Shown: positions 1-64,000 of the stretch, in pieces
Position numbering within the stretch: the first letter of the stretch is position 1
How the letters are laid out: each line of letters starts with the position of its first letter
Assembly (NCBI RefSeq): GCF_000143415.4
Contig: NW_003314407.1
Coordinates: 1 to 64,000 of the forward strand
Direction: 5' to 3'
DNA from: Selaginella moellendorffii
Taxonomy: Eukaryota > Plantae > Lycopodiophyta
Length of the DNA stretch: 64,000 bases
Translations under genes and position numbers: made by a program
Notes under the pieces: model-generated
Databases searched by the model: none
What the model was told of the DNA's origin: nothing
The model's input: the letters and a program-made list of their open reading frames with translations, nothing else

Positions 1-1998
1 AGCCTCACAACACCACAACAACACCCCACTCCACAAACGAACCCAACGCTATGGCTTGGGAAGAAACTTGCCTCCACAGCAACGCCCGCACTCTCCAGTT
101 ACGGCAGTGCCTGTGGACAGAAAAGGCAAGGCAAAAGTTTCTGGCTACCTTTGATTGCCCCGCATGAAGCTTTACTTCATTTTGCTGGCAATCAAAAAGT
201 TTCCCAGCTAGAAAATAGAGTGGAGATTGGTGCTGTTCACAATTTGTCTTCTCGCATGTTGAGTACCGCTGAAAAGCGCCTCCTTGCTCTTGGGCTCTCA
301 TTCATTCCTAATCCAGTGCCTCTCACGGCCAAAAAGATTATGGAATGCTTAGATGACTTTCAACGCTCAGTCCGTCTTCGTCATTCGTTTAAGGACAGCA
401 ACAGTCTTATACCAGAGTTTCGGGTTCCCAACCCAAACTTTGATCCTCCCCCTGCTTCCTGGCACATGGAGTCACGAGTTGCCTGCATTCGAGAGCACCT
501 TCTCCAACGTCTTTCCTGTTGTAAAAGACCTCGATCTTTTCTAAGAGGATGGAGACGTGATGCAGTCCTTGCACTGCGACACGATCATAGTATTGTGATT
601 AAGCCAGCTGACAAAAACCTCGGCGTAGTTGTTCTGGACCGCACGTGGTACATTCAAGAGGCTATGCGCCAACTCAATGATCCTCTTGTCTACAAGAGAG
701 TTGAGTCGATTCCACATCAACCCATGCATGAGCGCCTCCTCGAACTTCTCCTGAAGTATAAATCTTGCTCGTGGTTGGACAAGAACACAGCCAAGTACCT
801 CACCACTTTGCCCTCACCTCCACATAAAGCTTGTTTGTTGTATTTTCTTACAAAAATACACAAGCAGCCAATTCGTGGGAGACCAATTGCTAGCTATGTT
901 GGCTACATTTGGGAGCCACTTGCAAAATGGCTTCACCGCCAACTTTTTGGCATTCTCCTCCAACAGGAAACCTTTCTTATGGACTCCCACACCCTCCTTC
1001 ATGATCTTCATAAACAACAGCTCCCAAAAGACTGCCTCCTCTTCACTTTTGATGTGGATTCGCTCTACCCGAGCATTCCCACACGTGAAGGGCTCTATCG
1101 CCTCCATAAATTTGTATATAGAAATTTTGGAGATTCAATGCAAGCACGCTTTATCATGGCTGCTGCAGGACTCATCCTTGAACACAATTATGTTGAGTTC
1201 GATGGGAGTTATTTCCTTCAAATCCGAGGCACTGCTATGGGGTCAAACTTTGCTGTGGTGTATGCTTGCCTTTTTCTTTGTTCCCTCGAGGACGAGTTTA
1301 AGGCCACCTCTTCTAAATGGCCAATATATCTTAAGAGATATATTGACGATGGTGTCGGAATTTGGGATGGATCAAAAGAGAGCTTGGAATGCTGGTTGGC
1401 TAGCTATGGAAGCCTCTGCAATTCTATAAAGATCACCTCAGTGATCTCATTTGAATCTATGGATATTCTAGACATCCATTTTTTCAAAGGCCCACGCTTT
1501 GAGAAATGCAGGTGCCTAGACTCCACCACCTTTCAAAAGCCACTAAATGCATACCAATATCTTCCATGGAACTCAACGCATCCTCGACACCAAAAGATTG
1601 CCTTTATTCGTGCTGAACTTCGGCATTACCTCCTACGAGAGAGTAACCCTGAGAGCTTCTGTGCAATTCGCAAGCTTTTCTATACTCGTCTCCGTGCACG
1701 TGGATACCCAAGAGCCTTCCTTATTGAAGCTTTCCGGACAATCCATTATACGGACCGAGATAATGTGCTCTACTCTCCATCACGCAAATCCAGTAGCAAT
1801 AGTCTACAGGCCCCCCTCATTTTCAAGCTGCCTTATACTCTCCATAGTGCGGCACTTGATGTGGGGAACACCCTAAACCCTAAACAGGTGATTTCTGAAG
1901 TTCCATCAGACTCACTCCCCAGAGTGATCACATGCTGGACACGGTCCCCAAACCTTGCTTCCCACTTGGTTTCAGCGAGACTCCCACCATATGGATAA
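1..1998 (+). CDS. Penelope-like reverse transcriptase (no endonuclease); frame open from base 1, ORF track start 151
   Basis: Motifs IVIKPADKNLG, KIHK-PIRGRPI, FTFDVDSLYPSIP, QIRGTAMGS, RYIDDG, LDI, YLPWNSTHP; stop at 1996-1998 with no GIY-YIG motif; no stop in frame 1 from 1 to 150. Confidence 0.92.
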   Translation, partial: SLTTPQQHPTPQTNPTLWLGKKLASTATPALSSYGSACGQKRQGKSFWLPLIAPHEALLHFAGNQKVSQLENRVEIGAVHNLSSRMLSTAEKRLLALGLSFIPNPVPLTAKKIMECLDDFQRSVRLRHSFKDSNSLIPEFRVPNPNFDPPPASWHMESRVACIREHLLQRLSCCKRPRSFLRGWRRDAVLALRHDHSIVIKPADKNLGVVVLDRTWYIQEAMRQLNDPLVYKRVESIPHQPMHERLLELLLKYKSCSWLDKNTAKYLTTLPSPPHKACLLYFLTKIHKQPIRGRPIASYVGYIWEPLAKWLHRQLFGILLQQETFLMDSHTLLHDLHKQQLPKDCLLFTFDVDSLYPSIPTREGLYRLHKFVYRNFGDSMQARFIMAAAGLILEHNYVEFDGSYFLQIRGTAMGSNFAVVYACLFLCSLEDEFKATSSKWPIYLKRYIDDGVGIWDGSKESLECWLASYGSLCNSIKITSVISFESMDILDIHFFKGPRFEKCRCLDSTTFQKPLNAYQYLPWNSTHPRHQKIAFIRAELRHYLLRESNPESFCAIRKLFYTRLRARGYPRAFLIEAFRTIHYTDRDNVLYSPSRKSSSNSLQAPLIFKLPYTLHSAALDVGNTLNPKQVISEVPSDSLPRVITCWTRSPNLASHLVSARLPPYG

Positions 1999-2017
1999 GC
2001 TACCTTGGACTTGCCCA

Positions 2018-2342
2018 AAGCTACCTCTTGCAAACTCGGAGTGGAATATTCCTGGAATATTCTGATGCTTTGAAATATTTTTTTTGAGGTTAGCTATTAA
2101 ACATGATGAGGAACAATTAGGACGTGCTGCATGGCTGATATCCATCACCATCACCGTTCACAATATACTGCTGTGAATAAGCTACCTCTTGCAAAGTCGG
2201 AGTGGAATATTCCTGGAATATTCTGATGCTTTGAAATAACTTTTGAGGTTGGCTATTAAACATGATAAGGAACAATTAGGACGTGCTGCATGGCTGATAT
2301 CCATCACCATCACCGTTCACAATATACTGCTATGAATAAGCT
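2018..2342 (+). repeat. Tandem duplication, 2 x ~161 bp, in PLE 3' UTR
   Basis: Units start AAGCTACCTCTTGCAAA at 2018 and 2179 and are near-identical. Confidence 0.9.
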
Positions 2343-2812
2343 TCACACCACTAAGCTTGTTTATTTCCTATTTCAGTCTTTGAAATTTTCAACTTTTTTG
2401 AAATTTCAATTGATTATTATATCTTGTGCCTTGCACAGTGATGTCATTGAAGTTCACATCTATTCTCTACAAACCAAATTTGAGGGAAATATACTGAGCT
2501 AATTAAAATCACCACCACCTCTTCTCTGAAATTTTTCTGAAATTTCAAGGGACTATCACATCTTGTGCCTTGCACAAAGATGTCATTAAAACTCATATTT
2601 TATTTTCTACAAACCAAAATTTGTAGAAAATAAACTCATAATAATACCAATCAATACCACCATCATAATATATAAGATAAGTGGCTAGTGACAACCAAGT
2701 CTGTGAGGCTGTTCCTCCAAGCTTGCCTGCTCACACTCCACCACAAGATCTTTGAAATTCTAAAACAGTTGGATATTTTCAAAGCTTCTTGAATATTCTT
2801 AAGGCATCTGGG

Positions 2813-2820
2813 TATAAATA
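2813..2820 (+). promoter_or_regulatory. TATA box candidate in PLE terminal (pLTR-like) region
   Basis: TATAAATA about 30 nt upstream of the first base of hammerhead stem I (2852). Confidence 0.5.
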
Positions 2821-2851
2821 GAGGAAAAGAGGGGCTAGGTTAGACCATTTT

Positions 2852-2913
2852 CATGGCAACTACACCCGGCTGATGAGTCCCAAAAAGGACGAAACCAGTC
2901 TCGGGTTGTCATG
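2852..2913 (+). ncRNA. Type I hammerhead ribozyme (minimal stem III, PLE type)
   Basis: Stem I CATGGCAA..CCCGG / TCGGG.TTGTCATG; core CTGATGA 2870-2876; stem II GTCC-CAAAAA-GGAC; GAAAC-CA-GTC with predicted cleavage after C2900. Confidence 0.9.
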
Positions 2914-3067
2914 CCAATGTATTTCCTTTCCCTTTAGTGAATTTTTCATTATAAATTTTCTCTAGTTTTTCCTCTTATCTCAGATTGCCATAGCCGATCT
3001 CTAGCATTCTTGAGTTCCACTGGATCAAGCAATGTGGAGTGCTTTTGTCTAATCGCAATTCCAAAAT

Positions 3068-3164
3068 CCTAAACCCTAAACCCTAAACCCCTAAACCCTA
3101 AAACCGCGGGGTGTCTTTGACCCTAAACGCTTAAATGCGCCTAAAACCCTAAACCCTAAACCCT
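3068..3164 (-). repeat. Interstitial plant telomeric repeats (TTTAGGG)n split by a ~40 bp LINE 3'-end fragment
   Basis: CCCTAAA units at 3068-3103 and 3121-3164, with CCGCGGGGTGTCTTTGA between them. Confidence 0.9.
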
Positions 3165-4468
3165 CTACAGCACACCCACGAGTCTTGGGAGGACTTGGAG
3201 TTATCAATCCAAGTGACATGGCAAAGGCACTGTGGTATAAAATCCTCCTCATTAGTCTTCAACCAGGTAACTAACCTTGGAGACTCATGTTCAGGCAAAG
3301 CTTGTTGGCAATCCGGCCTAGGCACAACACTACAAGACCATGGGAGGAGGATCCACGTTGGCTTTTTGTTGAAGGGCCAAAGCAAGTAGTCAAGGGTGGC
3401 ACATTGGTTCAAGGGTTCCTTAGGCTATGGAGTGAGTTTCCAATCAGTAGGGAAATGCCGGGGCAAGTGGAGGACTGGCTGAACCAGCCTCTATTCTTCA
3501 ACAACCTCTTCAAAGTGGATGACAGGACGTTGGGCAAGGAAGACCACTACACAATCTAGAGAAAGCTGCATGGCGAAGGCTTTCGAACTCTCAAGCAACT
3601 GGTGGGAGTTCTGGACAAGGATAGGAGGAAGACTACGAGGTGAATGTCCTTTAACCCAGGACGGTGGAGGAAAGTCCACCTTGATCTTCTTCGCATCATC
3701 AGAGCGGTGAGTGAGGTGAAGAAGGGGCAGCTCTGGCCTAGGTGCTATCTCAAACCTGGAGACTTTGTGGCTTGCAACGGGATGTGGAGCCAGGCAAGGA
3801 ATGAGTCAGCTTGGGGGCCTGGACACGGGCGTTTACGGCACCTACACCAACTTGGGAGGACAGCGACGTGGAGGTGTGGTTCATTGTGTCTCCCGAACAG
3901 AATGTCGGGCGTCCTTTTCAGGTTACGAGAGGTGATATGCTGCTGCCAATAGGAGACGAACAGGCCATGCCAATGGTGATGGACGACGAAGTCAAGGGTA
4001 GGATTCGAGTGGTACGACAGGCTTCGAGGCAGGTGGTGGTAGTTCAAGCGATGGCCACACTAGAGGGGGATGGCATTCTCAAATGGTGGCAACAGCAACT
4101 CATTGAGGATCTGGATTGGGACCCAGCAATATGGAAATGAGGAGTAAAGAGCTTCTTCTCATTTGAAGTCAAGGAAGCACAGGATGGTCTCTTGACCAGC
4201 AGGGAGGAGGCCCGAGGGGAGATCCCTAAGCTCTGGAAGAAATGGATGGAGCAAGGAGTCGAAGCAAATCAGGTGGTGGACAACACGCTAGCGTTCTAGA
4301 AACTACCGGTACAGGAGAAAGTCAAGGCCACCTCTTGGTTGGTGGCAAATAATGGGCTGCTAATAGGACAGCGGTTCCAAGAGGAAGCATGTTGACGATG
4401 CTTCCTCTTGGCAAGCTAGAGACGGCGCGACATGTACTTTGGAGATGTGACGTGGCGAGAAAGGTATG

Positions 4469-6427
4469 TGTGAGACACAAAATCCCTAGGCCCCAAAGTG
4501 GAGCTGGAAGGGCGCCACATGGTAGTGGCCGAAGCGAGAGCCAAACGAGCGTAACACGTTTGGACCAAAAGCTCCGACTTGAAAAGTCAAGAGCGGGAGT
4601 GGAACTCCCAACGAAGTGCTCGAAGAACGAGCACGAAGCGAGCAAAAGGCGAGGCTCCAAAAAGGGACCCAAAAGGGCCAACACATGACACGTAGGAGTC
4701 CGAGATAGACCCGAGTTGGAGTCCGAAGTGGAGTCCGAGATGGACCCGAGTTGGAGTCCGAAGTGGAGTCCGAGATGGACCCGAGTTGGAGTCCGAAGTG
4801 GAGTCCGAGATGGACCCGAGTTGGAGTCCGAAGTGGAGTCCGAGATGGACCCGAGATGGAGTCCGAGAAGGAGTCCGAAGTGGAGTCCGAGGTGGACCGG
4901 AGATGGACCCGAGAAGGAGTCCGAAGTGGAGTCCGAGGTGGACCGGAGATGGACCCGAGTTGGAGTCCGAAGTGGAGTCCGAGATGGACCCGAGATGGAG
5001 TCCGAGATGGAGTCCGAGATGGAGTCCGAGGTGGACCCGAGATGGAGTCCGAGAAGGAGTCAGAAGTGGAGTCCGAGGTGGACCCGAGATGGACCCGAGT
5101 TGGAGTCCGAAGTGGAGTCCGAGATGGACCCGAGATGGAGTCCGAGATGGAGTCCGAGGTGGACCCGAGATGGACCCGAAATGGAGTCCGAGATGGAGTC
5201 CGAGATGGACCCGAGATGGAGTCCGAGATGGAGTCTGAGATGGAGTCCGAGATGGAGTCCGAGATGGAGTCCGAAGTCGAGACCGAGACCGGGACCAAGA
5301 CCGAGACCGAGACCAAGACCGAGATCGGGACCGAGACCGAGACTGAGGCCGAGGCCGAGACCGAGCCCGAGCCCGAGTCCGAGTCCGAGTCCGAGTCCGA
5401 GTCCGAGTCCGAGTCCGAGTCCGGAGCCTGAGAGGGTGAAAGCCCAAAGCGTTCGTCTCCCAGACCCTGGGGGGTTTGGTGAGCTCCAAAAGTATAGTAG
5501 GGGGAGGACTGCAGTGGAGCCAGTTTGGCCAGGAAAGGCCAGTTTGGCCCAGGAAGGCCGGACCCAGTGTTGGGTGATGAGCTGCCCACTGGGAAGTCCA
5601 AGACTAGAGTGAACACGGACCGACAAGCGGGGTAGCTTGGTGAAGTGTTCAAGAGCCGGCTCTAGTTCCCCCGGGAGATCGACTGGCCGATGCTCCCAGT
5701 CCAAGTGTGGGTGGCACTACCTACTTGGATACCAGGCGTGGCTCAACGGAACCTCGCTCTAAGCCCATGGCTAGAGCACCTAAGGGCAGAAGGCGAGGAG
5801 AGTACCCAGGTGGCTCGCGTAAGGCCACGGTGTTCCGAAATGTTGCCCCAAAGGCCCAGACCATGGAAAGGAAGAGGAGCAGTCCTCTGGGGTAGTGACC
5901 AAGGACACAATCGTGTGGTGAGGAAGTCCCAGAGGACCGTGGGACTTAGTGGTCGGGCCTGTGGGTCTCGATCAAGTGGCAGTGTTGGCAAACACGGCCA
6001 AGGGCAGAAAGGGACTTAGTGGGGATTGACAGAGGGATATTGGGGAAGGCTATTCCCCTTGTCGGTGGGCATCCTAAGGGTGCTAAGGAGTGGATCTCAG
6101 GTGACCACTCACGGATGGTTTGCCTAGTCTTGGAGAGCCAAGACTGTGATGCAAGTGGTAATGGACTACCAGTGTGGCAAAGGTGATTGGGCATGGCCTT
6201 AGCGTAACGGGCTGGCATGTCGGTGGTACCTTTGAGTGTCGGTCATGGGATCAGACACGTGGAGCACTTGGACCAAGTGCAAATGTTGAGTGGCATAGAT
6301 GCCATTCTCGGGGCTAGCAAGTCCCAAGTCCTGGATTGGACTTATGGAGGTTGTGAATGAGACTCCTCCAAGCGGTCGGAGGTGTGGTTAAGTGACTAAA
6401 GTAGAATGGAAAATTTAGTTGCGTACA
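4469..6427 (+). repeat. 5' LTR of large element (1959 bp)
   Basis: TGTGAGACAC...GCGTACA followed by PBS. Confidence 0.93.
4694..5422 (+). repeat. LTR minisatellite: 11/12-bp GATGGA(C/GT)CCGA units, 35-bp higher-order unit, then (GAGACC)n and (GAGTCC)n
   Basis: Directly visible; also at ~10801-11559, 28725-28960, 41385-41680 (minus), 52348-52862 and 61385-61778. Confidence 0.95.
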
Positions 6428-8904
6428 ATTTGGTATCGGAGCTGTTCCTTAGTCCGACTTTTATTGGTGCTCAAGTATATCACCACTGGTGTTGGCAACG
6501 GAAGGTCCGAGAAGTGGGCCTATCCTTGAGGAGTAGCAGGTCGGGAAGACATAGCTCTCCATTACAGTTCATGTGTGAACTTGTAGACAAGGTGGTGGAT
6601 AGAAAAGGGGCCAATAATGGAACGACTTTGGGATCTTGGGAACAGTGCAAGGTTTTCCTCATTGAGTTGAGGAGGTGATCCAGATGAGCGTTTGACTCAG
6701 CAAACGGGCTAATGTAGTTGGGGTAAACAACTATAGTTGGGATCACGGGGAAGATAGAGACTCCAAAAAACAATAAAGGAGTCACAAGTTTATCCTCACA
6801 TGGTTGAGGCTGGTGCTCATGAAGATGAGACCGGAATGGATGACCGTGAGAGGTCAAGTATGGATGAGGACACGAGTCCTCGAAATGGTAGCCGGGGCTA
6901 CCTCTAATAAATGCTGGAACAACCCAAGGAGTTAGGGGTGTATTAAGTGGATGAGTTGGTATTCTCATCACATGGACAAGTAGTCCTAAGGGGCAAAGGT
7001 TGCCCCCAGAGAACAAAATCAAGTGTCGGAGTAACACTTGTGAAAATAGTCCTTTTGAGTAGGACAGGAATGCAAGAAGTGTATTCCAGTGAGCTAGTGC
7101 CTCACAAGTAGGACCTTACGGGTTTGTGGATTAACCAAGTCCAAAACTGCTAGACGACTCAAGTAGAGTCAAGGGATGGTCCTAAAAGGACTGATGGAAA
7201 CATTTGGACTGAGGTGCGTTGTACCCCACAAAGGATGGGGGGGGATCATAGGATCCAAGGATGAGAACAGAGAGTATCTCATCGATGGCAAAATGTGCCA
7301 TGCTAAAGTCGTGGGAAAGGTGTTCCCAAAAAAAGAAAACAACTTTGACGCAAAGTTGTGTGTGACCTCTATGATGCAGTGCTAACGGATGGTTGGCATG
7401 AGAAAGAGCGGTGTTGGTCTTGGCAAAGACATAAACACGAAGGGGAAGTGTCATAGAGGTAGGCTCGTGGAGCCGATGGTGTAGAGACACCAAATGTGCC
7501 AAGGTGTGATACCTTGAGGCTATGTTGGTGGGTTCATGAGAACCCCTTGCCAAAGGAATCCCAATGGAAATGGGAATGGCATAGCCTAAGCTGCAGAGCA
7601 TGCAGTTGGAGTGTGGTGACCCAGATAATGATGAAGGTGTGAAAGCACCAAACAATGAGTTGTAGGACTTGACAACTATGAGGCAACTAAGCAAGAGGTG
7701 CAAAATAACTGGTTGAACGGGTAGAAGGTAGCTACCCAAGACTTCTTAATAGCATAGGGAAGTCGGATACGCCCTTACGGGGGATAAGTTGCTTGTGTTG
7801 CGATATAGTAAGTCAATGTCATAAAAGGAAATACTCATTGTCAAGAAAGCCATCATTGGGACACCCGAACACTCTAGAACACCAGAAGGTGGTGTTTGAT
7901 GTCGCGAGGGCAATGGATAAAGCCCAAGGGACTAAGTCCCTAGCGAATGATGGATAGAAGGTGCTATCCTAATGTCCAAGGTTGCGGAGACAGGAGAGGA
8001 CTGTCTACCCGAGTTGGACAAAGCCAAAAATGGAATTTTGGCAAGGCTAGTGATGGGCATGGAAAGGCCCATAAGCAACAATGTAATCCCAGTGTGTGGG
8101 ATTATAAGTTGAGCATGCCCGGATTGAGGAACCACTCCCTGGGCTATTGGGTAGGTTCATCCCTAAGAATACTTGCTAAGGCATGATAGAAAGTGCAAAG
8201 CTATCCTCCTGATCTGGAGGAGAATGACCGAAGGAAAGGTGTGAAGCCAAAGGCAAGTAGTATTGGGATAGAACTGAACCATAGAAATCGAAGGGCATAA
8301 TCAAGGTTGGTTATGCCAGCTGGGAGTGGGGAATCAAGTGGGGGCTCGAGGGTGTTGCCGCTAGCAACCGTGATGCCATGGAGAGTCTAAAATATGGAAT
8401 TATCCATGTTAGACTATGTGGCATTTGGAAGGCTTGCAAAAGGGAGGCCTTAGCAAGCTGAGGGACAGAGTTCCTTCAAGGTTCCCAAAGACGATTCTAG
8501 GTAGCTTAGTACCTAGAAAGGCCAAGTGTAAATGGTTCATGGAACGCGCAAAATCAGAGTGGCGCAGCAGAAGCGTGGTCTTGAAGTTTGCCATGAGGCA
8601 AGGCTATCAAGGTTAGGGAAGTAGTTCCCGAGTGTTCAAAGAGAGGGCTTTGAACGAAAGTCGATGGTCAAGGACTTTCACGCTTATGCAGGAACCATGT
8701 TACAGTGGTCGGAGAACTTGCCAAGCGAGATTGGCACGTCGGGGGAACAAATACCCTAGTTGAAGGTGATAACTTCAAAAAGGGTGGGCCATGGGGCCGA
8801 GCATGGAGGAGTCCATGCATGATCACAGACATGTCAAATGAGAGGACTTGGCAGTGTGGAGGAACTAGGTTCCTAAGCTGTGATCTGTAGCGCGCTTTAA
8901 AAAT

Positions 8905-9333
8905 AAGTTGGTGCACCGGCGTGGGGAGTCACGCCAGGCATCTTGTGTGATGCCGTCCGTAGATGCATATACGGAGGTTGGGTTCAAGTCCCGACCCTCT
9001 AGTGCTTGGGTTCGAGTCCCAAATCACTAGGGCGTGGTGATGGTTTGGAATATGAGGACACTCATATTTCGGTGGTCATGGACTCTCAGTGGGGAGACTG
9101 GTTTGGGCACACCGCCAAGCGAGGGATGCCTCGGAGTCGTGATGCACGGTTAGATTGCTTAGTGTGAAAGCTCAGCATATCTAACTTGAACGCTTTGGTG
9201 CAAGTGGCACCAAGGTCGTGGTGAGTGAGATGGGGACACCTAATCTCAGTTGCTATGAACCCTTGGCCGTAAGGGCTGGCTTGGGTGCACCGCCAAGTGT
9301 GGGGGATGCCCCCGGGGTTATAGTCAACAACTT
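8905..9333 (+). ncRNA. Candidate structured cis-acting RNA domain (hairpin array) in large-element interior
   Basis: About 15 consecutive short hairpins; same-length second copy at 50522-50950, where the differences checked fall in loops or keep pairing. Confidence 0.6.
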
Positions 9334-10575
9334 GGAGGTCTAGAAGACCAAGTACCTCTTGGCAACTCTGTTAAGGTGCCAAGGTGAGATCACTAGGTGA
9401 TCTTATGGCCAGATAAGGACAAGGTCCTTGGTTGGCTAAGGAATGAAGTTCCTGGTTCAAAATGTTGAAATTGAACTGTTTAAGGTGGTGTGGCTTGGTC
9501 GTGATGACCAAGTGGGAAGAGCACCTAAGGGAAATAAACTATGTCCGTGCGATGGCATAGTGAGTCCGAGGAAAGTAGTCTCTATAAGAGACCCATGGGA
9601 GGGTCACGAAGTTGGGCCGTGGATAGAGCCCATAGCAGAAGATGCTAAAGAGACATACTAGGGGTGAACATCCTCCGGACTTGGCAAAAAAGAGTCTTTG
9701 CTATGGAACCGAAACAATACCTCAAGGAGGGAGGTAGAGATTCGATGTTGCTTGGTGCAACAATCAACGGATAGGAGCAAAAGATAAGTGGCCAAGATAG
9801 GGCCGTGGAATCCCTTGGAAGGAATCCAAGTGACAAATTTAGGCGAGGAACACTAATGTGTTGGACGCTAACAAGTTGCGGGAAAGGAAGTGTGTTTCCA
9901 AGGAGGGATTCCGAAATGCTCCGATTTGGCGAAAGTGGAAGCTCCAAGGGAGGGAGCGGTAAGGTAGCCAAATGATAGGGCCATGAACAGCCCTAGCACA
10001 AAGTATGATAACTGGAACTTTGGCACGAAATAGAAGAGAGGATGATGGTGCCCTCGAGTAGAGAACTTCCTAGGATGGGAAGTGGAGTTGCACAAAAAGG
10101 TGCAAGGCAAGGTGTCGGAGACACCTAGGAAATTGACTCCAAGAAGTCAAAATTCAAAGTTCCAAAGTGCAAAGGTTATATCGATGGAAATCAAGACTAC
10201 TCGAGAAGGAGTAGTGGGATTGACTTAGAGAAGGGTCTCTAAGAGGTTTAGCGAGGACTAAACCAATAAAAGGAGAGAACCACTACATGTGGTCCAATCC
10301 GTCTCTAAGTTGGAGAGACTACCCTCCTTAGAGGATAGGCAAGGCATGGTGAGCCTTTGGTGTCAAACCATGGAGGCATATGCAAAAGGCATGGTGAGCC
10401 TTCAATGTCAAACCATTGACGAATATGGAGAAGGCATGGTGAGCCTTCAATGTCAAACCATTGACAAATATTGGCTAGGTGCCAAGGATGGAAATGGTAA
10501 CACACGCGAGTGTTACTTTACAAAATGGTTTACCGTTCGATGAGGACATCGAACTTCGTCTATGGGTGGTGGAGT

Positions 10576-12564
10576 TGTGAGACACAAAATCCCTAGGCCC
10601 CAAAGTGGAGCTGGAAGGGCGCCACATGGTAGTGGCCGAAGCGAGAGCCAAACGAGCGTAACACATTTGGACCAAAAGCTCCGACTTGAAAAGTCAAGAG
10701 CGGGAGTGGAACTCCCAACGAAGTGCTCGAAGAACGAGCACGAAGCGAGCAAAAGGCGAGGCTCCAAAAAGGGACCCAAAAGGGCCAACACATGACACGT
10801 AGGAGTCCGAGATAGACCCGAGTTGGAGTCCGAAGTGGAGTCCGAGATGGACCCGAGTTGGAGTCCGAAGTGGAGTCCGAGATGGACCCGAGTTGGAGTC
10901 CGAAGTGGAGTCCGAGATGGACCCGAGTTGGAGTCCGAAGTGGAGTCCGAGATGGACCCGAGATGGAGTCCGAGAAGGAGTCCGAAGTGGAGTCCGAGGT
11001 GGACCGGAGATGGACCCGAGAAGGAGTCCGAAGTGGAGTCCGAGGTGGACCGGAGATGGACCCGAGTTGGAGTCCGAAGTGGAGTCCGAGATGGACCCGA
11101 GATGGAGTCCGAGATGGAGTCCGAGATGGAGTCCGAGGTGGACCCGAGATGGAGTCCGAGAAGGAGTCCGAAGTGGAGTCCGAGGTGGACCCGAGATGGA
11201 CCCGAGTTGGAGTCCGAAGTGGAGTCCGAGATGGACCCGAGATGGAGTCCGAGATGGAGTCCGAGATGGAGTCCGAGGTGGACCCGAGATGGACCCGAAA
11301 TGGAGTCCGAGATGGAGTCCAAGATGGACCCGAGATGGAGTCCGAGATGGAGTCTGAGATGGAGTCCGAGATGGAGTCCGAGATGGAGTCCGAAGTCGAG
11401 ACCGAGACCGGGACCAAGACCGAGACCAAGACCAAGACCGAGATCGGGACCGAGACCGAGACTGAGGCCGAGGCCGAGACCGAGCCCGAGCCCGAGTCCG
11501 AGTCCGAGTCCGAGTCCGAGTCCGAGTCCGAGTCCGAGTCCGAGTCCGAGTCCGAGTCCGGAGCCTGAGAGGGTGAAAGCCCAAAGCGTTCGTCTCCCAG
11601 ACCCTAGGGGGTTTGGTGAGCTCCAAAAGTATAGTAGAGGGAGGACTGCAGTGGAGCCAGTTTGGCCAGGAAAGGCCAGTTTGGCCCAGGAAGGCCGGAC
11701 CCAGTGTTGGGTGATGAGCTGCCCACTGGGAAGTCCAAGACTAGAGTGAACACGGACCGACAAGCGGGGTAGCTTGGTGAAGTGTTCAAGAGCCGGCTCT
11801 AGTTTCCCCGGGAGATCGACTGGCCGATGCTCCCAGTCCAAGTGTGGGTGGCACTACCTACTTGGATACCAGGCGTGGCTCAACGGAACCTCGCTCTAAG
11901 CCCATGGCTAGAGCACCTAAGGGCAGAAGGCGAGGAGAGTACCCAGGTGGCTTGCGTAAGGCCACGGTGTTCCGAAATGTTGCCCCAAAGGCCCAGACCA
12001 TGGAAAGGAAGAGGAGCAGTCCTCTGGGGTAGTGACCAAGGACACAATCGTGTGGTGAGGAAGTCCCAGAGGACCGTGGGACTTAGTGGTCGGGCCTGTG
12101 GGTCTCGATCAAGTGGCAGTGTTGGCAAACACGGCCAGGGGCAGAAAGGGACTTAGTGGGGATTGACAGAGGGATATTGGGGAAGGCTATTCCCCTTGTC
12201 GGTGGGCATCCTAAGGGTGCTAAGGAGTGGATCTCAGGTGACCACTCACGGATGGTTTGCCTAGTCTTGGAGAGCCAAGACTGTGATGCAAGTGGTAATG
12301 GACTACCAGTGTGGCAAAGGTGATTGGGCATGGCCTTAGCGTAACGGGCTGGCATGTCGGTGGTACCTTTGAGTGTCGGTCATGGGATCAGACACGTGGA
12401 GCACTTGGACCAAGTGCAAATGTTGAGTGGCATAGATGCCATTCTCGGGGCTAGCAAGTCCCAAGTCCTGGATTGGACTTATGGAGGTTGTGAATGAGAC
12501 TCCTCCAAGCGGTCGGAGGTGTGGTTAAGTGACTAAAGTAGAATGGAAAATTTAGTTGCGTACA
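10576..12564 (+). repeat. 3' LTR of large element (1989 bp)
   Basis: Near-identical to 4469-6427; 30 bp longer through repeat-unit gain. Confidence 0.93.
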
Positions 12565-13282
12565 GTATGGCGACAGATCTTCAAGGCGACGCAGGAACTA
12601 GGAGACATTCCAGAGTTCAAGGCTCGGAGTGGGGATATCCTCCACTGGTTTGAGGGAGCTAGAGGTCCAGCCATTGGTCCATCTTGGAGGCGTATTCGCT
12701 GTTATGGACAACATGGATGGAACATGCGAGTCCGATGGGATGCATTAGGGGCTGAAGTCGGGATGTCAGTCTGGGAGGCAATGGGCCACAAGCGATGGTC
12801 CATCTAGAGGGCGACTGGAGTGCAGGCACTCTAGGAGGCAGGGAACCATTGCTGCTTTGATGGGCAACAAGCAAGGATATCAGGGGTGGTGGCATCATGG
12901 TGGAGACTCACTCTTGCAGCGGTGCGGCTTCATTACACCATCCTGAAGGAGCGGGTGAAACCAAGGCAGCTAGAGGAGTGGCAGTCCAGGTGGCTCCCAT
13001 GCTTCGGCAGATTGGTAGGTGGTGAGATTCGCTGGCAATGGCGCCCCCCAGACTCTGTTCTATGTTCAACTCGTGGGGGAGACTTGGACATCGACATGAT
13101 TTGATCAAGACAACCATGTCCACTTCTACTCCAGGACTAGGTCCCACTGTGACACAAGAGGATCACGTAGAGCAGCTCATTGAGAGGGCGGCACACCCAG
13201 TTTTTGTATTAGTCCCATTGGGACATGGGGAATGTACATACATGTTCAGCAATCTCACCGGATACCGCAGGGTGTCTTTGAT

Positions 13283-13329
13283 CCTAAACGCCTAAACACA
13301 CCTAAACCCTAAACCCTAAACCTAAACCC
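13283..13329 (-). repeat. Interstitial telomeric repeats at LINE 3' end / segment breakpoint
   Basis: CCTAAACG CCTAAACACA CCTAAA CCCTAAA CCCTAAA CCTAAACCC. Confidence 0.85.
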
Positions 13330-15184
13330 GTATGACACTTTTTTTTCTTGCTTTGTATGGAGGTTTTTGTCCCTGGCTCGTCCATGCATTATTGCTTGCA
13401 ACCTTGCTCCAAAGTTCACATCTAACCCTCTTCTATGGTGGTTCATCATCATCTTCTTCTTCTTTTCATGATGAGGAAAGACTCTTGTCTTGAATTTCAT
13501 CACTTGTCACTTTTTGTCTCACTATTATCCTCTTCATTATCATTGTGTTGTACCTTGTCTTCATTGTCCTCACTCTCCTAATCATTGGACGTTGATGTTA
13601 ATGAGGATGTATCGCTTAATGTATATTTATCATCAACAACCTAATCAACCTTATGTCTGTAGTTGGAGAGGTCATGGAATGGATGCTCCAATTCTTCTAT
13701 TTCCCTCTGATCAAAAAGTCTCTTAGTTAGAATCCTATTGTTGACTGTCCACAACAGCAATGCCCTTGACAAGGTTAGTCTGTCCTTGAGGATTCCATAA
13801 GCAGTGAAGGTTGTATCAATTCCTTCTCTGCAAACTGTATTGTAGTTGACAGAATAAACTCTAAGTTTCCTAATGAATGTCTTTTGAAGCTCTATATAAA
13901 TGGCCCTCCTTCCCTATTCATGTCTTTGTTAGGAATGTCCTCTTCTTTGATGACAATCCTATAGACTAATGGACTGTTTGGGTTGGTAAGATCCACCAAC
14001 ACTAGATCATCATCTTGTATCTCTAATGTCCACTTTTGTGGTTGTGTGGAGTTGCAGCCTCTTTTCACTCTGATGGACTCATATAGAAGTGTTTTAGATT
14101 GCTGGGCCGAGAAACATGAAAGAACTTATTAGAATTACTCAAAATATTTTTGAAATGGGAGAGAATGGATCCTAGTGTGAGGCCTCATGCTAAGTGAAAG
14201 GGGTAATGGAAGTAATTCTATAGGAGGTTAATAGCATGAGAACTCAAGAATGGATGGGGTGTATGAAAGGGGTAGTGGAGGTAATTCTATAGGAGGTTAT
14301 TAGCATAAAGCCTCACACTTAGAAATGGATGGGATGTGTTTGCCAATTCCTTGATAATAATATTACTTGTCCCATGGACAGATGTTCAAGCAAGATTACC
14401 ATCGAGAAACTAGACAAACCAAAATCTTTTTAGCACTTTAGCATAGCATGCTAATCCTTAAGCATGAGTCCAGTCACAATGTGCTGATGGAGATTACTAG
14501 CATGAAGCCTCACACTTAGATTGCTTGTGATATTTTTCCCAGTTTCTTAATGACAATCTTATTCACTTATGCAATAAACATGCATGCAAAGGAGATTGGT
14601 GTCGAGAAACTAGGCTAGAGGAGGTGGGTGGGCTTTTTTTCTTGGTGTGAGGCCTCACACTAATGTTTTTGTGTGAGGTTGGACACCATCCATTTGTAGA
14701 TTGGATTAAGGTATTATGGAGGGATGAAGTCATTTTCTTGGCATGAGGCCTCATGCTATTCATTTGTATGCATTTGTTTCTTACTACTTTAGGTGTCTAG
14801 GTGAGTAATCTTACTCGCCAATTCATCTTTGGGGTAAATGTTCAAACAAGATTGCTCCCCAAACACTTGCAAGACTGGGGAAACAGTGGAAGGTTGTACG
14901 TTTAGATGTTTGCTTAGCCATTGCCATATTTGTAGTGTCATTTTTATTCCACTTTAAGGTTCACAAGTTACACACTTTATTTCTATTCCTATCTATAGTG
15001 CCTAAGGAAACTGTTTGAAGGCAGCTAGGAAAAGCTCTTTGCAATGCGTTGGCTCACTAGAATGAACAAACCAAGCTAGGGGATCCTAGAAGTGCTACCT
15101 TAGAAGGATGCCATCGAGAATTTCCCTAATCTCTCCCTTCTCTCTAATCTCGTGAGAGGCTAGCTTTGGTGTTGAGCGAAACTG

Positions 15185-15603
15185 ATGCTGTCCAAGTCCG
15201 AGTGTGTGGATCTCATCACTTCTGCGACCAATTCCTCACAGGCGATCGATGCCCATTCCCGGATCGAGATCGCCCAGAAGCAAATGCTGCCTGGCGATTG
15301 CTGCTACCTCTCCAATCTCGTCATCCTTCGGTATGGCAAGCTGGGCAAGATCCAGCGCGCGCGAGCAGTGTTTGACTCCATGGAGCGATGCGATTGCCAC
15401 TTGTGGGTCATTATGTTCTTGGCACACGCCCAAGAAGGGCATCTCGCCACTACCAAGGATCGAGGCAAGGTTACTGCTGCATGGTGGATTTCTTGGGGCA
15501 AGCTGGGTGTGTGGAAGAGGCCGAGGAACTTGTGAGGAGCATGCCTTACAAGCCAGTTTCAGTGGATTGGATGTGCTTGCTGGGAGCAAAGTCTAGAAAT
15601 TGA
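15185..15603 (+). pseudogene. PLS-class pentatricopeptide repeat fragment (copy A)
   Basis: YGKLGKIQRARAVFDSM and YCCMVD.LG.AG.VEEAEELVRSMPYKP..VDW.CLLGA lie in different frames. Confidence 0.8.
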
Positions 15604-15849
15604 GGACAAAGATCTCATGGTGTTGTGCTAGAACAAGCTTTAAGTGTAGATTCTAGGAATTCTACTAGCAAATAGTAGCAATTTTGTTTGAAACTAGTGT
15701 GAGTGTAGATTCTGTGTCCTCGTGATTAAAGAGGGTATTCTTTGACAGATCATCATGTATGATTAAAGAAAAAATTCTTTGCTCATTTCCAATATAGTCC
15801 AAAAGCTGGCTCCTGTACTTTACCAAGCATAAATTTAGGGTTCTTGGAG

Positions 15850-16902
15850 GTCAGTGTCGCAGTGATGGCACAGGGCTGCGCGGCAATCTCCAGTGCAGGC
15901 GGCTATGGCAGGAGCTCAGCGGCTCGCTGGGCGACCTGGGCACATTCATCCCGATCGTCATGGCTGTAGCTCTCGTCAATGGCATGGATCTTGGTCTCTC
16001 ATTGCCACGGGCATCTACAACGTTCTCACCAGCGTGCTCTTTGGCGTGCCAATGCCTGTCCAGCCCATGAAATCCATCGCGGCGGTGGCCTTCACCGAAT
16101 CCAAGCATCTCAGTGTGGATGAGATCATGGCCGCGGGGATCACTGTGTCTGTGATCGTGTTTGTGCTTGGAACCACGGGCTTGATCACGGGTCGTGGCTT
16201 GGATCGTGCCATTGCCGGTGGTTCGTGGCATCCAGCTTGCGCATGGGCTCTTTCGCGGTCAAGGCTGTCAAGTACGTGATGAAGGATCAAAATCTCTCTA
16301 GGGACAAGGCAATGGGTGATCGACCATGGCTGGGCTTGGATGGAATTCTCCTCGCAGTGATTTGCTTCGCATTCATCGTGCTGGTGAATGGATCTGGCGA
16401 GGGCTACGAGTACTTCGTGACGAACAGTGAAGGTGATCGTCATCACGATGATCATGAAGAGCACCGTGAAGAACATCAAGCGAGATCGTCAAAGCTCGTG
16501 AAGTTTTTCCAGAGGATCCCGACTGCCTTGGCAGTGTTCGTGCTCGGGATCATCCTGGCGTTCGTGAGGAGGCCACACATTCTCAAGGAGCTCCAGTTTG
16601 GCCCGGCCACGCCACGGATCACTCGAATCTCTTTCCACGACTGGAAGACGGTTTGTGAGAGCCGCCATCCCGCAGCTCCCTCTCACTATCCTCAACTCGG
16701 TGGTGGCGGTTTGCAAGCTCTCGAGCGATCTCTTCCCGGCCAAGAAGGACTCCGTGACTCCGACCAAAGTCTCGGTGAGCGTGGGGCTCATGAACTTGGT
16801 GGGCTGCTGGTTTGGAGCTCTCCCGGTTTGCCATGGCGCTGGAGGACTGGCCGGGCAGTATCGTTTCGGAGCCACGAGTGGGGTAGCGGTGGCAAGCTTG
16901 TG
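15850..16902 (+). pseudogene. Molybdate transporter (MOT1/SULTR5-like) pseudogene, copy A, start deleted, frameshifted, 3' truncated
   Basis: GDLGTFIPIV, GVPMPVQPMKSIAAVA, AIPQLPLTILNSVVAVCKLS and CWFGALPVCHGAGGLAGQYRFG spread across frames. Confidence 0.88.
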
Positions 16903-17299
16903 TTGACCCGGTTTATGGTCTCGGCCATCAAAGGGGAGAGTGTAGATTCGTTGGCAATGAAGTCTTTTGAGTTTTTGTACTTCGAGAAAAGCTTCATGAA
17001 TGAAGTTAGCTCCGTATTGAGCTACGTACTCCGAACTTGAGTCTTCATTCTTTAGATCCATTGGTTAGCTCCGTTTTGAGCTATATGCTTCGTTTAAGCT
17101 CATGGATATTAAGGGTCTAGAGGGGCATTCTCCTAGAGGGGAGAATGTTACGATCCTTAAGAGCCTGGGGGTGGTTTACTATATATAGTGACCTATGGTA
17201 GGGTGGTTTAGGCTTTTGCTCCCTTGTTTGTTACAGCCAGAGCCACAATCCACCCCCGCCAACTCTTTGCTCCATCTGCAAGAACTATTTGCCACCTCT

Positions 17300-18962
17300 A
17301 AATACTTCAATCTGAAGAAAACTGTATATATACCCAATGGAGCGGGTTTGTGGTGTCTTCACTCGCGGGTTTGACAGCTGAGGTGTTGCAGATCAACAAA
17401 GCTTGAAGTTTATACCGAGCGGAGTGAAGTCTATGCTCGCACAACCTTTTGTGGATAACAGCGGAGGCATGCTGGTGGTTTCTCACTATCCAAGAGGATA
17501 TAACAACATCAAGCATAGAACCTGGGTGCAGTGCATCGCCGATAAGATTGCAGCTGTTTTCTGAATGTATTTTTCATTTCAACGATTATAAGTCAGTCTC
17601 CGGACTCTCCATCCAGAAAACATCTTCTGAATTTTGCTCGCGTAAGACTGTGATGTTGAAGTGTGAAATCATCAGCCACATCAAGCTCCTGTGAAATCAT
17701 CAGCCACATCGGCTGTCTGCACGAATCACAGACGTCAGAAAAATCTGAAGATTGCGAGCACTTCAGTACCTATAGTAAGTGATGCAATGCGCATAACAGT
17801 TCCATGTCTTGTTCCAACGCTGTACTTTCAGTTTCTTTTGCTGACAGCCAAGACAGTCCTGCTTGAAGCGCTGTTCGCAGGCCATAGCTGAGGAGCACTT
17901 GACTCCTTCCTCAACAGCAAAACGCATTTCAGACATTGCAAAAACAAGAAAAACAAGTACCTGAAACAGATGACTCCCTTATCGTAAAGCTTCGGAGTCT
18001 CAACAGCACTGCAATCTCGACAAGTAAAGCCAACAGCCAGCGGGAATGCCACTTACCGGACTCTCTCGAGTCGGACTGCATAATTCAGGTCCGAGCAGTG
18101 AAGGCAAACTTTCACCCATGAGATATAACGCTGCCAGAGGTCACGCAGCACCTTCCAGATTTTCATCCCAGTGACTCCGTCATCCAAACACACACCTTCC
18201 AGGTCGTACAGATTCAATCTGCCGTGAAGCTTTGGCAGAAGTGAGGCAGATAGGAAATCTGCACGATTCGCAAAAGCGGAGCTTAGCACTTCCATAGAAT
18301 ACGCACCAGTCGCGCAGCGTAAGCTCTCGTATAAGAGGACACAGCTTAGAGGAGCTGTAAATCCTGTGTTCCCACCATGCATCCAAGGCTTGAATCAGAA
18401 ACGTGTATCTGTTCGTGAAATATAAAACGCGAGTGCTTCGAGACGACAGTAGCGTGCTGTGCTTATGCACCAGCCATCTGCAAAATTCAACGTTTAAGCA
18501 AGGAAAACAAAATTTCCAGAAAATAGTATAGTCAGGAGGCACGTACCTTGGTAAGTTGGCTTGACTTGAGCCGACGAATTTCTCCCACAGACAGTCTGAT
18601 GAACACAGAGCGTACCAGTGCTTGCAAACTTGTCTTGATGAAGATAAGTCTCTCGCCATCATTGACATAAAGACACCTCGTCTGGGATAGAGGAGATTGG
18701 ACTCTGGTTGGAGCTCCCAGTTGCGCCCAGTCGAGTTTGTGCGAGTGTTGCACAGACTCGTCCTTGAGCTTTTTTTCTTCTGGAGTGTGTAAAGAAAGCC
18801 ACAAGAGTGACCACAGAGCCCGCCGCTTCTGATCCTGGTGAATTTCAACAAACGAAAATGTGATGCCCGGACTCGGGATCTCTTTCTCAGGAACTCCCCG
18901 AGGATTGCATTCCTTACCGCTGCTCGCATCCGACTTTCTCCCACTTGCCAGTCACGGACCAT
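17300..18962 (-). pseudogene. F-box-like gene remnant
   Basis: RQVCKHWYALCSSDCLWEKF resembles the C-terminal half of an F-box; frames are fragmented and boundaries uncertain. Confidence 0.4.
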
Positions 18963-19049
18963 CTTCCGACAGACGTAGTCTTCACATTAACTTGCTTTCA
19001 AGAAGGCCCGGTACAGCTGGAAGTAGAACTTGTACACAGGCCAACCTGC

Positions 19050-22000
19050 AGAGACGTAGAACAAAAGAAAGAATACCAGATGAATTCCATCAGCAGCAGT
19101 GTTGGTGACCCAGACTCGGTACGTTTTACCTCCATTCCTGCATAAGGAGTGAACGATTTGAACAGACTTGTCAAGCAACGGCTTCGTTTCTTCACTTCGA
19201 GCGTTGGAACCCGTTTCATTAGAGCCGCCGGTGTTCCTGTCTAAGGATAAACACTATTGACAGGATAAACACTAGTGACAGTGAAAACCATTCAGCAGCA
19301 TGTACAGAGATCACCTACCTGGTCGAGGGTAAAACTGTGATATGTGGACCTGTGGGAACGTGTACTCTCGTATTAGTTCCATGATCCTGTCAAAATCCTC
19401 TGATGTTTCTCCTGACAAGGATAAAAGCTCAATAAGATACAATCTTTTTCATGCATGCGAGTGTACCTGGAAATCCACAGATAATATCTGTAGCGATATG
19501 AATCTCCGGGACTAGTTTTTCTAAACTCGGCAAACGTGTACTCCCTCTTCCCCTGAAGAACACAGAAAACGGCTTATAGAGACAAAACAATCACCCAGAA
19601 CATTGGTACCTCCAACACCGAGTCCCTTCCAGATTGAACCAGAACATGAAGGAACGAATACACGCAAGGGTGACAGCCATTTCCTCCAGATGCTGTAAGA
19701 TGTAGATTCGGAGCATTGTACTTCTGTCTATGAGGAAGCGCGGCAACTAAAGCATGTAGAAGCGCTGGTATATTTGCTCCAATGTATGTTAATTCCCATT
19801 AACATAGAAAAACTCTCGTCCTGTAGTGCAAAGAAAGAAATAAATAAATAAAAAATGCTAGCTTGAAACAGATAACCATAACCGTAAGCTCTGAGACAAA
19901 TTGGGATCAAAGCACACCGCGCTAGCGGACAGAACAGGAAAACCCTAATGGACATGTAGTGAGGTGTGTCATGTAACACTCCCCCCAAAACCGAAGCCAC
20001 TCACCAAACCAAATCTGTTGCGTAGGAGCTGAAACTGGTGTGGCCCCAATGGCTTGGTGAGAAGATTGGCTAGCATGTCATATGTCCTGAGATGTTAGAT
20101 GGCCAAGGTGCCACCATCAACCAACTCATGCATGTAGTGAAATTGGACTTCAATGTGCTTCAAGCGGGCATGGTGGGCGGGGTTCTTGGACATGGCAATG
20201 CTGCTTCGGTTGCCATACCAAGAAGTAGTGGGGCCAGCTTATGCACATCCCAGCTCAGCAAGTAACCCTTGAGCCCAGACCACGTCCCTGCTACCAGTAG
20301 TGAGTGCGATGTACTCTGCTTCTGCACTAGAAAGGGCCACTACAGATTGTCACTTGGAGGCCCACATGATGGCACCTCCTGAGAAGGAAAGGCAAATGCC
20401 AGAAGTTGAGCAATGACCTTTGTTGTTGGCAAAACTAGCATCTGCGTAGCATGCCAATTAAGCATCACCCCCTGAATAAGCAATGCCGTAGTCCATAGTG
20501 CCCCGGAGGTATCTTATGATACGCTTGGCAGCTTGCCAATGTATGGTGGTTGGTGATGTGTTGTACTGACTCAAAGCAATAGTCGCATATGTGGGGCGAG
20601 TCATCAGGGCCAAATATGTGAGGCAACCAATGAGATGCCGATAGGGAGTCCTAGTGGGTAGAGGCTCACCAGACTGCTCAACTGTGAGGTCGATAGCACC
20701 AATGACCATCAAGGTCTTGACGGGGTGGCAATCACACATACCACACCAATCCAGCAAGACTTTGACTTTACGTCATTGGCTAAGCATATAGCCACCAGAC
20801 TCAGGATCACGTGTGACTTCAAAGCCAAGAAAGTAGGAGACTTGGCCAAGGTCCTTCATCTAGAATTGCTGGCTGAGAGCAGCTTTCAAAGCAGCAAGGG
20901 CATCGGTGTCATCACCCATGATGAGCAAATCATCAACGTAGAGGGCCACAATAAGCATGTGCTCAGCATGACCATTCACATACACATTGTGATCAGCATG
21001 ACAGCGACGAAAGCCTTGAGCGCGTAGGGTGGCATCAAATTTTTGATACCAAATATGGGAGCTCTATTTAGGCCATACAAAGCTTTCTGCAATTGCCATA
21101 TAGGGCCACTAGGGGCAACATTGTCCTCAAAAACAGGAGGTATATGCATATAGATGTCCTCTTGCAAATCCCCATTCAAAAATGCAGTTTTGACATCCAT
21201 ATGGTGGACTTGCCATTTGCGAGCAGCCGCAAGTGCAAAAAGAGTACGGAGGTTGGCCATTTTTACAACCAGTGAGAATGTTTCATTGTAGTCAAGGCCA
21301 TGGACTTGGCGAAAACCGCGAACAACCAACCGTGCCTTAACCTGACCATCTTTCCCATACTTTTTGGAAAAATTCACTTTGGATCCAAAACACATCGTCC
21401 CAATGGCGCTGAATCAACTGGAACATAAGTTCCGTTAACCCGAATGGAAAAAACTTCTTCCGCAATAGCTTCCATCCAAGATGAAGCCTCAGGTCTTGAG
21501 ATGGCCTCATCACAGGTCATGGGGATGCTGATGTCAACAAGGCCACAAAAGTCATCAAGCTCTGCAGCATCTGCTTCAGCATTTTCTTGGACTTTCAACG
21601 AGGGCCGACGTTCCCGAGGGTGATCAAGAACTGGCATCGGATCAGGCATGCCACGAAGTTGACAAGGTGGTGGAGGTGTCGGAGGCCTGTCCTCGACTGG
21701 AGGAGCATCAGCTGGTTCAAACATGTCCAGAAGTGGAGGATTCCCCAATGGAATCTCTAGTGGCAGCTCATGAATAGGATCTTGAGGCGGAGGCAAGAGT
21801 GGACCATCTCCCATAAGTGGGATCAAAGGAACAAGTCGAGTCTCAACAATGAAAGATAGATCTTGAAGAGCCTTTATACGCATGAGAAAGTCGTCTTTAT
21901 TGAACATGATATCTGTGCTTACAAGAGCTTTGTGAGATGCAAGATCCCACAACTTGTAAGCTTTTCTCCCGATGGTGTCGTCCTGTGCATATCCCACGAA

Positions 22001-24790
22001 GATGAATTTCTTACTTTTGGGATCTAGCTTTTTCCGAAGTTGATCAAGGGTATATGCATATGCTGCACAACCAAAGACCCAAAAGTGGGACACATTAGGA
22101 GTAGAACCTGTCCAAAATGCCTCAAGAGTTTTTCCATCCAAAACAGTCGTGGCAAGGCGATTTTGTACATGCATTGCTATGGTTATGGCCTCTTGCCAAA
22201 ACATCTTGTCAAGATGTGCATCAGCTAATATAGCGCAAGCAGCATTGACAAGAGTGTGATTCTTCCTTTCTGCAACACCATTTTGCTGGGGGGTGTAGCG
22301 GGCTGTGGCTTATAGTTGTATGCCTACATCATGACAGATGCCCCAAAGCTCATTGTTGAGGTATTCACCACCACCATCAACTCGAAGAGCTTTTATCTTT
22401 TGACCAAGGAGGTTTTTAATGTAGGCCTTATACGTTTGAAAGGCAACAACTGCATCACTCGTACGCATCAAGAAGTGGATACATGTTCGACAGCTATAAT
22501 CATCAATAAATGTGATGAAATATCTTGCCCCATTGTGACTTGGCACGTCCATGGGGATGCAAAGATCAGAATGGACCAAGTTTAGAAGTCCAAGTGCTCA
22601 ATACTTACTCAGCGAGAAATTCCAGCGGTGATGCTTGCCTAAAACGCAAGCTTCACAAAATGTAGATGGGATACATCGAAAATCCAATCCAGTAACACTA
22701 TCTTGGGATTTCATCCGTTGAATAGATTGGTAATGAACATGACCAAGTCTTTTATGCCAAAGCTCCACATGAAAATCTGCCTCACAGTCTGAAAGGCCTG
22801 AACCATACAAGTCCCCAATGTGTGACCCATGAAGCAACTGTGTATCAAGTATATGAAAGTTGCTAGAGTCAATCAAAGAGATTCCCTTTGCATCAAAGAC
22901 TACCATTGCATTTTGATCACATATCTTGGTGACGGACATTAAGTTTCGTCGCAAGGTGGAAACGTGCATGGCATCATCAAAGGCCATGGTCCTCCCATGA
23001 TCAAGTGAGAGCCAAAATTGCCTAAAGCCTTCTACAGGGATAGTGGTATTGTCACCGAAATGAACACCATGTTTTCCAATGCTCGGCTGATAACACTCAA
23101 AAAGACTCTTCTTATTGCTCATAAGATTAGTACAACTAGAGTTTAAGAGCCACTGGCTTGGTGCTGCAATTGCCTTTGTGTTGTAGAGTTCCTCAGCAGC
23201 CTCATTTGCTGTAGCAATTTCATCATGCTCGAGTAAATTGGCTTTTGCCGGCGTAGCTAGTCGCTTGACAGGCTTAGGAGTAGAGCAATCTCAAGCCCAA
23301 TGGCCCATCTCCAAGCAGCGAGCACACTGATTCTTAGCAAGTCTAGGCTTGGCACGCCCAGATGCCATGGAATTTTGCCCTTTCTGGGCATTTGCAGCTG
23401 CATGCGGTTTTGCCACCTTGGTATCACCAGAAGCCTGTGAAGCATACATAGCCTACGGCATTTCAGCTCTCTCACTTCGCATAGCCTCAATGTTGTGAAG
23501 ACTCCTCACAGCATCTACCCAAGTCATCCTTGGTTGGAGAAGCAGGCTCTCAATTGTATTCTTCCAGCTAGCTGGCAAGGACCTGTAGAGCCACAGCCTC
23601 TGCTACTCATCTGTGAGACAGTGCTTCGCCTCAGCAGCCGCAAGTTGTGTGAAGAAGCCCTAGAGCTTGGCAGTGTGAGTCTGGATACTACCATTTTCCT
23701 CTAGCCTTAAGGAATCCATTTGTGAATGGATGTTGAAGACATCCATTTCACTCTTGGTGCCATAGGTGTCACTTTGCCACTTCCAAAGCTCTGCCACAGT
23801 GGACTGTGGAATCGATGGGGCAGCCAAGAGAACATTCGAAGACAAGCACATCGCAATACTCCCTCTAGCCTTGGAATCCCGAAGGTTCCAACCACGCACC
23901 TCAGTAGCGCTAGAGCCTGGAGCTGGTGATGACTCTGTCCCATCTACAATCCCCAACAAACCATGAAACATGAGATAGGATTCAAGATGGATCTTGAAAC
24001 CCTCAAACCCTTCTCCATCAAACTCGCGGATGGATGGCTTTCCTTCCATAGCACTATCCCAGCTCTGATACCATGAGACAAATCGGTTAAAGCACACCGC
24101 ACTAGCGGACAGAACAGGAAAACCCTAATGGACACGTGGTGAGGTGTGTCATGTAACAAGCTCCAGTGTCGCCATATCTCCTTCACACCTTCAGACACCA
24201 CGGTTTTCAATCTTTGCACCTGTAGATAAAGCTCAGTAACAGAGAAAAGAAACTGGTGAAGGTCCTTACTAGTGCGTCTACTGTGTAGCTGCCAAGATGC
24301 CAGCGAGCATGCTTCGTCTTGCAGTATGTGCAAGCACCCAAGCAGCCAACATTGATAGGAATGATTTCGACAAACTTGTTCTTACGAACCTGAAAACACA
24401 ACAGCAAAAGAGATTATAAACTTTTGGCAAATCAAGAGACAGTAAAGCATCCCGTCGAAGCAGCCAGGCCTCGTGGCCTTTCAAAGTTTCCCCTGCTGTA
24501 TTTGCTGCACTCCAATGACGCTGACGGCTTCGAGATCTTTTAAACCCTGAGGAACGCATCCAGCTATCCACCAAGGGAATAGAGGCCACTTTGCCTTTAC
24601 GTATCAGTGTTTCCATTGTCGGAGCTTTCACAGTACACCTGCAAATAAAACAGCAGCAACAAGTTGATCCAGCTTAAGATTCTTCCTTCTGATACTGAAC
24701 TTACGTGTTGATCAGCCAAAGATCAGCTCTCTGAGGAGAGTCCGAGATGGCCATAAGCCTGAAGCTGTCCTGCCATATACTCACAGCCGC
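19050..24790 (-). pseudogene. CDKAL1: CDKAL1/MtaB-like tRNA methylthiotransferase (radical SAM) pseudogene with introns, split by Copia
   Basis: Exons [44 protein letters not shown] (CxxxCxxC), EGVKEIW..DTGAYG, HVLVQSG, ATDIICGFPGET and [12 protein letters not shown]; contains deletions and the insertion. Confidence 0.85.
19892..24158 (-). mobile_element. Ty1/Copia LTR retrotransposon, full length, decayed ORF, very short LTRs
   Basis: LTRs 24074-24158 and 19892-19978; TSD AGCTC; PBS TGGTATCAGAGCT 24061-24073; PPT 19979-19990; gag, WHKRLGH, VHSDLC..FIDDYS and KARLVVRGF..MDVKTAFLNG in Copia order. Confidence 0.95.
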
Positions 24791-25022
24791 TCTGAATGAG
24801 TAGTCAACATTAGTTCTTTTCTACGTGAACCTACTCCAGTTTACCTGCCCGAATGCAGGTAAACTCAGTAAAGTCTACACCATTTCACAGATTCAGCTGA
24901 ACATACCTCAATGCCAGTTTCAGGTGTTTTCTATCAACCTCACATCGAATGCAGTCGAAGCTCAATGTCCCATTCTACGGCTAGAACCCTAAAAAACAGA
25001 GTACCTAGGTTAGGGTTCCGCC

Positions 25023-27724
25023 ATGGTGCGAGAGCAGTCTCATGGGAAGCCGCCAAGGGCGGATGGGGAAGAATTGGAATCAGATATCAGGGCTGGGAAG
25101 CGGCAAAGGGCGGATGGGCCTGAGCGATCGATTCAGCAGCAGATTGAGGAAGTGGAATCCGAGATCAGGGCCGTGCAACAAGCGATTGAGCAGGTTGAGC
25201 AGAAGGTGGAGCGTGCTGACCAGAAGGTGGATTCCACGCAGGGTGAGCTTCAGAAACACTGGATGGAGGAGAAAAAGCAGCTCCGTGAGCTTCAGAAACA
25301 CTGGATGGAGAAGAAAAAGCAGCTCCGTGAGAAGGAGAACCAGCTCCGTGAGAAGGAGAACCAGCTCCGTCAGCAGCTCATTCCCTTTAGTGGAGTTGAT
25401 TGGTCAAACGCCCGTGATCGGATTGCCAAGCTGAAGGAGCTCTTTGGACCTCGTCTTAAGCATGCCCGCACGTACAGAAAATGCCTTGAAAGGGATTCAT
25501 TATCTTCTTTGCCAACTGGCTTGTCTCTGAAGGACATCGGGCAGCAGTTTCCCATTGTTGGACGAGAGAAGACTGTGGATGCTTTGCTCAGGGGTAACTG
25601 GCTGTTGTACAAGCAATTCATGAGCAGTCAACACACAGACTGGGATGTGTTTAGGCGCCTCCACCATATAATGGCTGTGGTTGGATTCCCGGGTGCGGGA
25701 AAAACATCCTTTGGCAAGGCACTCCCACAAATACTCATTGAGATGAGAAGGCAACAGAGTGATCCAGGGCTAAGGATTCAACAACTTGCCTCGCTTTTCG
25801 ATACATCAACCGATGAGGTGCGACCGTGGGATGCCATGATGAGCACCGTTGAACATCTCGACGTGCTCATGTACCATGATTTTATTTCAACTTTTCATGG
25901 CGAGGCCGGGCTGGGTGATGCTCAGATTTTGGCCCTGAGGACTTTGCATGCAGCTGTTTCTAGAGCAGATGGCCAAGATGACATCAGAAAAGATACTGGG
26001 ACTTGGACGTGTTTTTTTTACCAAGAGCTTGTCGCTGTTGTTGATGCCAAAGCACCTGATTTGAAGAAGTTCCTCCTGTTTGATGACGTGATAGCTTTGT
26101 TGCGAGAAGTCTGCGAGCTCGGAGACCAAAACATTTTCCTGTCGTTCTTCTTTGATGAGATTGGGAGGAACAACGTCCTTGTTCAGAAAGTGTTTCGGGA
26201 GTTCATAGTTTGGAAGTACAGCAACGTGGGTGGCAAAACGTTTGTCACTATGCTCGGAGCGACCAACCTTTTCACAGCGGCATCTTTGAGAGAGAGCGGT
26301 GACACTGGATCATCTGAAGTGATTTATATTCCTGTCAACCCTCTCAGCAGCAGCGATCGGGAGAAGCTGGTGTTGCAAGTCTTTAACAAGGTGCTGAGGA
26401 CTTCAAACCGTGAAGAACTTCACGCTTTAAATGATGGCATGCAGCTGTTGTGCAAGCTGAGCGGAGGGAATCCGAGGTTAATTACCTTCATGGTTCAGGC
26501 TTTGGCTTCAGATGACCCAGACATGGCCCTTGACATTGACAACCTTGCGCTGAGAATTCAGGAGCCGTTCCTGAGAGACAAAGTAAGGCAGATTCTGGAT
26601 CGTGTGTGGAGCCTATGCAGAAGATTTAAGTATTACAATGGCTTTGTCGGGGATGAGAGATTTTCTTATCTCTTACGAGCAATTCAAGCATCGATGCTTC
26701 GTGAGCATGTCTCAAGAAATGGACCGGTTCTGCTACAGGCCTTTCCAAGAGAGAATGTTTTGACATGGGAAGCTCTGGAGAGTTGTGGAGTAGTGGCTGT
26801 GGTTCTTGACGAAGAAAAGGCTCTGGTGGAGTTTTCACCTGTGTTACTGCATAAGCTAACACTCCAGCGGGAGGACCTTTTTGGCTCTACAACTTTTGAT
26901 TTGACAACAACGTCAACGGATGATTGGAAGCAGAAGGAAGACAACGATTTGTTGTCTCTGATCTTCAGCATCTACATTCATAAGGTATGTGAATTCTACA
27001 TTCATAGTCTTTCATAGTCTCGGTTACTAACATGTTGTTATTTGCAGTTACTATCGGGGGGTTCAGACACCTTCATGCTGGCGGATGTGTTGCCTTGCGA
27101 TTGGTACATCCCTGACAATCTGAAGAACCGAAAGTTCAGGTTCCCCACTTTTCCAGTGTCAATCAAGCAACTGAGTCCAGGTATGTTCTTGTTTTTAGTT
27201 TTTTGGTTTCGGATCAAACACAGTAGTCCAGGCTCAAAGGAGGAGGTTCAAAGGTCAGGGACTTGGGCCATCTGTGGACCTCGGAACAGCGGGGCTGATA
27301 CCTTCCTGATACTCGAGGAAGTAAAAGGCATTGATTTGGAGCCATTTCTTTTGTACATCCAAAGCAAGTGCTCTGGAGACCCTCTTAAGCCAGCCATTGC
27401 GGATTGGTCAGAAGTCGTTCGAAATCTTAAGAGTGACGTCCGAAGACTGATTGCTATCAAGGACAATGAGCAGCCTGGCGATGAAAGTAAGTCCATACGT
27501 TATACATTTTTCGTTTATTTTTAATTTTGTTTTTTGTAGAGTATGCTCGAACGAACTTTGGATACGTATTTTTCTCGGACAAGGACAATTCATCAGCTCT
27601 CTCATATCAAAAGTCTAATCCGATGGATATATACGCCTCGAGTGTTATTATCGGCTCCAATTTTGGTATGATCGAGCAGATTGCAGCTGTAAGGCATACC
27701 AAAAAGTGTACGAGAGAGATGTAA
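25023..27724 (+). CDS. Crinkler/RHS-like protein: coiled-coil header + P-loop NTPase + C-terminal PD-(D/E)xK-like nuclease; exons 25023-26984, 27048-27180, 27232-27486, 27540-27724 (~844 aa)
   Basis: EKENQLR repeats; Walker A GFPGAGKT; Walker B FFFDEIG; GGNPR; NSGADTF...LYIQSK. GT-AG introns are phase-compatible, with a TACTAAC branch site at 27025. Confidence 0.72.
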
Positions 27725-28154
27725 TCACCAGTATTTAGTGGTAAAGGAGGCTTTCCAGGTGCAATTCAGCTAGACTTTGATACAAAGTGAGTCTTACGAT
27801 TCTGGTTTTCCTGACTGGATTTTCTATTGGTGACAGTAAGGGAAATGGCATAGATAATGTGTTGACGACGTTGAGTGCACAACAATCCATATTTAAGTTT
27901 ATTTAAGAAATTTCGTTTAAAAAGTCATAATTATTATTATTTCAGTTATTTTAAATTCATGTATAGTCATATATAGTAAATCCATATATATGTATTTAGC
28001 CTGAGCTTAGATGTCTCTCTTAAAATATTTCCTTCTCTTCTGTTTGATTATTTACAAGCAGCCATGTAAGTACTTCATTTGATTGATATCTTTTAGATTT
28101 CTTGCTCTTATAGTTGGCATATTAAAAGTTTCCCTTTTGACTGTTGAATTTTTG

Positions 28155-29946
28155 TCAAAAGTTCCGAAGTGGAATGGTTATATCGATAGAAGTTGAAATT
28201 ACTCAAGAATAAGTAATGGGATTAAGATAGAGGAAGAGTCTCAAACAAGTTTAGCAAAAACTAAACCAATGAAAGGGAGAGAACCACCATAGGTGATTGA
28301 TTGAGTCTTTATGTTAGAGAGATTATGCTTCTTGGAGGATGGACAAGGCATGATGAGCCTTCGGTGTCAAACCATTAACAAATATTGGCTAGGTGTCAAG
28401 GATGGAAAGGGTAATACATGCTAGTATTACTTTATAAAATAATTTATCATTTGATGAGGATATTGAACTTCATTTATGGGTGGTGGAGTTGTGAGAAATA
28501 AATCTCTAAGCCCCAAAGTGGAGCCAAAAAAGTGCCACGTGGTAGTGGCTGAAGCGAGAGCCAAATAAGTGTAACATGTTTAGACTAAAAACTCCAACTT
28601 GAAAGGTCGAGAGTGGGAGTGGAACTCCCAACGAAGTGCTTAAGGAACAAGCATGAAGTGAGCAATAAGTGAGTCTCTAGAAAAGGGACACAATAGGACC
28701 AACACATGACATATGAAAGTGTCCGAGAAGGAGTCCGAAATAGACTCGAGATGGAGTCCGAGATGGACCCGAGATGGAGTCCAAGATGGAGTCCGAGATG
28801 GACCCGAGATGGAGTCCGAGATGGAGTCCGAGATGGACCCGAGATGGAGTCCGAGATGGAGTCCGAGATGGAACCGAGGCCGAGACCGAGACCGAGTCAG
28901 AGACTGAGTCCGAGTCCGAATCTAAGATTGAGACCGAGTTCAAGTCCAAGTCCGGGTCCGATCGTCCCCCAAGTGTGGGGGGGGGGGGGGGGGGGGTGTT
29001 GCAGGGGGTTCCAAAAAGTATAATAGAGAGAGTGTGGGGGTTGGACCCCAGTGGAGCCAATTTGGCCCAAGAAGGCCATGCCCAGCTGTTGGGTGATGAG
29101 ATAACCACTGGGAAGTCCAAAGCTAGAGTGAATACAGACTAATAAGCGGGGTAACTTGGTAAAGTGTTCAAGAGCCGGCTCTAGTTTTCCTAGGAGATCA
29201 AATGGTCGATGCTCCCAGTCCAAGCATGGGTGGCACTACCTATTTGGATACCTAGCGTGGCTTAATGGAACTTCACTCTAAGCCCATAGTTAGAACACCC
29301 AAAGGCAGAAGGTGGGAAGAGTACCCATGAGGCTTGCATAAGGCTATGATGTTCCAAAATATTATCCCAAAGTCCTAGACTATGGAAAGGAAGAGGAATG
29401 GTCCTCTGGTGTAGTGACCAAGGATACGGTTATGTGGTGAGGAAGTCCCAAAGGATAATGGGATTTAGTGGTTAGGCCTGTGGGCCTTGTTCTAGTAGCA
29501 GTGTTGGCGAACACGGCCATGGACAGAAAAGGGACTTGGTGAGGATTGTAAAAGGGATATTGGGGAAGGCTGTTCCCCATGTCTGTGGGCATCTTAAAGA
29601 TGCTAGGGAATGGATCTTGGATGGTCTCTCATGGACGAATGGCCCAGTCTTTGAGAGACGGGACTGTGATGCAAGTGGTGTTGAACCATTAGTGTGACCA
29701 AGGTGAATAGGCATGGCCTTAGCGTAACAGGCTAGTATGTCGGTGGTACCTTGGGGTGTTGATCATGGGACCGGACACATGGAGCACTTGGACCAAGTCC
29801 AAAGGTTGAGTGGCATAAATGCCATTCTCGGGGCTAGCAAGTCCTAAATCCTGAATTGGACTTATGGAGGTTGTGAATAAGACTCCTCCAAGTGGTCGAA
29901 AGTGTGGCTAATGGCTAAAGTAGAATGGAAAAATTAGTCACTTACA
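28155..29946 (+). mobile_element. Large-family 3' fragment: internal end + PPT + LTR (28490-29946), diverged
   Basis: Homologous to 10150-12564, with a shorter minisatellite. Confidence 0.88.
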
Positions 29947-32397
29947 CTCTCCTAGTTGTGGCGACTATGTACAAGCTTGTCATTGAGGCTACTCTTATGT
30001 TGGTTTTTTGCATTGTGCTCACAAGATTGATATCTCAATAATGGTATCCTGTGGTGTTGACCCCTTCATGATCTAAAAGTATCATATTGAGAATTTTGCC
30101 TACATCTTCTTTGTGTATATCAGATCAGAAGAGATCTCTTGCATTGCTTTTGTCAAGTGCTGCCTAGACATGACAATGAATTTGATTGTTGGATTTTTTG
30201 TTGTTTCTTTGCCTATCCTTTCGACAAATGTCCAACCATCCTTGTCCATAGTGATTGGGATTGCATCACCTAGATCTATTGAGTTCTTCTGTACAATCAT
30301 CAGCTCCTTGAGGGCATCGTGGATAAAGAGCTACATCAATGATGCACCAAGACATTAGGAGTTTGTAGATTGTTTGATCGTTGAAGTAGTAGTGCTTGTA
30401 CTTCAACAAGGGTGTCCTGTTGACACTGGTCTTTTTTTCCACCTCTATTGTTATAACTGTGTTGTCATCATTTCACCCTTTTGCTCCTCTCTTTGGAGCC
30501 TTCATTTCTACCATCTCTTGGTTTATTTATTGTGTGACACTTTCTTTTCTTGCTTTGTATGGAGGTTTTTGTCCCTAGCTCGTCCATGCATTATTGCTTG
30601 CAACCTTGCTCCAAAGTTCACATCTAACCCTCTTCTGTGGTGGTTCATCATCATCTTCTTCTTCTTTTCATGATGAGGAAGGACTCTTGTCTTGAATTTC
30701 ATCACTTGTCACTTTTTGTCTCACTATTATCCTCTTCATTATCATTGTGTTGTACTTTGTCTTCATCGTCCTCACTCTCCTAATCATTGGACATTGATGT
30801 TAATGAGGATGTATCACTTAATGTATGTTTATCATCAACAACCTGATTGACATTATGTCTATCATTTGGATTGTAGTTGGAGAGGTCATGGAATGGATGC
30901 TCCAATTCTTCTATTTCCCTCTGATAAAAAAGTCTCTCAATTAGAATCTTATTGTTGACTGTCCACAACAACAATGCCCTTGACAAGGTTAATCTGTCCT
31001 TGAGGATTCCATAAGCAGTGAAGGTTGTATCAATTCCTTCTCTGCAGACTATATTGTAGTTGACAGAATAAACTCTAAGTCTTGAACAATATTCCTGATG
31101 AATGTCTTTTGAAGCTCTGTATAAATGGCCCTCCTTCCCTGTTCATGTCTTTGTTAGGAATCTCTTCTTCTTTGATGACAATCCCATAGACTATTAGACT
31201 GTTTGGGTTGGTAAGATCCACCAACACTAGATCATCATCTTGTATCTCTAATGTCCACTTTTGTGGTTGTGTGGAGTTGCAGCCTCTTTTCACTCTGATG
31301 GACTCATGTAGAAGTGTTTTAGATTGCTAGGCCTGGAAACATGAAAGAACTTATTAGAATTACTTAAAATATTTTTGAAATGGGAGAGAATGGATCCTAG
31401 TGTGAGGCCTCATGCTAAGTGAAAGGGGAAATGGAAGTAATTCTATAGGAGGTTAATAGCATGAGAACTCAAGAATGGATGGGGTGTATGAAAGGGGTTT
31501 GAGGTTATTAGCATAAAGCCTCACACTTAGGAATGGATGGGGTGTGTTTGCCAATTCCTTGATAATAATATTACTTGTCCCATGGACAGATGTTCGAGCA
31601 AGATTACCATCAAGAAACTAGACAAACCAAAATATTTTTAGCACTTTAGCATAAGGCCTCATGCTAATCCTTAAGCATGAGTCCAGTCACAATGTGCTGA
31701 TGGAGATTACTAGCATGAGGCCTCACACTTAGATTGCTTGTGATATTTTTCCCAGTTTCTTAATGACAATCTTATTCACTTATGCAATAAACATGCATGC
31801 AAAGGAGATTGGTGTCGAGAAACTAGGCTAGAGGAGGTGGGTGGGCTTTTTTTCTTGGTGTGAGGCCTCACACTAATGTTTTTGTGTGAGGTTGGACACC
31901 ATCCATTTGTAGATTGGATTAAGGTATTATGGAGGGATGAAGTCATTTTCTTGGCATGAGGCCTCATGCTATTCATTTGTATGCATTTGTTTCTTACTAC
32001 TTTAGGTGTCTAGGTGAGTAATCTTACTCGCCAATTCATCTTTGGGGTAAATGTTCAAACAAGATTGCTCCCCAAACACTTGCAAGACTGGGGAAACAGT
32101 GGAAGGTTGTACGTTTAGATGTTTGCTTAGCCATTGCCATATTTGTAGTGTCATTTTTATTCCACTTTAAGGTTCACAAGTTACACACTTTATTTCTATT
32201 CCTATCTATAGTGCCTAAGGAAACTGTTTGAAGGCAGCTAGGAAAAGCTCTTTGCAATGCGTTGGCTCACTAGAATGAACAAACCAAGCTAGGGGATCCT
32301 AGAAGTGCTACCTTAGAAGGATGCCATCGAGAATTTCCCTAATCTCTCCCTTCTCTCTAATCTCGTGAGAGGCTAGCTTTGGTGTTGAGCGAAACTG

Positions 32398-32816
32398 ATG
32401 CTGTCCAAGTCCGAGTGTGTGGATCTCATCACTTCTGCGACCAATTCCTCACAGGCGATCGATGCCCATTCCCGGATCGAGATCGCCCAGAAGCAAATGC
32501 TGCCTGGCGATTGCTGCTACCTCTCCAATCTCGTCATCCTTCGGTATGGCAAGCTGGGCAAGATCCAGCGCGCGCGAGCAGTGTTTGACTCCATGGAGCG
32601 ATGCGATTGCCACTTGTGGGTCATTATGTTCTTGGCACACGCCCAAGAAGGGCATCTCGCCACTACCAAGGATCGAGGCAAGGTTACTGCTGCATGGTGG
32701 ATTGCTTGGGGCGAGCTGGGTATGTGGAAGAGGCCGAGGAACTTGTGAGGAGCATGCCTTACAAGCCAGTTTCAGTGGATTGGATGTGCTTGCTGGGAGC
32801 AAAGTCTAGAAATTGA
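32398..32816 (+). pseudogene. PPR fragment (copy B)
   Basis: Near-identical to 15185-15603. Confidence 0.8.
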
Positions 32817-33065
32817 GGACAAAGATCTCATGGTGTTGTGCTAGAACAAGCTTTAAGTGTAGATTCTAGGAATTCTACTAGCAAATAGTAGCAATTTTGT
32901 TTGAAACTAGTGTGAGTGTAGATTCTGTGTCCTCGTGATTAAAGAGGGTATTCTTTGACAGATCATCATGTATGATTAAAGAGAAAATTCTTTGCTCATT
33001 TCCAATGGTCGCTTGGTAAAGTACAGGAGCCAGCTTTTGGACTATATAAATTTAGGTTCTTGGAG

Positions 33066-34392
33066 GTCAGTGTCGCAGTGATGGCACAGGGCTGCGCGGC
33101 AATCTCCAGTGCAGGCGGCTATGGCAGGAGCTCAGCGGCTCGCTGGGCGACCTGGGCACATTCATCCCGATCGCCATGGCTGTAGCTCTCGTCAATGGCA
33201 TGGATCTTGGTCTCTCATTGCCACGGGCATCTACAACGTTCTCACCAGCGTGCTCTTTTGCGTGCCAATGCATGAAATCCATCGCGGCGGTGGCCTTCAC
33301 CGAATCCAAGCATCTCAGTGTGGATGAGATCATGGCCGCGGGGATCACTGTGTCTGCGATCGTGTTTGTGCTTGGAACCACGGGCTTGATCACGGGTCGT
33401 GGCTTGGATCGTGCCATTGCCGGTGGTTCGTGGCATCCAGCTTGCGCATGGGCTCTTTCGCGGTCAAGGCTGTCAAGTACGTGATGAAGGATCAAAATCT
33501 CTCTAGGGACAAGGCAATGGGTGATCGACCATGGCTGGGCTTGGATGGAATTCTCCTCGCAGTGATTTGCTTCACATTCATCGTGCTGGTGAATGGATCT
33601 GGCGAGGGCTACGAGTACTTCGTGACGAACAGTGAAGGTGATCGTCATCACGATGATCATGAAGAGCACCGTGAAGAACATCAAGCGAGATCGTCAAAGC
33701 TCGTGAAGTTTTTCCAGAGGATCCCGACTGCCTTGGCAGTGTTCGTGCTCGGGATCATCCTGGCGTTCGTGAGGAGGCCACACATTCTCAAGGAGCTCCA
33801 GTTTGGCCCGGCCGCGCCACGGATCACTCGAATCTCTTCCCACGACTGGAAGACGGTTTGTGAGAGCCGCCATCCCGCAGCTCCCTCTCACTATCCTCAA
33901 CTCGGTGGTGGCGGTTTGCAAGCTCTCGAGCGATCTCTTCCCGGCCAAGAAGGACTCCGTGACTCCGACCAAAGTCTCGGTGAGCGTGGGGCTCATGAAC
34001 TTGGTGGGCTGCTGGTTTGGAGCTCTCCCGGTTTGCCATGGCGCTGGAGGACTGGCCGGGCAGTATCGTTTCGGAGCCACGAGTGGGGTAGCGGTGGCAA
34101 GCTTGTGCTGGGGCTTCTCTTGGGGGGCTCACTGGTGAGAATTCTGCCAGCTTTTCCAGTGGGACTGCTGGGGATTTTGCTGCTCTTCTCCGGGGTGGAG
34201 CTGGCGATGGCGTGCCCGGATCAAACTAGTAGGAGGGACTTGTTTGTGATGCTCTGCTGCATTGCCATCTCGCAGGGATCCAATCTCGTGGTGGGATGTG
34301 TTTGTGCCATACTCTTGTATGTGCTGCTCCAGGCGAGAGAGATGGATTGTTGGGCGATTGCAAGCTCTTGGTTGCGAGGTTCCTCAATGTAA
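33066..34392 (+). pseudogene. MOT1-like pseudogene copy B (C-terminus present, start deleted, frameshifts)
   Basis: Same motifs as copy A plus FPVGLLGILLLFSGVELAMA C-terminus; stop at 34392. Confidence 0.88.
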
Positions 34393-36424
34393 ATAAAGCT
34401 TTGAAAAGTTTGGGAGAACATCATGGTAACACACTTGCCTGAAACCATGTCCATCGAAAGCCTGCGAGTCCTGGCTACTTAGTGGCATATGAAGCCAGGG
34501 ATGTTATCCGCAACAAAGACAGTGCAGAGTAAGTGGGGCTTCATCGATGTCGAAATTGCTTCAGAGTGTAAATTTAAAAACTATGTACTTTTCACTCAAG
34601 AGTAAAATGGATTCCATTTCTCACCGTGCGGAGTGAGAGCAATTCGACCTGGCCTAGCAAACGAGAGAGTGAAACATTGGAGGGATGTGCGCTTCTATAG
34701 CCCAACCTTTGCCATGAGTCCCGCTTGGTCGTAGCACTTGGCTTGGCTCAGGCCTGTATAGCAGGTATAATCTTGGGGCGCCGCTATGCTCTGGGTAACG
34801 CTTTGCGCATGGACAATGGGCAGCACTCTAGGCACGCCAGTCACCTGCAAGGGATCCGAGCGAGTACCTCTGCCACATGGACTACCACGGACCTCCAAAA
34901 CACTCTTGTTTCCATGGATCGCTATTCTCACAACATAAACTTTAGACTCGCAGCAGAATCAGCTGTCGGTAAGAAGAACCTTGTCTGTCCCTGAGTATGT
35001 GATTCAGACTATGCGGTTTGCAAACAGGCCCAACACTTCCCCGGCATTTCAACAATCACCTGATCCTCGAGGCGCAAACCCATTCACAACTCCAGCAGGC
35101 AGGGAAGCAGCTTGTGACAATCAGATGCAGCTGCTTCCTTCTTGTCACTGTACAAGTGCTCTATGTCTACCCAATATGCAAACTTAAGGTATGAACTGAT
35201 TTTCAGCCACAAGGACAATCACAATGGTTTTTGTTAGAAAAACCATGTCTAAAAACCAGTTGCACACAATGGTTTTTGATATGGACATGGTTTACAATGT
35301 TTTTTTGTGGGAGTTCCTACCCAACACTAAAATCTAAGTTCAAGCCATTAATGGCTTTAAATATAAATTGTCTAAATTTATAAATTTGCTTTCTTATTTT
35401 GAATGTCCTATTTGGAAAAAGGAAAAAAATAGGATTTAAAACTTAGCTCATAACTTTTGACATTACTTGTGTTCTTATCTCTTAGAAGTGAGATTGGGTA
35501 TTGGACCTTTAGCTAAAGGTAAAGAAGAAGATTGTAAATAAAAGCATGAAGGTTGGTTCCAATGATGTTAGGAGAATTAGGTCAATGGAGCACAGAGCTA
35601 TTGAGAGGGAATTAAGAAAGCACAAGATGAGGTGCAGGAGGCCAAGGAGGGACAGGAAGGCAAGGAGCACCAAGATGAAGACAAGGGCATGTGACTTGTC
35701 CAAGGTGGACATCATTGCAAAGGGTAAGGAGTGCATGCTCTTGCTCACAAGCCCAACCTAGACAGCCTTGGGGACCCTGTGCAAGTGGGCCATTGTTGGC
35801 CTGGTACCCAAGACAAGGAGTTGGTCGCCATGGTGTCCAACATGCTCCTCCCTTGTCACTACACCCCCTTAGGCCTTATTTGCAGCCTTTGCAATGATTG
35901 GTGCTTTCATGCAATAGTGTGTAATTTGGTCATTGGACTGTAACACATTTTCCCTGCCGAAGTATGAGAACAGTGGGTATTTCATTGATGACAGAATATG
36001 CTATACTAAAGTCGTAGAAAAGTTTTCATGGAAAAAAATAACTTTTTTAGACTTTGTTAGTCCATCGTCTTGTAAAGTTCTAGCCTCCTGGCTACTTTTT
36101 GATGTGCTACCACATTTGAATACAAATTTTTGTATTTATATCCTATTCACAAAGACTATATTTACAAATGTTACTCTAACACTTAATTATTCTTTATTCT
36201 ACATAAGCTACTTTCACACTTTAGAATTATCTTTCCATGATGAGAACACTAACTCATCCTTTGAGTACACCCCTAATTCCTTGGGTTGTTCCGACCTTTA
36301 TTAAAGGTAGCCTTAACTACTATTTCAATGACATATCTTCTTATCCATATTTTACCTTTCACAGTCATTAATTATAATCTCAAATTCATAAGTGCCATCC
36401 TCAACTATATAAGGATAATCTTGC

Positions 36425-39400
36425 TATAAACAATTAAATTTTTCATTTTACTTTAGTCACTTCACTACACGTTCGACCACATGGAGGAGTCTAACTCACA
36501 ATCTCCATAAGTCCTATTTCGGGCTTAAGGACTTGCTAGCCCTGAGAATGACATTTATGCCACTCAATCTTTACACTTAGTTTAAGTGCTCCACCTGTTT
36601 AATCCTATAACCAACACCCAAAGGGACCATCGATATATCAACACTGACATAGGATGTCTGGAGACATAGGGGACACCCTACCCCAATATCCTTTTTACTG
36701 TCCCCACCAAGTCCCTTTTATCCATGGTCGTACTCGTCAACACCACTACTGGGTCAAGGCCCAAAGGCTTGACCATTAAGTCCTATTATCCTCTAAGACT
36801 TCTTCACCATGTGACTGTATCCTTGGTCACTACACCAAAGGATTACTTTTCTTCCTTTCCACAGTTTGAGACTTTGGGATGACATTTTGAAACACTGTGG
36901 CCTTATGCGAGCCTTATGGGTACTCTCCCCACCTTCTGCATTTTGGTGCTCTAGCTATGGGTTTAGAGTGAGGTTCCATTAAGCCATGGTAGGTATCCAA
37001 GTAGGTAGTGCCACCCATGCTTGGACTGGGAGCATCGACCATTCAATCTCCCGGGGGAGCTAAAGCTAGCTCTTGAACATTTCATTAAACTACCCCACTT
37101 GTTGCGAATATGACTTCGGGTATCGAAAGTTACCTATCGGCTAGTCCTTTCAGATATTCTTTCCTTACTGCCACGATGGCAAGAGGTCAGTATTGCTGGA
37201 CCCATTATCAGTTTCCCACTTGAGCTAGTTGAGAAATTGGTCAATGACCATGCACTTAGATTGGATAAACATAAGGTAGGAATCCTATGTGTTTCTTGCT
37301 GAGCATACTCGGCTTGGTTTGAGAAACTTGTGTCATTGGCTTGCACTTGCTAGTATCAAGAACCCCCGCGATATTGAGATTGGTCCCTCAATATTCGCTA
37401 GATGATAGCTTACCGTGTCTGCCAAACACCCTCGCTATCATCTAGAGGTAGAGTTAACATGTCAACATGGAAACCCATATAAGTCTAACAACACGATCCT
37501 CCACAACATCATCTGGTAAAGCAAGCCTATCATTGCTAAATCTTCATTGAGTGAAGCAAGTGTCAACAGTTCTTGACAAAGTTTACAAGCAATCATTAGT
37601 CGCAAAGCAACCAACAATCACTCTTCAACTTGTCTTCACCAGACCTAACACTAAACTCATATCATCGAGTCATATACTCATCCATCATGAACGTAATACC
37701 CTAGTATAAGATAAAGGTTCATGGATAAGCATGAACTAAATGACCACTCAAATCCAACTCAACCACAATAAGCTCACTAATGCGTCTAGCCAATAGCTCT
37801 GAGCATGCCTTGAAGAGGTTAGCTATGCATGATCAACACTTAGTCGAAGCTAAAGTGAAGACCATGAGATGAACTCATATTGGTACACAACCTCCTCATA
37901 AACAAAGTTATAGTACGGGTACCAACATCTCAACTGCAAACAACTAAGTTGGATATCACCATCCTCAACCAAGGCGCAGGGCCACCAAAACCAAGTCAAG
38001 ATCAATGAGAGCTCACTACTCTCATAGAGTTTAACGAAATGCAAGGTGCAACTTGCTACCAAACATAATACTACAAAAGAAAGGCAGAAGGGTCACCCTT
38101 CTTAGAAAAGTGCAATGGTCACTTTTCTACACTAACTCCAGACTCTATCCAACTCAATTGCTTTAGCCTCAAAAGTCAGTATCCCTTTCGGGCCGCATTA
38201 TACAAACTATCTACTAAGATCTAAGCTAACCGAAGTCAACTCTAACCCTTTCACTAGTTTGTACTGGCTTATGAAAACGGAATGATTTTTGGACAAAGTG
38301 ATCAACAGATCAGCCATTGGAAAAGTCTAAGAAAATTTATGGAAAATTTTCCATCCTAGAGAAAGAATGACTCTCAATCCAAAAGTGAAAACTTCAAGAC
38401 TCAACCAACTTCCTCCTACTAACAAATTCATATAGGTTCACCTCAACACAAATTCTCATGACCCACAATATGTCTAAGCATCGAATATTTTTTTGCCCAT
38501 ACTTCCGACATCTAACACCAACATCTGCAAAGTGCAAAAGGAACATCCAAGGCTTGATCACGAAGACTACAACTTTGGACATCCATATTGCACTAACACT
38601 CTTTTTCAACCACCTTCAAGATCCAATGTGAAGCCCAAACACTAACAAGAAAAATGACATAGAAAATCAAGCTCTAAGAAAAATTCCTCATCAATCGAAT
38701 TAACAATGCCACTTCCACTAACATAAGTGCTAGCGATATCAATGCCTCAAACTTCACATCTTCTCAATCCAACAATCTACTCTAAATGTTAATGGATTCA
38801 TCAACAAGCTATAGCAAGCTATAGTGAATGCTACAACCCTTTTCCAACACTTTATGGGCAAACCCTCAAGGAAACAAGGTACCAACTTAAGCTTAGCATA
38901 ATGGACCACCATCGAGAATCCAATCAAAGCTACTACAATGCTACTACGTGCAAGTAGACTAGCTCCACTATCAACCACTTTGGGGTTGATCATTGTTTAA
39001 CCAAACAACTTCGTAAACACATTGCTCACTATCACATGGATATGATATAATAATCACAATGACTTGATCATCAATTGAGCAACACCACGAGCAATGCCCA
39101 TGTCATTATTTCAAAGGTTTATATGAGTATCAAATGTCAACTCGATTCAATAAAATGCAACATAAATGCCACACTCCACCGATAGAGATTTACAACACCC
39201 AACACCACTAACTTTTGTTCACAACACAGACAAGTTCATACCACTCTCTACTGACCAAACTCAATACTAATCCAACACCAAGCTACTTAAGGAGCAATAA
39301 CAAGGTTCCCTGGAAAAGAATTGAGCATTGCAACCCAAGTCTTCCAATAGCAAGCCTAGACAAAAAATGTATTGCACTTCACCGCTATCCATCCCACAAC

Positions 39401-41905
39401 TCACCATTGTAAGACCACCATCTCCAACATGCATCAAGATAGGGATTCTTGATTGCATGATGTGAACTAACACCTCGTTGTAGATCATTTCTCTAAGGAG
39501 AGAAAATGATTTACGTGTTTGATCCTTCGTCCCTGACAACTCTCTTTCTGGTCTCATCTTTGGCTAAACCACAAGCTTGCATTTGCATTGCCTTCAGTCC
39601 AATCCAAGAAAAGTTTATGAGAGAGCATGGCAATGACTACTTGAACCAATAGACTCATCCCTACAGTCTTAGTTGATCCACTTGTAATCATGCCTAGGAA
39701 GGATCCACTAGTGCCGTGCTAAACAGCTACGGACCAGCCTATTTGCTACTTATAGCAAACCCAAGGAAGGTTTACTTTCACCTATGGTACATGGAACAAC
39801 TCACAGAACCATTAGAACAACTCATGGAACCACCGATAGATTAACATTAATCCTACCAACTCGGAGTGTAACCTTGAGTTGCTAATGTGCCTCACTTACG
39901 AGCCCAAGCACAAATTTGTGCTAAATGGAACAACTCAATCCCATCCTATGAGCCCAAGAGCAAGCTCACATCATAAAGTACAACGAGGTAACCAAATCCA
40001 TACCTAAGGAACAATTGTGAAGCCTTTGCACCCAAATGTGTACCCACTTGGATCATCGTTTTCATCTCTGTGTATGCAATGAGACAAGTTGCCCAATCTC
40101 GTTGGATAGTACTTACCGAGACTTATTCCCTGATACCAAATGTAGTACACGTGGTTTTGACCCTTTATCCTATGGTGTTTTACCATAGGATAACACTGCG
40201 AAGCGAAACCTAAACCCTATTTATGCCATGTGACACATGCCACATGTCATATGCCACGTGTCCAAGGAACGTGGTGCCAAACCCGAGATTCAGGGCCTTG
40301 GGCCACTGAACGAAGGAATGGTGCCAAAACCCCCAAGCATGAAGCCAAGGAGTGATGGAATCGAACCACGGAGCAACTCTCGAGCATACAGCCCAAGGAG
40401 CGAAGGGATAGGAGCCTGGAGCGACTTGGAACAATTCTGGAGCAATCAGCATCTCAATGCTAGGACCAGTATGCAAAACAAAGCCAAACGGAGTCTAGCG
40501 CTATTTCGGCATACCGGTGGCTTAATGCAAGGACATGAGTACTCCCCCAGTTAATATGGAATGGAACTTGGGCTTAGACCCAAGCCGGACGCAGAACAAG
40601 GACAAGCACGCAAGCGAGAGCTAGACTATGCCTTAAGTTGGTCGGCCATGCCCGACCTACCCACTATCCCTACTATACATTTAGAACCCCCCACAACCCC
40701 CCTTCCCCCCCCCCCCCCCCTGAGGAACACACGCTTTGGGCTTTCACCCCAAGCCTCCCTTAGTATTAGGAGTTAGTCTCTAGGACAAGGCTTGAACACA
40801 ATGGTGTTCGTCCCATGTCCAAATTCACAATCTAGGGACATTCTATATTTAGTAAGTTTCGATCTCTACATTCCGTAGATATACCAAATGAACAAATCTG
40901 GACACTTTCCATAAATAGCATTTGGGACCAAAATGAGACTAATACAAAGGGCATGATAGTGAGGGTGTTTGGCAGACACGGTAAGCTATCATATAGCGAA
41001 TATTGAGGGATCAATCTCAATATCACAGGGGTTTTTGATACTAGCAAGTGCAAGCCAATGACACAAGTTTATCAAACCAGGCTAAGTATGCTCAGCAAGA
41101 AACACATAAAGTTCCTACCTTATGTTTATCCAATCTAAGTGCATGGTCATTGACCAGTTTCTCAATTAGCTCGAAGTCACATTTGCGACATCACTTGTCT
41201 ATCTGTATTTAATTTAGCCTTGGATTCTTCAATAGTTATATCATCATCTAACACGTGGGTATAGCCTTTCTTGGTCACACTAGCCTTTCTTGGCCAAACT
41301 GGCTCTACTAGAGTCTTCCCTCTACTATACTTTTGGAGCTCACCTAGGGTTTGGGAGACAAACACTTTGGGCTTTCACCCTCGAACTCGGACTTCGACTT
41401 GGACTCAGACTCAAACTTAGACTCAGATTGGGACTTAGACTCGGACTTGAAATTGGTCTCGGTCTTAGACTCGGGCTTGGTCTCAGTCTCAGACTTAGAC
41501 TCGGTCTCGATTTCGGTCTCCCCCTCATGTCTATCTCAAACTCCATCTCAAGTCCATCTCGAACTCCATCTCAGGTCTATCATTGACTCGAACTCGGACT
41601 CAGACTCGGACTCGGACTCAAACTCGGACTCGGTCTTAGTCTCGGTCCTGGTCTCCCCCTAAGGTCCATCTCAAACTCCATGTGTCATGTGTTTAAAGTG
41701 GAGCCAAAAGGGTGCCATATGGTAGTGGCCGAAGTAGAACCCCAAACGAGTATAACATGTTTGGATTAAAAGCTCTAACTTAGATAGTCAAGAGTGGGAG
41801 TGGAACTCCTAACAAAGTGCTCAAAAAACAAGCACGAAGCAAGCAGTAAATGAGTCTTTAGAAAAGGGACACAAGAGGACCAGGCTGAGGGATTTGTGTC
41901 TCACA
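36425..41905 (-). mobile_element. Diverged solo LTR of large family, interrupted by 37100-41190
   Basis: Reverse-complement LTR sequence continues across the insert (TACCCCACT|..|TCACTTGTC) and ends GTCTCACA at 41905. Confidence 0.8.
37100..41190 (-). mobile_element. Second-family decayed Gypsy-like LTR element with inverted ends
   Basis: Minus-strand LTR 41190-40141, PBS TGGTATCA ~40138-40131, decayed pol; 37100-37441 is an inverted copy of 40953-41190; TSD CCACT/TCACT. Confidence 0.8.
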
Positions 41906-42099
41906 CCTACAACTCCTTTATGATCTCAAAATCTCTATGTTTCCCATTATTATATTTCCCACTCTTATTAGCCTCTTTTTATCCACCACATTGCATACAT
42001 GTTCATATACAAACTCAAGTGGAGAGTCATGCCTTCTTGACATGCTACTTCTCAAGGATAGACTCAATCTTGGGACCTTCCGATGCTGATATCAAGTGG

Positions 42100-44182
42100 T
42101 GATATATTTAACCACCAATAAGAGTCAGAATAAAGAACAACTCCGATACCAAGTTGTAAACAACTAAATTTTCCATTATACTTTAGCAACTTAACTATAT
42201 AATTAACCACTTAGAGCAGAGCCTCCATAAGTCCTATTCTCGACTTCAGGGACATGCTAATCCCATGAATAGCATCTATGCCACTCCGCCCTTGCACTTG
42301 GTCTAAGTGCTTTATGTTTCCAATCCTATAATAAACACCCAAAGGTACCATTGATATATTAACCTATTATATTAAAGCTATATCCATTCACTTTTGTTCC
42401 ATAGGTAGTCCAAGACCACCTGTACCATAGTTTAGTCTCCTAAAGACTGGGCCATCTATCCATGAGTGGACATCCCATGATCACACCTTGGCATTCTTAA
42501 GATGCCTAGAGACATAAGGAACACCTTTCCCCAACATCCCTTCTTCGGTCCCTACTAAATCTCTTTCGATCTATGGCCATACTTATGAACACCACCATTG
42601 GGTCAAGGGTTGAAGGCCTGACCACTAAGCCCTATTGACCTTTAGGACTTTCTTGCCATGTGACCATATCCTTGGTCACTACACAAAAGGATTGCTCTTC
42701 TTCTTTTCCACAATTCAAGACTTTAGAATGATTTATCGAAACACCACAACTTAATGCAAGCTTTATAGGTAATCTCCCCACTTTCCACCTCAGGGTGCTT
42801 TAGCCATGTGGCTAAAGCGAGGTTCCAAAGAACCATACTAGATATCCAAGTAGGGAGTGCCACCCACACTTGGATTGGGAGCATCCAACCATTTGATCTC
42901 TCAGGGGAGTTAAAATTAGCTCTTGAACACTTTACTAAGTTACCCCACTTGTCCATTTGTGTTTATTCTAGCCTTGAACTCTTTAGTAGTTCTATCATCA
43001 CTCATCACGTGGGTATAGCCTTCCTTGTTCACATTGAACTTTCCTGCCCAAACTTGTTCCACTAGAGTCCTCCCCCCTACTATATGTAAGCGACTAAATT
43101 TTCCATTCCACTTTAGTCATTAACCACACCTCCAACTATTTGGAGGAGCTCACTCACAACCTCCATAAGTCTTATTCCGGACTTAGGGCTTGCTAGCGCC
43201 GAGAATGACATCCTTACTACTCAACCTTTGCACTTAGTCCAAGTGCTCCACGTGTTCAATCCCATGACTAACACTCAAAAGTACCACTGACATATCAGCC
43301 CATTACGCTAAGGCCATGCTCTATCACCTTTGCCGCACTGGTGGTCCAATACCACATGGATCACAGTCCTATCTCTCCAAGACTAGGCCATTCGTTCATG
43401 AGTGGTCATCCCAGATCCACTCCTTAGCATCCTTAGGATGTCCACAAATATGGGGAACAACTTTCCTTAATATCCATTTTTCAGTCCCTACCAAGTCCCT
43501 TTCTGTCCATGGTTATATTCGTCAACACTGCCACTAGAACAAGGCCCACAAGCCCGACCTCTAAGTCCCACTATCCTTTGGGACTTCCTCACCATGTGAC
43601 CATATCCTTAGTCACTGCACTAGAGGACTGCTCCTCTTCCTTTTCATAATCTGGGACTTTGGGACAACATTTCAGAACACCGTGGCCTTATGCGAGCCTC
43701 ATGGGTACTCTCCCCACCTTCCACATTTTGGTGCTATAGCTATGGGCTTAGAGTGAGGTTCCATTGAGCCATGCTAGGTATCCAAGTAGGTAGTGCCACC
43801 CACACTTGAACTAGGAGCATCGGCCATTCAATCTCCTGGGGGAACTAAAGCTAGCTCTTGAACACTTCACTAAGCTACCCCGCTTGTCAATTCATATTCA
43901 CTCTAGCCTTGGACTTCCCAGTGGTTATCCCATCACCCAACATTTGAGCATAGCCTTCCTGGGCCAAACTGGCCTTTCCTGGCGAAACTGGCTCCATAGA
44001 GTCCTCCCCCTACTTCAAAATGTTGAAGAAGTGCAACATTTTTTTCAGAGTTTCACTCTTGCTCTCAACTTTTCAAGTCAAAGATTTTAGTCCAAACATG
44101 TTATGTTTGTTGAACTTCTTCAACCACTACCATATAGCATTCTTTTGGCTCCATTTTGGGGCTTAGAAATTCATGTCTCACA
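42100..44182 (-). mobile_element. Two nested/adjacent diverged large-family LTRs (~42153-43084 with PBS; 43085-44182)
   Basis: CTCCGATACCA (reverse PBS) near 42140-42150; LTR termini TGTAAGCG at 43085 and GTCTCACA at 44182. Confidence 0.8.
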
Positions 44183-44383
44183 ATCTCGTGATGCTGGCAT
44201 TTTCTTGTTTTCTCTAGCAAATCCTAAAGAGATTAATTTTTTTTCAAAGATCATTTATTTGAAGTAGCAATTCATGTTGATGTTAATGTTGAGATTTCTT
44301 CATCCACTATTTCTTGTAGTGGAGCTTGACTAAGTGGGCCTTAAAAGTCAAAGCCCTTAGCAATTGCCCCACAAAAGCATTTA

Positions 44384-44656
44384 TGTAAGCTTTTAAGATT
44401 GAGTTTAGACTTCTTGAGAAGTCACCCAAACTGGAATTGCTAAATGTCAATCAACATATGGTGCGATTCCCCTAGCCAACCAATAGAGTCAAACTTGAGA
44501 CCCTCTCTAATACCAAATGTAAACTTATAAGTTTGGACTTCCCGAAATGTCACCCAACCCAATACTATTTAAACCCAAGGACACTTAACCCCAAATATTT
44601 CAATACCCTTAACTTACTTTTATTCATAAGCCTTTTTCCTTTATATTTAAATCCCA
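44384..44656 (-). mobile_element. Decayed Cassandra TRIM fragments
   Basis: Reverse complement of the Cassandra LTR/5S region, PBS and internal start. Confidence 0.75.
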
Positions 44657-45245
44657 TATAAGCAACCAAAAGGAACAATTTGAAAGATAATCTATAGGGT
44701 TCAAATATAGAAGAAAAATGCCTATGAATAATAGTACACCCCCTTTTCCAATCGGTTAAAGGTCTTGAGATATTTTGGGTTAAGTGTCCTTCGGTTTAAA
44801 TAATACTATGTTAGATGACCTTTCAGGAAGTCTAAATTTAGAAGCTTACATTTGGTATTAAAGAGGGTCTCCAATCTGACTTTATTGGTTGGATAAAGGA
44901 ATTGCACCATATATTGATTGACATCTGGCAGATCCACTTTGCTTCGGCTAAGCTCGACCCTAGGGGTAGGGTGTCAAGAGAACGGGGCTCTTAGAAGAGT
45001 TGTGGCTCTCAACTTTTGTTCATGAGGGTGTGAACTTGCAAGAAAGCATAATGGATTATAAGCAACCAAAGGGAACAACTTGAGAGATGATCCATAGGGT
45101 TTAAATATAAACAAAAAGGGCCTATGAATAAGAGTGCACTCTTTTTTTCAATCGATTAAAGGTTTTGGGATATTTAGGGTTAAGTGTCCTTAGATTTGAA
45201 TAATACTGAGTTGGGTGACCTCCTGGGAAATCTAAATTCAAATTG
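44657..45245 (+). mobile_element. Decayed Cassandra TRIM (LTR 44657-44850, internal, LTR from 45057)
   Basis: Colinear with 59834-60426, with many C>T/G>A changes. Confidence 0.85.
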
Positions 45246-46999
45246 TTGTCCTCAAGTTGTTCTCTTTAATTCTTTACAATTTTTTGTCACTACATTAATT
45301 GTGAATGTTTTCCCCTATCCTTCACATTGGCTTGTAAGAAAAGCTCTAGTCCTTCACTATAGTGTCAAGAGTGACATTGGAATGCCTTCTAGATGGACCA
45401 TTACCTAGCAAATAAGTGCTGGATTAGCTGCTTGCAGCAAATGCCTAGATAAGGCAATTGTTGTGGACTATGGAGCTTGGCTCACCCAAGTGCTAGAGCA
45501 ATATAGTGCTTAATATTTGTGTATCCACTATCTCTTGCATACTCTACTGAAATCTCTTAACAAGTTGAGGAAGGGCTAGTACATACCCACACTAGTAACA
45601 ACTGAGAAAGAAGCACTTTAGCTAGCAAGTGCCCTCTCAATGCCTAAATGATGTGCAAAAGCCATAGAATATTTCCTTATGGGCATAGGAAGATGGTGGA
45701 GGAATGACATTATAGCTTGGACTTGGCCTACCACTCAATCTAGTGTGTAACATTTGCCCCATCACAATCTTGCCATTGGGAAATCATGAAGATTTTGGTC
45801 CAATAGTAGGGGATAAGGATGGCTAAACCCAGGAAAAGAGGGGGCACTTGGCAGTGGTGACACAGCTATTGGCACTAAAGAAGTGGCACAAATGAGAAAT
45901 GAGATTGGGCCTATTCCAAGGTAGCATGAAGTTATAGGGCTTTTTGTGTATTAATTGCAAACTTGTTCAAGAAATCTAGTGGTAGAAATCTTGCCAAAGA
46001 CACTAATTTTTTGTATTTTTTTCTTTAATTAAAAGTGTAGAGATTTAAGCATATTCAAAGCTTAAAGATAACTCTATTTATTAAGCTTGATTTTTCACTT
46101 ATAAAAAGACCAACTCTCACTACACAAGTAATAGAGTGTTAACCATTTCTTCACAAACTCCCAATTCTTTTTTTGAGTTAAACTAAACTTAAAGTTTGGC
46201 TAACCAACTAATCCTTAAAGTTTTTAAGGTATAACAAAACTTGTTCTAAATCCTAAATCTTGGGGTGTATATAATAGTTCAAGACCTCAAAGGGAAACAC
46301 TATAGTTTAAATATTCGATATAAGTACCCTAACTCCCCACTTCCATCCCAAAGGGAAGGCTTAAGCTTTTAGGAAGGGGCAAGGACCAATGAACCTTATA
46401 GGACTCAAGTGGGGCACCATTTTATTTAAGATGAAAGTATTGTAGTCAGTTTCTCTTCCAAGAGTGGGTATTGCTCTTCTCTGACACCCCTTAAATATAT
46501 GCTCACTCACCTAAAGCTATTAACCCCTAGCCCTAACCTTAACATAATTTAAAAGCACCTCTAAAGAGTTCCTTCAAGAGTGGGTCTTTATCTTCATTCT
46601 CCTTCTTATACTTTTGGAACCCTTTGCAATTACTAGACACTTATTCATGCCACAATCACTAAAAAAGGTTTGAATCTTGAGCCAATCCACCAAGAAAGTC
46701 TTATTTGGAGTGAGCTTTGAGTGCCTTAACATACCCACATGGTAACTGTCATAATATGCATCTCTTTTTGCATTTCTTGCTAATTTGATTGAGGGTTTGC
46801 AGCTTATGAACAACATTATAGATAGTCAAAACCTTTATGACTCTATTGGCAATATTATCGGCACCACCATCGATAATAAGATTCTAATGTTCCTCTTGGT
46901 CAACCATCACAATTAACTTCTCTAATACTAATATTACAATCTGGTGATAAAAGATAAAAAAAGTATAGCAACTATGCTACACCTTTTCTTGAAATTCCC

Positions 47000-49900
47000 C
47001 TAACCAAGTTCCTATACTTTAATATATGGTCAAAGATGGTGCTTAATAGGCCACAACTTTGGCAAACAAAAGGGCATTAGGGGTAGCTTGAGCTCTCACA
47101 TGTGGTGTAATGACAATGGAATAAAATGGAGTCAAGATTTTATACTTGACATAAGGCCTCAATAAATGGCCCTAACCACTCACTTGATTGCATCACTATC
47201 ATCTACTAGTTAGATTTGGAAGGTACTTTTGTCTCAAAAGAGCAGCACTCTGCCCCTTAGATATAAATTAGCAATATACAAAACTGTTTGGTGTCTATGG
47301 TTTCCTTGTTAGTCACATCAGTACTTTAGAGGAATTTATATGTATAAACGTTTCAAAGTTCTTTTTTGTAACTACAGGTATGTTTTGGCATTTTCAATAC
47401 TTTGCAAATATACTTGCTACCATTAGTGTGGCTGATATGCTGCTATGGGTTTGACAAACATTCTTATATGCAATCTCTAGTGTGGTAGCTAGTAGCAGTG
47501 CATTTGCAGGCAAGAGGGCTAGGATTTCCATGGATCAGTTGTCTTGCCACTGCCGCCACAGTTGCCCTATCAAGGAATCTCTCCAGCTCATGATGAGGGA
47601 GGAGGGATTGGAGCTCTACGAGGACATGATCCTTGGGCAGATGTATTACAAGAGTAAGATGTTTATATTCATCTAATAATGAACAGGAGGCCATGTCCAC
47701 AACCGCCGATGGCACAAAATCCTTGTCTAGACAATCCACAGATGCTGGAACAACATGCTTGTCAGAATCATGAGAAGAGAGTGAAGAAGGAAGAAGATCT
47801 TGAGAAAGGGTATTAACATCAGCCATAGAACTTCCCGGGGGATGAATAACACTAAAATCATATATCTGAAGTGTAACCAACCAAAGGGAACGATTCGAGA
47901 GACGATCCATAGGGGTTCAAATATAGAGGGAAAGGGCCCATGAACAAGAGTGCACCCCCTTTTCCAATCGGTTAAGGGTCTTGGGATACTTGGGGTTAAG
48001 CGTCCTTGGGTTTGAATAGTACTGGGCTGGGTGACCTCCTGGGAAGTCCAAACTCAGGAGCTTACAATTTGGTATTGGAGCTGTTCCTTAGTCCGACTTT
48101 TATTGGTGCTCAAGTATATCACCATTGATGTTGGCATCGGAAGGTCCTAGGAGTGGGCCTATCCTGGAGGAGTAGCATGTCGAGAGGACATGGCTCTCCA
48201 CTCAAGTTCATGCGTGAACTTGGGCACAATGTGGTGGATAGAAAAGGGCCAATAATGGAACGACTTTGGGATCTTGGGAACAGTATAAGGTCTCCTCAGA
48301 GAGCTGAGGATGTTATCCAAATGAGCGTTGGAAACGGGCTAACGTAGTTGTGATAAACAACTATAGTTGGGATCACGGGAAAGATGTAGACTCCAAAACA
48401 ATAAAGAAGTCACAAGATTATCCTCATATACTTGAGGTTGGTGCTCATGAATGTGAGACCAGAGGTAATGACCGTGGGAGGTCAAATACGGAAGAGGACT
48501 CAAGTCCTTGAAATGGTAGCCGGGGCTACCTTTAATAAATGCTGGAACAACCCAAGGAGTTGGGGGGTGTACTTAGAGATGAGTTGGTATTCTCATCACA
48601 TGGACAAGTAGTCCTAAGGGGCAAAGGTTGCCCCCAGGGAACAAAATCAAGTGTCAGAGTAACACTTGTGAAAATAGTCCTTTTAAGTAGGACAAGAATG
48701 CAGGAAGTGTATTCCAGTGAGCTAGTGCCTCACAAGTAGGACCTTATAGGTCTGTGGATTAACCAAGTCCAAAACTGCTGGATGACTCAAGTAGAGTCAA
48801 GGGATGGTCCTAAAAGGACTGATGGAAGCATTTGGACTGCGGTGTGTTGTACCCCACGAAGGATGGGGGGGGGATCATAGGATCCAAGGATGAGAACAGA
48901 GGGTATCTCATCGATGGCAAAATGTGCCATGCTAAAGTCGTGGGAAAGGTGTTCCCAAAAAGAAAACAACTTTGACACAAAGTTGTGTGTGACCTCTATG
49001 GTGCAGTGCTAACGGATGGTTGGCATGAGAAAGAGTGGTATTGGTCTTGGCAAAGACTTAGACACAAAGAAGAAATGTCATAGAGGTAGGCTCGTGGAGC
49101 TGATGGTGTGGAGACACCAAATGTGCCAAGGTGTGATACCTTAAGGCTATGTTGGTGGGTTCATGAGAACCCCTTGCCAATAGAAATGGGAATGGCATAG
49201 CCTAAGCTGCAGAGCATGCAATTGGAGTGTGGTGACCCAAATAATGATGGAGGTGTGGAAGCACCAGCAATGAGTTGTAGGACTTAACAACTACGAGGCA
49301 ACTAAGCAAGAGGTGCAAAATAATTGGTTAAATGGGTAGAAAGTAGCTACCCAAGCCTTCTTAATGGCATAGGGAAGTGGATATACTCTTACGGGGGATA
49401 AGTTGCTTATGTTGCGATATAGTAAGTCAATGTCATAAAAGGAAATACTCATTGTCAAGGAAGCCGTCATTTGGACACCCGAACACTTTAGAACACCAGG
49501 AGGTGGTGTTTGATGTCGCGAGGGCAGTAGATAAGGCCCAAGGGACTAAGTCCCTAGCGAATGATGGATAGAAGGTGCTATCCAAATGTCCAAGGTGGCG
49601 GAGACAGGAGAAGACTATCTACTCGAATTGGACAAAGCCAAAAATGGAATTTTGGCAAGGCTAGCGATGGGCATGCAAAGGCCCGTAAGCAACAACGTAA
49701 TCCCGTTGTGTGGGATTATAGGGTGAGCATACCTGGATTGAGGAACCACTCCCTAGGCTATCGGGTAGGTTCATCCCTAAGAATACTTGCTAAGGCATGA
49801 TAGAAAGTGCAAAGCTATCTTCCTGGTCTGGAGGAAAATGACCGAAGGAAAGGTGTGAAGCCAAAAGCAAGGAAGTAAGGGGATAGAACCGAACCATAGG

Positions 49901-52900
49901 AACCGAAGGGCATAACCAATGTTGGTTATGCTAGCTGGGAGTGGAGAATCAAGTGGGGGCTCGAGGGTGTTGCTGCTAGCAACCGTGATGCCATGGAGAG
50001 TCTAAAATATGGAATTGTCCATGTTAGACTGTATGGTAATTGAAAAGCTTGCAAAAAGAGAGGCCTTAGCAAGCTAAGGGATAGAGTTCCTTCAAGGTTC
50101 CCAAAGAAGATTCTAGGTAGCTTAGTACCTAGAAAGGCCAAGCATAAATGGTTCAAGGAACGCGCGAAATTAGAGTGGCGCAGCAGAAGTGTGGTCTTGA
50201 AGCTTGCCATGAGGCAAGGCTATCAAGGTTAGGGAAGTAGTTCTCGAGTGTTCAAAGAGAGGGCTTTGAACGAAAGTCGATGATCAAGGGCTTTCACGCT
50301 TGTGCAGGAACCATGTTACAGTGGTCGGAGGACTTGCCAAAGCGAGATTGGCAAATCAAGGGAACAAATACCCTAGTTGAAGGTGATAACTTCAAAAAGG
50401 GTGGGCCATGGGGCCAAGCATGGAGGAGTCCATGCATGATCACAAGCTTGTCAAGTGAGAGGACTTGGCAGTGGGGAGGAATTAGGTTCCTAAGCTGTGA
50501 TCAATAGCACGCTTTGAGTATAAGTTGGTGCACCGGCGTGGGGAGTCACGCCAGGCATCCTGGGTGATGCCGTCCGTAGATGCATATACGGAGGTTGGGT
50601 TCGAGTCCCAACCCTCTAGTGCTTGGGTTCGAGTCCCAAACCACTAGGGCGTGGTGATGATTTGGAATATGAGGACACTCATATTTTGGTGGTCATGGAC
50701 TCTCAGTGTGGAGACTGGTTTGGGCACACCGCCAAGCGAGGGATGCCTCGGAGTCGTGATGCACGGTTAGATTGCTTAGTGTGAAAGCTCGGCATATCTA
50801 ACTTGAACGCTTTGGTGCAAGTGGCACCAAGGACGTGGTGAGTGAGATGGGGACACCTAATCTCAGTTGCTATGAACCCTTGGCCGTAAGGGCTGGCTTG
50901 GGTGCACCGCCAAGTGTGGGGGATGCCCCCGGGGTTATAGTCAACAATTTGAAGGTCTAGAAGACCAAGTACCTCTTGGCAACTCTGTTAAGGTGCCAAG
51001 GTGAGATCACTAGGTGATCGTATGGCCAAATAAGAACAAGGTCCTTGGTTGGCTAAGGAATGAAGTTCTTGGTTCAAAAATGTTGAAATTGAACTGTTTA
51101 AGGTGGTGTGGCTTGGTCATGATGACCAAGTGGGAAGAGCACCTAAGTGAAATAAACTATGTTCGTGCGATGGCATAGTGAGTCCAAGGAAAGTAGTCTC
51201 TATAAGAGACCCATGGGAGGGTCACGAAGTTGGGCCGTGGATAGAGCCCATAGCAGGAGATGCTAAAGAGACGTACTAGGGGCGAACATCCTCCGGACTT
51301 GGCAAAGAAGAGTCTTTGCTATGGAACCGAAAGGATACCTCAAAAATGGAGGTAGCGATCCTATGTTGCTGGGTGTAACAATCAAGGATAGGAGCAAAGG
51401 ACTAGTGGCCAAATTTGGGCCATGGAATTTAATGGAAGGGATCCAAATGGCAAAGTTAGCCAAGGAACACTAATGTGTTTGATGCTAACGGGATGTGGGA
51501 AAGGAAGTGGACTTCCAAGGATGGATTCCTAAGTGCTCCAATTTGGCGAAGTAAAAGCTCATGGTGAGGGAGCGGCAAAGTAGCCAAAAAGATAGGGCCA
51601 TGGACAACCCTAGCACACAATATAATAACTGGAACTCAGTGCCCAAAGGTGGCATGAAATCGAACAGAGGATGATGGTGCCCTCAAGTGGAGAACTTCCT
51701 AGGATGAGGAAGTGGAGTTGCACAATATGTACAATGCAAGGTGTCGGAGACACCTAGGAAATTGATTTCGAGAAGTCAGAATTAAAAGTTCCAAAGTGCA
51801 AGGATTATAGCGCTGGAAAGTGAGACCACTTGAGAACGTGTAGTGGGATCGCGTTAGAGAAGGTGTCTCTAACAGGTTTAATGAGAACTAAACCAATAAA
51901 AGGAGAGAACCACCACAAGTGGTCAAATGAGCCTCTAAGTTGGAGAGGCTATGCTCCTTAGAGGATGGACAAGGCATGGTGAGCCTTTAGTGTCAAACCA
52001 TAGACCGATATTGGTTGGGTGCCAAGGATGGAAATGGTAACACATGCGGGTGTTACTTTATGAAAGGGTTTACCGTTCGATGAGGACATCGAACTTTGTC
52101 TATGGGTGGTGGAGTTGTGAGACACAAAATCCCTAGGCCCCAAAGTAGAGCCGGAGGGGTGCCACGTGGTAGTGGCTGAAGCGAAAGACAAACGAGCGTA
52201 ACACGTTTGGACTAAAAGCTCCGCCTTGAAAGGTCGAGAGCGGGAGTGGAACCCCTAACAAAGTGCTTGAGGAATGAGCACAAAGCGAGCCATAAGTGAG
52301 GCTCCAAAAAGGGACCCAAAAAGGACTAACACATGACACGTGGAAGTGTCCGAGATGGACCCGAGTTGGAGTCCGAAGTGGAGTCCGAGAAGGACCCCGA
52401 GATGGAGTCCGAGGTGGAGTCCGAGGTGGACCCGAGATGGATCCAAGATTGAGTCCGAGACGGACCCGAGATGGAGTCCGAGATGGACCTGAAATGGAGT
52501 CCGAGATGGACCCGAGATGGACCCGAGATGGAGTCCGAGATGGACCCGAGATAGACCCGAGATGGAGTCCGAGATGGACCCGAGATGGAGTCTGAGATGG
52601 AGTCCAAGATGGACTCGAGATGGAGTCTGAGATGGAGTCCGAGATGGACCCGAGATGGAGTCCGAAGTCGAGACCGAGACCGGGACCAAGACCGGGACCG
52701 AGACTGAGACCGAGATTGGGACCGAGACCAAGACCGAGGCCGAGGCCGAGACCGAGCCCGAGTCCGAGTCCGAGTCCGAGTCTGAGTCCGAGTCCGAGTC
52801 CGAGTCCGAGTCCGAGTCCGAGTCCGAGTCCGAGTCCGAGTCCGAGTCCGAGTCCGAGTCTGAGAGGGTGAAAGCCCAAAGCGTTCGTCTCCGAGACCCT

Positions 52901-55900
52901 GGGGGGTTTGGTGAGCTCCAAAAGTATAGTAGGGGGAGGACTGCAGTGGAGCCAGTTTGGCCAGGAAAGGCCAGTTTGGCCCAGGAAGGCCGGACCCAGT
53001 GTTGGGTGATGAGCTGCCCACTGGGAAGTCCAAGACTAGAGTGAACACGGACCGACAAACGGGGTAGCTTGGTGAAGTGTTCAAGAGCCGGCTCTAGTTC
53101 CCCCGGGAGATCGACTGGCCGATGCTCCCAGTCCAAGTGTGGGTGGCACTACCTACTTGGATACCTGTCGTGGCTCAATGGAACCTCGCTCTAAGCCCAT
53201 GGCTAGAGCACCTAAAAGCGAAAGGCGGGGAGAGTACCCAGGTGGCTCGCGTAAGGCCATGGTGTTTCGAAATGTTGTCCCAAAGGCCCAGACTGTGGAA
53301 AGGAAGAGGAGCAATCCTCTGGGGTAGTGACCAAGGACACAGTCGTGTGGTGAGGAAGTCCCAGAGGACCATGGGACTTAGTGGTCGAGCCTGTGGGCCT
53401 CGATCCAGTGGCAGTGTCGGCAAACACGGCCAGGGGCAGAAAGGGACTTAGTGGGGACTGACAGAGGGATATTGGGGAAGGGTATTCCCCTTGTCGGTGG
53501 GCATCCTAAGGATGCTAAAGAGTGGATCTGAGATGACCACTCACGGATGGGTTACCTAGTCTTGGAGAGCCAAGACTGGGATGCAAGTGGTATTGGACTA
53601 CCAGTGTGGCAAAGGTGATTGGGCATGGCCTTAGCGTAACAGGCTGCTATGTCGGTGGTACCTTTGAGTGTCGGTCGTGGGATCGGACACGTGGAGCACT
53701 TGGACCAAGTGCAAATGTTGAGTGGCATGGATGCCATTCTCGGGGCTAGCAAGTCCCAAGTCCTGAATTGGACTTATGGAGGTTGTGATTGAGACTCCTC
53801 CAAGTGGTCGGAGGTGTGGTTAAGTGACTAAAGTAGAATGGAAAATTTAGTCGCTTACAATTTGGTATCAGAGCCCAGTACTATTCAAACCCAAGGACGC
53901 TTAACCCCAAATATCCCAAGACTCTTAACCGATTGGAAAAAGGGGTGCACTCTTGTTCATGGGCCCTTTCCCTCTATATTTGAACCCCATGGATCGTCTT
54001 TCAAGTCGTTCCCTTTGGTTCCTTACATGAAGCTTCAAGGCCCACTAAACAGTGCGACCAACCAGGTTCTTCCTCTTTAATAATGAAGTAACGGCAGCAT
54101 GATCACCTTTTAGTAATGTTTTGAGAACCATGTAAATATGCATGAAGTTTTTAAAAACCCTAGATTGCTACTAAACACTCTTTCTTTATCGTGGAGTAGT
54201 TCACCTCCGTTGGTTGTAATGTATAGCTTATATATGCAATAGAATGGCACTAACCTGGGCTCTCTTGCATCAACACTCCTCAAAGACCAATATGAGAAGC
54301 ATTCACACGCAAAATGAAAGGTCAAGTGTGGTCAAGATATGCCAAAATTGGAGGAGTCATTAATAGCTTTTTGAGATCCAAAAATTCCTATTCATAATTC
54401 GGAGACCAGATGAAAGATGATATTGATGACTTCAGCAATGTTTGCAACAGTGTAGTGCAATAAAAAATATGATTCACAAAATGACCGAGATATTGCACCT
54501 TACCTAGGAAGCGCTGCACATCATTCACACACTTTAGAGTAGAGAACTTTAAAATACCCACAAGTTTGTCAGGATCAACTTGCAAATCCTCACGAGAAAT
54601 ACGGTACCCAAGATAAGTCATGTTCTTGAACCTAAATATGCACTTCAACTGCTTCAAGTAGAGGGACAAAAAAGTACGGAAGTGAGAGGAATCTATGAAA
54701 TATAAGGAAGTATGAGACAAGGGGGAGAAGCCTCAAAGTCACATTTCGTATAATTGCACTGCAACCAATCCATACTAAGGATGAAGTCAAAAGCTTGACT
54801 CGGCACCACCTGCAATGACTGCAACCCAAGCTCAAGATTGCCTACATGCACAATTAAGTCCACCTCATCCCATGCACATGCATGTGTATGGCCATTGCCA
54901 TAAAGAATGAAAATTGGCTCTGTTGCAAAATGTAAGTGTAAACAGCCACGTATGGTAATAAGTTGAGCAATAGAAGATAAATCAAGGGCCATCTAAGTCA
55001 GTGATGCAATTTGGTGTTTGTTTCCAAAGCCTTTTGCTTTGTGTGGAACTAGATATATCAAAGAGGATCAAGCTAGGAATGTTGTAGCCAGCACTTTGTC
55101 AAGATCTTGTTAGACTTGTGCATGTACTTACTCTAGCTACTCTTGACAATGCTCTTTGTTTGGCACAATGTTATGACATGTCGCCTCTCGCTGCACGTCC
55201 TTCAGCTCCACTTTTTATGGGTGATGGTTTTATTCTAATGGAGATTGATGCTAGTGCTACTCAAGTCCAAGGACAAAGGCGAGGACGTGGTCATGGCGTG
55301 ATGTTCACTGCTGGGCATATGATGAAGTTGGTCACACTTATCGGCATTGTCAATGTTTTCCAGATTGGCAGCCTCCATTTCCTGGGTGGAGACCTTGGCG
55401 TCAATAATGTCCTATTGGTGCTATTGCAGTGAAAGGTTTGGACACCGAGATGCATTCGGGAAACAAGGAGTCACACAAGTAATTGAGGGACCTTGCGCGA
55501 ATAAGCCAGTGACCCTTCCATTTTTCTTTCGAGAGTATCATAAAAGGGTTCACTCAGCACCAGTTCATCTAATATTTACTTTTTAAGCTTGTTTTTATAA
55601 CAAGAAGTCTTCTATTATTCTCTCCATATTGGTTGATATAAATTCGAGTGGAGATGATGCAATTGTTGGAAGGCGTCATCACAATTGTCAACATATCCGA
55701 ATGTGCGTTTGAAAACGTCTAGGAGAACACTCCAATTCCCACGAATGGTTGCACTTAAACCATTGTACCATTGCAGTGCCATCCCTTGGAGACATACAAG
55801 AAACTCACGCTAATGTCGAGCATCATCCCAAGAATGATATGTGGTAATCACCGTGAAGTGATCAAACCAATGGTATACATCATTCCTAGGATTCCCACGA

Positions 55901-56291
55901 AAGAACTCCAGCTAAACGCAAAAATTGGGCAAGAAGAGCTATACCACATGCCATGAATGTAGCCATCAACTAAGTTTGGTTGTGCAATTGCAAGAACATA
56001 GCACCAAACAATTGCATAGCATCAAACAATTGCACCAACTATTACTCTAGAGTCAAAGAAGGAGGAGATTATTGCTCTGCCATGAAGATGAATTGAAAGG
56101 AAAGAATAAAAGAAGAGAAATAAAGGAAAGTTAGAAGAAAAGGAAGATTTAGACAATGCAAAAGTTAAATTTAAACCAAAATCTTGAAAGGAAAAAACAA
56201 AAAAAAGGAAATGGAAAAAATTAGATCTAAACCAAAATCCCAAATTCAAGCACTCTTCAGGGGTAATCAAAGGTGCCCCTCACCTCCACCA
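47000..56291 (-). mobile_element. Decayed Ty3/Gypsy gag-pol, interrupted by 47872-54027
   Basis: KC.F....TYLGYRIS...VDPDK...VQRFLG (54388-54720); WALKLQIYDF.VIHPPG RNase H rejoins across the insert; possible tRNA-Ala PBS TGGTGGAG at 56284-56291. Confidence 0.75.
47872..54027 (+). mobile_element. Chimeric integrant: Cassandra LTR + large-family interior + large LTR + PBS + inverted Cassandra LTR
   Basis: Cassandra LTR 47872-48066; PBS 48070; interior to 52115; large LTR 52116-53859; TGGTATCAGAGCC 53863-53875; reversed Cassandra U3 to 54027; TSD TGAAG on both sides. Confidence 0.9.
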
Positions 56292-57129
56292 ATGTAAGTG
56301 CATGGAATATAGAAAGGGAATACAAAAAATGTGAATATCAATTAACCCAAAAACCTTAGCTTATATACAAGAGTGAATGGTCTGGATTGAAACTAATCCG
56401 ATGCCTACTAAAATCCCACTATGCTAATATTAGTATATGGCATCATAGCCTACACACACACGATATATAGGCAAATGCTTTGCTTCTATAGTCTAGAAAA
56501 ATTCTCAAATTGATTGTGGACAGAACAAACTATGAAGTTTTATTTACTCTTTTTCACACTGAGCTTTGGCTCCAAATACTTGCACATTGCTGTGTTCTTA
56601 ACCCATCCAAACATTCTGCATGCATACATCTTTTGATCCTCTTCTAGTTTCCTCATGTCTGCAATAGAATCTAGAGACACATTGACTAGGTCTTTCACTT
56701 GTCCAAACCTGGAGTACAAAAGATAACATCAAGTGATTGAAAATGAAACAGCACAAATGTACCTTGAATGGCCACAATGTGTAAAATACTGTTCCCATGA
56801 CTTGAATACCGGGTGTGATCTATCCCCATCATAGCCTTTTGTCCATCCCTGAAGACCTTAGCATTTTGGATGAGTGCCGTGGAGAGACTTTGCCATGGAA
56901 TGATTAATACTAAAGATCGCAGTTGGACAGAACATAGATGGAATAGTGCCTAAGGAAACTGTTTGAAGGCAGCTAAGAAAAGCTCTTTGCAATGCATTGA
57001 CTCACTAGAATGAACAAACCAAGCTAGGGGATCCTGGAAGTGCTACCTTGGAAGGATGCCATCGAGAATTTCCCTAATCCCTCCCTTCTCTCTAATCTCA
57101 TGAGAGGCTAGCTTTGTCGAGCGAAACTG

Positions 57130-57548
57130 ATGCTGTCCAAGTCCGAGTGTGTGGATCTCATCACTTCCGCAACCAATTCCTTGCAGGCAATCGATGCCCA
57201 TTCCCAGATTGAGATCACCCAAAAGCAAATGCTGCCTGGCAATTGCTGCTACCTCTCCAATCTCGTTATCATTTGGTATGGCAAGCTGGGCAAGATCCAG
57301 CACGCGCGAGCAGTGTTTGACTCCATGGAGCAATGCGATTGCCACTTGTGGGTCATTATGTTCTTGGCACACGCCCAAGAAGGGCATTTCGCCACTACCA
57401 AGGATCGAGGCAAGGTTACTGCTGCATGGTGGATTGCTTGGGGCGAGCTGGGTGTGTGGAAGAGGCCGAGGAACTTGTGAGGAGCATGCCTTATAAGCCA
57501 GTTTTAGTGGATTGGATGTGCTTGCTGGGAGCAAAGTCTAGAAATTGA
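57130..57548 (+). pseudogene. PPR fragment (copy C)
   Basis: Diverged copy of 15185-15603. Confidence 0.8.
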
Positions 57549-57805
57549 GGACAAAGATCTCATGGTGTTGTGCTAGAACAAGCTTTAAGTGTAGATTCTA
57601 GGAATTCTACTAGCAAATAGTAGCAATTTTGTTTGAAACTAGCGTGGGTGTAGATTCTGTGTCCTCGTGATTAAAGAGGGTATTCTTTGACAGATTATCA
57701 TGTATGATTAAAGAGAAAATTCTTTGCTCATTTCCAATGGTCTCTTGGTAGCCAGCTTTTGGACTATATAAATTTAGGGTTCTTGGAGGTCAGTGGCACC
57801 CATCC

Positions 57806-58565
57806 ATGGAGGAAGAGGTGCGAGCGGGAGGAGCGGTGGATTCTCTCAGTGATGGCACAGGGCTGCGCGGCAATCTCCAGTGCAGGCGGCCATGGCAGGA
57901 GCTCAGCAGCTCGCTGGGCGACCTGGGCACATTCATCCTGATCGTCATGGCTCTAGCTCTCATCAATGGCATGGATCTTGGTACATCTCTCATCGCCACA
58001 GGCATCTACAACATTCTCACTAGTGTGCTCTTTGGCGTGCCAATGCCTGTCCAGCCCACAAAATCCATCACAGTGGTGGCCTTCACCAAATCCAAGCATC
58101 TCTGTGTGGATGAGATCATGGCCGCGGGGATCACTGTGTCTGCGATCGTGTTTGTGCTTGGAGTCACGGGCTTGATCACAGGTCGTGGCTTGGATCGTGC
58201 CATTGCCAGTGGTTTGTGGCATCCAGCTTGTGCATGGGCTCCCTTTCGCGGTCAAGGCTGTCAAGTACGTGATGAAGGATCAAAATCTCTCTAGGGACAA
58301 GGCAATGGGTGATCGACCACAGCTGGGCTTGGATGGAATTCTCCTCACAGTGATTTGCTTTGCATTCATCATGCTGGTGAATGTATCCAGTGAGGGCTAC
58401 GAGTACTTCATGACGAACAGTGAAGGTGATCGTCATCACGATGATCATGAAGAGCACCGTGAAGAACATCAAGCAAGATTGTCAAAGCTTGTGAAGTTTT
58501 TCCAGAGGATCCTGACTGCCTTGGCAGTGTTCGTGCTCAGGATCATCCTGGCGTTCATGAGGAGG
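57806..58565 (+). pseudogene. MOT1-like pseudogene copy C (retains ATG and N-terminus, truncated by LINE)
   Basis: MEEEVRAGG...GDLGTFIL...PMPVQP, then a frameshift; sequence switches to LINE at ~58566. Confidence 0.85.
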
Positions 58566-59833
58566 ATCATTCTGGGAGCAAGACAGGAGCATTGGGATCA
58601 GTCCCATCTTGTTTTGCACGAGGGTGTCATGTATTAGCTTGATCGTCACTGAGTCTCGCAGCGTTGCTCTCGTGATTGAATGCTGGACTGCTGTCCCTTT
58701 GTTCCTTTGAAGCTTGATCACACAATGGAGGGGGTTGTGATCTGAGAAGGAGGTGAAAGCGAGCCATGTTTTAAGGCTTCCACCATCGTGCCGTATGCGA
58801 GTTGAGGCATAAATCTAGTCCAGTCTCAACTGGGAGGTCATTGTCTGCCACCTCATAAAGGGGTGAGCATGAGGTGCAAACCCCACTGCATGTTGGAGGT
58901 GCATGATCCCTCATGTGTCCATGAGCTGACTTCACTGCTCCCGCTTGCGTAGTTGAATTGTTTCCTGCATTCCCCTACGATCGCAAATGTCCTCAACTAT
59001 ATTGAAGTCTCCTAGGACCAGCCATTCATCTGCTTGCCCTTGGGCAGATTGTGACATGCTCAACTAGAATTCTGCACGTCTTCCTTTCTTAGTTGGTGCA
59101 TAGACATTAATTATCCCCCCTTCCAAAGTGGAGATGAAGGACAAACAGCTGAGCCTTTCCTGGAACCAGGACAATGAGTAGACCATTTGGTTAAGACTAT
59201 CACTACTGTGCCACCTCTTGATTTGGGCACTGCTTGCGTGGCCAGGTTCCACCAGAGCCATCCCCTCATACCAAAGGTGTAGTCTAGGGCCTCGGTCATT
59301 TTGTGCTCTTGGAGATACATGATGCCGATGCCTCCTTCTAAGTTGATCTCATGGATGTGGGACTTGAGCTGCGCCCTTTTGTTGAGTCGATTGCCGGTCC
59401 AGCTGAGTCCTCGATAGTTCCAAGTGACGATTGTGAGTGTTGTCATGGAGCCATATACTTCCAAGAAAGTGAGGTGTTCCGGGGTTTTGCCCTCCATTCT
59501 GTGGAGATGGTCGACACCACAGTCATCTCCCCCCTATACTTTGTCCAGAAGAAGCCTCAGATAGTGTATTTCACAAAGCCTATTCACTCAGTGATGGCAC
59601 TCTCTATGTGTGTCTGGTAGTCGCCAATGGTAACGACCTCTGGGAAGGCTGTGCTCCCATGGCACATCAGCCAGTCTCCCGCCTCAGTGGGACTTAATTC
59701 CCATTTAGGCGGAATCCACTTGACCGCCATTCCTACTATTAGAGGGAGGACCGGCTGGAAGCCATCCCCTTTGGCATCTGTGATAGGTCCCTCGAATAGT
59801 TGGGGCTATGAGAAAGAACCCAAGAGTGGTGGG
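58566..59833 (-). mobile_element. Decayed LINE fragment, APE endonuclease region
   Basis: TIVTWNYRGL, YLQEHK, IINVYAPT and WLVLGDFN motifs. Confidence 0.8.
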
Positions 59834-60481
59834 TGTAAGCAACCAAAGGGAACGACTCGAGAAACGATCAATGGGGTTCAAATATAGAGGGAAAGGGCCC
59901 ATGAACAAGAGTGCACCCCCTTTTCCAATCGGTTAAGGGTCTTGGGATAGTTGGGGTTAAGCGTCCTTGGGTTTGAATAGTACTGGGTTGGGTGACCTCC
60001 CGGGAAGTCCAAACTCAGGAGCTTACATTTGGTATCAGAGAGGTCTCGGGTCCGACTCTGTTGGTTGGCTAGGCGAATCACACCACATGTTGATTGACAT
60101 CTGGCTGGTCCAGTTTGCTCCCACTGGGCTCGACCCGAGGGGTAGGGTGTCAAGAGAGCGAGGCTCTCGGGAGAGCTGCGGCTCTCAGCTTCCGTTCACG
60201 AGGGCGTGAACTTGCAGGGAAGCGTGGTGGATTGTAAGCAACCAAAGAGAACGACTTGAGAGACGATCCATGGGGTTCAAATATAGAGGGAAAGGGCCCA
60301 TGAACAAGAGTGCACCCCCTTTTCCAATCGGTTAAGGGTCTTGGGATAGTTGGGGTTAAGCGTCCTTGGGTTTGAATAGTACTGGGTTGGGTGACCTCCC
60401 GGGAAGTCCAAACTCAGGAGCTTACATTTGGTATCAGAGAGGTCTCGGGTCCGACTCTGTTGGTTGGCTAGGGGAATCACA
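59834..60481 (+). mobile_element. Cassandra TRIM, LTR-int-LTR plus start of a second internal unit (tandem)
   Basis: 194-bp LTRs 59834-60027 and 60233-60426; PBS TGGTATCAGAG after both; 205-bp non-coding interior; 5S-like segment in each LTR. Confidence 0.92.
59956..60010 (+). promoter_or_regulatory. 5S rRNA-derived Pol III internal promoter (A box to C box) in Cassandra LTR
   Basis: GTTAAGCGTCCTTGGG..AGTACTGGGTTGGGTGACCTCCCGGGAAGTCC compared with plant 5S GTTAAGCGTGCTTGGG..AGTACTAGGATGGGTGACCTCCTGGGAAGTCC (recalled, not aligned). Confidence 0.85.
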
Positions 60482-63400
60482 AGTAGGACCTTATGGGTCT
60501 GTGGATTAACCAAGTCCAAAACTGTTGGATGACTCAAGTAGAGTCAACGGATGGTCCTAAAAGGACTAATGGAAGCATTTGGACTGTGGTGTGTTGTACC
60601 CCACAAAGGATGGGGGGGGATCATAGGATCCAAGGATAAGAACAGAGGGTATCTCAAAGAACAGAGGGTATCTCATCGATGGCAAAATGTGCCATGCTAA
60701 AGTTATGGGAAAGGTGTTCCCAGAAAAAAACAACTTTGACATAAAGTTGTGTGTGACCTCTATGGTGTAGTGCTAACGGATGGTTGGCATGAGAAAGAGC
60801 GGTGTTGGTCTTGGCAAAGACTTAGACACGAAGGGGAAATGTCATAGAGGTAGGCTCGTGGAGCCGATGGTGTGGAGACACCAAATGTGCCAAGGTGTGA
60901 TACCTTGAGGCTATGTTGGTGGGTTCATGAGAACCCCTTGCCAAAGGAATCCCAATGGAAATGGGAATAGCATAGCCTAAGCTGCAGAGCATGCAGTTGG
61001 AGTGTGGTGACCCAGATAATGATGGAGGTGTGAAAGCACCAAGCAATGAGTTGTAGGACTTGACAACTATGAAGCAACTAAGCAAAAGGTGCAAAATAAC
61101 TGGTTAAACGGGTAGAAGGTAGCTACCCAAGACTTCTTAATAGCATAGGGAAGTTGGATATACCCTTACGGGGGATAAGTTGCTTGTGTTGCGATATAGT
61201 AAGTCAATGTCATAAAAGGAAATACTCATTGTCAAAAAAGCCATCATTGGGACACCCGAACACTCTAGAACACCAGAAGATGGTGTTTGATGTCGCGAGG
61301 GCAATGGATAAAGCCCAAGGGACTAAGTCCCTAGCGAATGATGGATAGAAGGTGCTATCCAAATGTCCAAGGTTACGGAGACAGGAGTCCGAGGTGGACC
61401 CAAGATGGACCCGAAATGGAGTCCGAGATGGAGTCCGAGGTGGACCCGAGATGGACCCGAAATGGAGTCCGAGATGGAGTCCGAGATGGACCCGAGATGG
61501 AGTCCGAGATGGAGTCCGAGGTGGACCCGAGATGGACCCGAAATGGAGTCCGAGATGGAGTCCGAGATGGAGTCCGAGATGGACCCGAGATGGACCCGAG
61601 ATGGAGTCCGAGATGGAGTCCGAGATGGAGTCCGAGATGGAGTCCGAAGTCGAGACCGAGACCGGGACCGAGACCGAGACCGAGACCGAGATCGGGACCG
61701 AGACCGAGCTCGAGCCCGAGTCCGAGTCCGAATCCGAGTCCGAGTCCGAGTCCGAGTCCGAGTCCGAGTCCGAGTCCGGAGCCTGAGAGGGTGAAAGCCC
61801 AAAGCGTTCGTCTCCCAGACCCTGGGGGGTTTGGTGAGCTCCAAAAGTATAGTAGGGGGAGGACTGCAGTGGAGCCAGTTTGGCCAGGAAAGGCCAGTTT
61901 GGCCCAGGAAGGCCGGACCCAGTGTTGGGTGATGAGCTGCCCACTGGGAAGTCCAAGACTAGAGTGAACACAGACCGACAAGCAGGGTAGCTTGGTGAAG
62001 TGTTCAAGAGCCGGCTCTAGTTCCCCCGGGAGATCGACTGGCCGATGCTCCCAGTCCAAGTGTGGGTGGCACTACCTACTTGGATACCTGGTGTGGCTCA
62101 ACGGAACCCGCTCTAAGCCCATGGCTAGAGCACCCAAGGGTAGAAGGCGAGGAGAGTACCCAGGTGGCTCGCGTAAGGCCACGGTGTTCCGAAATGTTGT
62201 CCCAAAGGCCCAGACTGTGGAAAGGAAGAGGAGCAGTCCTCTGGGGTAGTGACCAAGGACACAGTCGTGTTGTGAGGAAGTCCCAGAGGACCGTGGGACT
62301 TAGTGGTCGGGCCTGTGGGTCTCGATCCAGTGGCAGTGTTGGCAAACACGGCCAGGGGCAGAAAGGGACTTAGTGGGGACTGACAGAGGGATATTGGGGA
62401 AGGCTATTCCCCTTGTCGGTGGGCATCCTAAGGATGCTAAGGAGTGGATCTGAGATGACCACTCACGGATGGTTTGCCTAGTCTTGGAGAGCCAAGACGG
62501 TGATGCAAGTGGTATTGGACTACCAGTGTGGCAAAGGTGATTGGGCATGGCCTTAGCGTAACGGGCTGCTATGTCGGTGGTACCTTTGAGTGTCGGTCAT
62601 GGGATCGGACACGTGGTGCACTTGGACCAAGTGCAAATGTTGAGTGGCATGGATGCCATTCTCGGGGCTAGCAAGTCCCAAGTCCTGGATTGGACTTATG
62701 GAGGTTGTGAATGAGACTCCTCCAACTGGTCAGAGGTGTGGTTAAGTGACTAAAGTAGAATGGAAAATTTAGTCGCTTACAATTTGGTATCGGAGCTGTT
62801 CCTTAGTCCGACTTTTATTGGTGCTCAAGTATATCACCACTAGTGTTGGCATCGGAAGGTCCAAGGAGTGGGCCTATCCTTGAGGAGTAGCAAGTCGGGA
62901 AGACATAGCTCTCCATTACAGTTCATGTGTGAACTTGTAGACGAGGTGGTGGATAGAAAAGGGCCAATAATGGAACGACTTTGGGATCTTGGGAACAGTA
63001 TATGGTTTTCCTCAAAGAGTTGAGGATGTGATCCAGATGAGCGTTTGACTTAGCAAACTGGCTAATGTAGTTGTGGTAAACAACTACAGTTGGGATCACG
63101 GGAAAGATAAAGACTCCAAAGCAATAAAGGAGTCACAAGATTTTCCTCATATAGTTGAGGTTGGTGCTCATGAATGTGAGACCAGAAGTAATGACCGTGG
63201 GAGGTCAAATACGGAAGAGGACTCAAGTCCTTGAAAAGGTAGCCAGGGCTACCTCTAATAAATGCTGGAACAACCCAAGGAGTTGGGGGTGTATTAAGTG
63301 GATGAGTTGGTGTTCTCATCACATGGACAAGTAGTCCTAAGGGGCAAAGGTTGCCCCCAAAGAACAAAATCAGGTGTCGGAGTAACACTTGTGAAAATAG

Positions 63401-64000
63401 TCCTTTTGAGTAGGACAGGAATGCAAGAAGTGTATTCCAGTGAGCTAGTGCCTCACAAGTAGGACCTTATGGGTCTGTGGATTAACCAAGTCCAAAACTG
63501 CTGGATGACTCAAGTAGAGTCAACGGATGGTCCTAAAAGGACTAATGGAAGCATTTGGACTGTGGTGTGTTGTACCCCACAAAGGATGGGGGGGGATCAT
63601 AGGATCCAAGGATGAGAACAGAGGGTATCTCATCGATGGCAAAATGTGCCATGCTAAAGTTATGGGAAAGGTGTTCCCAGAAGAAAACAACTTTGACATA
63701 AAGTTGTGTGTGACCTCTATAGTGCAGTGCTAACGGATGGTTGGCATGAGAAAGAGCAGTGTTGGTCTTGGCAAAGACTTAGACACGAAGGGGAAATGTC
63801 ATAGAGGTAGGCTCGTGGAGCCGATGGTGTGGAGACACCAAATGTGCCAAGGTGTGATACCTTGAGGCTATGTTGGTGGGTTCATGAGAACCCCTTGCCA
63901 AAGGAATCCCAATGGAAATGGGAATAGCATAGCCTAAGCTGCAGAGCATGCAGTTGGAGTGTGGTGACCCAGATAATGATGGAGGTGTGAAAGCACCAAG
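60477..64000 (+). mobile_element. Large-family pieces: internal fragment (60477-61386), 5'-deleted LTR to 62781, PBS 62785, interior continuing past the window
   Basis: Homologous to 7102-7997, ~5000-6427 and 6428-7650. Confidence 0.9.

Follow-up and report, generated by a model that had tools for sequence, protein, structure and literature searches.

The window, which is the whole 64,000-nucleotide stretch of Selaginella moellendorffii DNA analysed here, raises the question of how three retroelements in a single orientation came to lie in series over positions 1-13330, each ending on a short tract of telomere-type repeats. We consider it probable that this region is a fossil stack of terminal retrotranspositions, formed at what was then the left end of a chromosome. 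From the distal side inward, it consists of a Penelope-like element (PLE), a LINE stub and a 5'-truncated LINE interrupted by a nested LTR retrotransposon, and it abuts a partial gene-locus copy, segment A, at 13330. The order, the shared polarity and the form of the junctions (the 3' end of one element, followed by a short C-strand tract and then by the older element's truncated 5' end) agree with the description in the first-pass annotation. Retroelements attached to telomeres are rare in plants and, to our knowledge, the one textbook plant case is an endonuclease (EN)-deficient PLE of S. moellendorffii itself.

To locate telomere-type repeats, we searched for CCCTAAACCCTAAA with at most one mismatch. 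The seven occurrences that it returned are confined to the + strand and to 1-13320, against a chance expectation of 0.06. Three CCCTAAA tracts, all on the + strand, were delimited at the junctions where such caps had been proposed: at the PLE 3' end (3064-3102; ~5.4 units, with a surplus C at 3088), between the stub and the point where the truncated LINE begins (3144-3164; 3 units), and between the LINE 3' end and unique host DNA (13300-13329; ~4 units, one of them, at 13321-13326, short of a C). Base 3164 (T) is assignable to either the repeat or the LINE. A fourth telomere-type 14-mer lies within the PLE ORF (1871-1884). Each of the three C-strand tracts lies at the 3' end of one retroelement, all three elements having the same orientation, and multi-unit telomeric tracts were found on one strand only and exactly at element 3' ends. 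The tracts are 21-39 bp long and sum to ~90 bp, while S. moellendorffii telomeres measure 1.5-5.5 kb (PMC3400083); this difference counts against the stack, as it calls for attachment to very short or absent telomeres or for later shrinkage of the tracts.

Judged by its sequence, the element at 1-3063 is an EN-deficient PLE. The window starts inside its ORF (1-1998, + strand; 666 codons open from base 1) and leaves the PLE 5' end outside, so that neither a terminal array nor a contig end is visible, a point against the stack. The ORF gave a weak Pfam match to RVT_1. Over 580 aa, it shares 98% identity with XP_024523476.1 of S. moellendorffii and with two other copies; the family comprises four copies in this species, at least 98% identical and with intact ORFs. 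Its reverse transcriptase (RT) matched proteins carrying PF00078 and PF01541 (E 1e-60 to 1e-70, ~30% identity), and alignment revealed, upstream of the RT, an N-terminal HNLS..L..E..L..GL.F.P block (HNLS...GLxFxP) common to GIY-YIG-bearing PLEs. In the alignment, EN-deficient relatives also end at the position of the stop at 1998, whereas EN-bearing relatives run 154-206 aa further with CCHH/GIY-YIG. Pfam detected no GIY-YIG in the ORF, and no ORF of at least 150 aa was present downstream of its stop.

The PLE 3' non-coding region (1999-3063, + strand) is pLTR-like, and TRF and self-BLAST identified within it a 159-bp repeat in two copies (2018-2342) and a ~130-bp repeat in two copies (2391-2661). 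A type I hammerhead ribozyme (HHR) was detected at 2864-2906 on the + strand (Rfam RF00163, full-length model, 40 bits vs a gathering score of 34; fold z-score -2.3) and was the only HHR match within 1-3300 at E ≤ 1. RT homology, the N-terminal motif and the HHR bear out the earlier assignment of the distal element to the PLEs, and the lack of GIY-YIG places it with the EN-deficient ones. PLEs that lack EN and carry HHRs as well as reverse-complement telomeric repeats have been described at telomeres, with S. moellendorffii named (PMC8557442, PMC12477314, PMC4209133), and canonical type I HHRs have been reported in S. moellendorffii PLEs (PMC4209133). The PLE layer is a re-discovery, since telomere-attached EN-deficient PLEs are already published for this species.

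Proximal to the PLE, we examined the LINE by tblastn with P0121, an S. moellendorffii protein that is itself N-terminally incomplete (RVT_1 at 2-249, zf-RVT at 567-632). Its segments q339-361, q362-415 and q413-609 aligned to 3164-4401 (main piece, 65% identity, E 2e-80) and q629-695 to 12559-12759, and two independent APE-bearing LINE ORF2 proteins, P0125 and P0137, aligned to 3176-3538. The copy, on the + strand, is 5'-truncated and keeps only the post-RT part of ORF2 (P0121 q339-695): 3164-4468 holds this part up to the zf-RVT motif in decayed form, and 12565-13299 holds the ORF2 end, the 3' UTR and a terminal block (13264-13299) with degenerate telomere-like units. In-frame stops were present at 3272, 3557, 4138 and 4297, together with at least two frameshifts within ~1.3 kb, and Pfam found no match on the LINE's own pieces because they are frameshifted. 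The nearest relatives were L1-like plant, fern and algal LINEs. No poly(A) or A-run was found at the LINE 3' end, which reads ..CCTAAACGCCTAAACACACCTAAA(CCCTAAA)n. No target-site duplication was found at the LINE 5' junction either, where telomeric repeats lie in place of any copy of the 13330 flank.

A second LINE 3' terminus, the ~40-bp stub of the first-pass annotation, measures 41 bp (3103-3143, + strand) and represents an extreme 5' truncation. The motif GGGTGTCTTTGAYCCTAAACGC occurred only here and at 13270-13291 (0 expected by chance), and alignment of 3103-3162 with 13264-13322 showed 88% identity. The two independent LINE 3' ends (n=2) have in common a terminal block of 36-41 nt and 2-3 perfect units, and both LINE and stub have telomeric repeats on either side. 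Because LINE and stub share this degenerate telomere-like 3' end followed by perfect units, the tract repeats may have been copied from the elements' own RNA 3' tails.

The LINE is interrupted by a nested non-coding LTR retrotransposon (4469-12564, + strand, 8.1 kb). The LTRs at 4469-6427 and 10576-12564 differ by 9 mismatches in 1959 bases, an identity of 99.5%. The element has TG..CA ends and carries the iMet-type primer-binding site ATTTGGTATCGGAGC, as well as a purine-rich (polypurine) stretch preceding its 3' LTR; the GTATG target duplication, 5 bp long, flanks it at 4464-4468 and 12565-12569. Pfam gave no match on its internal pieces, and in-silico removal of 4469-12564 made the LINE reading frame continuous again. 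The nested element is a young, later insertion outside the record of end growth. The earlier identification of a 5'-truncated LINE ending on repeats is upheld, but only ~2 kb of the span is LINE, the remainder being the LTR element.

Next to the LINE, segment A (13330-16905, + strand) contains fragments of PPR and MOT1 genes. It derives from the B locus (30532-34110) as a partial copy, with 98.1% identity (67 mismatches in 3540 aligned bases). Homology starts exactly at 13330 = 30532, and B extends a further 586 bp upstream with no counterpart in A, in keeping with the abrupt start noted before. Copy B carries PPR and MFS_MOT1 matches, and the MOT1 domain extends beyond the right edge in B, whereas in A it does not. 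At 56943-58565 lies another partial copy of the segment, the third and an older one. At 13329/13330, telomeric repeats abut unique sequence with nothing in between; their G-strand runs 5'->3' in the direction of the chromosome end, and the unique sequence is intact in B. The right edge of A (16905) is abrupt too and has no telomeric repeats. The abrupt edge at 13330 alone is no proof of a break, and may instead be a duplication edge. Correctly oriented telomeric repeats set directly on unique, non-telomeric DNA resemble de novo telomere addition at a break, but here the tract amounts to only ~4 units and passes without interruption into the telomere-like block that the LINE carries at its 3' end; the tail of the stub is nearly the same length. 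For these reasons, capture of the end at 13330 by the LINE and by telomerase are equally possible.

For the stack as a whole, we propose the following series of events. A DNA end would have arisen at 13330, at the edge of the partial PPR/MOT1 locus copy. RNA of an L1-like LINE, with telomere-complementary units at its 3' end, would have been reverse-transcribed from the 3'-OH at 13330, and an early stop in synthesis would have produced the 5'-truncated copy. A repeated LINE-type addition with near-immediate termination would have left the 41-bp stub. The (CCCUAAA)n tail of the EN-deficient PLE would then have paired with the G-rich 3' end, allowing the PLE RT to extend the chromosome, which is the mode published for EN-deficient PLEs. 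Much later, the LTR retrotransposon would have entered the LINE. Priming would have taken place on a free chromosome end, and proximal layers would be older than distal ones. The state of decay fits a younger distal side, the LINE being full of stops and the PLE ORF intact. The decay of the LINE (at least four stops and two frameshifts in ~1.3 kb) nevertheless exceeds what the 1.9% A/B divergence predicts if the LINE was added after the duplication, which counts against the stack. The first-pass annotation had alternated retrotransposition with telomerase action; order and polarity fit addition at a left end, but the telomerase steps are less secure, as the tracts span just 21-39 bp and possibly derive from RNA tails. 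Telomerase may have acted between the layers.

The locus may still be terminal today. There is, however, a real if lesser chance that the stack arose at a chromosome end and is now internal, through subtelomeric segmental duplication, further terminal additions or end-to-end fusion. The region is a patchwork of segmental duplicates (three PPR/MOT1 fragment copies) and many LTR elements, no long terminal array lies within the window, there was time enough for an LTR element to insert into the LINE, and interstitial telomeric DNA bands are present in S. moellendorffii (PMC3400083). Against an internal position, the intact ORF of the most distal element and its identity of at least 98% to other copies suggest a recent addition.

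We regard it as unlikely that the LINE and the stub entered an already existing telomeric array by means of a repeat-specific endonuclease, in the manner of TRAS/SART, with only the PLE attached to an end. The array would have been either a genuine telomere that had started at 13330 or a short stretch of interstitial telomeric sequence. Such insertion would account for the position of LINE and stub between telomeric repeats, and LINEs specific to such repeats are known elsewhere (PMC10088271, PMC7265360). The wider LINE lineage also carries APE endonuclease (PF03372), found in many P0121 relatives at ~40% identity; given these relatives, the family may insert by nicking rather than by end attachment, a point against the stack, for which, moreover, only two LINE 3' ends were compared. 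However, all insertions would have had to hit ~90 bp of repeats in total, poly(A) is absent, and in two independent copies the LINE 3' end itself includes the telomere-like block. The PLE, having no endonuclease, would require a free end for at least the last layer. The LINE itself does not fit the TRAS/SART type in its missing poly(A), its zf-RVT region and its L1-like nearest relatives. An assembly artefact joining unrelated pieces (PLE contig, LINE reads, segment A) through shared telomeric repeats is highly improbable: the elements are multicopy and meet at short repeats of low complexity, but each tract has its own variants (extra C at 3088; missing C at 13321-13326), the stub is a separate diverged copy (88% to the LINE end), polarity is uniform throughout, and the LTR insertion has a clean target duplication.

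We compared the terminal stack with known systems. EN-deficient telomeric PLEs of the Athena/Coprina type (Gladyshev & Arkhipova 2007, as cited in PMC8557442 and PMC12477314) share with the PLE here an RT ORF without GIY-YIG, an HHR near the 3' end, and short reverse-complement telomeric repeats at an inward-facing 3' end, in S. moellendorffii as well; nothing essential differs, although here 158 nt separate the HHR from the repeats downstream of it, instead of the two being immediately adjacent. HeT-A/TART/TAHRE of Drosophila likewise form head-to-tail LINE additions to chromosome ends, with 3' ends toward the centromere and variable 5' truncation, but there telomerase repeats are absent and the elements carry poly(A), whereas S. 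moellendorffii has canonical TTTAGGG telomeres and the tails are telomere-complementary. TRAS/SART of Bombyx and Zepp of Chlorella, the sole Viridiplantae example given in PMC10088271, are also LINEs embedded between telomeric repeats (PMC10088271). TRAS/SART elements belong to the R1 clade, nick sequence-specifically through APE and have poly(A) tails, while the 5'-truncated LINE here is L1-like (zf-RVT), with built-in telomere-like 3' units and no poly(A). Endonuclease-independent mammalian L1 insertion, as described in the 2007 work cited in PMC4700185, resembles the LINE here in cDNA primed from a free end, lack of target-site duplication and 5' truncation; by that account it is an experimental system of repair-deficient cells with poly(A)-tailed elements, whereas the present case would be a natural germline event with a telomere-like tail.

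The participation of the LINE is possibly the only new detail of the stack: two copies of an L1-like LINE, alike in orientation, have a telomere-like 3' end and lack both poly(A) and a target duplication. We tentatively suggest, as a possibility that we hold to be doubtful, that a vascular plant harbours an L1-like LINE lineage in which a telomere-complementary 3' end replaces poly(A) and whose members join directly onto chromosome ends or breaks, occupying the same niche and priming in the same way as EN-deficient PLEs. If this is true, broken Selaginella ends can be capped by a LINE instead of by telomerase. If the LINE family as such has this property, base-pairing with the G-overhang would have evolved convergently, within one genome, in two retroelement classes that are unrelated, and the family would offer a natural counterpart of endonuclease-independent L1 insertions at damaged mammalian telomeres.

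The plant-type telomere repeat CCCTAAACCCTAAA, searched with at most one mismatch, gave seven matches against a chance expectation of 0.06, all on the + strand and all within the first 13.3 kb of the window. TRF and direct reading revealed three C-strand telomeric tracts of 21-39 bp on the + strand (3064-3102, 3144-3164 and 13300-13329), which join a Penelope-like element (PLE, 1-3063), a short stub (3103-3143) and a LINE (3164-4468 and 12565-13299) into one stack. Each older element has its truncated 5' end linked, via a short C-strand tract, to the next element's 3' end, always with the same polarity. The first-pass annotation had proposed layers of a single polarity whose 3' ends lie on C-strand tracts, and this arrangement was seen at all junctions of the stack. 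A perfect two-unit telomere-like 14-mer at 1871-1884, within the PLE open reading frame (ORF), was not accepted as a telomeric tract with a function: its codons read T-L-N-P-K, and it is probably a coding coincidence, because the LNP motif is kept at the protein level in relatives lacking an endonuclease (EN).

Judging from its sequence, the distal element is an EN-deficient PLE. Reading frame 1 stays open from base 1 through 666 codons, with its stop at 1996-1998, and the ORF showed 98% ungapped identity to XP_024523476.1 of S. moellendorffii and 98-98.6% identity to two more 580-aa proteins of this species. The strongest protein matches point to S. moellendorffii, or a very near relative, as the source of the DNA. 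Remoter relatives (30-45% identity) included Cryptomeria, Ginkgo and Closterium proteins as well as GIY-YIG-bearing proteins. In a 21-sequence alignment, the ORF ended at the position of the EN-less relatives, whereas the GIY-YIG-bearing relatives ran 154-206 residues further, with a CCHH/GIY-YIG region. The N-terminal HNLS...GLxFxP block, common to EN-bearing PLEs, lies upstream of the annotated Met, so the element extends past the left edge of the window. A PDB sequence search with the ORF returned no match, and no second PLE copy was found across the window.

The 1.07-kb PLE 3' region contains two internal tandem duplications and a canonical type I hammerhead ribozyme (HHR) at 2864-2906 (Rfam 40 bits vs a gathering score of 34), the sole HHR in the PLE region. 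A doubled palindrome, TGGAATATTCC x2, is present once per 159-bp unit of the 3' region (2042-2062 and 2203-2223) and has the GAAnnTTC form, as in a heat-shock-element half-site. The PLE ends at 3063, directly followed by ~5.4 CCCTAAA units. Canonical type I HHRs are documented for S. moellendorffii PLEs (PMC4209133). Telomere-attached EN-deficient PLEs are described as having reverse-complement telomeric repeats together with an HHR close to the 3' end (PMC8557442), with S. moellendorffii given as the plant example of the class (PMC12477314). The PLE in the window has this published anatomy, and the PLE layer is a case of a known family in the host already known for it.

Pfam assigned no family to nine stop-free LINE pieces, and a word search with a 94-aa piece yielded no candidate. 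An exhaustive HMMER search with 3805-4137 as query identified the S. moellendorffii LINE protein XP_024517766.1 (E 3e-38), which has an RVT_1 domain (2-249) and a zf-RVT domain (567-632); the second match, a repetitive 4685-aa protein with unrelated domains, was discarded. In a tblastn comparison, XP_024517766.1 matched 3164-4401 with its residues 339-609 and 12559-12759 with its residues 629-695, and two unrelated LINE ORF2 proteins also aligned to 3176-3538. The copy begins ~90 residues past the RT domain and is therefore 5'-truncated. It has also decayed: stop codons interrupt its frame at 3272, 3557, 4138 and 4297, and two or more frameshifts are present. The alignment gap at 4401-12559 is occupied by a nested LTR retrotransposon (4469-12564). 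This element, whose LTRs differ at 9 of 1959 aligned positions, has TG..CA ends and a 5-bp target duplication (GTATG), and carries an iMet-type primer-binding site as well as a purine-rich tract ahead of its 3' LTR. In-silico removal of this element and one GTATG copy made the LINE frame continuous again across the zf-RVT motif. Thus the LINE recognized at first pass is real in identity, but its span was overestimated: only ~2 kb is LINE sequence, since 4469-12564 belongs to the LTR element.

The nested element belongs to an abundant LTR family (4469-12564, 48060-53859 and 61384-64000, with fragments at 28157-29946, 36650-37102 (-) and 41194-44014 (-)) that makes up a large share of the window and shows no recognizable coding capacity. 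Its ~2-kb LTRs contain ~50 copies of the 12-mer GGAGTCCGAGAT, and the family has a strong G/A strand bias. Cassandra-like small terminal-repeat elements lie at 44659-45240, 59833-60434, 47871-48075 and 53872-54027 (-), with ~200-bp LTRs that include 5S-rRNA-like sequence (at 47976-48063, Rfam 5S_rRNA scores 38.6 bits). Every LTR end of these elements adjoins the iMet-type primer-binding site that the large LTR family also uses, and they directly adjoin parts of the large element at 48060 and 53859; this contact suggests recombination via the common primer-binding site. Another LINE fragment, at 58698-59117 (-), matches the APE endonuclease region in the ORF2 proteins P0133 and P0137 and is unrelated to the terminal stack.

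The LINE, with the 3' block GGGTGTCTTTGAYCCTAAACGC, finishes in ACCGCAGGGTGTCTTTGATCCTAAACGCCTAAACAC; after this come ACCTAAA, two perfect units, CCTAAA and CCC, with host DNA starting directly at 13330. This end has no poly(A) tail. The ~40-bp LINE 3' stub noted at first pass proved to be 41 bp (3103-3143), a diverged copy of the LINE terminal block with 88% identity across 60 bp; its own tail consists of CCTAAAA, two perfect units and CCC(T). These two independent copies share the terminal block, built-in degenerate telomere-like units and near-equal tail lengths, from which we infer that the telomere-like 3' ends are a property of the element's RNA. No further copies of the LINE 3' end were found in the window. 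Predicted RNA structures for the LINE 3' end and for the stub did no better than those of shuffled sequences, and thus no conserved hairpin can be claimed. The one metagenome match to the LINE 3' block was attributed to chance, as it fell on a GC-rich, bacterial-looking contig without telomeric repeats.

On the proximal side, segment A (13330-16905) shares 98.1% identity with segment B (30532-34110), and 53 of the 67 differences (~79%) are transitions. The homology begins exactly at 13330 = 30532, and B continues upstream through 586 bp of unrelated sequence as far as an LTR fragment, in agreement with the abrupt start of A described earlier. The segment is made up of host DNA that includes PPR repeats and part of a molybdate transporter (MFS_MOT1). 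The right edge of A (16905) falls abruptly inside the MOT1 domain; in B, model positions 2-75 precede this edge and 76-111 follow it, with no continuation in A. This makes A a partial copy derived from a B-like locus, and the continuation in B also led us to reject B as a copy of an already-terminal A. The left edge of A could be where the copy originally began or where it broke later; in both cases, the join at 13330 is between unique DNA and C-strand repeats oriented as at a left chromosome end.

The PPR and MOT1 gene fragment is present in three copies (13330-16905, 30532-34110 and 56943-58565) of differing extents and ages (98% and ~91% identity), a typical subtelomere-like patchwork duplication. 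The stretch between A and B contains, at 18180-18962 (-) and 21374-23122 (-), an F-box ORF along with fragments of Ty1/copia integrase (gag_pre-integrs, SH3_retrovirus). An intact ATG-initiated ORF of 664 aa at 25023-27017 (+), with a 42-bp coding tandem repeat at 25243-25377, matched no Pfam family above threshold, its sole match being a weak Mg_chelatase/AAA. ARAGORN detected no tRNA genes.

Repeated reverse transcription primed from a chromosomal 3' end gives a layered pattern like that of the stack. Given the junction pattern and polarity, a LINE for which no target-site duplication was found, and a last layer, the PLE, that has no endonuclease of its own and requires a free end, we accept with moderate confidence the core of the earlier proposal, growth of a left chromosome end by terminal retrotransposition. 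One main rival is that an endonuclease inserted the LINE into a short telomeric array already in place; among the relatives of XP_024517766.1 at ~40% identity, which are ORF2 proteins of L1-like type, many carry an APE endonuclease, and the missing target-site duplication counts on the side of terminal growth. A second is that the stack was formerly terminal and is internal today. A third, misassembly, is unlikely. Random interstitial insertion is very unlikely to have given the stack pattern.

Telomerase may have acted between layers, as the earlier proposal has it; the tracts, however, measure 21-39 bp vs telomeres of 1.5-5.5 kb in S. moellendorffii (PMC3400083), lengths that agree with what templating by the elements' own tails could give. 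A telomerase-healed break after the duplication may likewise have occurred, but the chromosome end could also have been captured directly by a LINE carrying a telomere-like tail. The LINE looks more decayed than the 1.9% A/B divergence suggests; a defective RNA may have been its template, or methylation-driven transitions may have sped up its decay.

Such layering is already known as the hallmark of retroelements at chromosome ends, among them Athena/Coprina and HeT-A/TART. Among Viridiplantae LINEs, published lists of telomere-associated retroelements include only Zepp of Chlorella (PMC10088271), and a recent review considers such elements rare in plants, mentioning just the PLE of Selaginella and one subtelomeric LTR element (PMC12477314). 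A lycophyte L1-like LINE with a telomere-complementary 3' end would therefore be a new example of an already known kind of element, if this end is common family-wide.

Follow-up and report, generated by a model that had tools for sequence, protein, structure and literature searches.

A 4.1-kb insertion in Selaginella moellendorffii with inverted LTR starts at both ends, probably a retrotransposon copy integrated through two U3 ends

We analysed a 64,000-nucleotide stretch of DNA from Selaginella moellendorffii (the window), focusing on the 4.1-kb unit at 37100-41190. The unit is one insertion event inside the LTR of another element, referred to here as the host LTR. Seven paralogous copies of the host LTR have an intact empty site and, in alignments to these, the flanks re-join exactly. 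The interrupted host copy has precisely five extra bases, which correspond to the CCACT/TCACT target-site duplication (TSD). At the variable TSD base the paralogous host LTRs have C. Hence, the T in the right copy is a later transition. A single TSD encloses the whole 4.1-kb unit, as expected of an integrant with two U3 ends. Similarly, TG...CA termini and a 5-bp TSD are what LTR retrotransposons present (TSD of 4-6 bp). A preliminary description of this DNA had reported these ends, the duplication and the clean re-joining of the host LTR, and the seven paralogs bear it out. All features are listed in Table 1.

Table 1. Features of the insertion and of the LTR that it interrupts (window coordinates)
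Feature	Position	Strand	Basis
Host LTR, left part, large-LTR family	36427-37094	-	blastn to 5623-6421, 11760-12558 and other copies; alignment to 7 paralogs
TSD, left copy, CCACT	37095-37099		Site present once in paralogous host LTRs
Inverted left arm: LTR positions 1 to about 340 (U3 start), outward-facing, backwards to element sense	37100-37441	+	93% to reverse complement of 40953-41172; terminal 19 nt pair with 41172-41190
Perfect hairpin across breakpoint, 12-bp stem, 24-nt loop	37398-37409 / 37434-37445		DNA fold, -8.5 kcal/mol
Interior, 2.7 kb; coding capacity not detected, 3' junction lacks PPT	37442-40126	-	Pfam, tblastn, purine-run scan
PBS TGGTATCAGGGA, initiator-Met tRNA type	40127-40138	-	10/12 to TGGTATCAGAGC
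5' LTR, 1050 nt, TGTCGC... to ...ACTACA	40141-41190	-	Sequence anatomy; conserved block at 40618-40794
LTR block common to large-LTR family (GGGTGAAAGCCCAAAGCG, G-run, GTATAGTAGGG), same strand and order	40618-40794	-	blastn; nhmmer E 6e-8 to 7e-4
Right arm: first 238 nt of 5' LTR, lacking 101-104 nt found in left arm	40953-41190	-	Arm alignment
TSD, right copy, TCACT, one C>T change	41191-41195		Alignment to 7 paralogs
Host LTR, right part	41196-41880	-	blastn of 41194-41631 to 5184-5627; alignment to 7 paralogs

The two ends of the element are inverted copies of each other; 37100-37441 (342 nt) and 41190-40953 (238 nt), respectively. The left tip reads TGTTGCG... and the right tip ...GCGACA. 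Pairing starts at base 1, with 84% identity over the terminal 19 nt and 93% over a 220-nt core (37222-37441 / 40953-41172). The right arm is shorter by 101-104 nt, depending on gap placement, and the indel is bordered by ACTTCG/ACTTG, an ACTT microhomology. Hence, we confirm both the inverted LTR-start arms and the ~100-bp shortfall of the right copy described previously. The arms have diverged by 7.5%. Transitions predominate (16, with two transversions, in about 241 nt) and many mismatches fall at CG/CNG sites. Transition-rich differences are expected for decay in place from one template. With an arm alignment that begins at base 1, each outer tip corresponds to the U3 start of the LTR, in inverted orientation, although we infer the U3/R boundary itself. 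The arms lie upstream of the conserved LTR block (LTR positions 397-573). No further repeats of the arms were found inside the element.

An LTR of ~1050 bp, followed by a PBS, had been proposed on the minus strand. This holds; the LTR runs from 41190 to 40141, ends ...TACA, and is followed by a 2-nt spacer (TT) and TGGTATCAGGGA at 40138-40127. The latter agrees at 10 of 12 positions with TGGTATCAGAGC, which we take to be the PBS sequence for initiator-Met tRNA. The PBS sits directly after the 5' LTR, as in LTR retrotransposons. No tRNA genes were found anywhere in the window by tRNA scan. Where two direct LTRs would be usual, the element has one complete LTR and an inverted LTR piece of 342 nt.

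The window also contains a large-LTR family, represented by an LTR pair (4469-6433 / 10576-12570) that is 98% identical by blastn. Briefly, the LTR in this family ends ...TACA, followed by ATT and the PBS TGGTATCGGAGC, at 6431-6442. For nhmmer, we built query profiles from non-coding parts of the family's LTR and interior. Besides the block in Table 1, these identified a second colinear LTR block in common, at E 0.009. Homology between the LTRs is weak overall, with E from 6e-8 to 9e-3. We identify 40141-41190 as an LTR because its layout matches that of the window's proven LTR family and because the two have a colinear, same-strand block in common. Sensitive blastn and nhmmer searches of the rest of the window found only the ~180-nt LTR block as a relative, and none for the interior.

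The interior had been said to contain decayed pol. This was not borne out. A Pfam scan at E<=1 gave no match among 30 stop-free pieces (all interior sense-strand pieces of at least 31 aa, the longest opposite-strand pieces and LTR pieces). Searching the element with the window's long ORFs by tblastn returned noise only. Gag/pol coding capacity, expected of autonomous elements only, is not evident in either search. A word search of a large protein collection, in which a plant repeat without coding capacity would hardly be expected, gave no match to a 105-aa ORF in the LTR. Rfam and tRNA scans found no RNA genes in the element. By composition, no strand switch marks a second, opposite element inside the interior. 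On its sense strand, the interior is rich in T. Retroelements are not usually so on this strand, and we counted this against the reading that we favour below.

At the inner junction (37441/37442), a purine-run scan showed no purine tract that could be a PPT. No junction microhomology with the 5' LTR copy is visible and, by eye, there is no tRNA-like footprint. Arm homology ends at 37441, inside a hairpin, and the last four bases of the stem (CTAG) lie beyond the homology. The homologous site in the 5' LTR forms only a 7-bp stem (-4.1 kcal/mol). The breakpoint hairpin belongs to the longest class of perfect stem in the element. We noticed the coincidence of hairpin and breakpoint post hoc, and a rough estimate of its chance occurrence is 1%.

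The same architecture had been described, in a different family, at 47872-54027. Our blastn analysis agrees, identifying 157-nt TG..CA inverted arms derived from an LTR start, at 94% identity, and a single perfect 5-bp TSD (TGAAG). This insertion is a Cassandra-armed chimera of two families, whereas the arm and body of 37100-41190 are from one family. The two have no sequence similarity. Independence of the two events is supported by the difference in both family and TSD.

Read in element orientation (minus strand), the product at 37100-41190 comprises a full 5' LTR, the PBS, ~2.7 kb of interior and, running backwards, ~340 nt from the start of U3. A PPT and a 3' R-U5 are both absent. Both inverted U3-type ends carry CA at the 3' end. 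We consider it likely that this is a copy of a non-autonomous, LARD-like LTR retrotransposon, and that it arose when integrase inserted, in one step, an abnormal linear cDNA having a U3 start at each tip. The arrangement of LTR and PBS, the TG..CA tips and a duplication of exactly 5 bp all support single integration of two U3 ends.

The duplication also bears on a different history, in which two separate insertions, from one family and in opposite orientations, were followed by a deletion from LTR position 340 of one copy into the interior of its neighbour. The window is rich in nested and clustered insertions, and head-to-head Cassandra LTRs at 44427-44941 are an example of opposite insertions close together. 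Illegitimate deletions also occur, such as the 101-104-nt indel with ACTT microhomology. However, re-joining of the host LTR leaves a single, exact 5-bp duplication. Hence, a second copy would need the identical five bases, and the deletion would have to include the duplicate between the two copies. Neither a third TSD copy nor a loss of host sequence is apparent. The preliminary description had singled out a TSD or PPT context belonging to the left arm as telling against its own reading; we found no PPT at 37441/37442 and no sign of that third TSD. We regard separate insertions as improbable.

The anatomy next to the right arm is informative about a second alternative. Here, the unit would be a cut-and-paste DNA transposon with long TIRs, of the Ginger/GingerRoot type or a non-autonomous derivative, and the similarity of its TIRs to an LTR start would be incidental. 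In keeping with this, the unit has long inverted ends with TG..CA tips and a short TSD, and lacks retroelement genes. Inverted ends and a short TSD are shared with GingerRoot and Ginger, Ginger tips are TG..CA, and integrase-related GingerRoot exists in Selaginella lepidophylla (PMC6839031). GingerRoot has a TSD of 6 bp (rarely 7-8), mostly TA...TA tips, 100-150-bp TIRs and, in autonomous copies, a DDE transposase (PMC6839031). The TSD is 4 bp for Ginger1 and 6 bp for Ginger2 (PMC6839031). In contrast, our unit has a 5-bp TSD, TG..CA tips, arms of 342/238 nt and no DDE signal, and Pfam detected no transposase among the 30 pieces. Moreover, the right arm runs into a 1050-nt unit that ends ...TACA, precedes a tRNA-iMet-type PBS and holds LTR blocks common to a proven LTR family. 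Ginger and GingerRoot, unlike 37100-41190, have no PBS and no LTR body. A DNA transposon is, in our view, very unlikely.

DIRS elements are retroelements that also have inverted terminal repeats. They have no TSD, an internal complementary region and a tyrosine recombinase. Unlike these, 37100-41190 has a 5-bp TSD, TG..CA tips and a tRNA-type PBS, and we found neither a coding signal nor a further internal repeat of the arms. Finally, a normal direct-LTR element could have had its 3' LTR replaced or inverted later, by chromosomal inversion, gene conversion or template-switching break repair; inverted duplications can arise by break-induced template switching, and the breakpoint is at a hairpin, a structure fragile in chromosomal DNA too, but we judge this highly unlikely since the backward arm's outermost nucleotide is LTR base 1 itself, abutting the TSD, where a rearrangement has no reason to break, and no U5 or PPT remnant is present.

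How might a cDNA with two U3 ends be made? Only plus-strand DNA primed from the PPT should have LTR position 1 as a free end. Therefore, the backward arm would most likely be unfinished plus-strand strong-stop DNA. This fragment may have served as a primer on a plus-sense template in the particle, or as the template for a late switch. The 5' LTR would then have been completed normally and integrase would have accepted the two U3 ends. The hairpin at the breakpoint hints at a template switch, and a break there would fit either a pause or a snap-back. The resulting copy would have been dead on arrival, not replication-competent, and would have decayed in place since. End joining of two cDNA pieces is a possible source of the same product, as is two-donor integration followed by repair. 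Hence, of the aberrant reverse-transcription route put forward in the preliminary description, the two U3 tips and the single integration stand, whereas the sequence does not fix reverse transcription as the origin of the error.

Colicelli and Goff (J Virol 1988; 62:633) reportedly described a MoMLV provirus with inverted LTRs that had integrated through two U3 sequences. As reported, that case and ours each have one integration event, LTR sequences that face each other and a U3 tip at both ends. The differences are of setting and extent. MoMLV is an exogenous mammalian retrovirus, observed in culture, whereas 37100-41190 is an old, gene-less plant retrotransposon nested in another LTR, and only ~340 nt, from the start of its 1050-nt LTR, are present as the backward piece. 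By this analogy, the event appears to be an error of replication with a precedent in a mouse retrovirus. Literature searches for a plant precedent did not find one from maize. The body of the element resembles LARDs and other non-autonomous LTR retrotransposons in having a long LTR, an iMet-type PBS and several kb of non-coding interior. However, two direct LTRs and a PPT are present in LARDs, while 37100-41190 has no 3' LTR and no PPT, and its family is known here from one copy, the window containing no other.

We conclude that the architecture is real, and that this single 4.1-kb gene-less copy is a dead end for replication. Being old and dead, it is an added example and not a new principle. 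Two unrelated two-U3 cases do occur within one 64-kb window. It is a long shot that the Selaginella machinery makes and integrates two-U3-ended cDNAs unusually often, and that insertions with TG..CA inverted ends might be mobile again, as DNA, through integrase. If true, this would be a living picture of the origin of integrase-derived DNA transposons such as Ginger and GingerRoot. On the likely reading, an aberrant cDNA integrated through two U3 starts, the copy would be a clean fossil. It would show that the integrase of a plant retrotransposon is able to work with a pair of like (U3) ends, and that incomplete plus-strand DNA can become a backward arm. LTR finders that depend on direct repeats miss such copies, which are open to mis-annotation as TIR transposons. 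The two unrelated cases in 64 kb suggest that their rate in the Selaginella moellendorffii genome is worth measuring.

The insertion at 37100-41190 was described preliminarily as an LTR element with inverted ends. Repeat search, self-blastn of the window and pairwise alignment agreed on its two arms. Repeat search and self-blastn identified a single strong inverted pair. Pairwise alignment showed that the same ~19-25 nt open both arms (TGTTGCGAATATGACTTCG versus TGTCGCAAATGTGACTTCG) and that, in the right arm, 101-104 nt are missing between ACTTCG and ACTTG. This gap is typical of an illegitimate deletion. Both tips correspond to LTR base 1, the start of U3, and both 3' ends read ...CA. The arms differ at 18 of ~241 aligned bases, and 16 of these differences are transitions. 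At many of the differing sites, CG or CNG in one arm corresponds to TG/CA or TA in its counterpart. The pattern fits long in-place decay from identical sequences.

A minus-strand LTR of ~1050 bp with a PBS was also proposed. We compared this unit with the large-LTR family, the proven LTR family of the window. The paired LTRs of that family are 98% identical, with a PPT-like GGGTGGTGGAGT ahead of the 3' LTR and the TSD GTATG. The layout of LTR end and PBS matches that of the element (...GCGTACA, ATT, then TGGTATCGGAGC at 6431-6442). Separately, the element PBS agrees at 10/12 positions with TGGTATCAGAGC, the plant initiator-Met PBS. Furthermore, ~180 nt of the 1050-nt unit match large-LTR-family LTRs on the same strand (blastn E 1e-8). 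The motifs GGGTGAAAGCCCAAAGCG, a G-run and GTATAGTAGGG are common to both LTR families. Using nhmmer, with profiles made only from non-coding pieces of the large-LTR family, this block was detected at E 6e-8 to 7e-4, and a second weak block, in the same order, at E 9e-3. On the basis of the layout and the matching blocks, the unit is therefore an LTR in minus orientation. The left arm corresponds to the initial ~340 nt of this LTR, reversed.

Coordinates of the insertion and of related LTR features in the window
Feature	Position	Strand	Details
Left arm	37100-37441		
Right arm	40953-41190		
Strong inverted pair	37222-37441 / 40953-41172		220 nt, 93%
5' LTR unit	41190 to 40141	minus	1050 nt; terminus ...GTGTACTACA
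PBS	40138-40127	minus	TGGTATCAGGGA, after TT spacer following LTR end
Conserved LTR block, element	40618-40794		
Conserved LTR block, other positions	5434-5502, 11560-11650, 28887-29088, 52866-52934, 61789-61857		
Large-LTR-family LTR pair	4469-6433 / 10576-12570		
Adjoining partial large-LTR-family LTRs	36427-37099/41196-41880, 41965-43084, 43085-44014		same orientation, 72-83% alike
6-nt-based repeat arrays	41379-41667 (host LTR), 4695-5436, 10802-11560, 52348-52868, 61384-61781		GACTCG/GACTTA type

The sequences flanking the insertion are a single LTR of the large-LTR family. In an alignment with seven paralogous copies, 7/7 are uninterrupted at the site (...CTACCC C[A/G]CT TGTC...). The interrupted copy is longer by exactly 5 bases (left CCACT, right TCACT) and otherwise rejoins cleanly, in keeping with the single TSD claimed initially. 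The variable base is C in the paralogs, so the T of the right copy arose later, by transition. A 7-bp duplication could formally be drawn, yet disrupts the register of the inverted ends; a 5-bp TSD with TG..CA tips is the consistent reading. Three partial LTRs adjoin around the insertion and form a tandem or repeatedly recombined cluster. Repeat arrays within large-LTR-family LTRs give long spurious ORFs on both strands.

The decayed pol of the preliminary description was not supported. Pfam searches (E<=1) of every sense-strand stop-free piece of at least 31 aa, the longest opposite-strand pieces and LTR pieces gave no match. In tblastn with the long ORFs of the window, including an RT-like ORF and a retroviral SH3-like integrase tail, only noise fell in the element. 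Rfam and tRNA scans had no match inside it, and no relative of the interior was found elsewhere within the 64-kb window. The inner junction carries no purine tract. Overall, the element resembles a non-autonomous retrotransposon of the LARD type.

This is a single insertion with one TSD, LTR base 1 at both tips, and a complete 5' LTR and PBS. The far side, opposite the 5' LTR, has neither a PPT nor R-U5. Only plus-strand DNA primed at the PPT exposes LTR base 1 as a free end, so the best reading of the backward arm is a plus-strand strong-stop DNA left unfinished at ~340 nt. This fragment might have primed synthesis at an internal site on a plus-sense template, and the primed strand would then have proceeded as usual through the PBS and the second jump to complete the 5' LTR. 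Alternatively, the growing plus strand might have switched onto the strong-stop fragment and run to its 5' end. Either route would produce a duplex with two U3 tips, to be inserted by integrase. An identical structure would result if two cDNA pieces were end-joined before integration, or if two separate U3 ends underwent concerted integration and were then repaired; from sequence, all of these routes look alike.

The breakpoint itself may be informative. Arm homology ends at 37441, within a hairpin whose 12-bp stem pairs 37398-37409 perfectly with 37434-37445. The last four stem bases (CTAG) lie beyond the homology; at the corresponding 5' LTR position the stem is only 7 bp long. Exactly this stem extension would be left if a nascent 3' end had snapped back on ATGATAGC and copied four bases before moving on. 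The hairpin leans towards a polymerase event. The whole element contains only ~5 separate hairpins with perfect stems of at least 8 bp; by a post hoc estimate, a random break would land at one of them with a probability of roughly 1%.

Two opposite insertions followed by deletion are unlikely. The second copy must have struck the five bases already used by the first, and the middle duplicate must then have been lost in the deletion. Composition reveals no strand switch in the interior that would mark a second, opposite element. We consider a TIR DNA transposon marginally less probable again. GingerRoot occurs in S. lepidophylla, with a 6-bp TSD, mostly TA..TA tips and 100-150-bp TIRs; the TSDs of Ginger1 and Ginger2 are 4 bp and 6 bp, respectively (PMC6839031). 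None of the three accounts for the PBS and LTR body. Later chromosomal rearrangement is the least credible, since nothing would direct its breakpoint precisely to LTR base 1 beside the TSD. DIRS elements are excluded by the TSD.

The window, a stretch of plant DNA, is dense with nested LTR retrotransposons. Re-checking confirmed the matching architecture noted at 47872-54027, where Cassandra-type inverted arms (157 nt, 94%; tips TGTAAC.../...TTACA) with a perfect 5-bp TSD, TGAAG, enclose a large-LTR-family interior. Elsewhere, the 515-nt stretch 44427-44941 matches its own reverse complement at 75%. Two head-to-head LTR pieces of Cassandra type make up this stretch, U3 starts inward, with ~45 AT-rich bases between; a Cassandra copy (44657-45240; weak 5S match 45152-45247) adjoins. 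This geometry is opposite to that of the 37100-41190 insertion and probably reflects two close insertions. A 3.6-kb direct repeat (13330-16905 / 30532-34110; 96%, 17 kb apart), part of which recurs at 56943-58565 (91%), may represent a segmental duplication or else very long LTRs. Between its two copies lie an F-box ORF (18180-18962) and the tail of a Copia-type integrase (21374-22204).

The conserved LTR block is shared by LTRs of two non-autonomous families that are otherwise unrelated. It may serve as a common promoter, or as a signal for machinery mobilising both. Because a PPT and 3' R are lacking, the inserted copy is predicted to have been incapable of further reverse transcription, and so dead on arrival. 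Two-U3 integration itself is already known. Colicelli and Goff (J Virol 1988; 62:633) reportedly described integration of Moloney MLV via two U3 sequences, generating inverted LTRs. The likeness to that provirus lies in the inverted LTR ends, integrated through two U3 sequences. The element adds another example, and its particular points are the partial-U3 arm, the derivation of arm and body from one family, and the hairpin at the break.

Follow-up and report, generated by a model that had tools for sequence, protein, structure and literature searches.

A TSD-flanked insertion in Selaginella moellendorffii combining a Cassandra LTR, a large gene-less element and an inverted Cassandra end: a candidate single integration of an aberrant cDNA

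The window analysed here is a 64-kb stretch of Selaginella moellendorffii DNA (assembly GCF_000143415.4, contig NW_003314407.1, positions 1-64,000 of the forward strand). At one locus in this spikemoss genome a decayed Ty3/gypsy element is interrupted by an insertion of about 6.2 kb, 47872-54027, whose parts are, in order, a Cassandra LTR, ATT plus PBS, some 4 kb of interior from a large LARD-like family (L below), an L LTR, a second ATT plus PBS, and an inverted Cassandra LTR. The locus reads as follows.

47464-47871, minus strand: host pol downstream of the insertion site, the same frame resumed (LQIYDFSVIHPPG...), from translations
47867-47871, no strand: left TSD copy, TGAAG, identical to 54028-54032
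47872-48066, plus strand: full Cassandra-type LTR, 195 bp, TGTAAC...GCTTACA, with its 5S-derived segment at 47976-48063
48067-48081, plus strand: spacer ATT and PBS TGGTATTGGAGC, both of the large-family type by comparison with L and Cassandra copies
48082-52115, plus strand: non-coding L interior, collinear with 6421-10374 at 90.9% identity
52116-53859, plus strand: L LTR, 1744 bp, TGTGAG...GCTTACA, directly after the PPT GGGTGGTGGAGT
53860-53875, plus strand: L-type spacer ATT and PBS TGGTATCAGAGCC, a 13/13 match to the tRNA-iMet complement
53872-53875, no strand: overlap AGCC at the inversion joint, fitting both a PBS/tRNA copy and the inverted Cassandra LTR
53876-54027, minus strand: inverted Cassandra LTR, from position ~153 down to 1, U3 start outward, with ...CCTTACA beside the TSD
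54028-54032, no strand: right TSD copy, TGAAG, identical to 47867-47871
54033-54732, minus strand: decayed Ty3/gypsy pol of the host upstream of the insertion site, RT C-terminus and RNase H (PF17917, translations)

The host is a Ty3/gypsy element by the RT-RNase H coding region in the interrupted frame, itself decayed by stops and shifts: Pfam RT_RNaseH (PF17917) matches 54163-54249 on the minus strand at 26.6 bits against a cut-off of 24.8, about 43 codons upstream of the insertion point. When 47872-54032 is excised, the minus strand reads ...NLVGRTV*WALK/LQIYDFSVIHPPG... across the joint. An earlier sequence-only reading had already pointed to TGAAG at both ends and to the return of the host RNase H frame once the unit and one TSD copy are taken out; both points hold (...WALK/LQIYDF...), and all its structural statements were found where it had placed them, with small corrections. 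A matching 5-mer together with a conserved pol motif that is repaired exactly once the unit is removed leads us to reject chance as an explanation. The flanking TSD is also the mark of one integration in the complexes of Sabot & Schulman (2007). The TSD and the restored frame thus back the earlier claim of a single integration event, and in our opinion the unit is most economically read as an aberrant product of reverse transcription that integrated once.

The left LTR belongs to Cassandra. It carries a 5S-derived segment (Rfam 5S_rRNA at 47976-48063, 38.6 bits, gathering score 38; the Cassandra LTRs at 59937 and 60336 reach 32.8 bits), and pol III boxes A and C occur at the exact 18-nt spacing with one mismatch each to the published query (PMC7215508). 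It is 95.9% identical to both LTRs of an intact Cassandra TRIM at 59834-60426, a 593-bp element with two LTRs of 194 bp (about 59834-60027 and 60233-60426; K2P 0.021), the tRNA-iMet PBS TGGTATCAGAGA, a short non-coding interior and a PPT ...GTGGTGGAT. The unit itself does not have this TRIM architecture, since only one of its Cassandra LTRs is full, the other being partial and inverted, and a Cassandra interior is lacking.

The rest of the unit belongs to L. The reference copy of this family in the window (4470-12564) is complete at 8.1 kb, with TSD GTATG and an LTR K2P of 0.0068, and unit positions 48060-52004 are collinear with its interior at 90.9% identity. In the unit the L interior closes at 52104-52115 with the PPT GGGTGGTGGAGT, preceded by a hairpin. 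The L LTR that follows contains a tandem-repeat block at ~52350-52870 (11-12-nt repeats and hexamers) and, compared over its last 1000 nt, lies at K2P 0.036-0.046 from other L LTRs. L has LTRs, PBS, PPT and TSD and a ~4-kb interior, 91% conserved between copies, which lacks gag and pol: no ORF of the L interior exceeds 185 aa and no Pfam family was found in those tested. As a family L is hugely repeated in the source organism's public reads. We regard L as a non-autonomous passenger and not as the helper, because no L ORF carries a Pfam family; the ORFs of the unit likewise gave no Pfam family. Alignment to the complete reference copy allows each base of the unit to be assigned to Cassandra or L, collinearly and with zero surplus material. 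Since the unit has no matching LTR pair, it is a dead end.

The sequence-only reading took the 8-kb family to be unrelated to Cassandra, and here we disagree. The first ~160 nt of L (48082-48240 in the unit) reproduce in diverged form the entire Cassandra internal domain (z 9-10.6, 0/500 shuffles), including the hairpin and the GTGGTGGAT PPT-like motif. Thirteen of the final 17 LTR nucleotides are identical between the two families, the PBS and the PPT core are common to both, and so is the TGTRAG start that follows this core; a hairpin stands ahead of the PPT in both (10/1000 shuffles). The two LTR families do end in GC(T/G)TACA, as had been observed. With U5 end, PBS, leader, hairpin and PPT in common, cross-use of one machinery becomes plausible.

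The left joint, between the Cassandra LTR and L, lies a little before the PBS. All Cassandra copies in the window have TT followed by TGGTATCAGAGA (CAGAG) at this place, whereas L copies have ATT followed by TGGTATCGGAGC; the spacer and left PBS of the unit are of the L type, so the crossover falls within the preceding GCTTACA, the last 7 nt of the LTR. The earlier description of this joint therefore stands as regards the two families and fails as regards the position, which is not the PBS. The mechanism that came with it, a jump of Cassandra plus-strand strong-stop DNA through the PBS, does not fit either, because a simple jump predicts a Cassandra-type spacer and the L-type ATT is seen. The left joint may instead stem from an existing Cassandra::L chimeric lineage and not from the same event. 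Taken further, only the right end would be new: a module of Cassandra LTR, PBS, L interior, L LTR and PBS would have pre-existed in a propagating lineage with Cassandra LTRs at both ends, and the rest would come from a single error in plus-strand synthesis at the second PBS. The difficulty of the L-type spacer then disappears. We consider this history possible, if rather doubtful, and see in it a variant of our preferred explanation rather than an alternative to it.

At the right end, ATT and TGGTATCAGAGC (53860-53874) follow the L LTR. A PBS behind the LTR marks a 5' LTR or plus-strand strong-stop DNA; a 3' LTR lacks one. The 1.7-kb LTR, PBS and reverse-complement Cassandra start (52116-54027) are all present as the sequence-only reading described them. 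The right PBS is the only one in the window with zero mismatches to tRNA-iMet, and its 13-mer is given as conserved tRNA-Met sequence in a preprint. The four L-derived PBS copies (three in other L copies and the left one of the unit) carry CGG or TGG, and a perfect right PBS beside imperfect L-derived ones is what copying from the primer should give. As evidence for a tRNA copy this is only modest, since a single CpG-to-CpA transition from the L-type CGG suffices (the left PBS itself shows CpG-to-TpG), and its 13th base is equally explained by Cassandra sequence.

The inverted arm (53872-54027) matches 47873-48028 in reverse complement at 94.2% identity and is 95-96% identical to the Cassandra LTRs at 59834 and 60233. 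Its U3 terminus abuts the TSD. Of the earlier proposal, the part by which a second joint gave an inverted U3 end that served at integration is supported. One further candidate two-U3-end integrant is present in the window. The overlap at the inversion joint amounts to 4 nt with the rare C variant of the left arm (GGGCT) and to 2 nt with the Cassandra consensus, a length consistent with either template switching or end joining onto Cassandra plus-strand DNA. This C is missing from five other Cassandra copies and is the very base that creates the 4-nt overlap, which suggests that both arms came from one Cassandra parent. The arms differ by K2P 0.055 (8 substituted sites plus gaps over ~153), and a divergence of 5.5%, mostly in private changes, fits either one parent and age or two parents.

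Two parents would be possible if two cDNAs in one pre-integration complex had each supplied a Cassandra U3 end to concerted integration. Integrases are able to pair two like ends in vitro. One donor would be a chimera of Cassandra LTR and L with LTR-PBS at its end, the other a broken Cassandra cDNA, with the inner ends joined by microhomology-mediated end joining of the host. The final structure would be identical, the 2-4-nt overlap at 53872-53875 is typical for end joining, and outside it the arms have no clearly shared derived change. However, this reading makes the broken end fall exactly at the PBS end, requires the chromosome break to be held together until repair and still demands reverse-transcription recombination at the left joint, and the rare C of the left arm at the overlap favours one parent. 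We consider it unlikely.

All three joints sit at replication landmarks, namely LTR end/PBS, PBS end, and a U3 terminus abutting the TSD. Errors of reverse transcription predict such positions and random deletions do not. This bears on a history in which TGAAG first received an ordinary or nested insertion, later reshaped by several deletions through illegitimate recombination between short repeats. The 7-nt GCTTACA is indeed present at each LTR end and, inverted, at each Cassandra LTR start, so a deletion between two copies of it could bring an inverted Cassandra start into exact contact with the TSD. Deletions did occur nearby, one fusing the Cassandra internal domain to the L interior across TCACA (~60478) and another the L interior to mid-LTR (~61387). 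But at least three independent deletions, each hitting a landmark, would be required, together with a prior nested minus-oriented Cassandra immediately after the PBS; nesting does not produce LTR-then-PBS on the 3' side; and the unit holds no stray nucleotides, internal TSD remnants, or remnants of an L 5' LTR or a Cassandra interior. In our judgement such a history is improbable.

An assembly artefact inside the unit appears very unlikely to us. The assembler would have jumped at the 22-nt identity of LTR end and PBS, or at the inversion joint. In favour of this, reads of the source organism contain L in extreme abundance, and the public Logan contigs for this stretch measure 60-250 nt, with none of those listed bridging either inner joint. 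Yet misassembly cannot account for the outer ends, the TSD and the host frame. The interior is ~9% off the other window copies and hence has mostly unique k-mers, an overlap of 2-4 nt is far below what an overlap assembler needs, and the unit contains zero Ns.

We therefore prefer, with a probability of roughly one half, to see the unit as one integrase-mediated insertion of a misassembled cDNA, formed while a Cassandra TRIM and L were reverse-transcribed together by the same machinery. TSD-flanked template-switch complexes (PMC1950507) and inter-family recombinants (PMC6894440) are both documented. First, strand transfer through the common U5 end, PBS and leader would have put a Cassandra LTR before the L minus strand, or else the parent was already a chimera and passed the joint on. 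Strand transfer needs an extra assumption for the L-type ATT, i.e. that the minus strand kept a few U5/spacer nucleotides and that the heteroduplex was resolved accordingly. Second, the plus strand would have traversed the L LTR, entered the tRNA primer, switched by microhomology ~13 nt in onto PPT-primed Cassandra plus-strand DNA, and copied this to its 5' end, giving a second U3 terminus. The acceptor must have been DNA and not RNA, because Cassandra RNA starts elsewhere than U3 position 1 and copying would not stop there; the inverted copy stops exactly at the U3 start. The right L LTR, spacer and PBS would then be plus-strand strong-stop DNA whose transfer never happened. Third, integrase, which needs just the terminal ...CA of its recognition sequence, would have joined the two U3 ends, with the 5-bp duplication as a result. 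The order of these steps is not readable from the product. If this is correct, the unit gives a rare natural view of a plus-strand transfer that failed, caught in the LTR-PBS module it kept and in its inverted U3 end, and the locus would indicate that integrase accepted two U3 ends in vivo.

Of the known systems, the complexes in PMC1950507 are similar in being single integrations with a 5-bp TSD and surplus LTR or internal modules relative to a canonical element, and they too are put down to abnormal strand transfer between templates packaged together. Those, however, belong to one family throughout, with three LTRs in direct orientation, the outer ones near-identical, and two complete interiors, while our unit joins two families, has inverted outer repeats, one of them truncated at ~157 nt, and holds its LTR-PBS module on the 3' side. 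The LTR swapping between non-autonomous and autonomous elements reviewed in PMC6894440 (with Du et al. 2010 cited there) resembles the left joint, with one family's LTR on another's interior and a crossover in common cis-signals, taken there as evidence of cross-packaging. The known cases restore a matched LTR pair and found new lineages, whereas the unit has unmatched ends, cannot replicate as an LTR element and combines two non-autonomous partners.

In architecture alone the unit also recalls Ginger1/2 and GingerRoot of Selaginella lepidophylla (PMC6839031), which have ~150-bp terminal inverted repeats, LTR-like termini and an integrase-length TSD. GingerRoot makes a 6-bp TSD, ends mostly in TA...TA and encodes a DDE transposase of its own, in contrast to 5 bp, TG...CA and no ORF here; in PMC6839031 the TSD is 6 bp for Ginger2 as well and 4 bp for Ginger1, and the DDE transposase is element-encoded. 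We reject the unit as such a DNA transposon on its 5-bp TSD and because none of its ORFs shows a Pfam family; nothing suggests that it ever moved as DNA. Ginger or GingerRoot-like elements are known from lycophytes. It would be highly speculative, and we think it most improbable, that integrants with two outward U3 ends recur in this spikemoss as TIR-ready DNAs for integrase cut-and-paste, a structural step from LTR retrotransposons toward transposons of this kind; if they were common in the genome, they would bear on the origin of integrase-type DNA transposons.

As to what mobilises Cassandra, PMC10886601 found 'no indication' of the family responsible. The sequence-only reading hoped for a record of which particles carry Cassandra; that question is not answered, L being a passenger without a Pfam-bearing ORF. 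What the locus would tell is that replication intermediates of Cassandra and of a gene-less family that is very abundant and was recently active came close enough for fusion. The signals common to both narrow the search to an autonomous element bearing the same signals; the locus does not name that helper. The papers on Cassandra TRIMs (PMC7215508, PMC4079214, PMC10853983) name ferns and angiosperms, not lycophytes; they describe Cassandra-Cassandra recombination and arrays, and fusion with a LARD or inverted U3 termini are not described there. The likeness to the Cassandra of these papers extends to the 5S-derived box A, 18-nt spacer and box C and, as in ferns, to a tRNA-iMet PBS a few nucleotides past the 5S part. 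Multi-LTR arrays occur here also, one of them at 59834-60478.

The window consists of plant DNA packed with LTR retroelements, and the chimera that the sequence-only reading had claimed in it is real as assembled, since every part listed for it was found in the sequence. When the unit and one copy of TGAAG are removed, an unbroken minus-strand reading is restored (in translation, ...WALK continued by LQIYDFSVIHPPG...). About 43 codons upstream in the host element, the stop-free piece 54163-54249 (minus strand) scores above the Pfam cut-off for RT_RNaseH; this match and the restored reading place the insertion point in a decayed Ty3/gypsy pol, close to the C-terminus of its RNase H domain. The parts of the unit are as follows.

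47872-54027: the whole unit, 6156 bp
47867-47871 and 54028-54032: target site duplication (TSD) TGAAG, directly abutting both unit ends
47872-48066: full Cassandra-type TRIM LTR, 195 bp, with an Rfam 5S_rRNA match
48067-48081: ATT plus TGGTATTGGAGC
48082-52115: interior of family L, 91% identical to and collinear with the interior of the complete 8.1-kb element at 4470-12564
52116-53859: L LTR, 1744 bp, preceded by the PPT GGGTGGTGGAGT
53860-53875: ATT plus TGGTATCAGAGCC
53872-54027: inverted Cassandra LTR, reverse complement of about the first 157 nt of the left LTR, 94.2% identity

Together, the TSD and the restored host reading indicate that the unit, or at least both its termini, entered as one piece. 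The claim of one integration event therefore stands for the two termini, while for the unit as a whole it is the probable reading. Two donor cDNAs could also have provided the two termini by concerted integration, followed by end joining, which we regard as unlikely.

The published Cassandra query (box A, 18-nt spacer, box C) is found in the left LTR with a single mismatch in each box; this LTR is 95.9% identical to the LTRs of the intact 593-bp TRIM at 59834-60426. The inverted arm terminates in ...CCTTACA, directly against the TSD. Both unit termini have adjacent transversions (47877-47878 and 54021-54022), the left reading TGTAACC and the right TGTAAGG versus TGTAAGC in the Cassandra consensus. 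As for L, the reference element at 4470-12564 is flanked by the TSD GTATG, and its two LTRs lie at a K2P distance of 0.0068; no Pfam family was found in any ORF of this copy or of the copy in the unit, and the family is LARD-like and gene-less. The U3 part of the L LTR holds a variable block of 11-12-nt repeats (GAGATGGAGTCC/GAGATGGACCC) and (GAGTCC)n, which lies at 52350-52870 in the unit and is also seen at 4700-5400, 10800-11550 and 61380-61830; variation in this block accounts for the length differences between L LTRs.

We disagree with the description of the 8-kb family as unrelated to Cassandra, because the L leader, LTR end, PBS and PPT signals are common to both. Over its first ~160 nt the L interior can be aligned along the full length of the Cassandra internal domain; in a global collinear alignment the z score is 9.0-10.6 for three L copies and none of 500 shuffles reaches the score, and the aligned region includes a GTTCA...TGAAC hairpin and the motif GTGGTGGAT. 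Under strict local alignment, the leader sequence beyond the PBS gives no significant match (124 of 1000 shuffles). Thirteen of the last 17 LTR nucleotides are common to the two families, as is the PBS; LTR end and PBS together are 81% identical over 32 nt. Also common are a hairpin immediately 5' of the PPT (10 of 1000 shuffles), the PPT core, and the LTR beginning TGTRAG that follows it. L carries two modules of hairpin plus GTGGTGGA, one in the Cassandra-derived leader (48215-48245) and one at the true PPT (52075-52115); the leader copy might be an internal plus-strand priming site.

It was further claimed that the left joint lies at the PBS. Indeed a Cassandra LTR meets the L interior there, but the crossover lies before the PBS. 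In every Cassandra copy of the window the sequence is ...TACA-TT-TGGTAT(C/T)A(G/A)AGAG, and in the L copies it is ...TACA-ATT-TGGTATCGGAG, with the exception of one decayed copy that has a spacer substitution. The unit is Cassandra through GCTTACA and L from ATT on, hence the spacer is already L-type. Had Cassandra plus-strand strong-stop DNA simply jumped onto the L minus strand, a Cassandra spacer would be expected, which does not agree with this joint. Instead, the minus strand might have retained a few nucleotides of U5 and spacer, the heteroduplex then being resolved its way, or the joint might have been inherited from a chimeric parent.

At the right end, an LTR followed by a spacer and PBS is the layout of a 5' LTR or of plus-strand strong-stop DNA, not that of a 3' LTR. 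Within the window, no PBS other than the right one matches the tRNA-iMet complement without a mismatch, and here the match extends to a 13-mer given as conserved tRNA-Met sequence in a preprint. The four L-derived PBS copies (in three other L copies and at the left of the unit) have CGG or TGG at the differing place. Judged from these sequences, the right PBS would fit a copy of the tRNA primer. However, the L-type CGG contains a CpG, which in the left PBS has decayed to TpG; the right PBS could likewise be a CpG-to-CpA product, a caveat that we consider serious. As for the 13th base, it agrees with the inverted Cassandra sequence as well. We have accordingly downgraded the 'tRNA footprint' as a proof, given that a CpG transition yields the identical PBS; no tRNA gene for a direct check of the primer was found in the window.

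At the inversion joint, the overlap measures 2 nt when the Cassandra consensus is used and 4 nt (AGCC) when a rare C variant is used; among six Cassandra copies in the window, this variant is present only in the left arm. The fit of this variant to the joint hints that both arms may come from one Cassandra parent. The inverted copy ends precisely at U3 position 1. Published Cassandra RNAs begin within the 5S part of the LTR (PMC10886601), so an RNA would not end at this position, and the template of the inverted end was most likely PPT-primed plus-strand DNA.

In our opinion the most likely account, with a probability of about 0.5, is that an aberrant cDNA integrated in a single event. The shared cis-signals would have guided a strand transfer that joined the Cassandra LTR to L; the L plus strand would then have run into the primer and turned by microhomology onto a Cassandra plus strand, and the integrase would have used the resulting two U3 ends. 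A variant of this account, in which the right end alone is new, is clearly less probable but deserves consideration. Alternatively, the arrangement could have arisen after integration, by several deletions between GCTTACA heptamers, which are ubiquitous. Microhomology deletions do occur nearby, for example one that links Cassandra interior with L interior through TCACA at about 60478; however, this explanation needs three deletions falling on replication landmarks, none leaving leftovers, and its lack of parsimony makes it improbable. Two simpler arrangements were rejected. An ordinary minus-oriented Cassandra does not fit, because the left end of the unit is a U3 start and not an inverted U5 end. 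Nor does a complete L nested in Cassandra, as the L 5' LTR and an internal TSD are missing and a PBS follows the 3'-side LTR.

Misassembly within the unit seems very unlikely to us. The stretch is present in Logan contigs from three runs of one source-organism sample and from one run under another label. Contigs on 47970-53969 amount to over 100,000 fragments of only 60-250 nt, from a highly repeated family with enormous summed depth; L is extremely abundant in the source organism. Among the pieces listed, which are too short and too repeated for a verdict on the joints, none bridges 48066 or 53874.

The K2P distance between the two Cassandra arms is 0.055, above both the value for the intact TRIM LTRs (0.021) and that for the reference L pair; if the arms were identical at integration, the unit is several times older than either element.

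Its inverted U3 end and the LTR-PBS that it has kept make the unit unusual within the known class of reverse-transcription recombinants. Template-switching complexes (PMC1950507) are likewise TSD-flanked, but they are direct and of a single family. Inter-family recombinants ascribed to cross-packaging have been reviewed (PMC6894440), and Cassandra arrays and Cassandra-Cassandra recombination are described (PMC7215508, PMC4079214). In the literature searched, whose coverage is incomplete, we found no account of an LTR element that had integrated with two U3 ends. A related spikemoss has an integrase-type DNA transposon, GingerRoot, with TIRs of 100-150 bp and a TSD of 6 bp (PMC6839031); the analogy with the unit is in architecture only.

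The locus had also been proposed as a record of the particle that carries Cassandra. This cannot be maintained: L itself is gene-less, so the chimera holds no information on that particle; all that it shows is that two passengers have signals in common and met. According to PMC10886601, there is no indication of Cassandra's autonomous family. An L-related 3' end and LTR (28157-29946) lie just downstream of an intact 664-aa ORF (25023-27017), which has an N-terminal coiled-coil-like region and a Walker-A-like P-loop motif, GAGKTS. The ORF is without a Pfam match. Most of the Atlas clusters closest to it are unnamed, and those of AAA/STAND-type ATPases appear only under the 0.9 line; the ORF does not look like the gag-pol of an autonomous partner. 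The copia at about 20-24 kb was rejected as such a partner for its different LTR end, and no host Gypsy LTR or PBS with Cassandra/L signals was found in the window.

A further insert, 37103-41190, has 225-nt inverted ends of 93% identity, both termini reading TGTYGC... outward (TGTYGC...GCGACA), and, about 1050 nt in from the right end, a TT-TGGTATCAGGG that resembles a PBS. We read its flanks as CCACT/TCACT (4/5 bases matching) within a reversed L LTR. From these features it looks like a second integrant with two U3 ends, or it may be a TIR element; the window holds no second copy of the family to define its LTR.

Within 59834-61390, an array of Cassandra parts (LTR, interior, LTR, PBS and 52 nt of interior) is joined to L interior at the equivalent of 48733, the two sides overlapping by 5 nt (TCACA). 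Beyond this joint, a second one links L interior (equivalent of 49610) to mid-LTR (equivalent of 52451), after which normal L LTR-PBS-interior continues to the window end. The Cassandra/L joint and the L/L joint are independent and of deletion or template-switch type. The sequence upstream of this array ends in a PPT-like GTGGTGGG, which we treat as chance; neither the Cassandra interior (z 0.2) nor the L trailer (z 1.8) is homologous to this sequence. Two old Cassandra copies, decayed by transitions, stand head to head at 44427-45305, where an internally deleted minus-strand copy adjoins a plus-strand LTR-interior-LTR copy with a shortened last LTR.

Elsewhere in the window, 2864-2906 matches Rfam Hammerhead_1 (type I) at 40 bits versus a gathering score of 34. 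A segment of ~1.6 kb occurs three times at about 90.7% identity (56943-58565, 14995-16572 and 32208-33777); a fragment encoded at 57806-58294, in the first of these copies, matches the molybdate transporter family MFS_MOT1 (E 1e-16) and may be a piece of a gene carried by the repeat.
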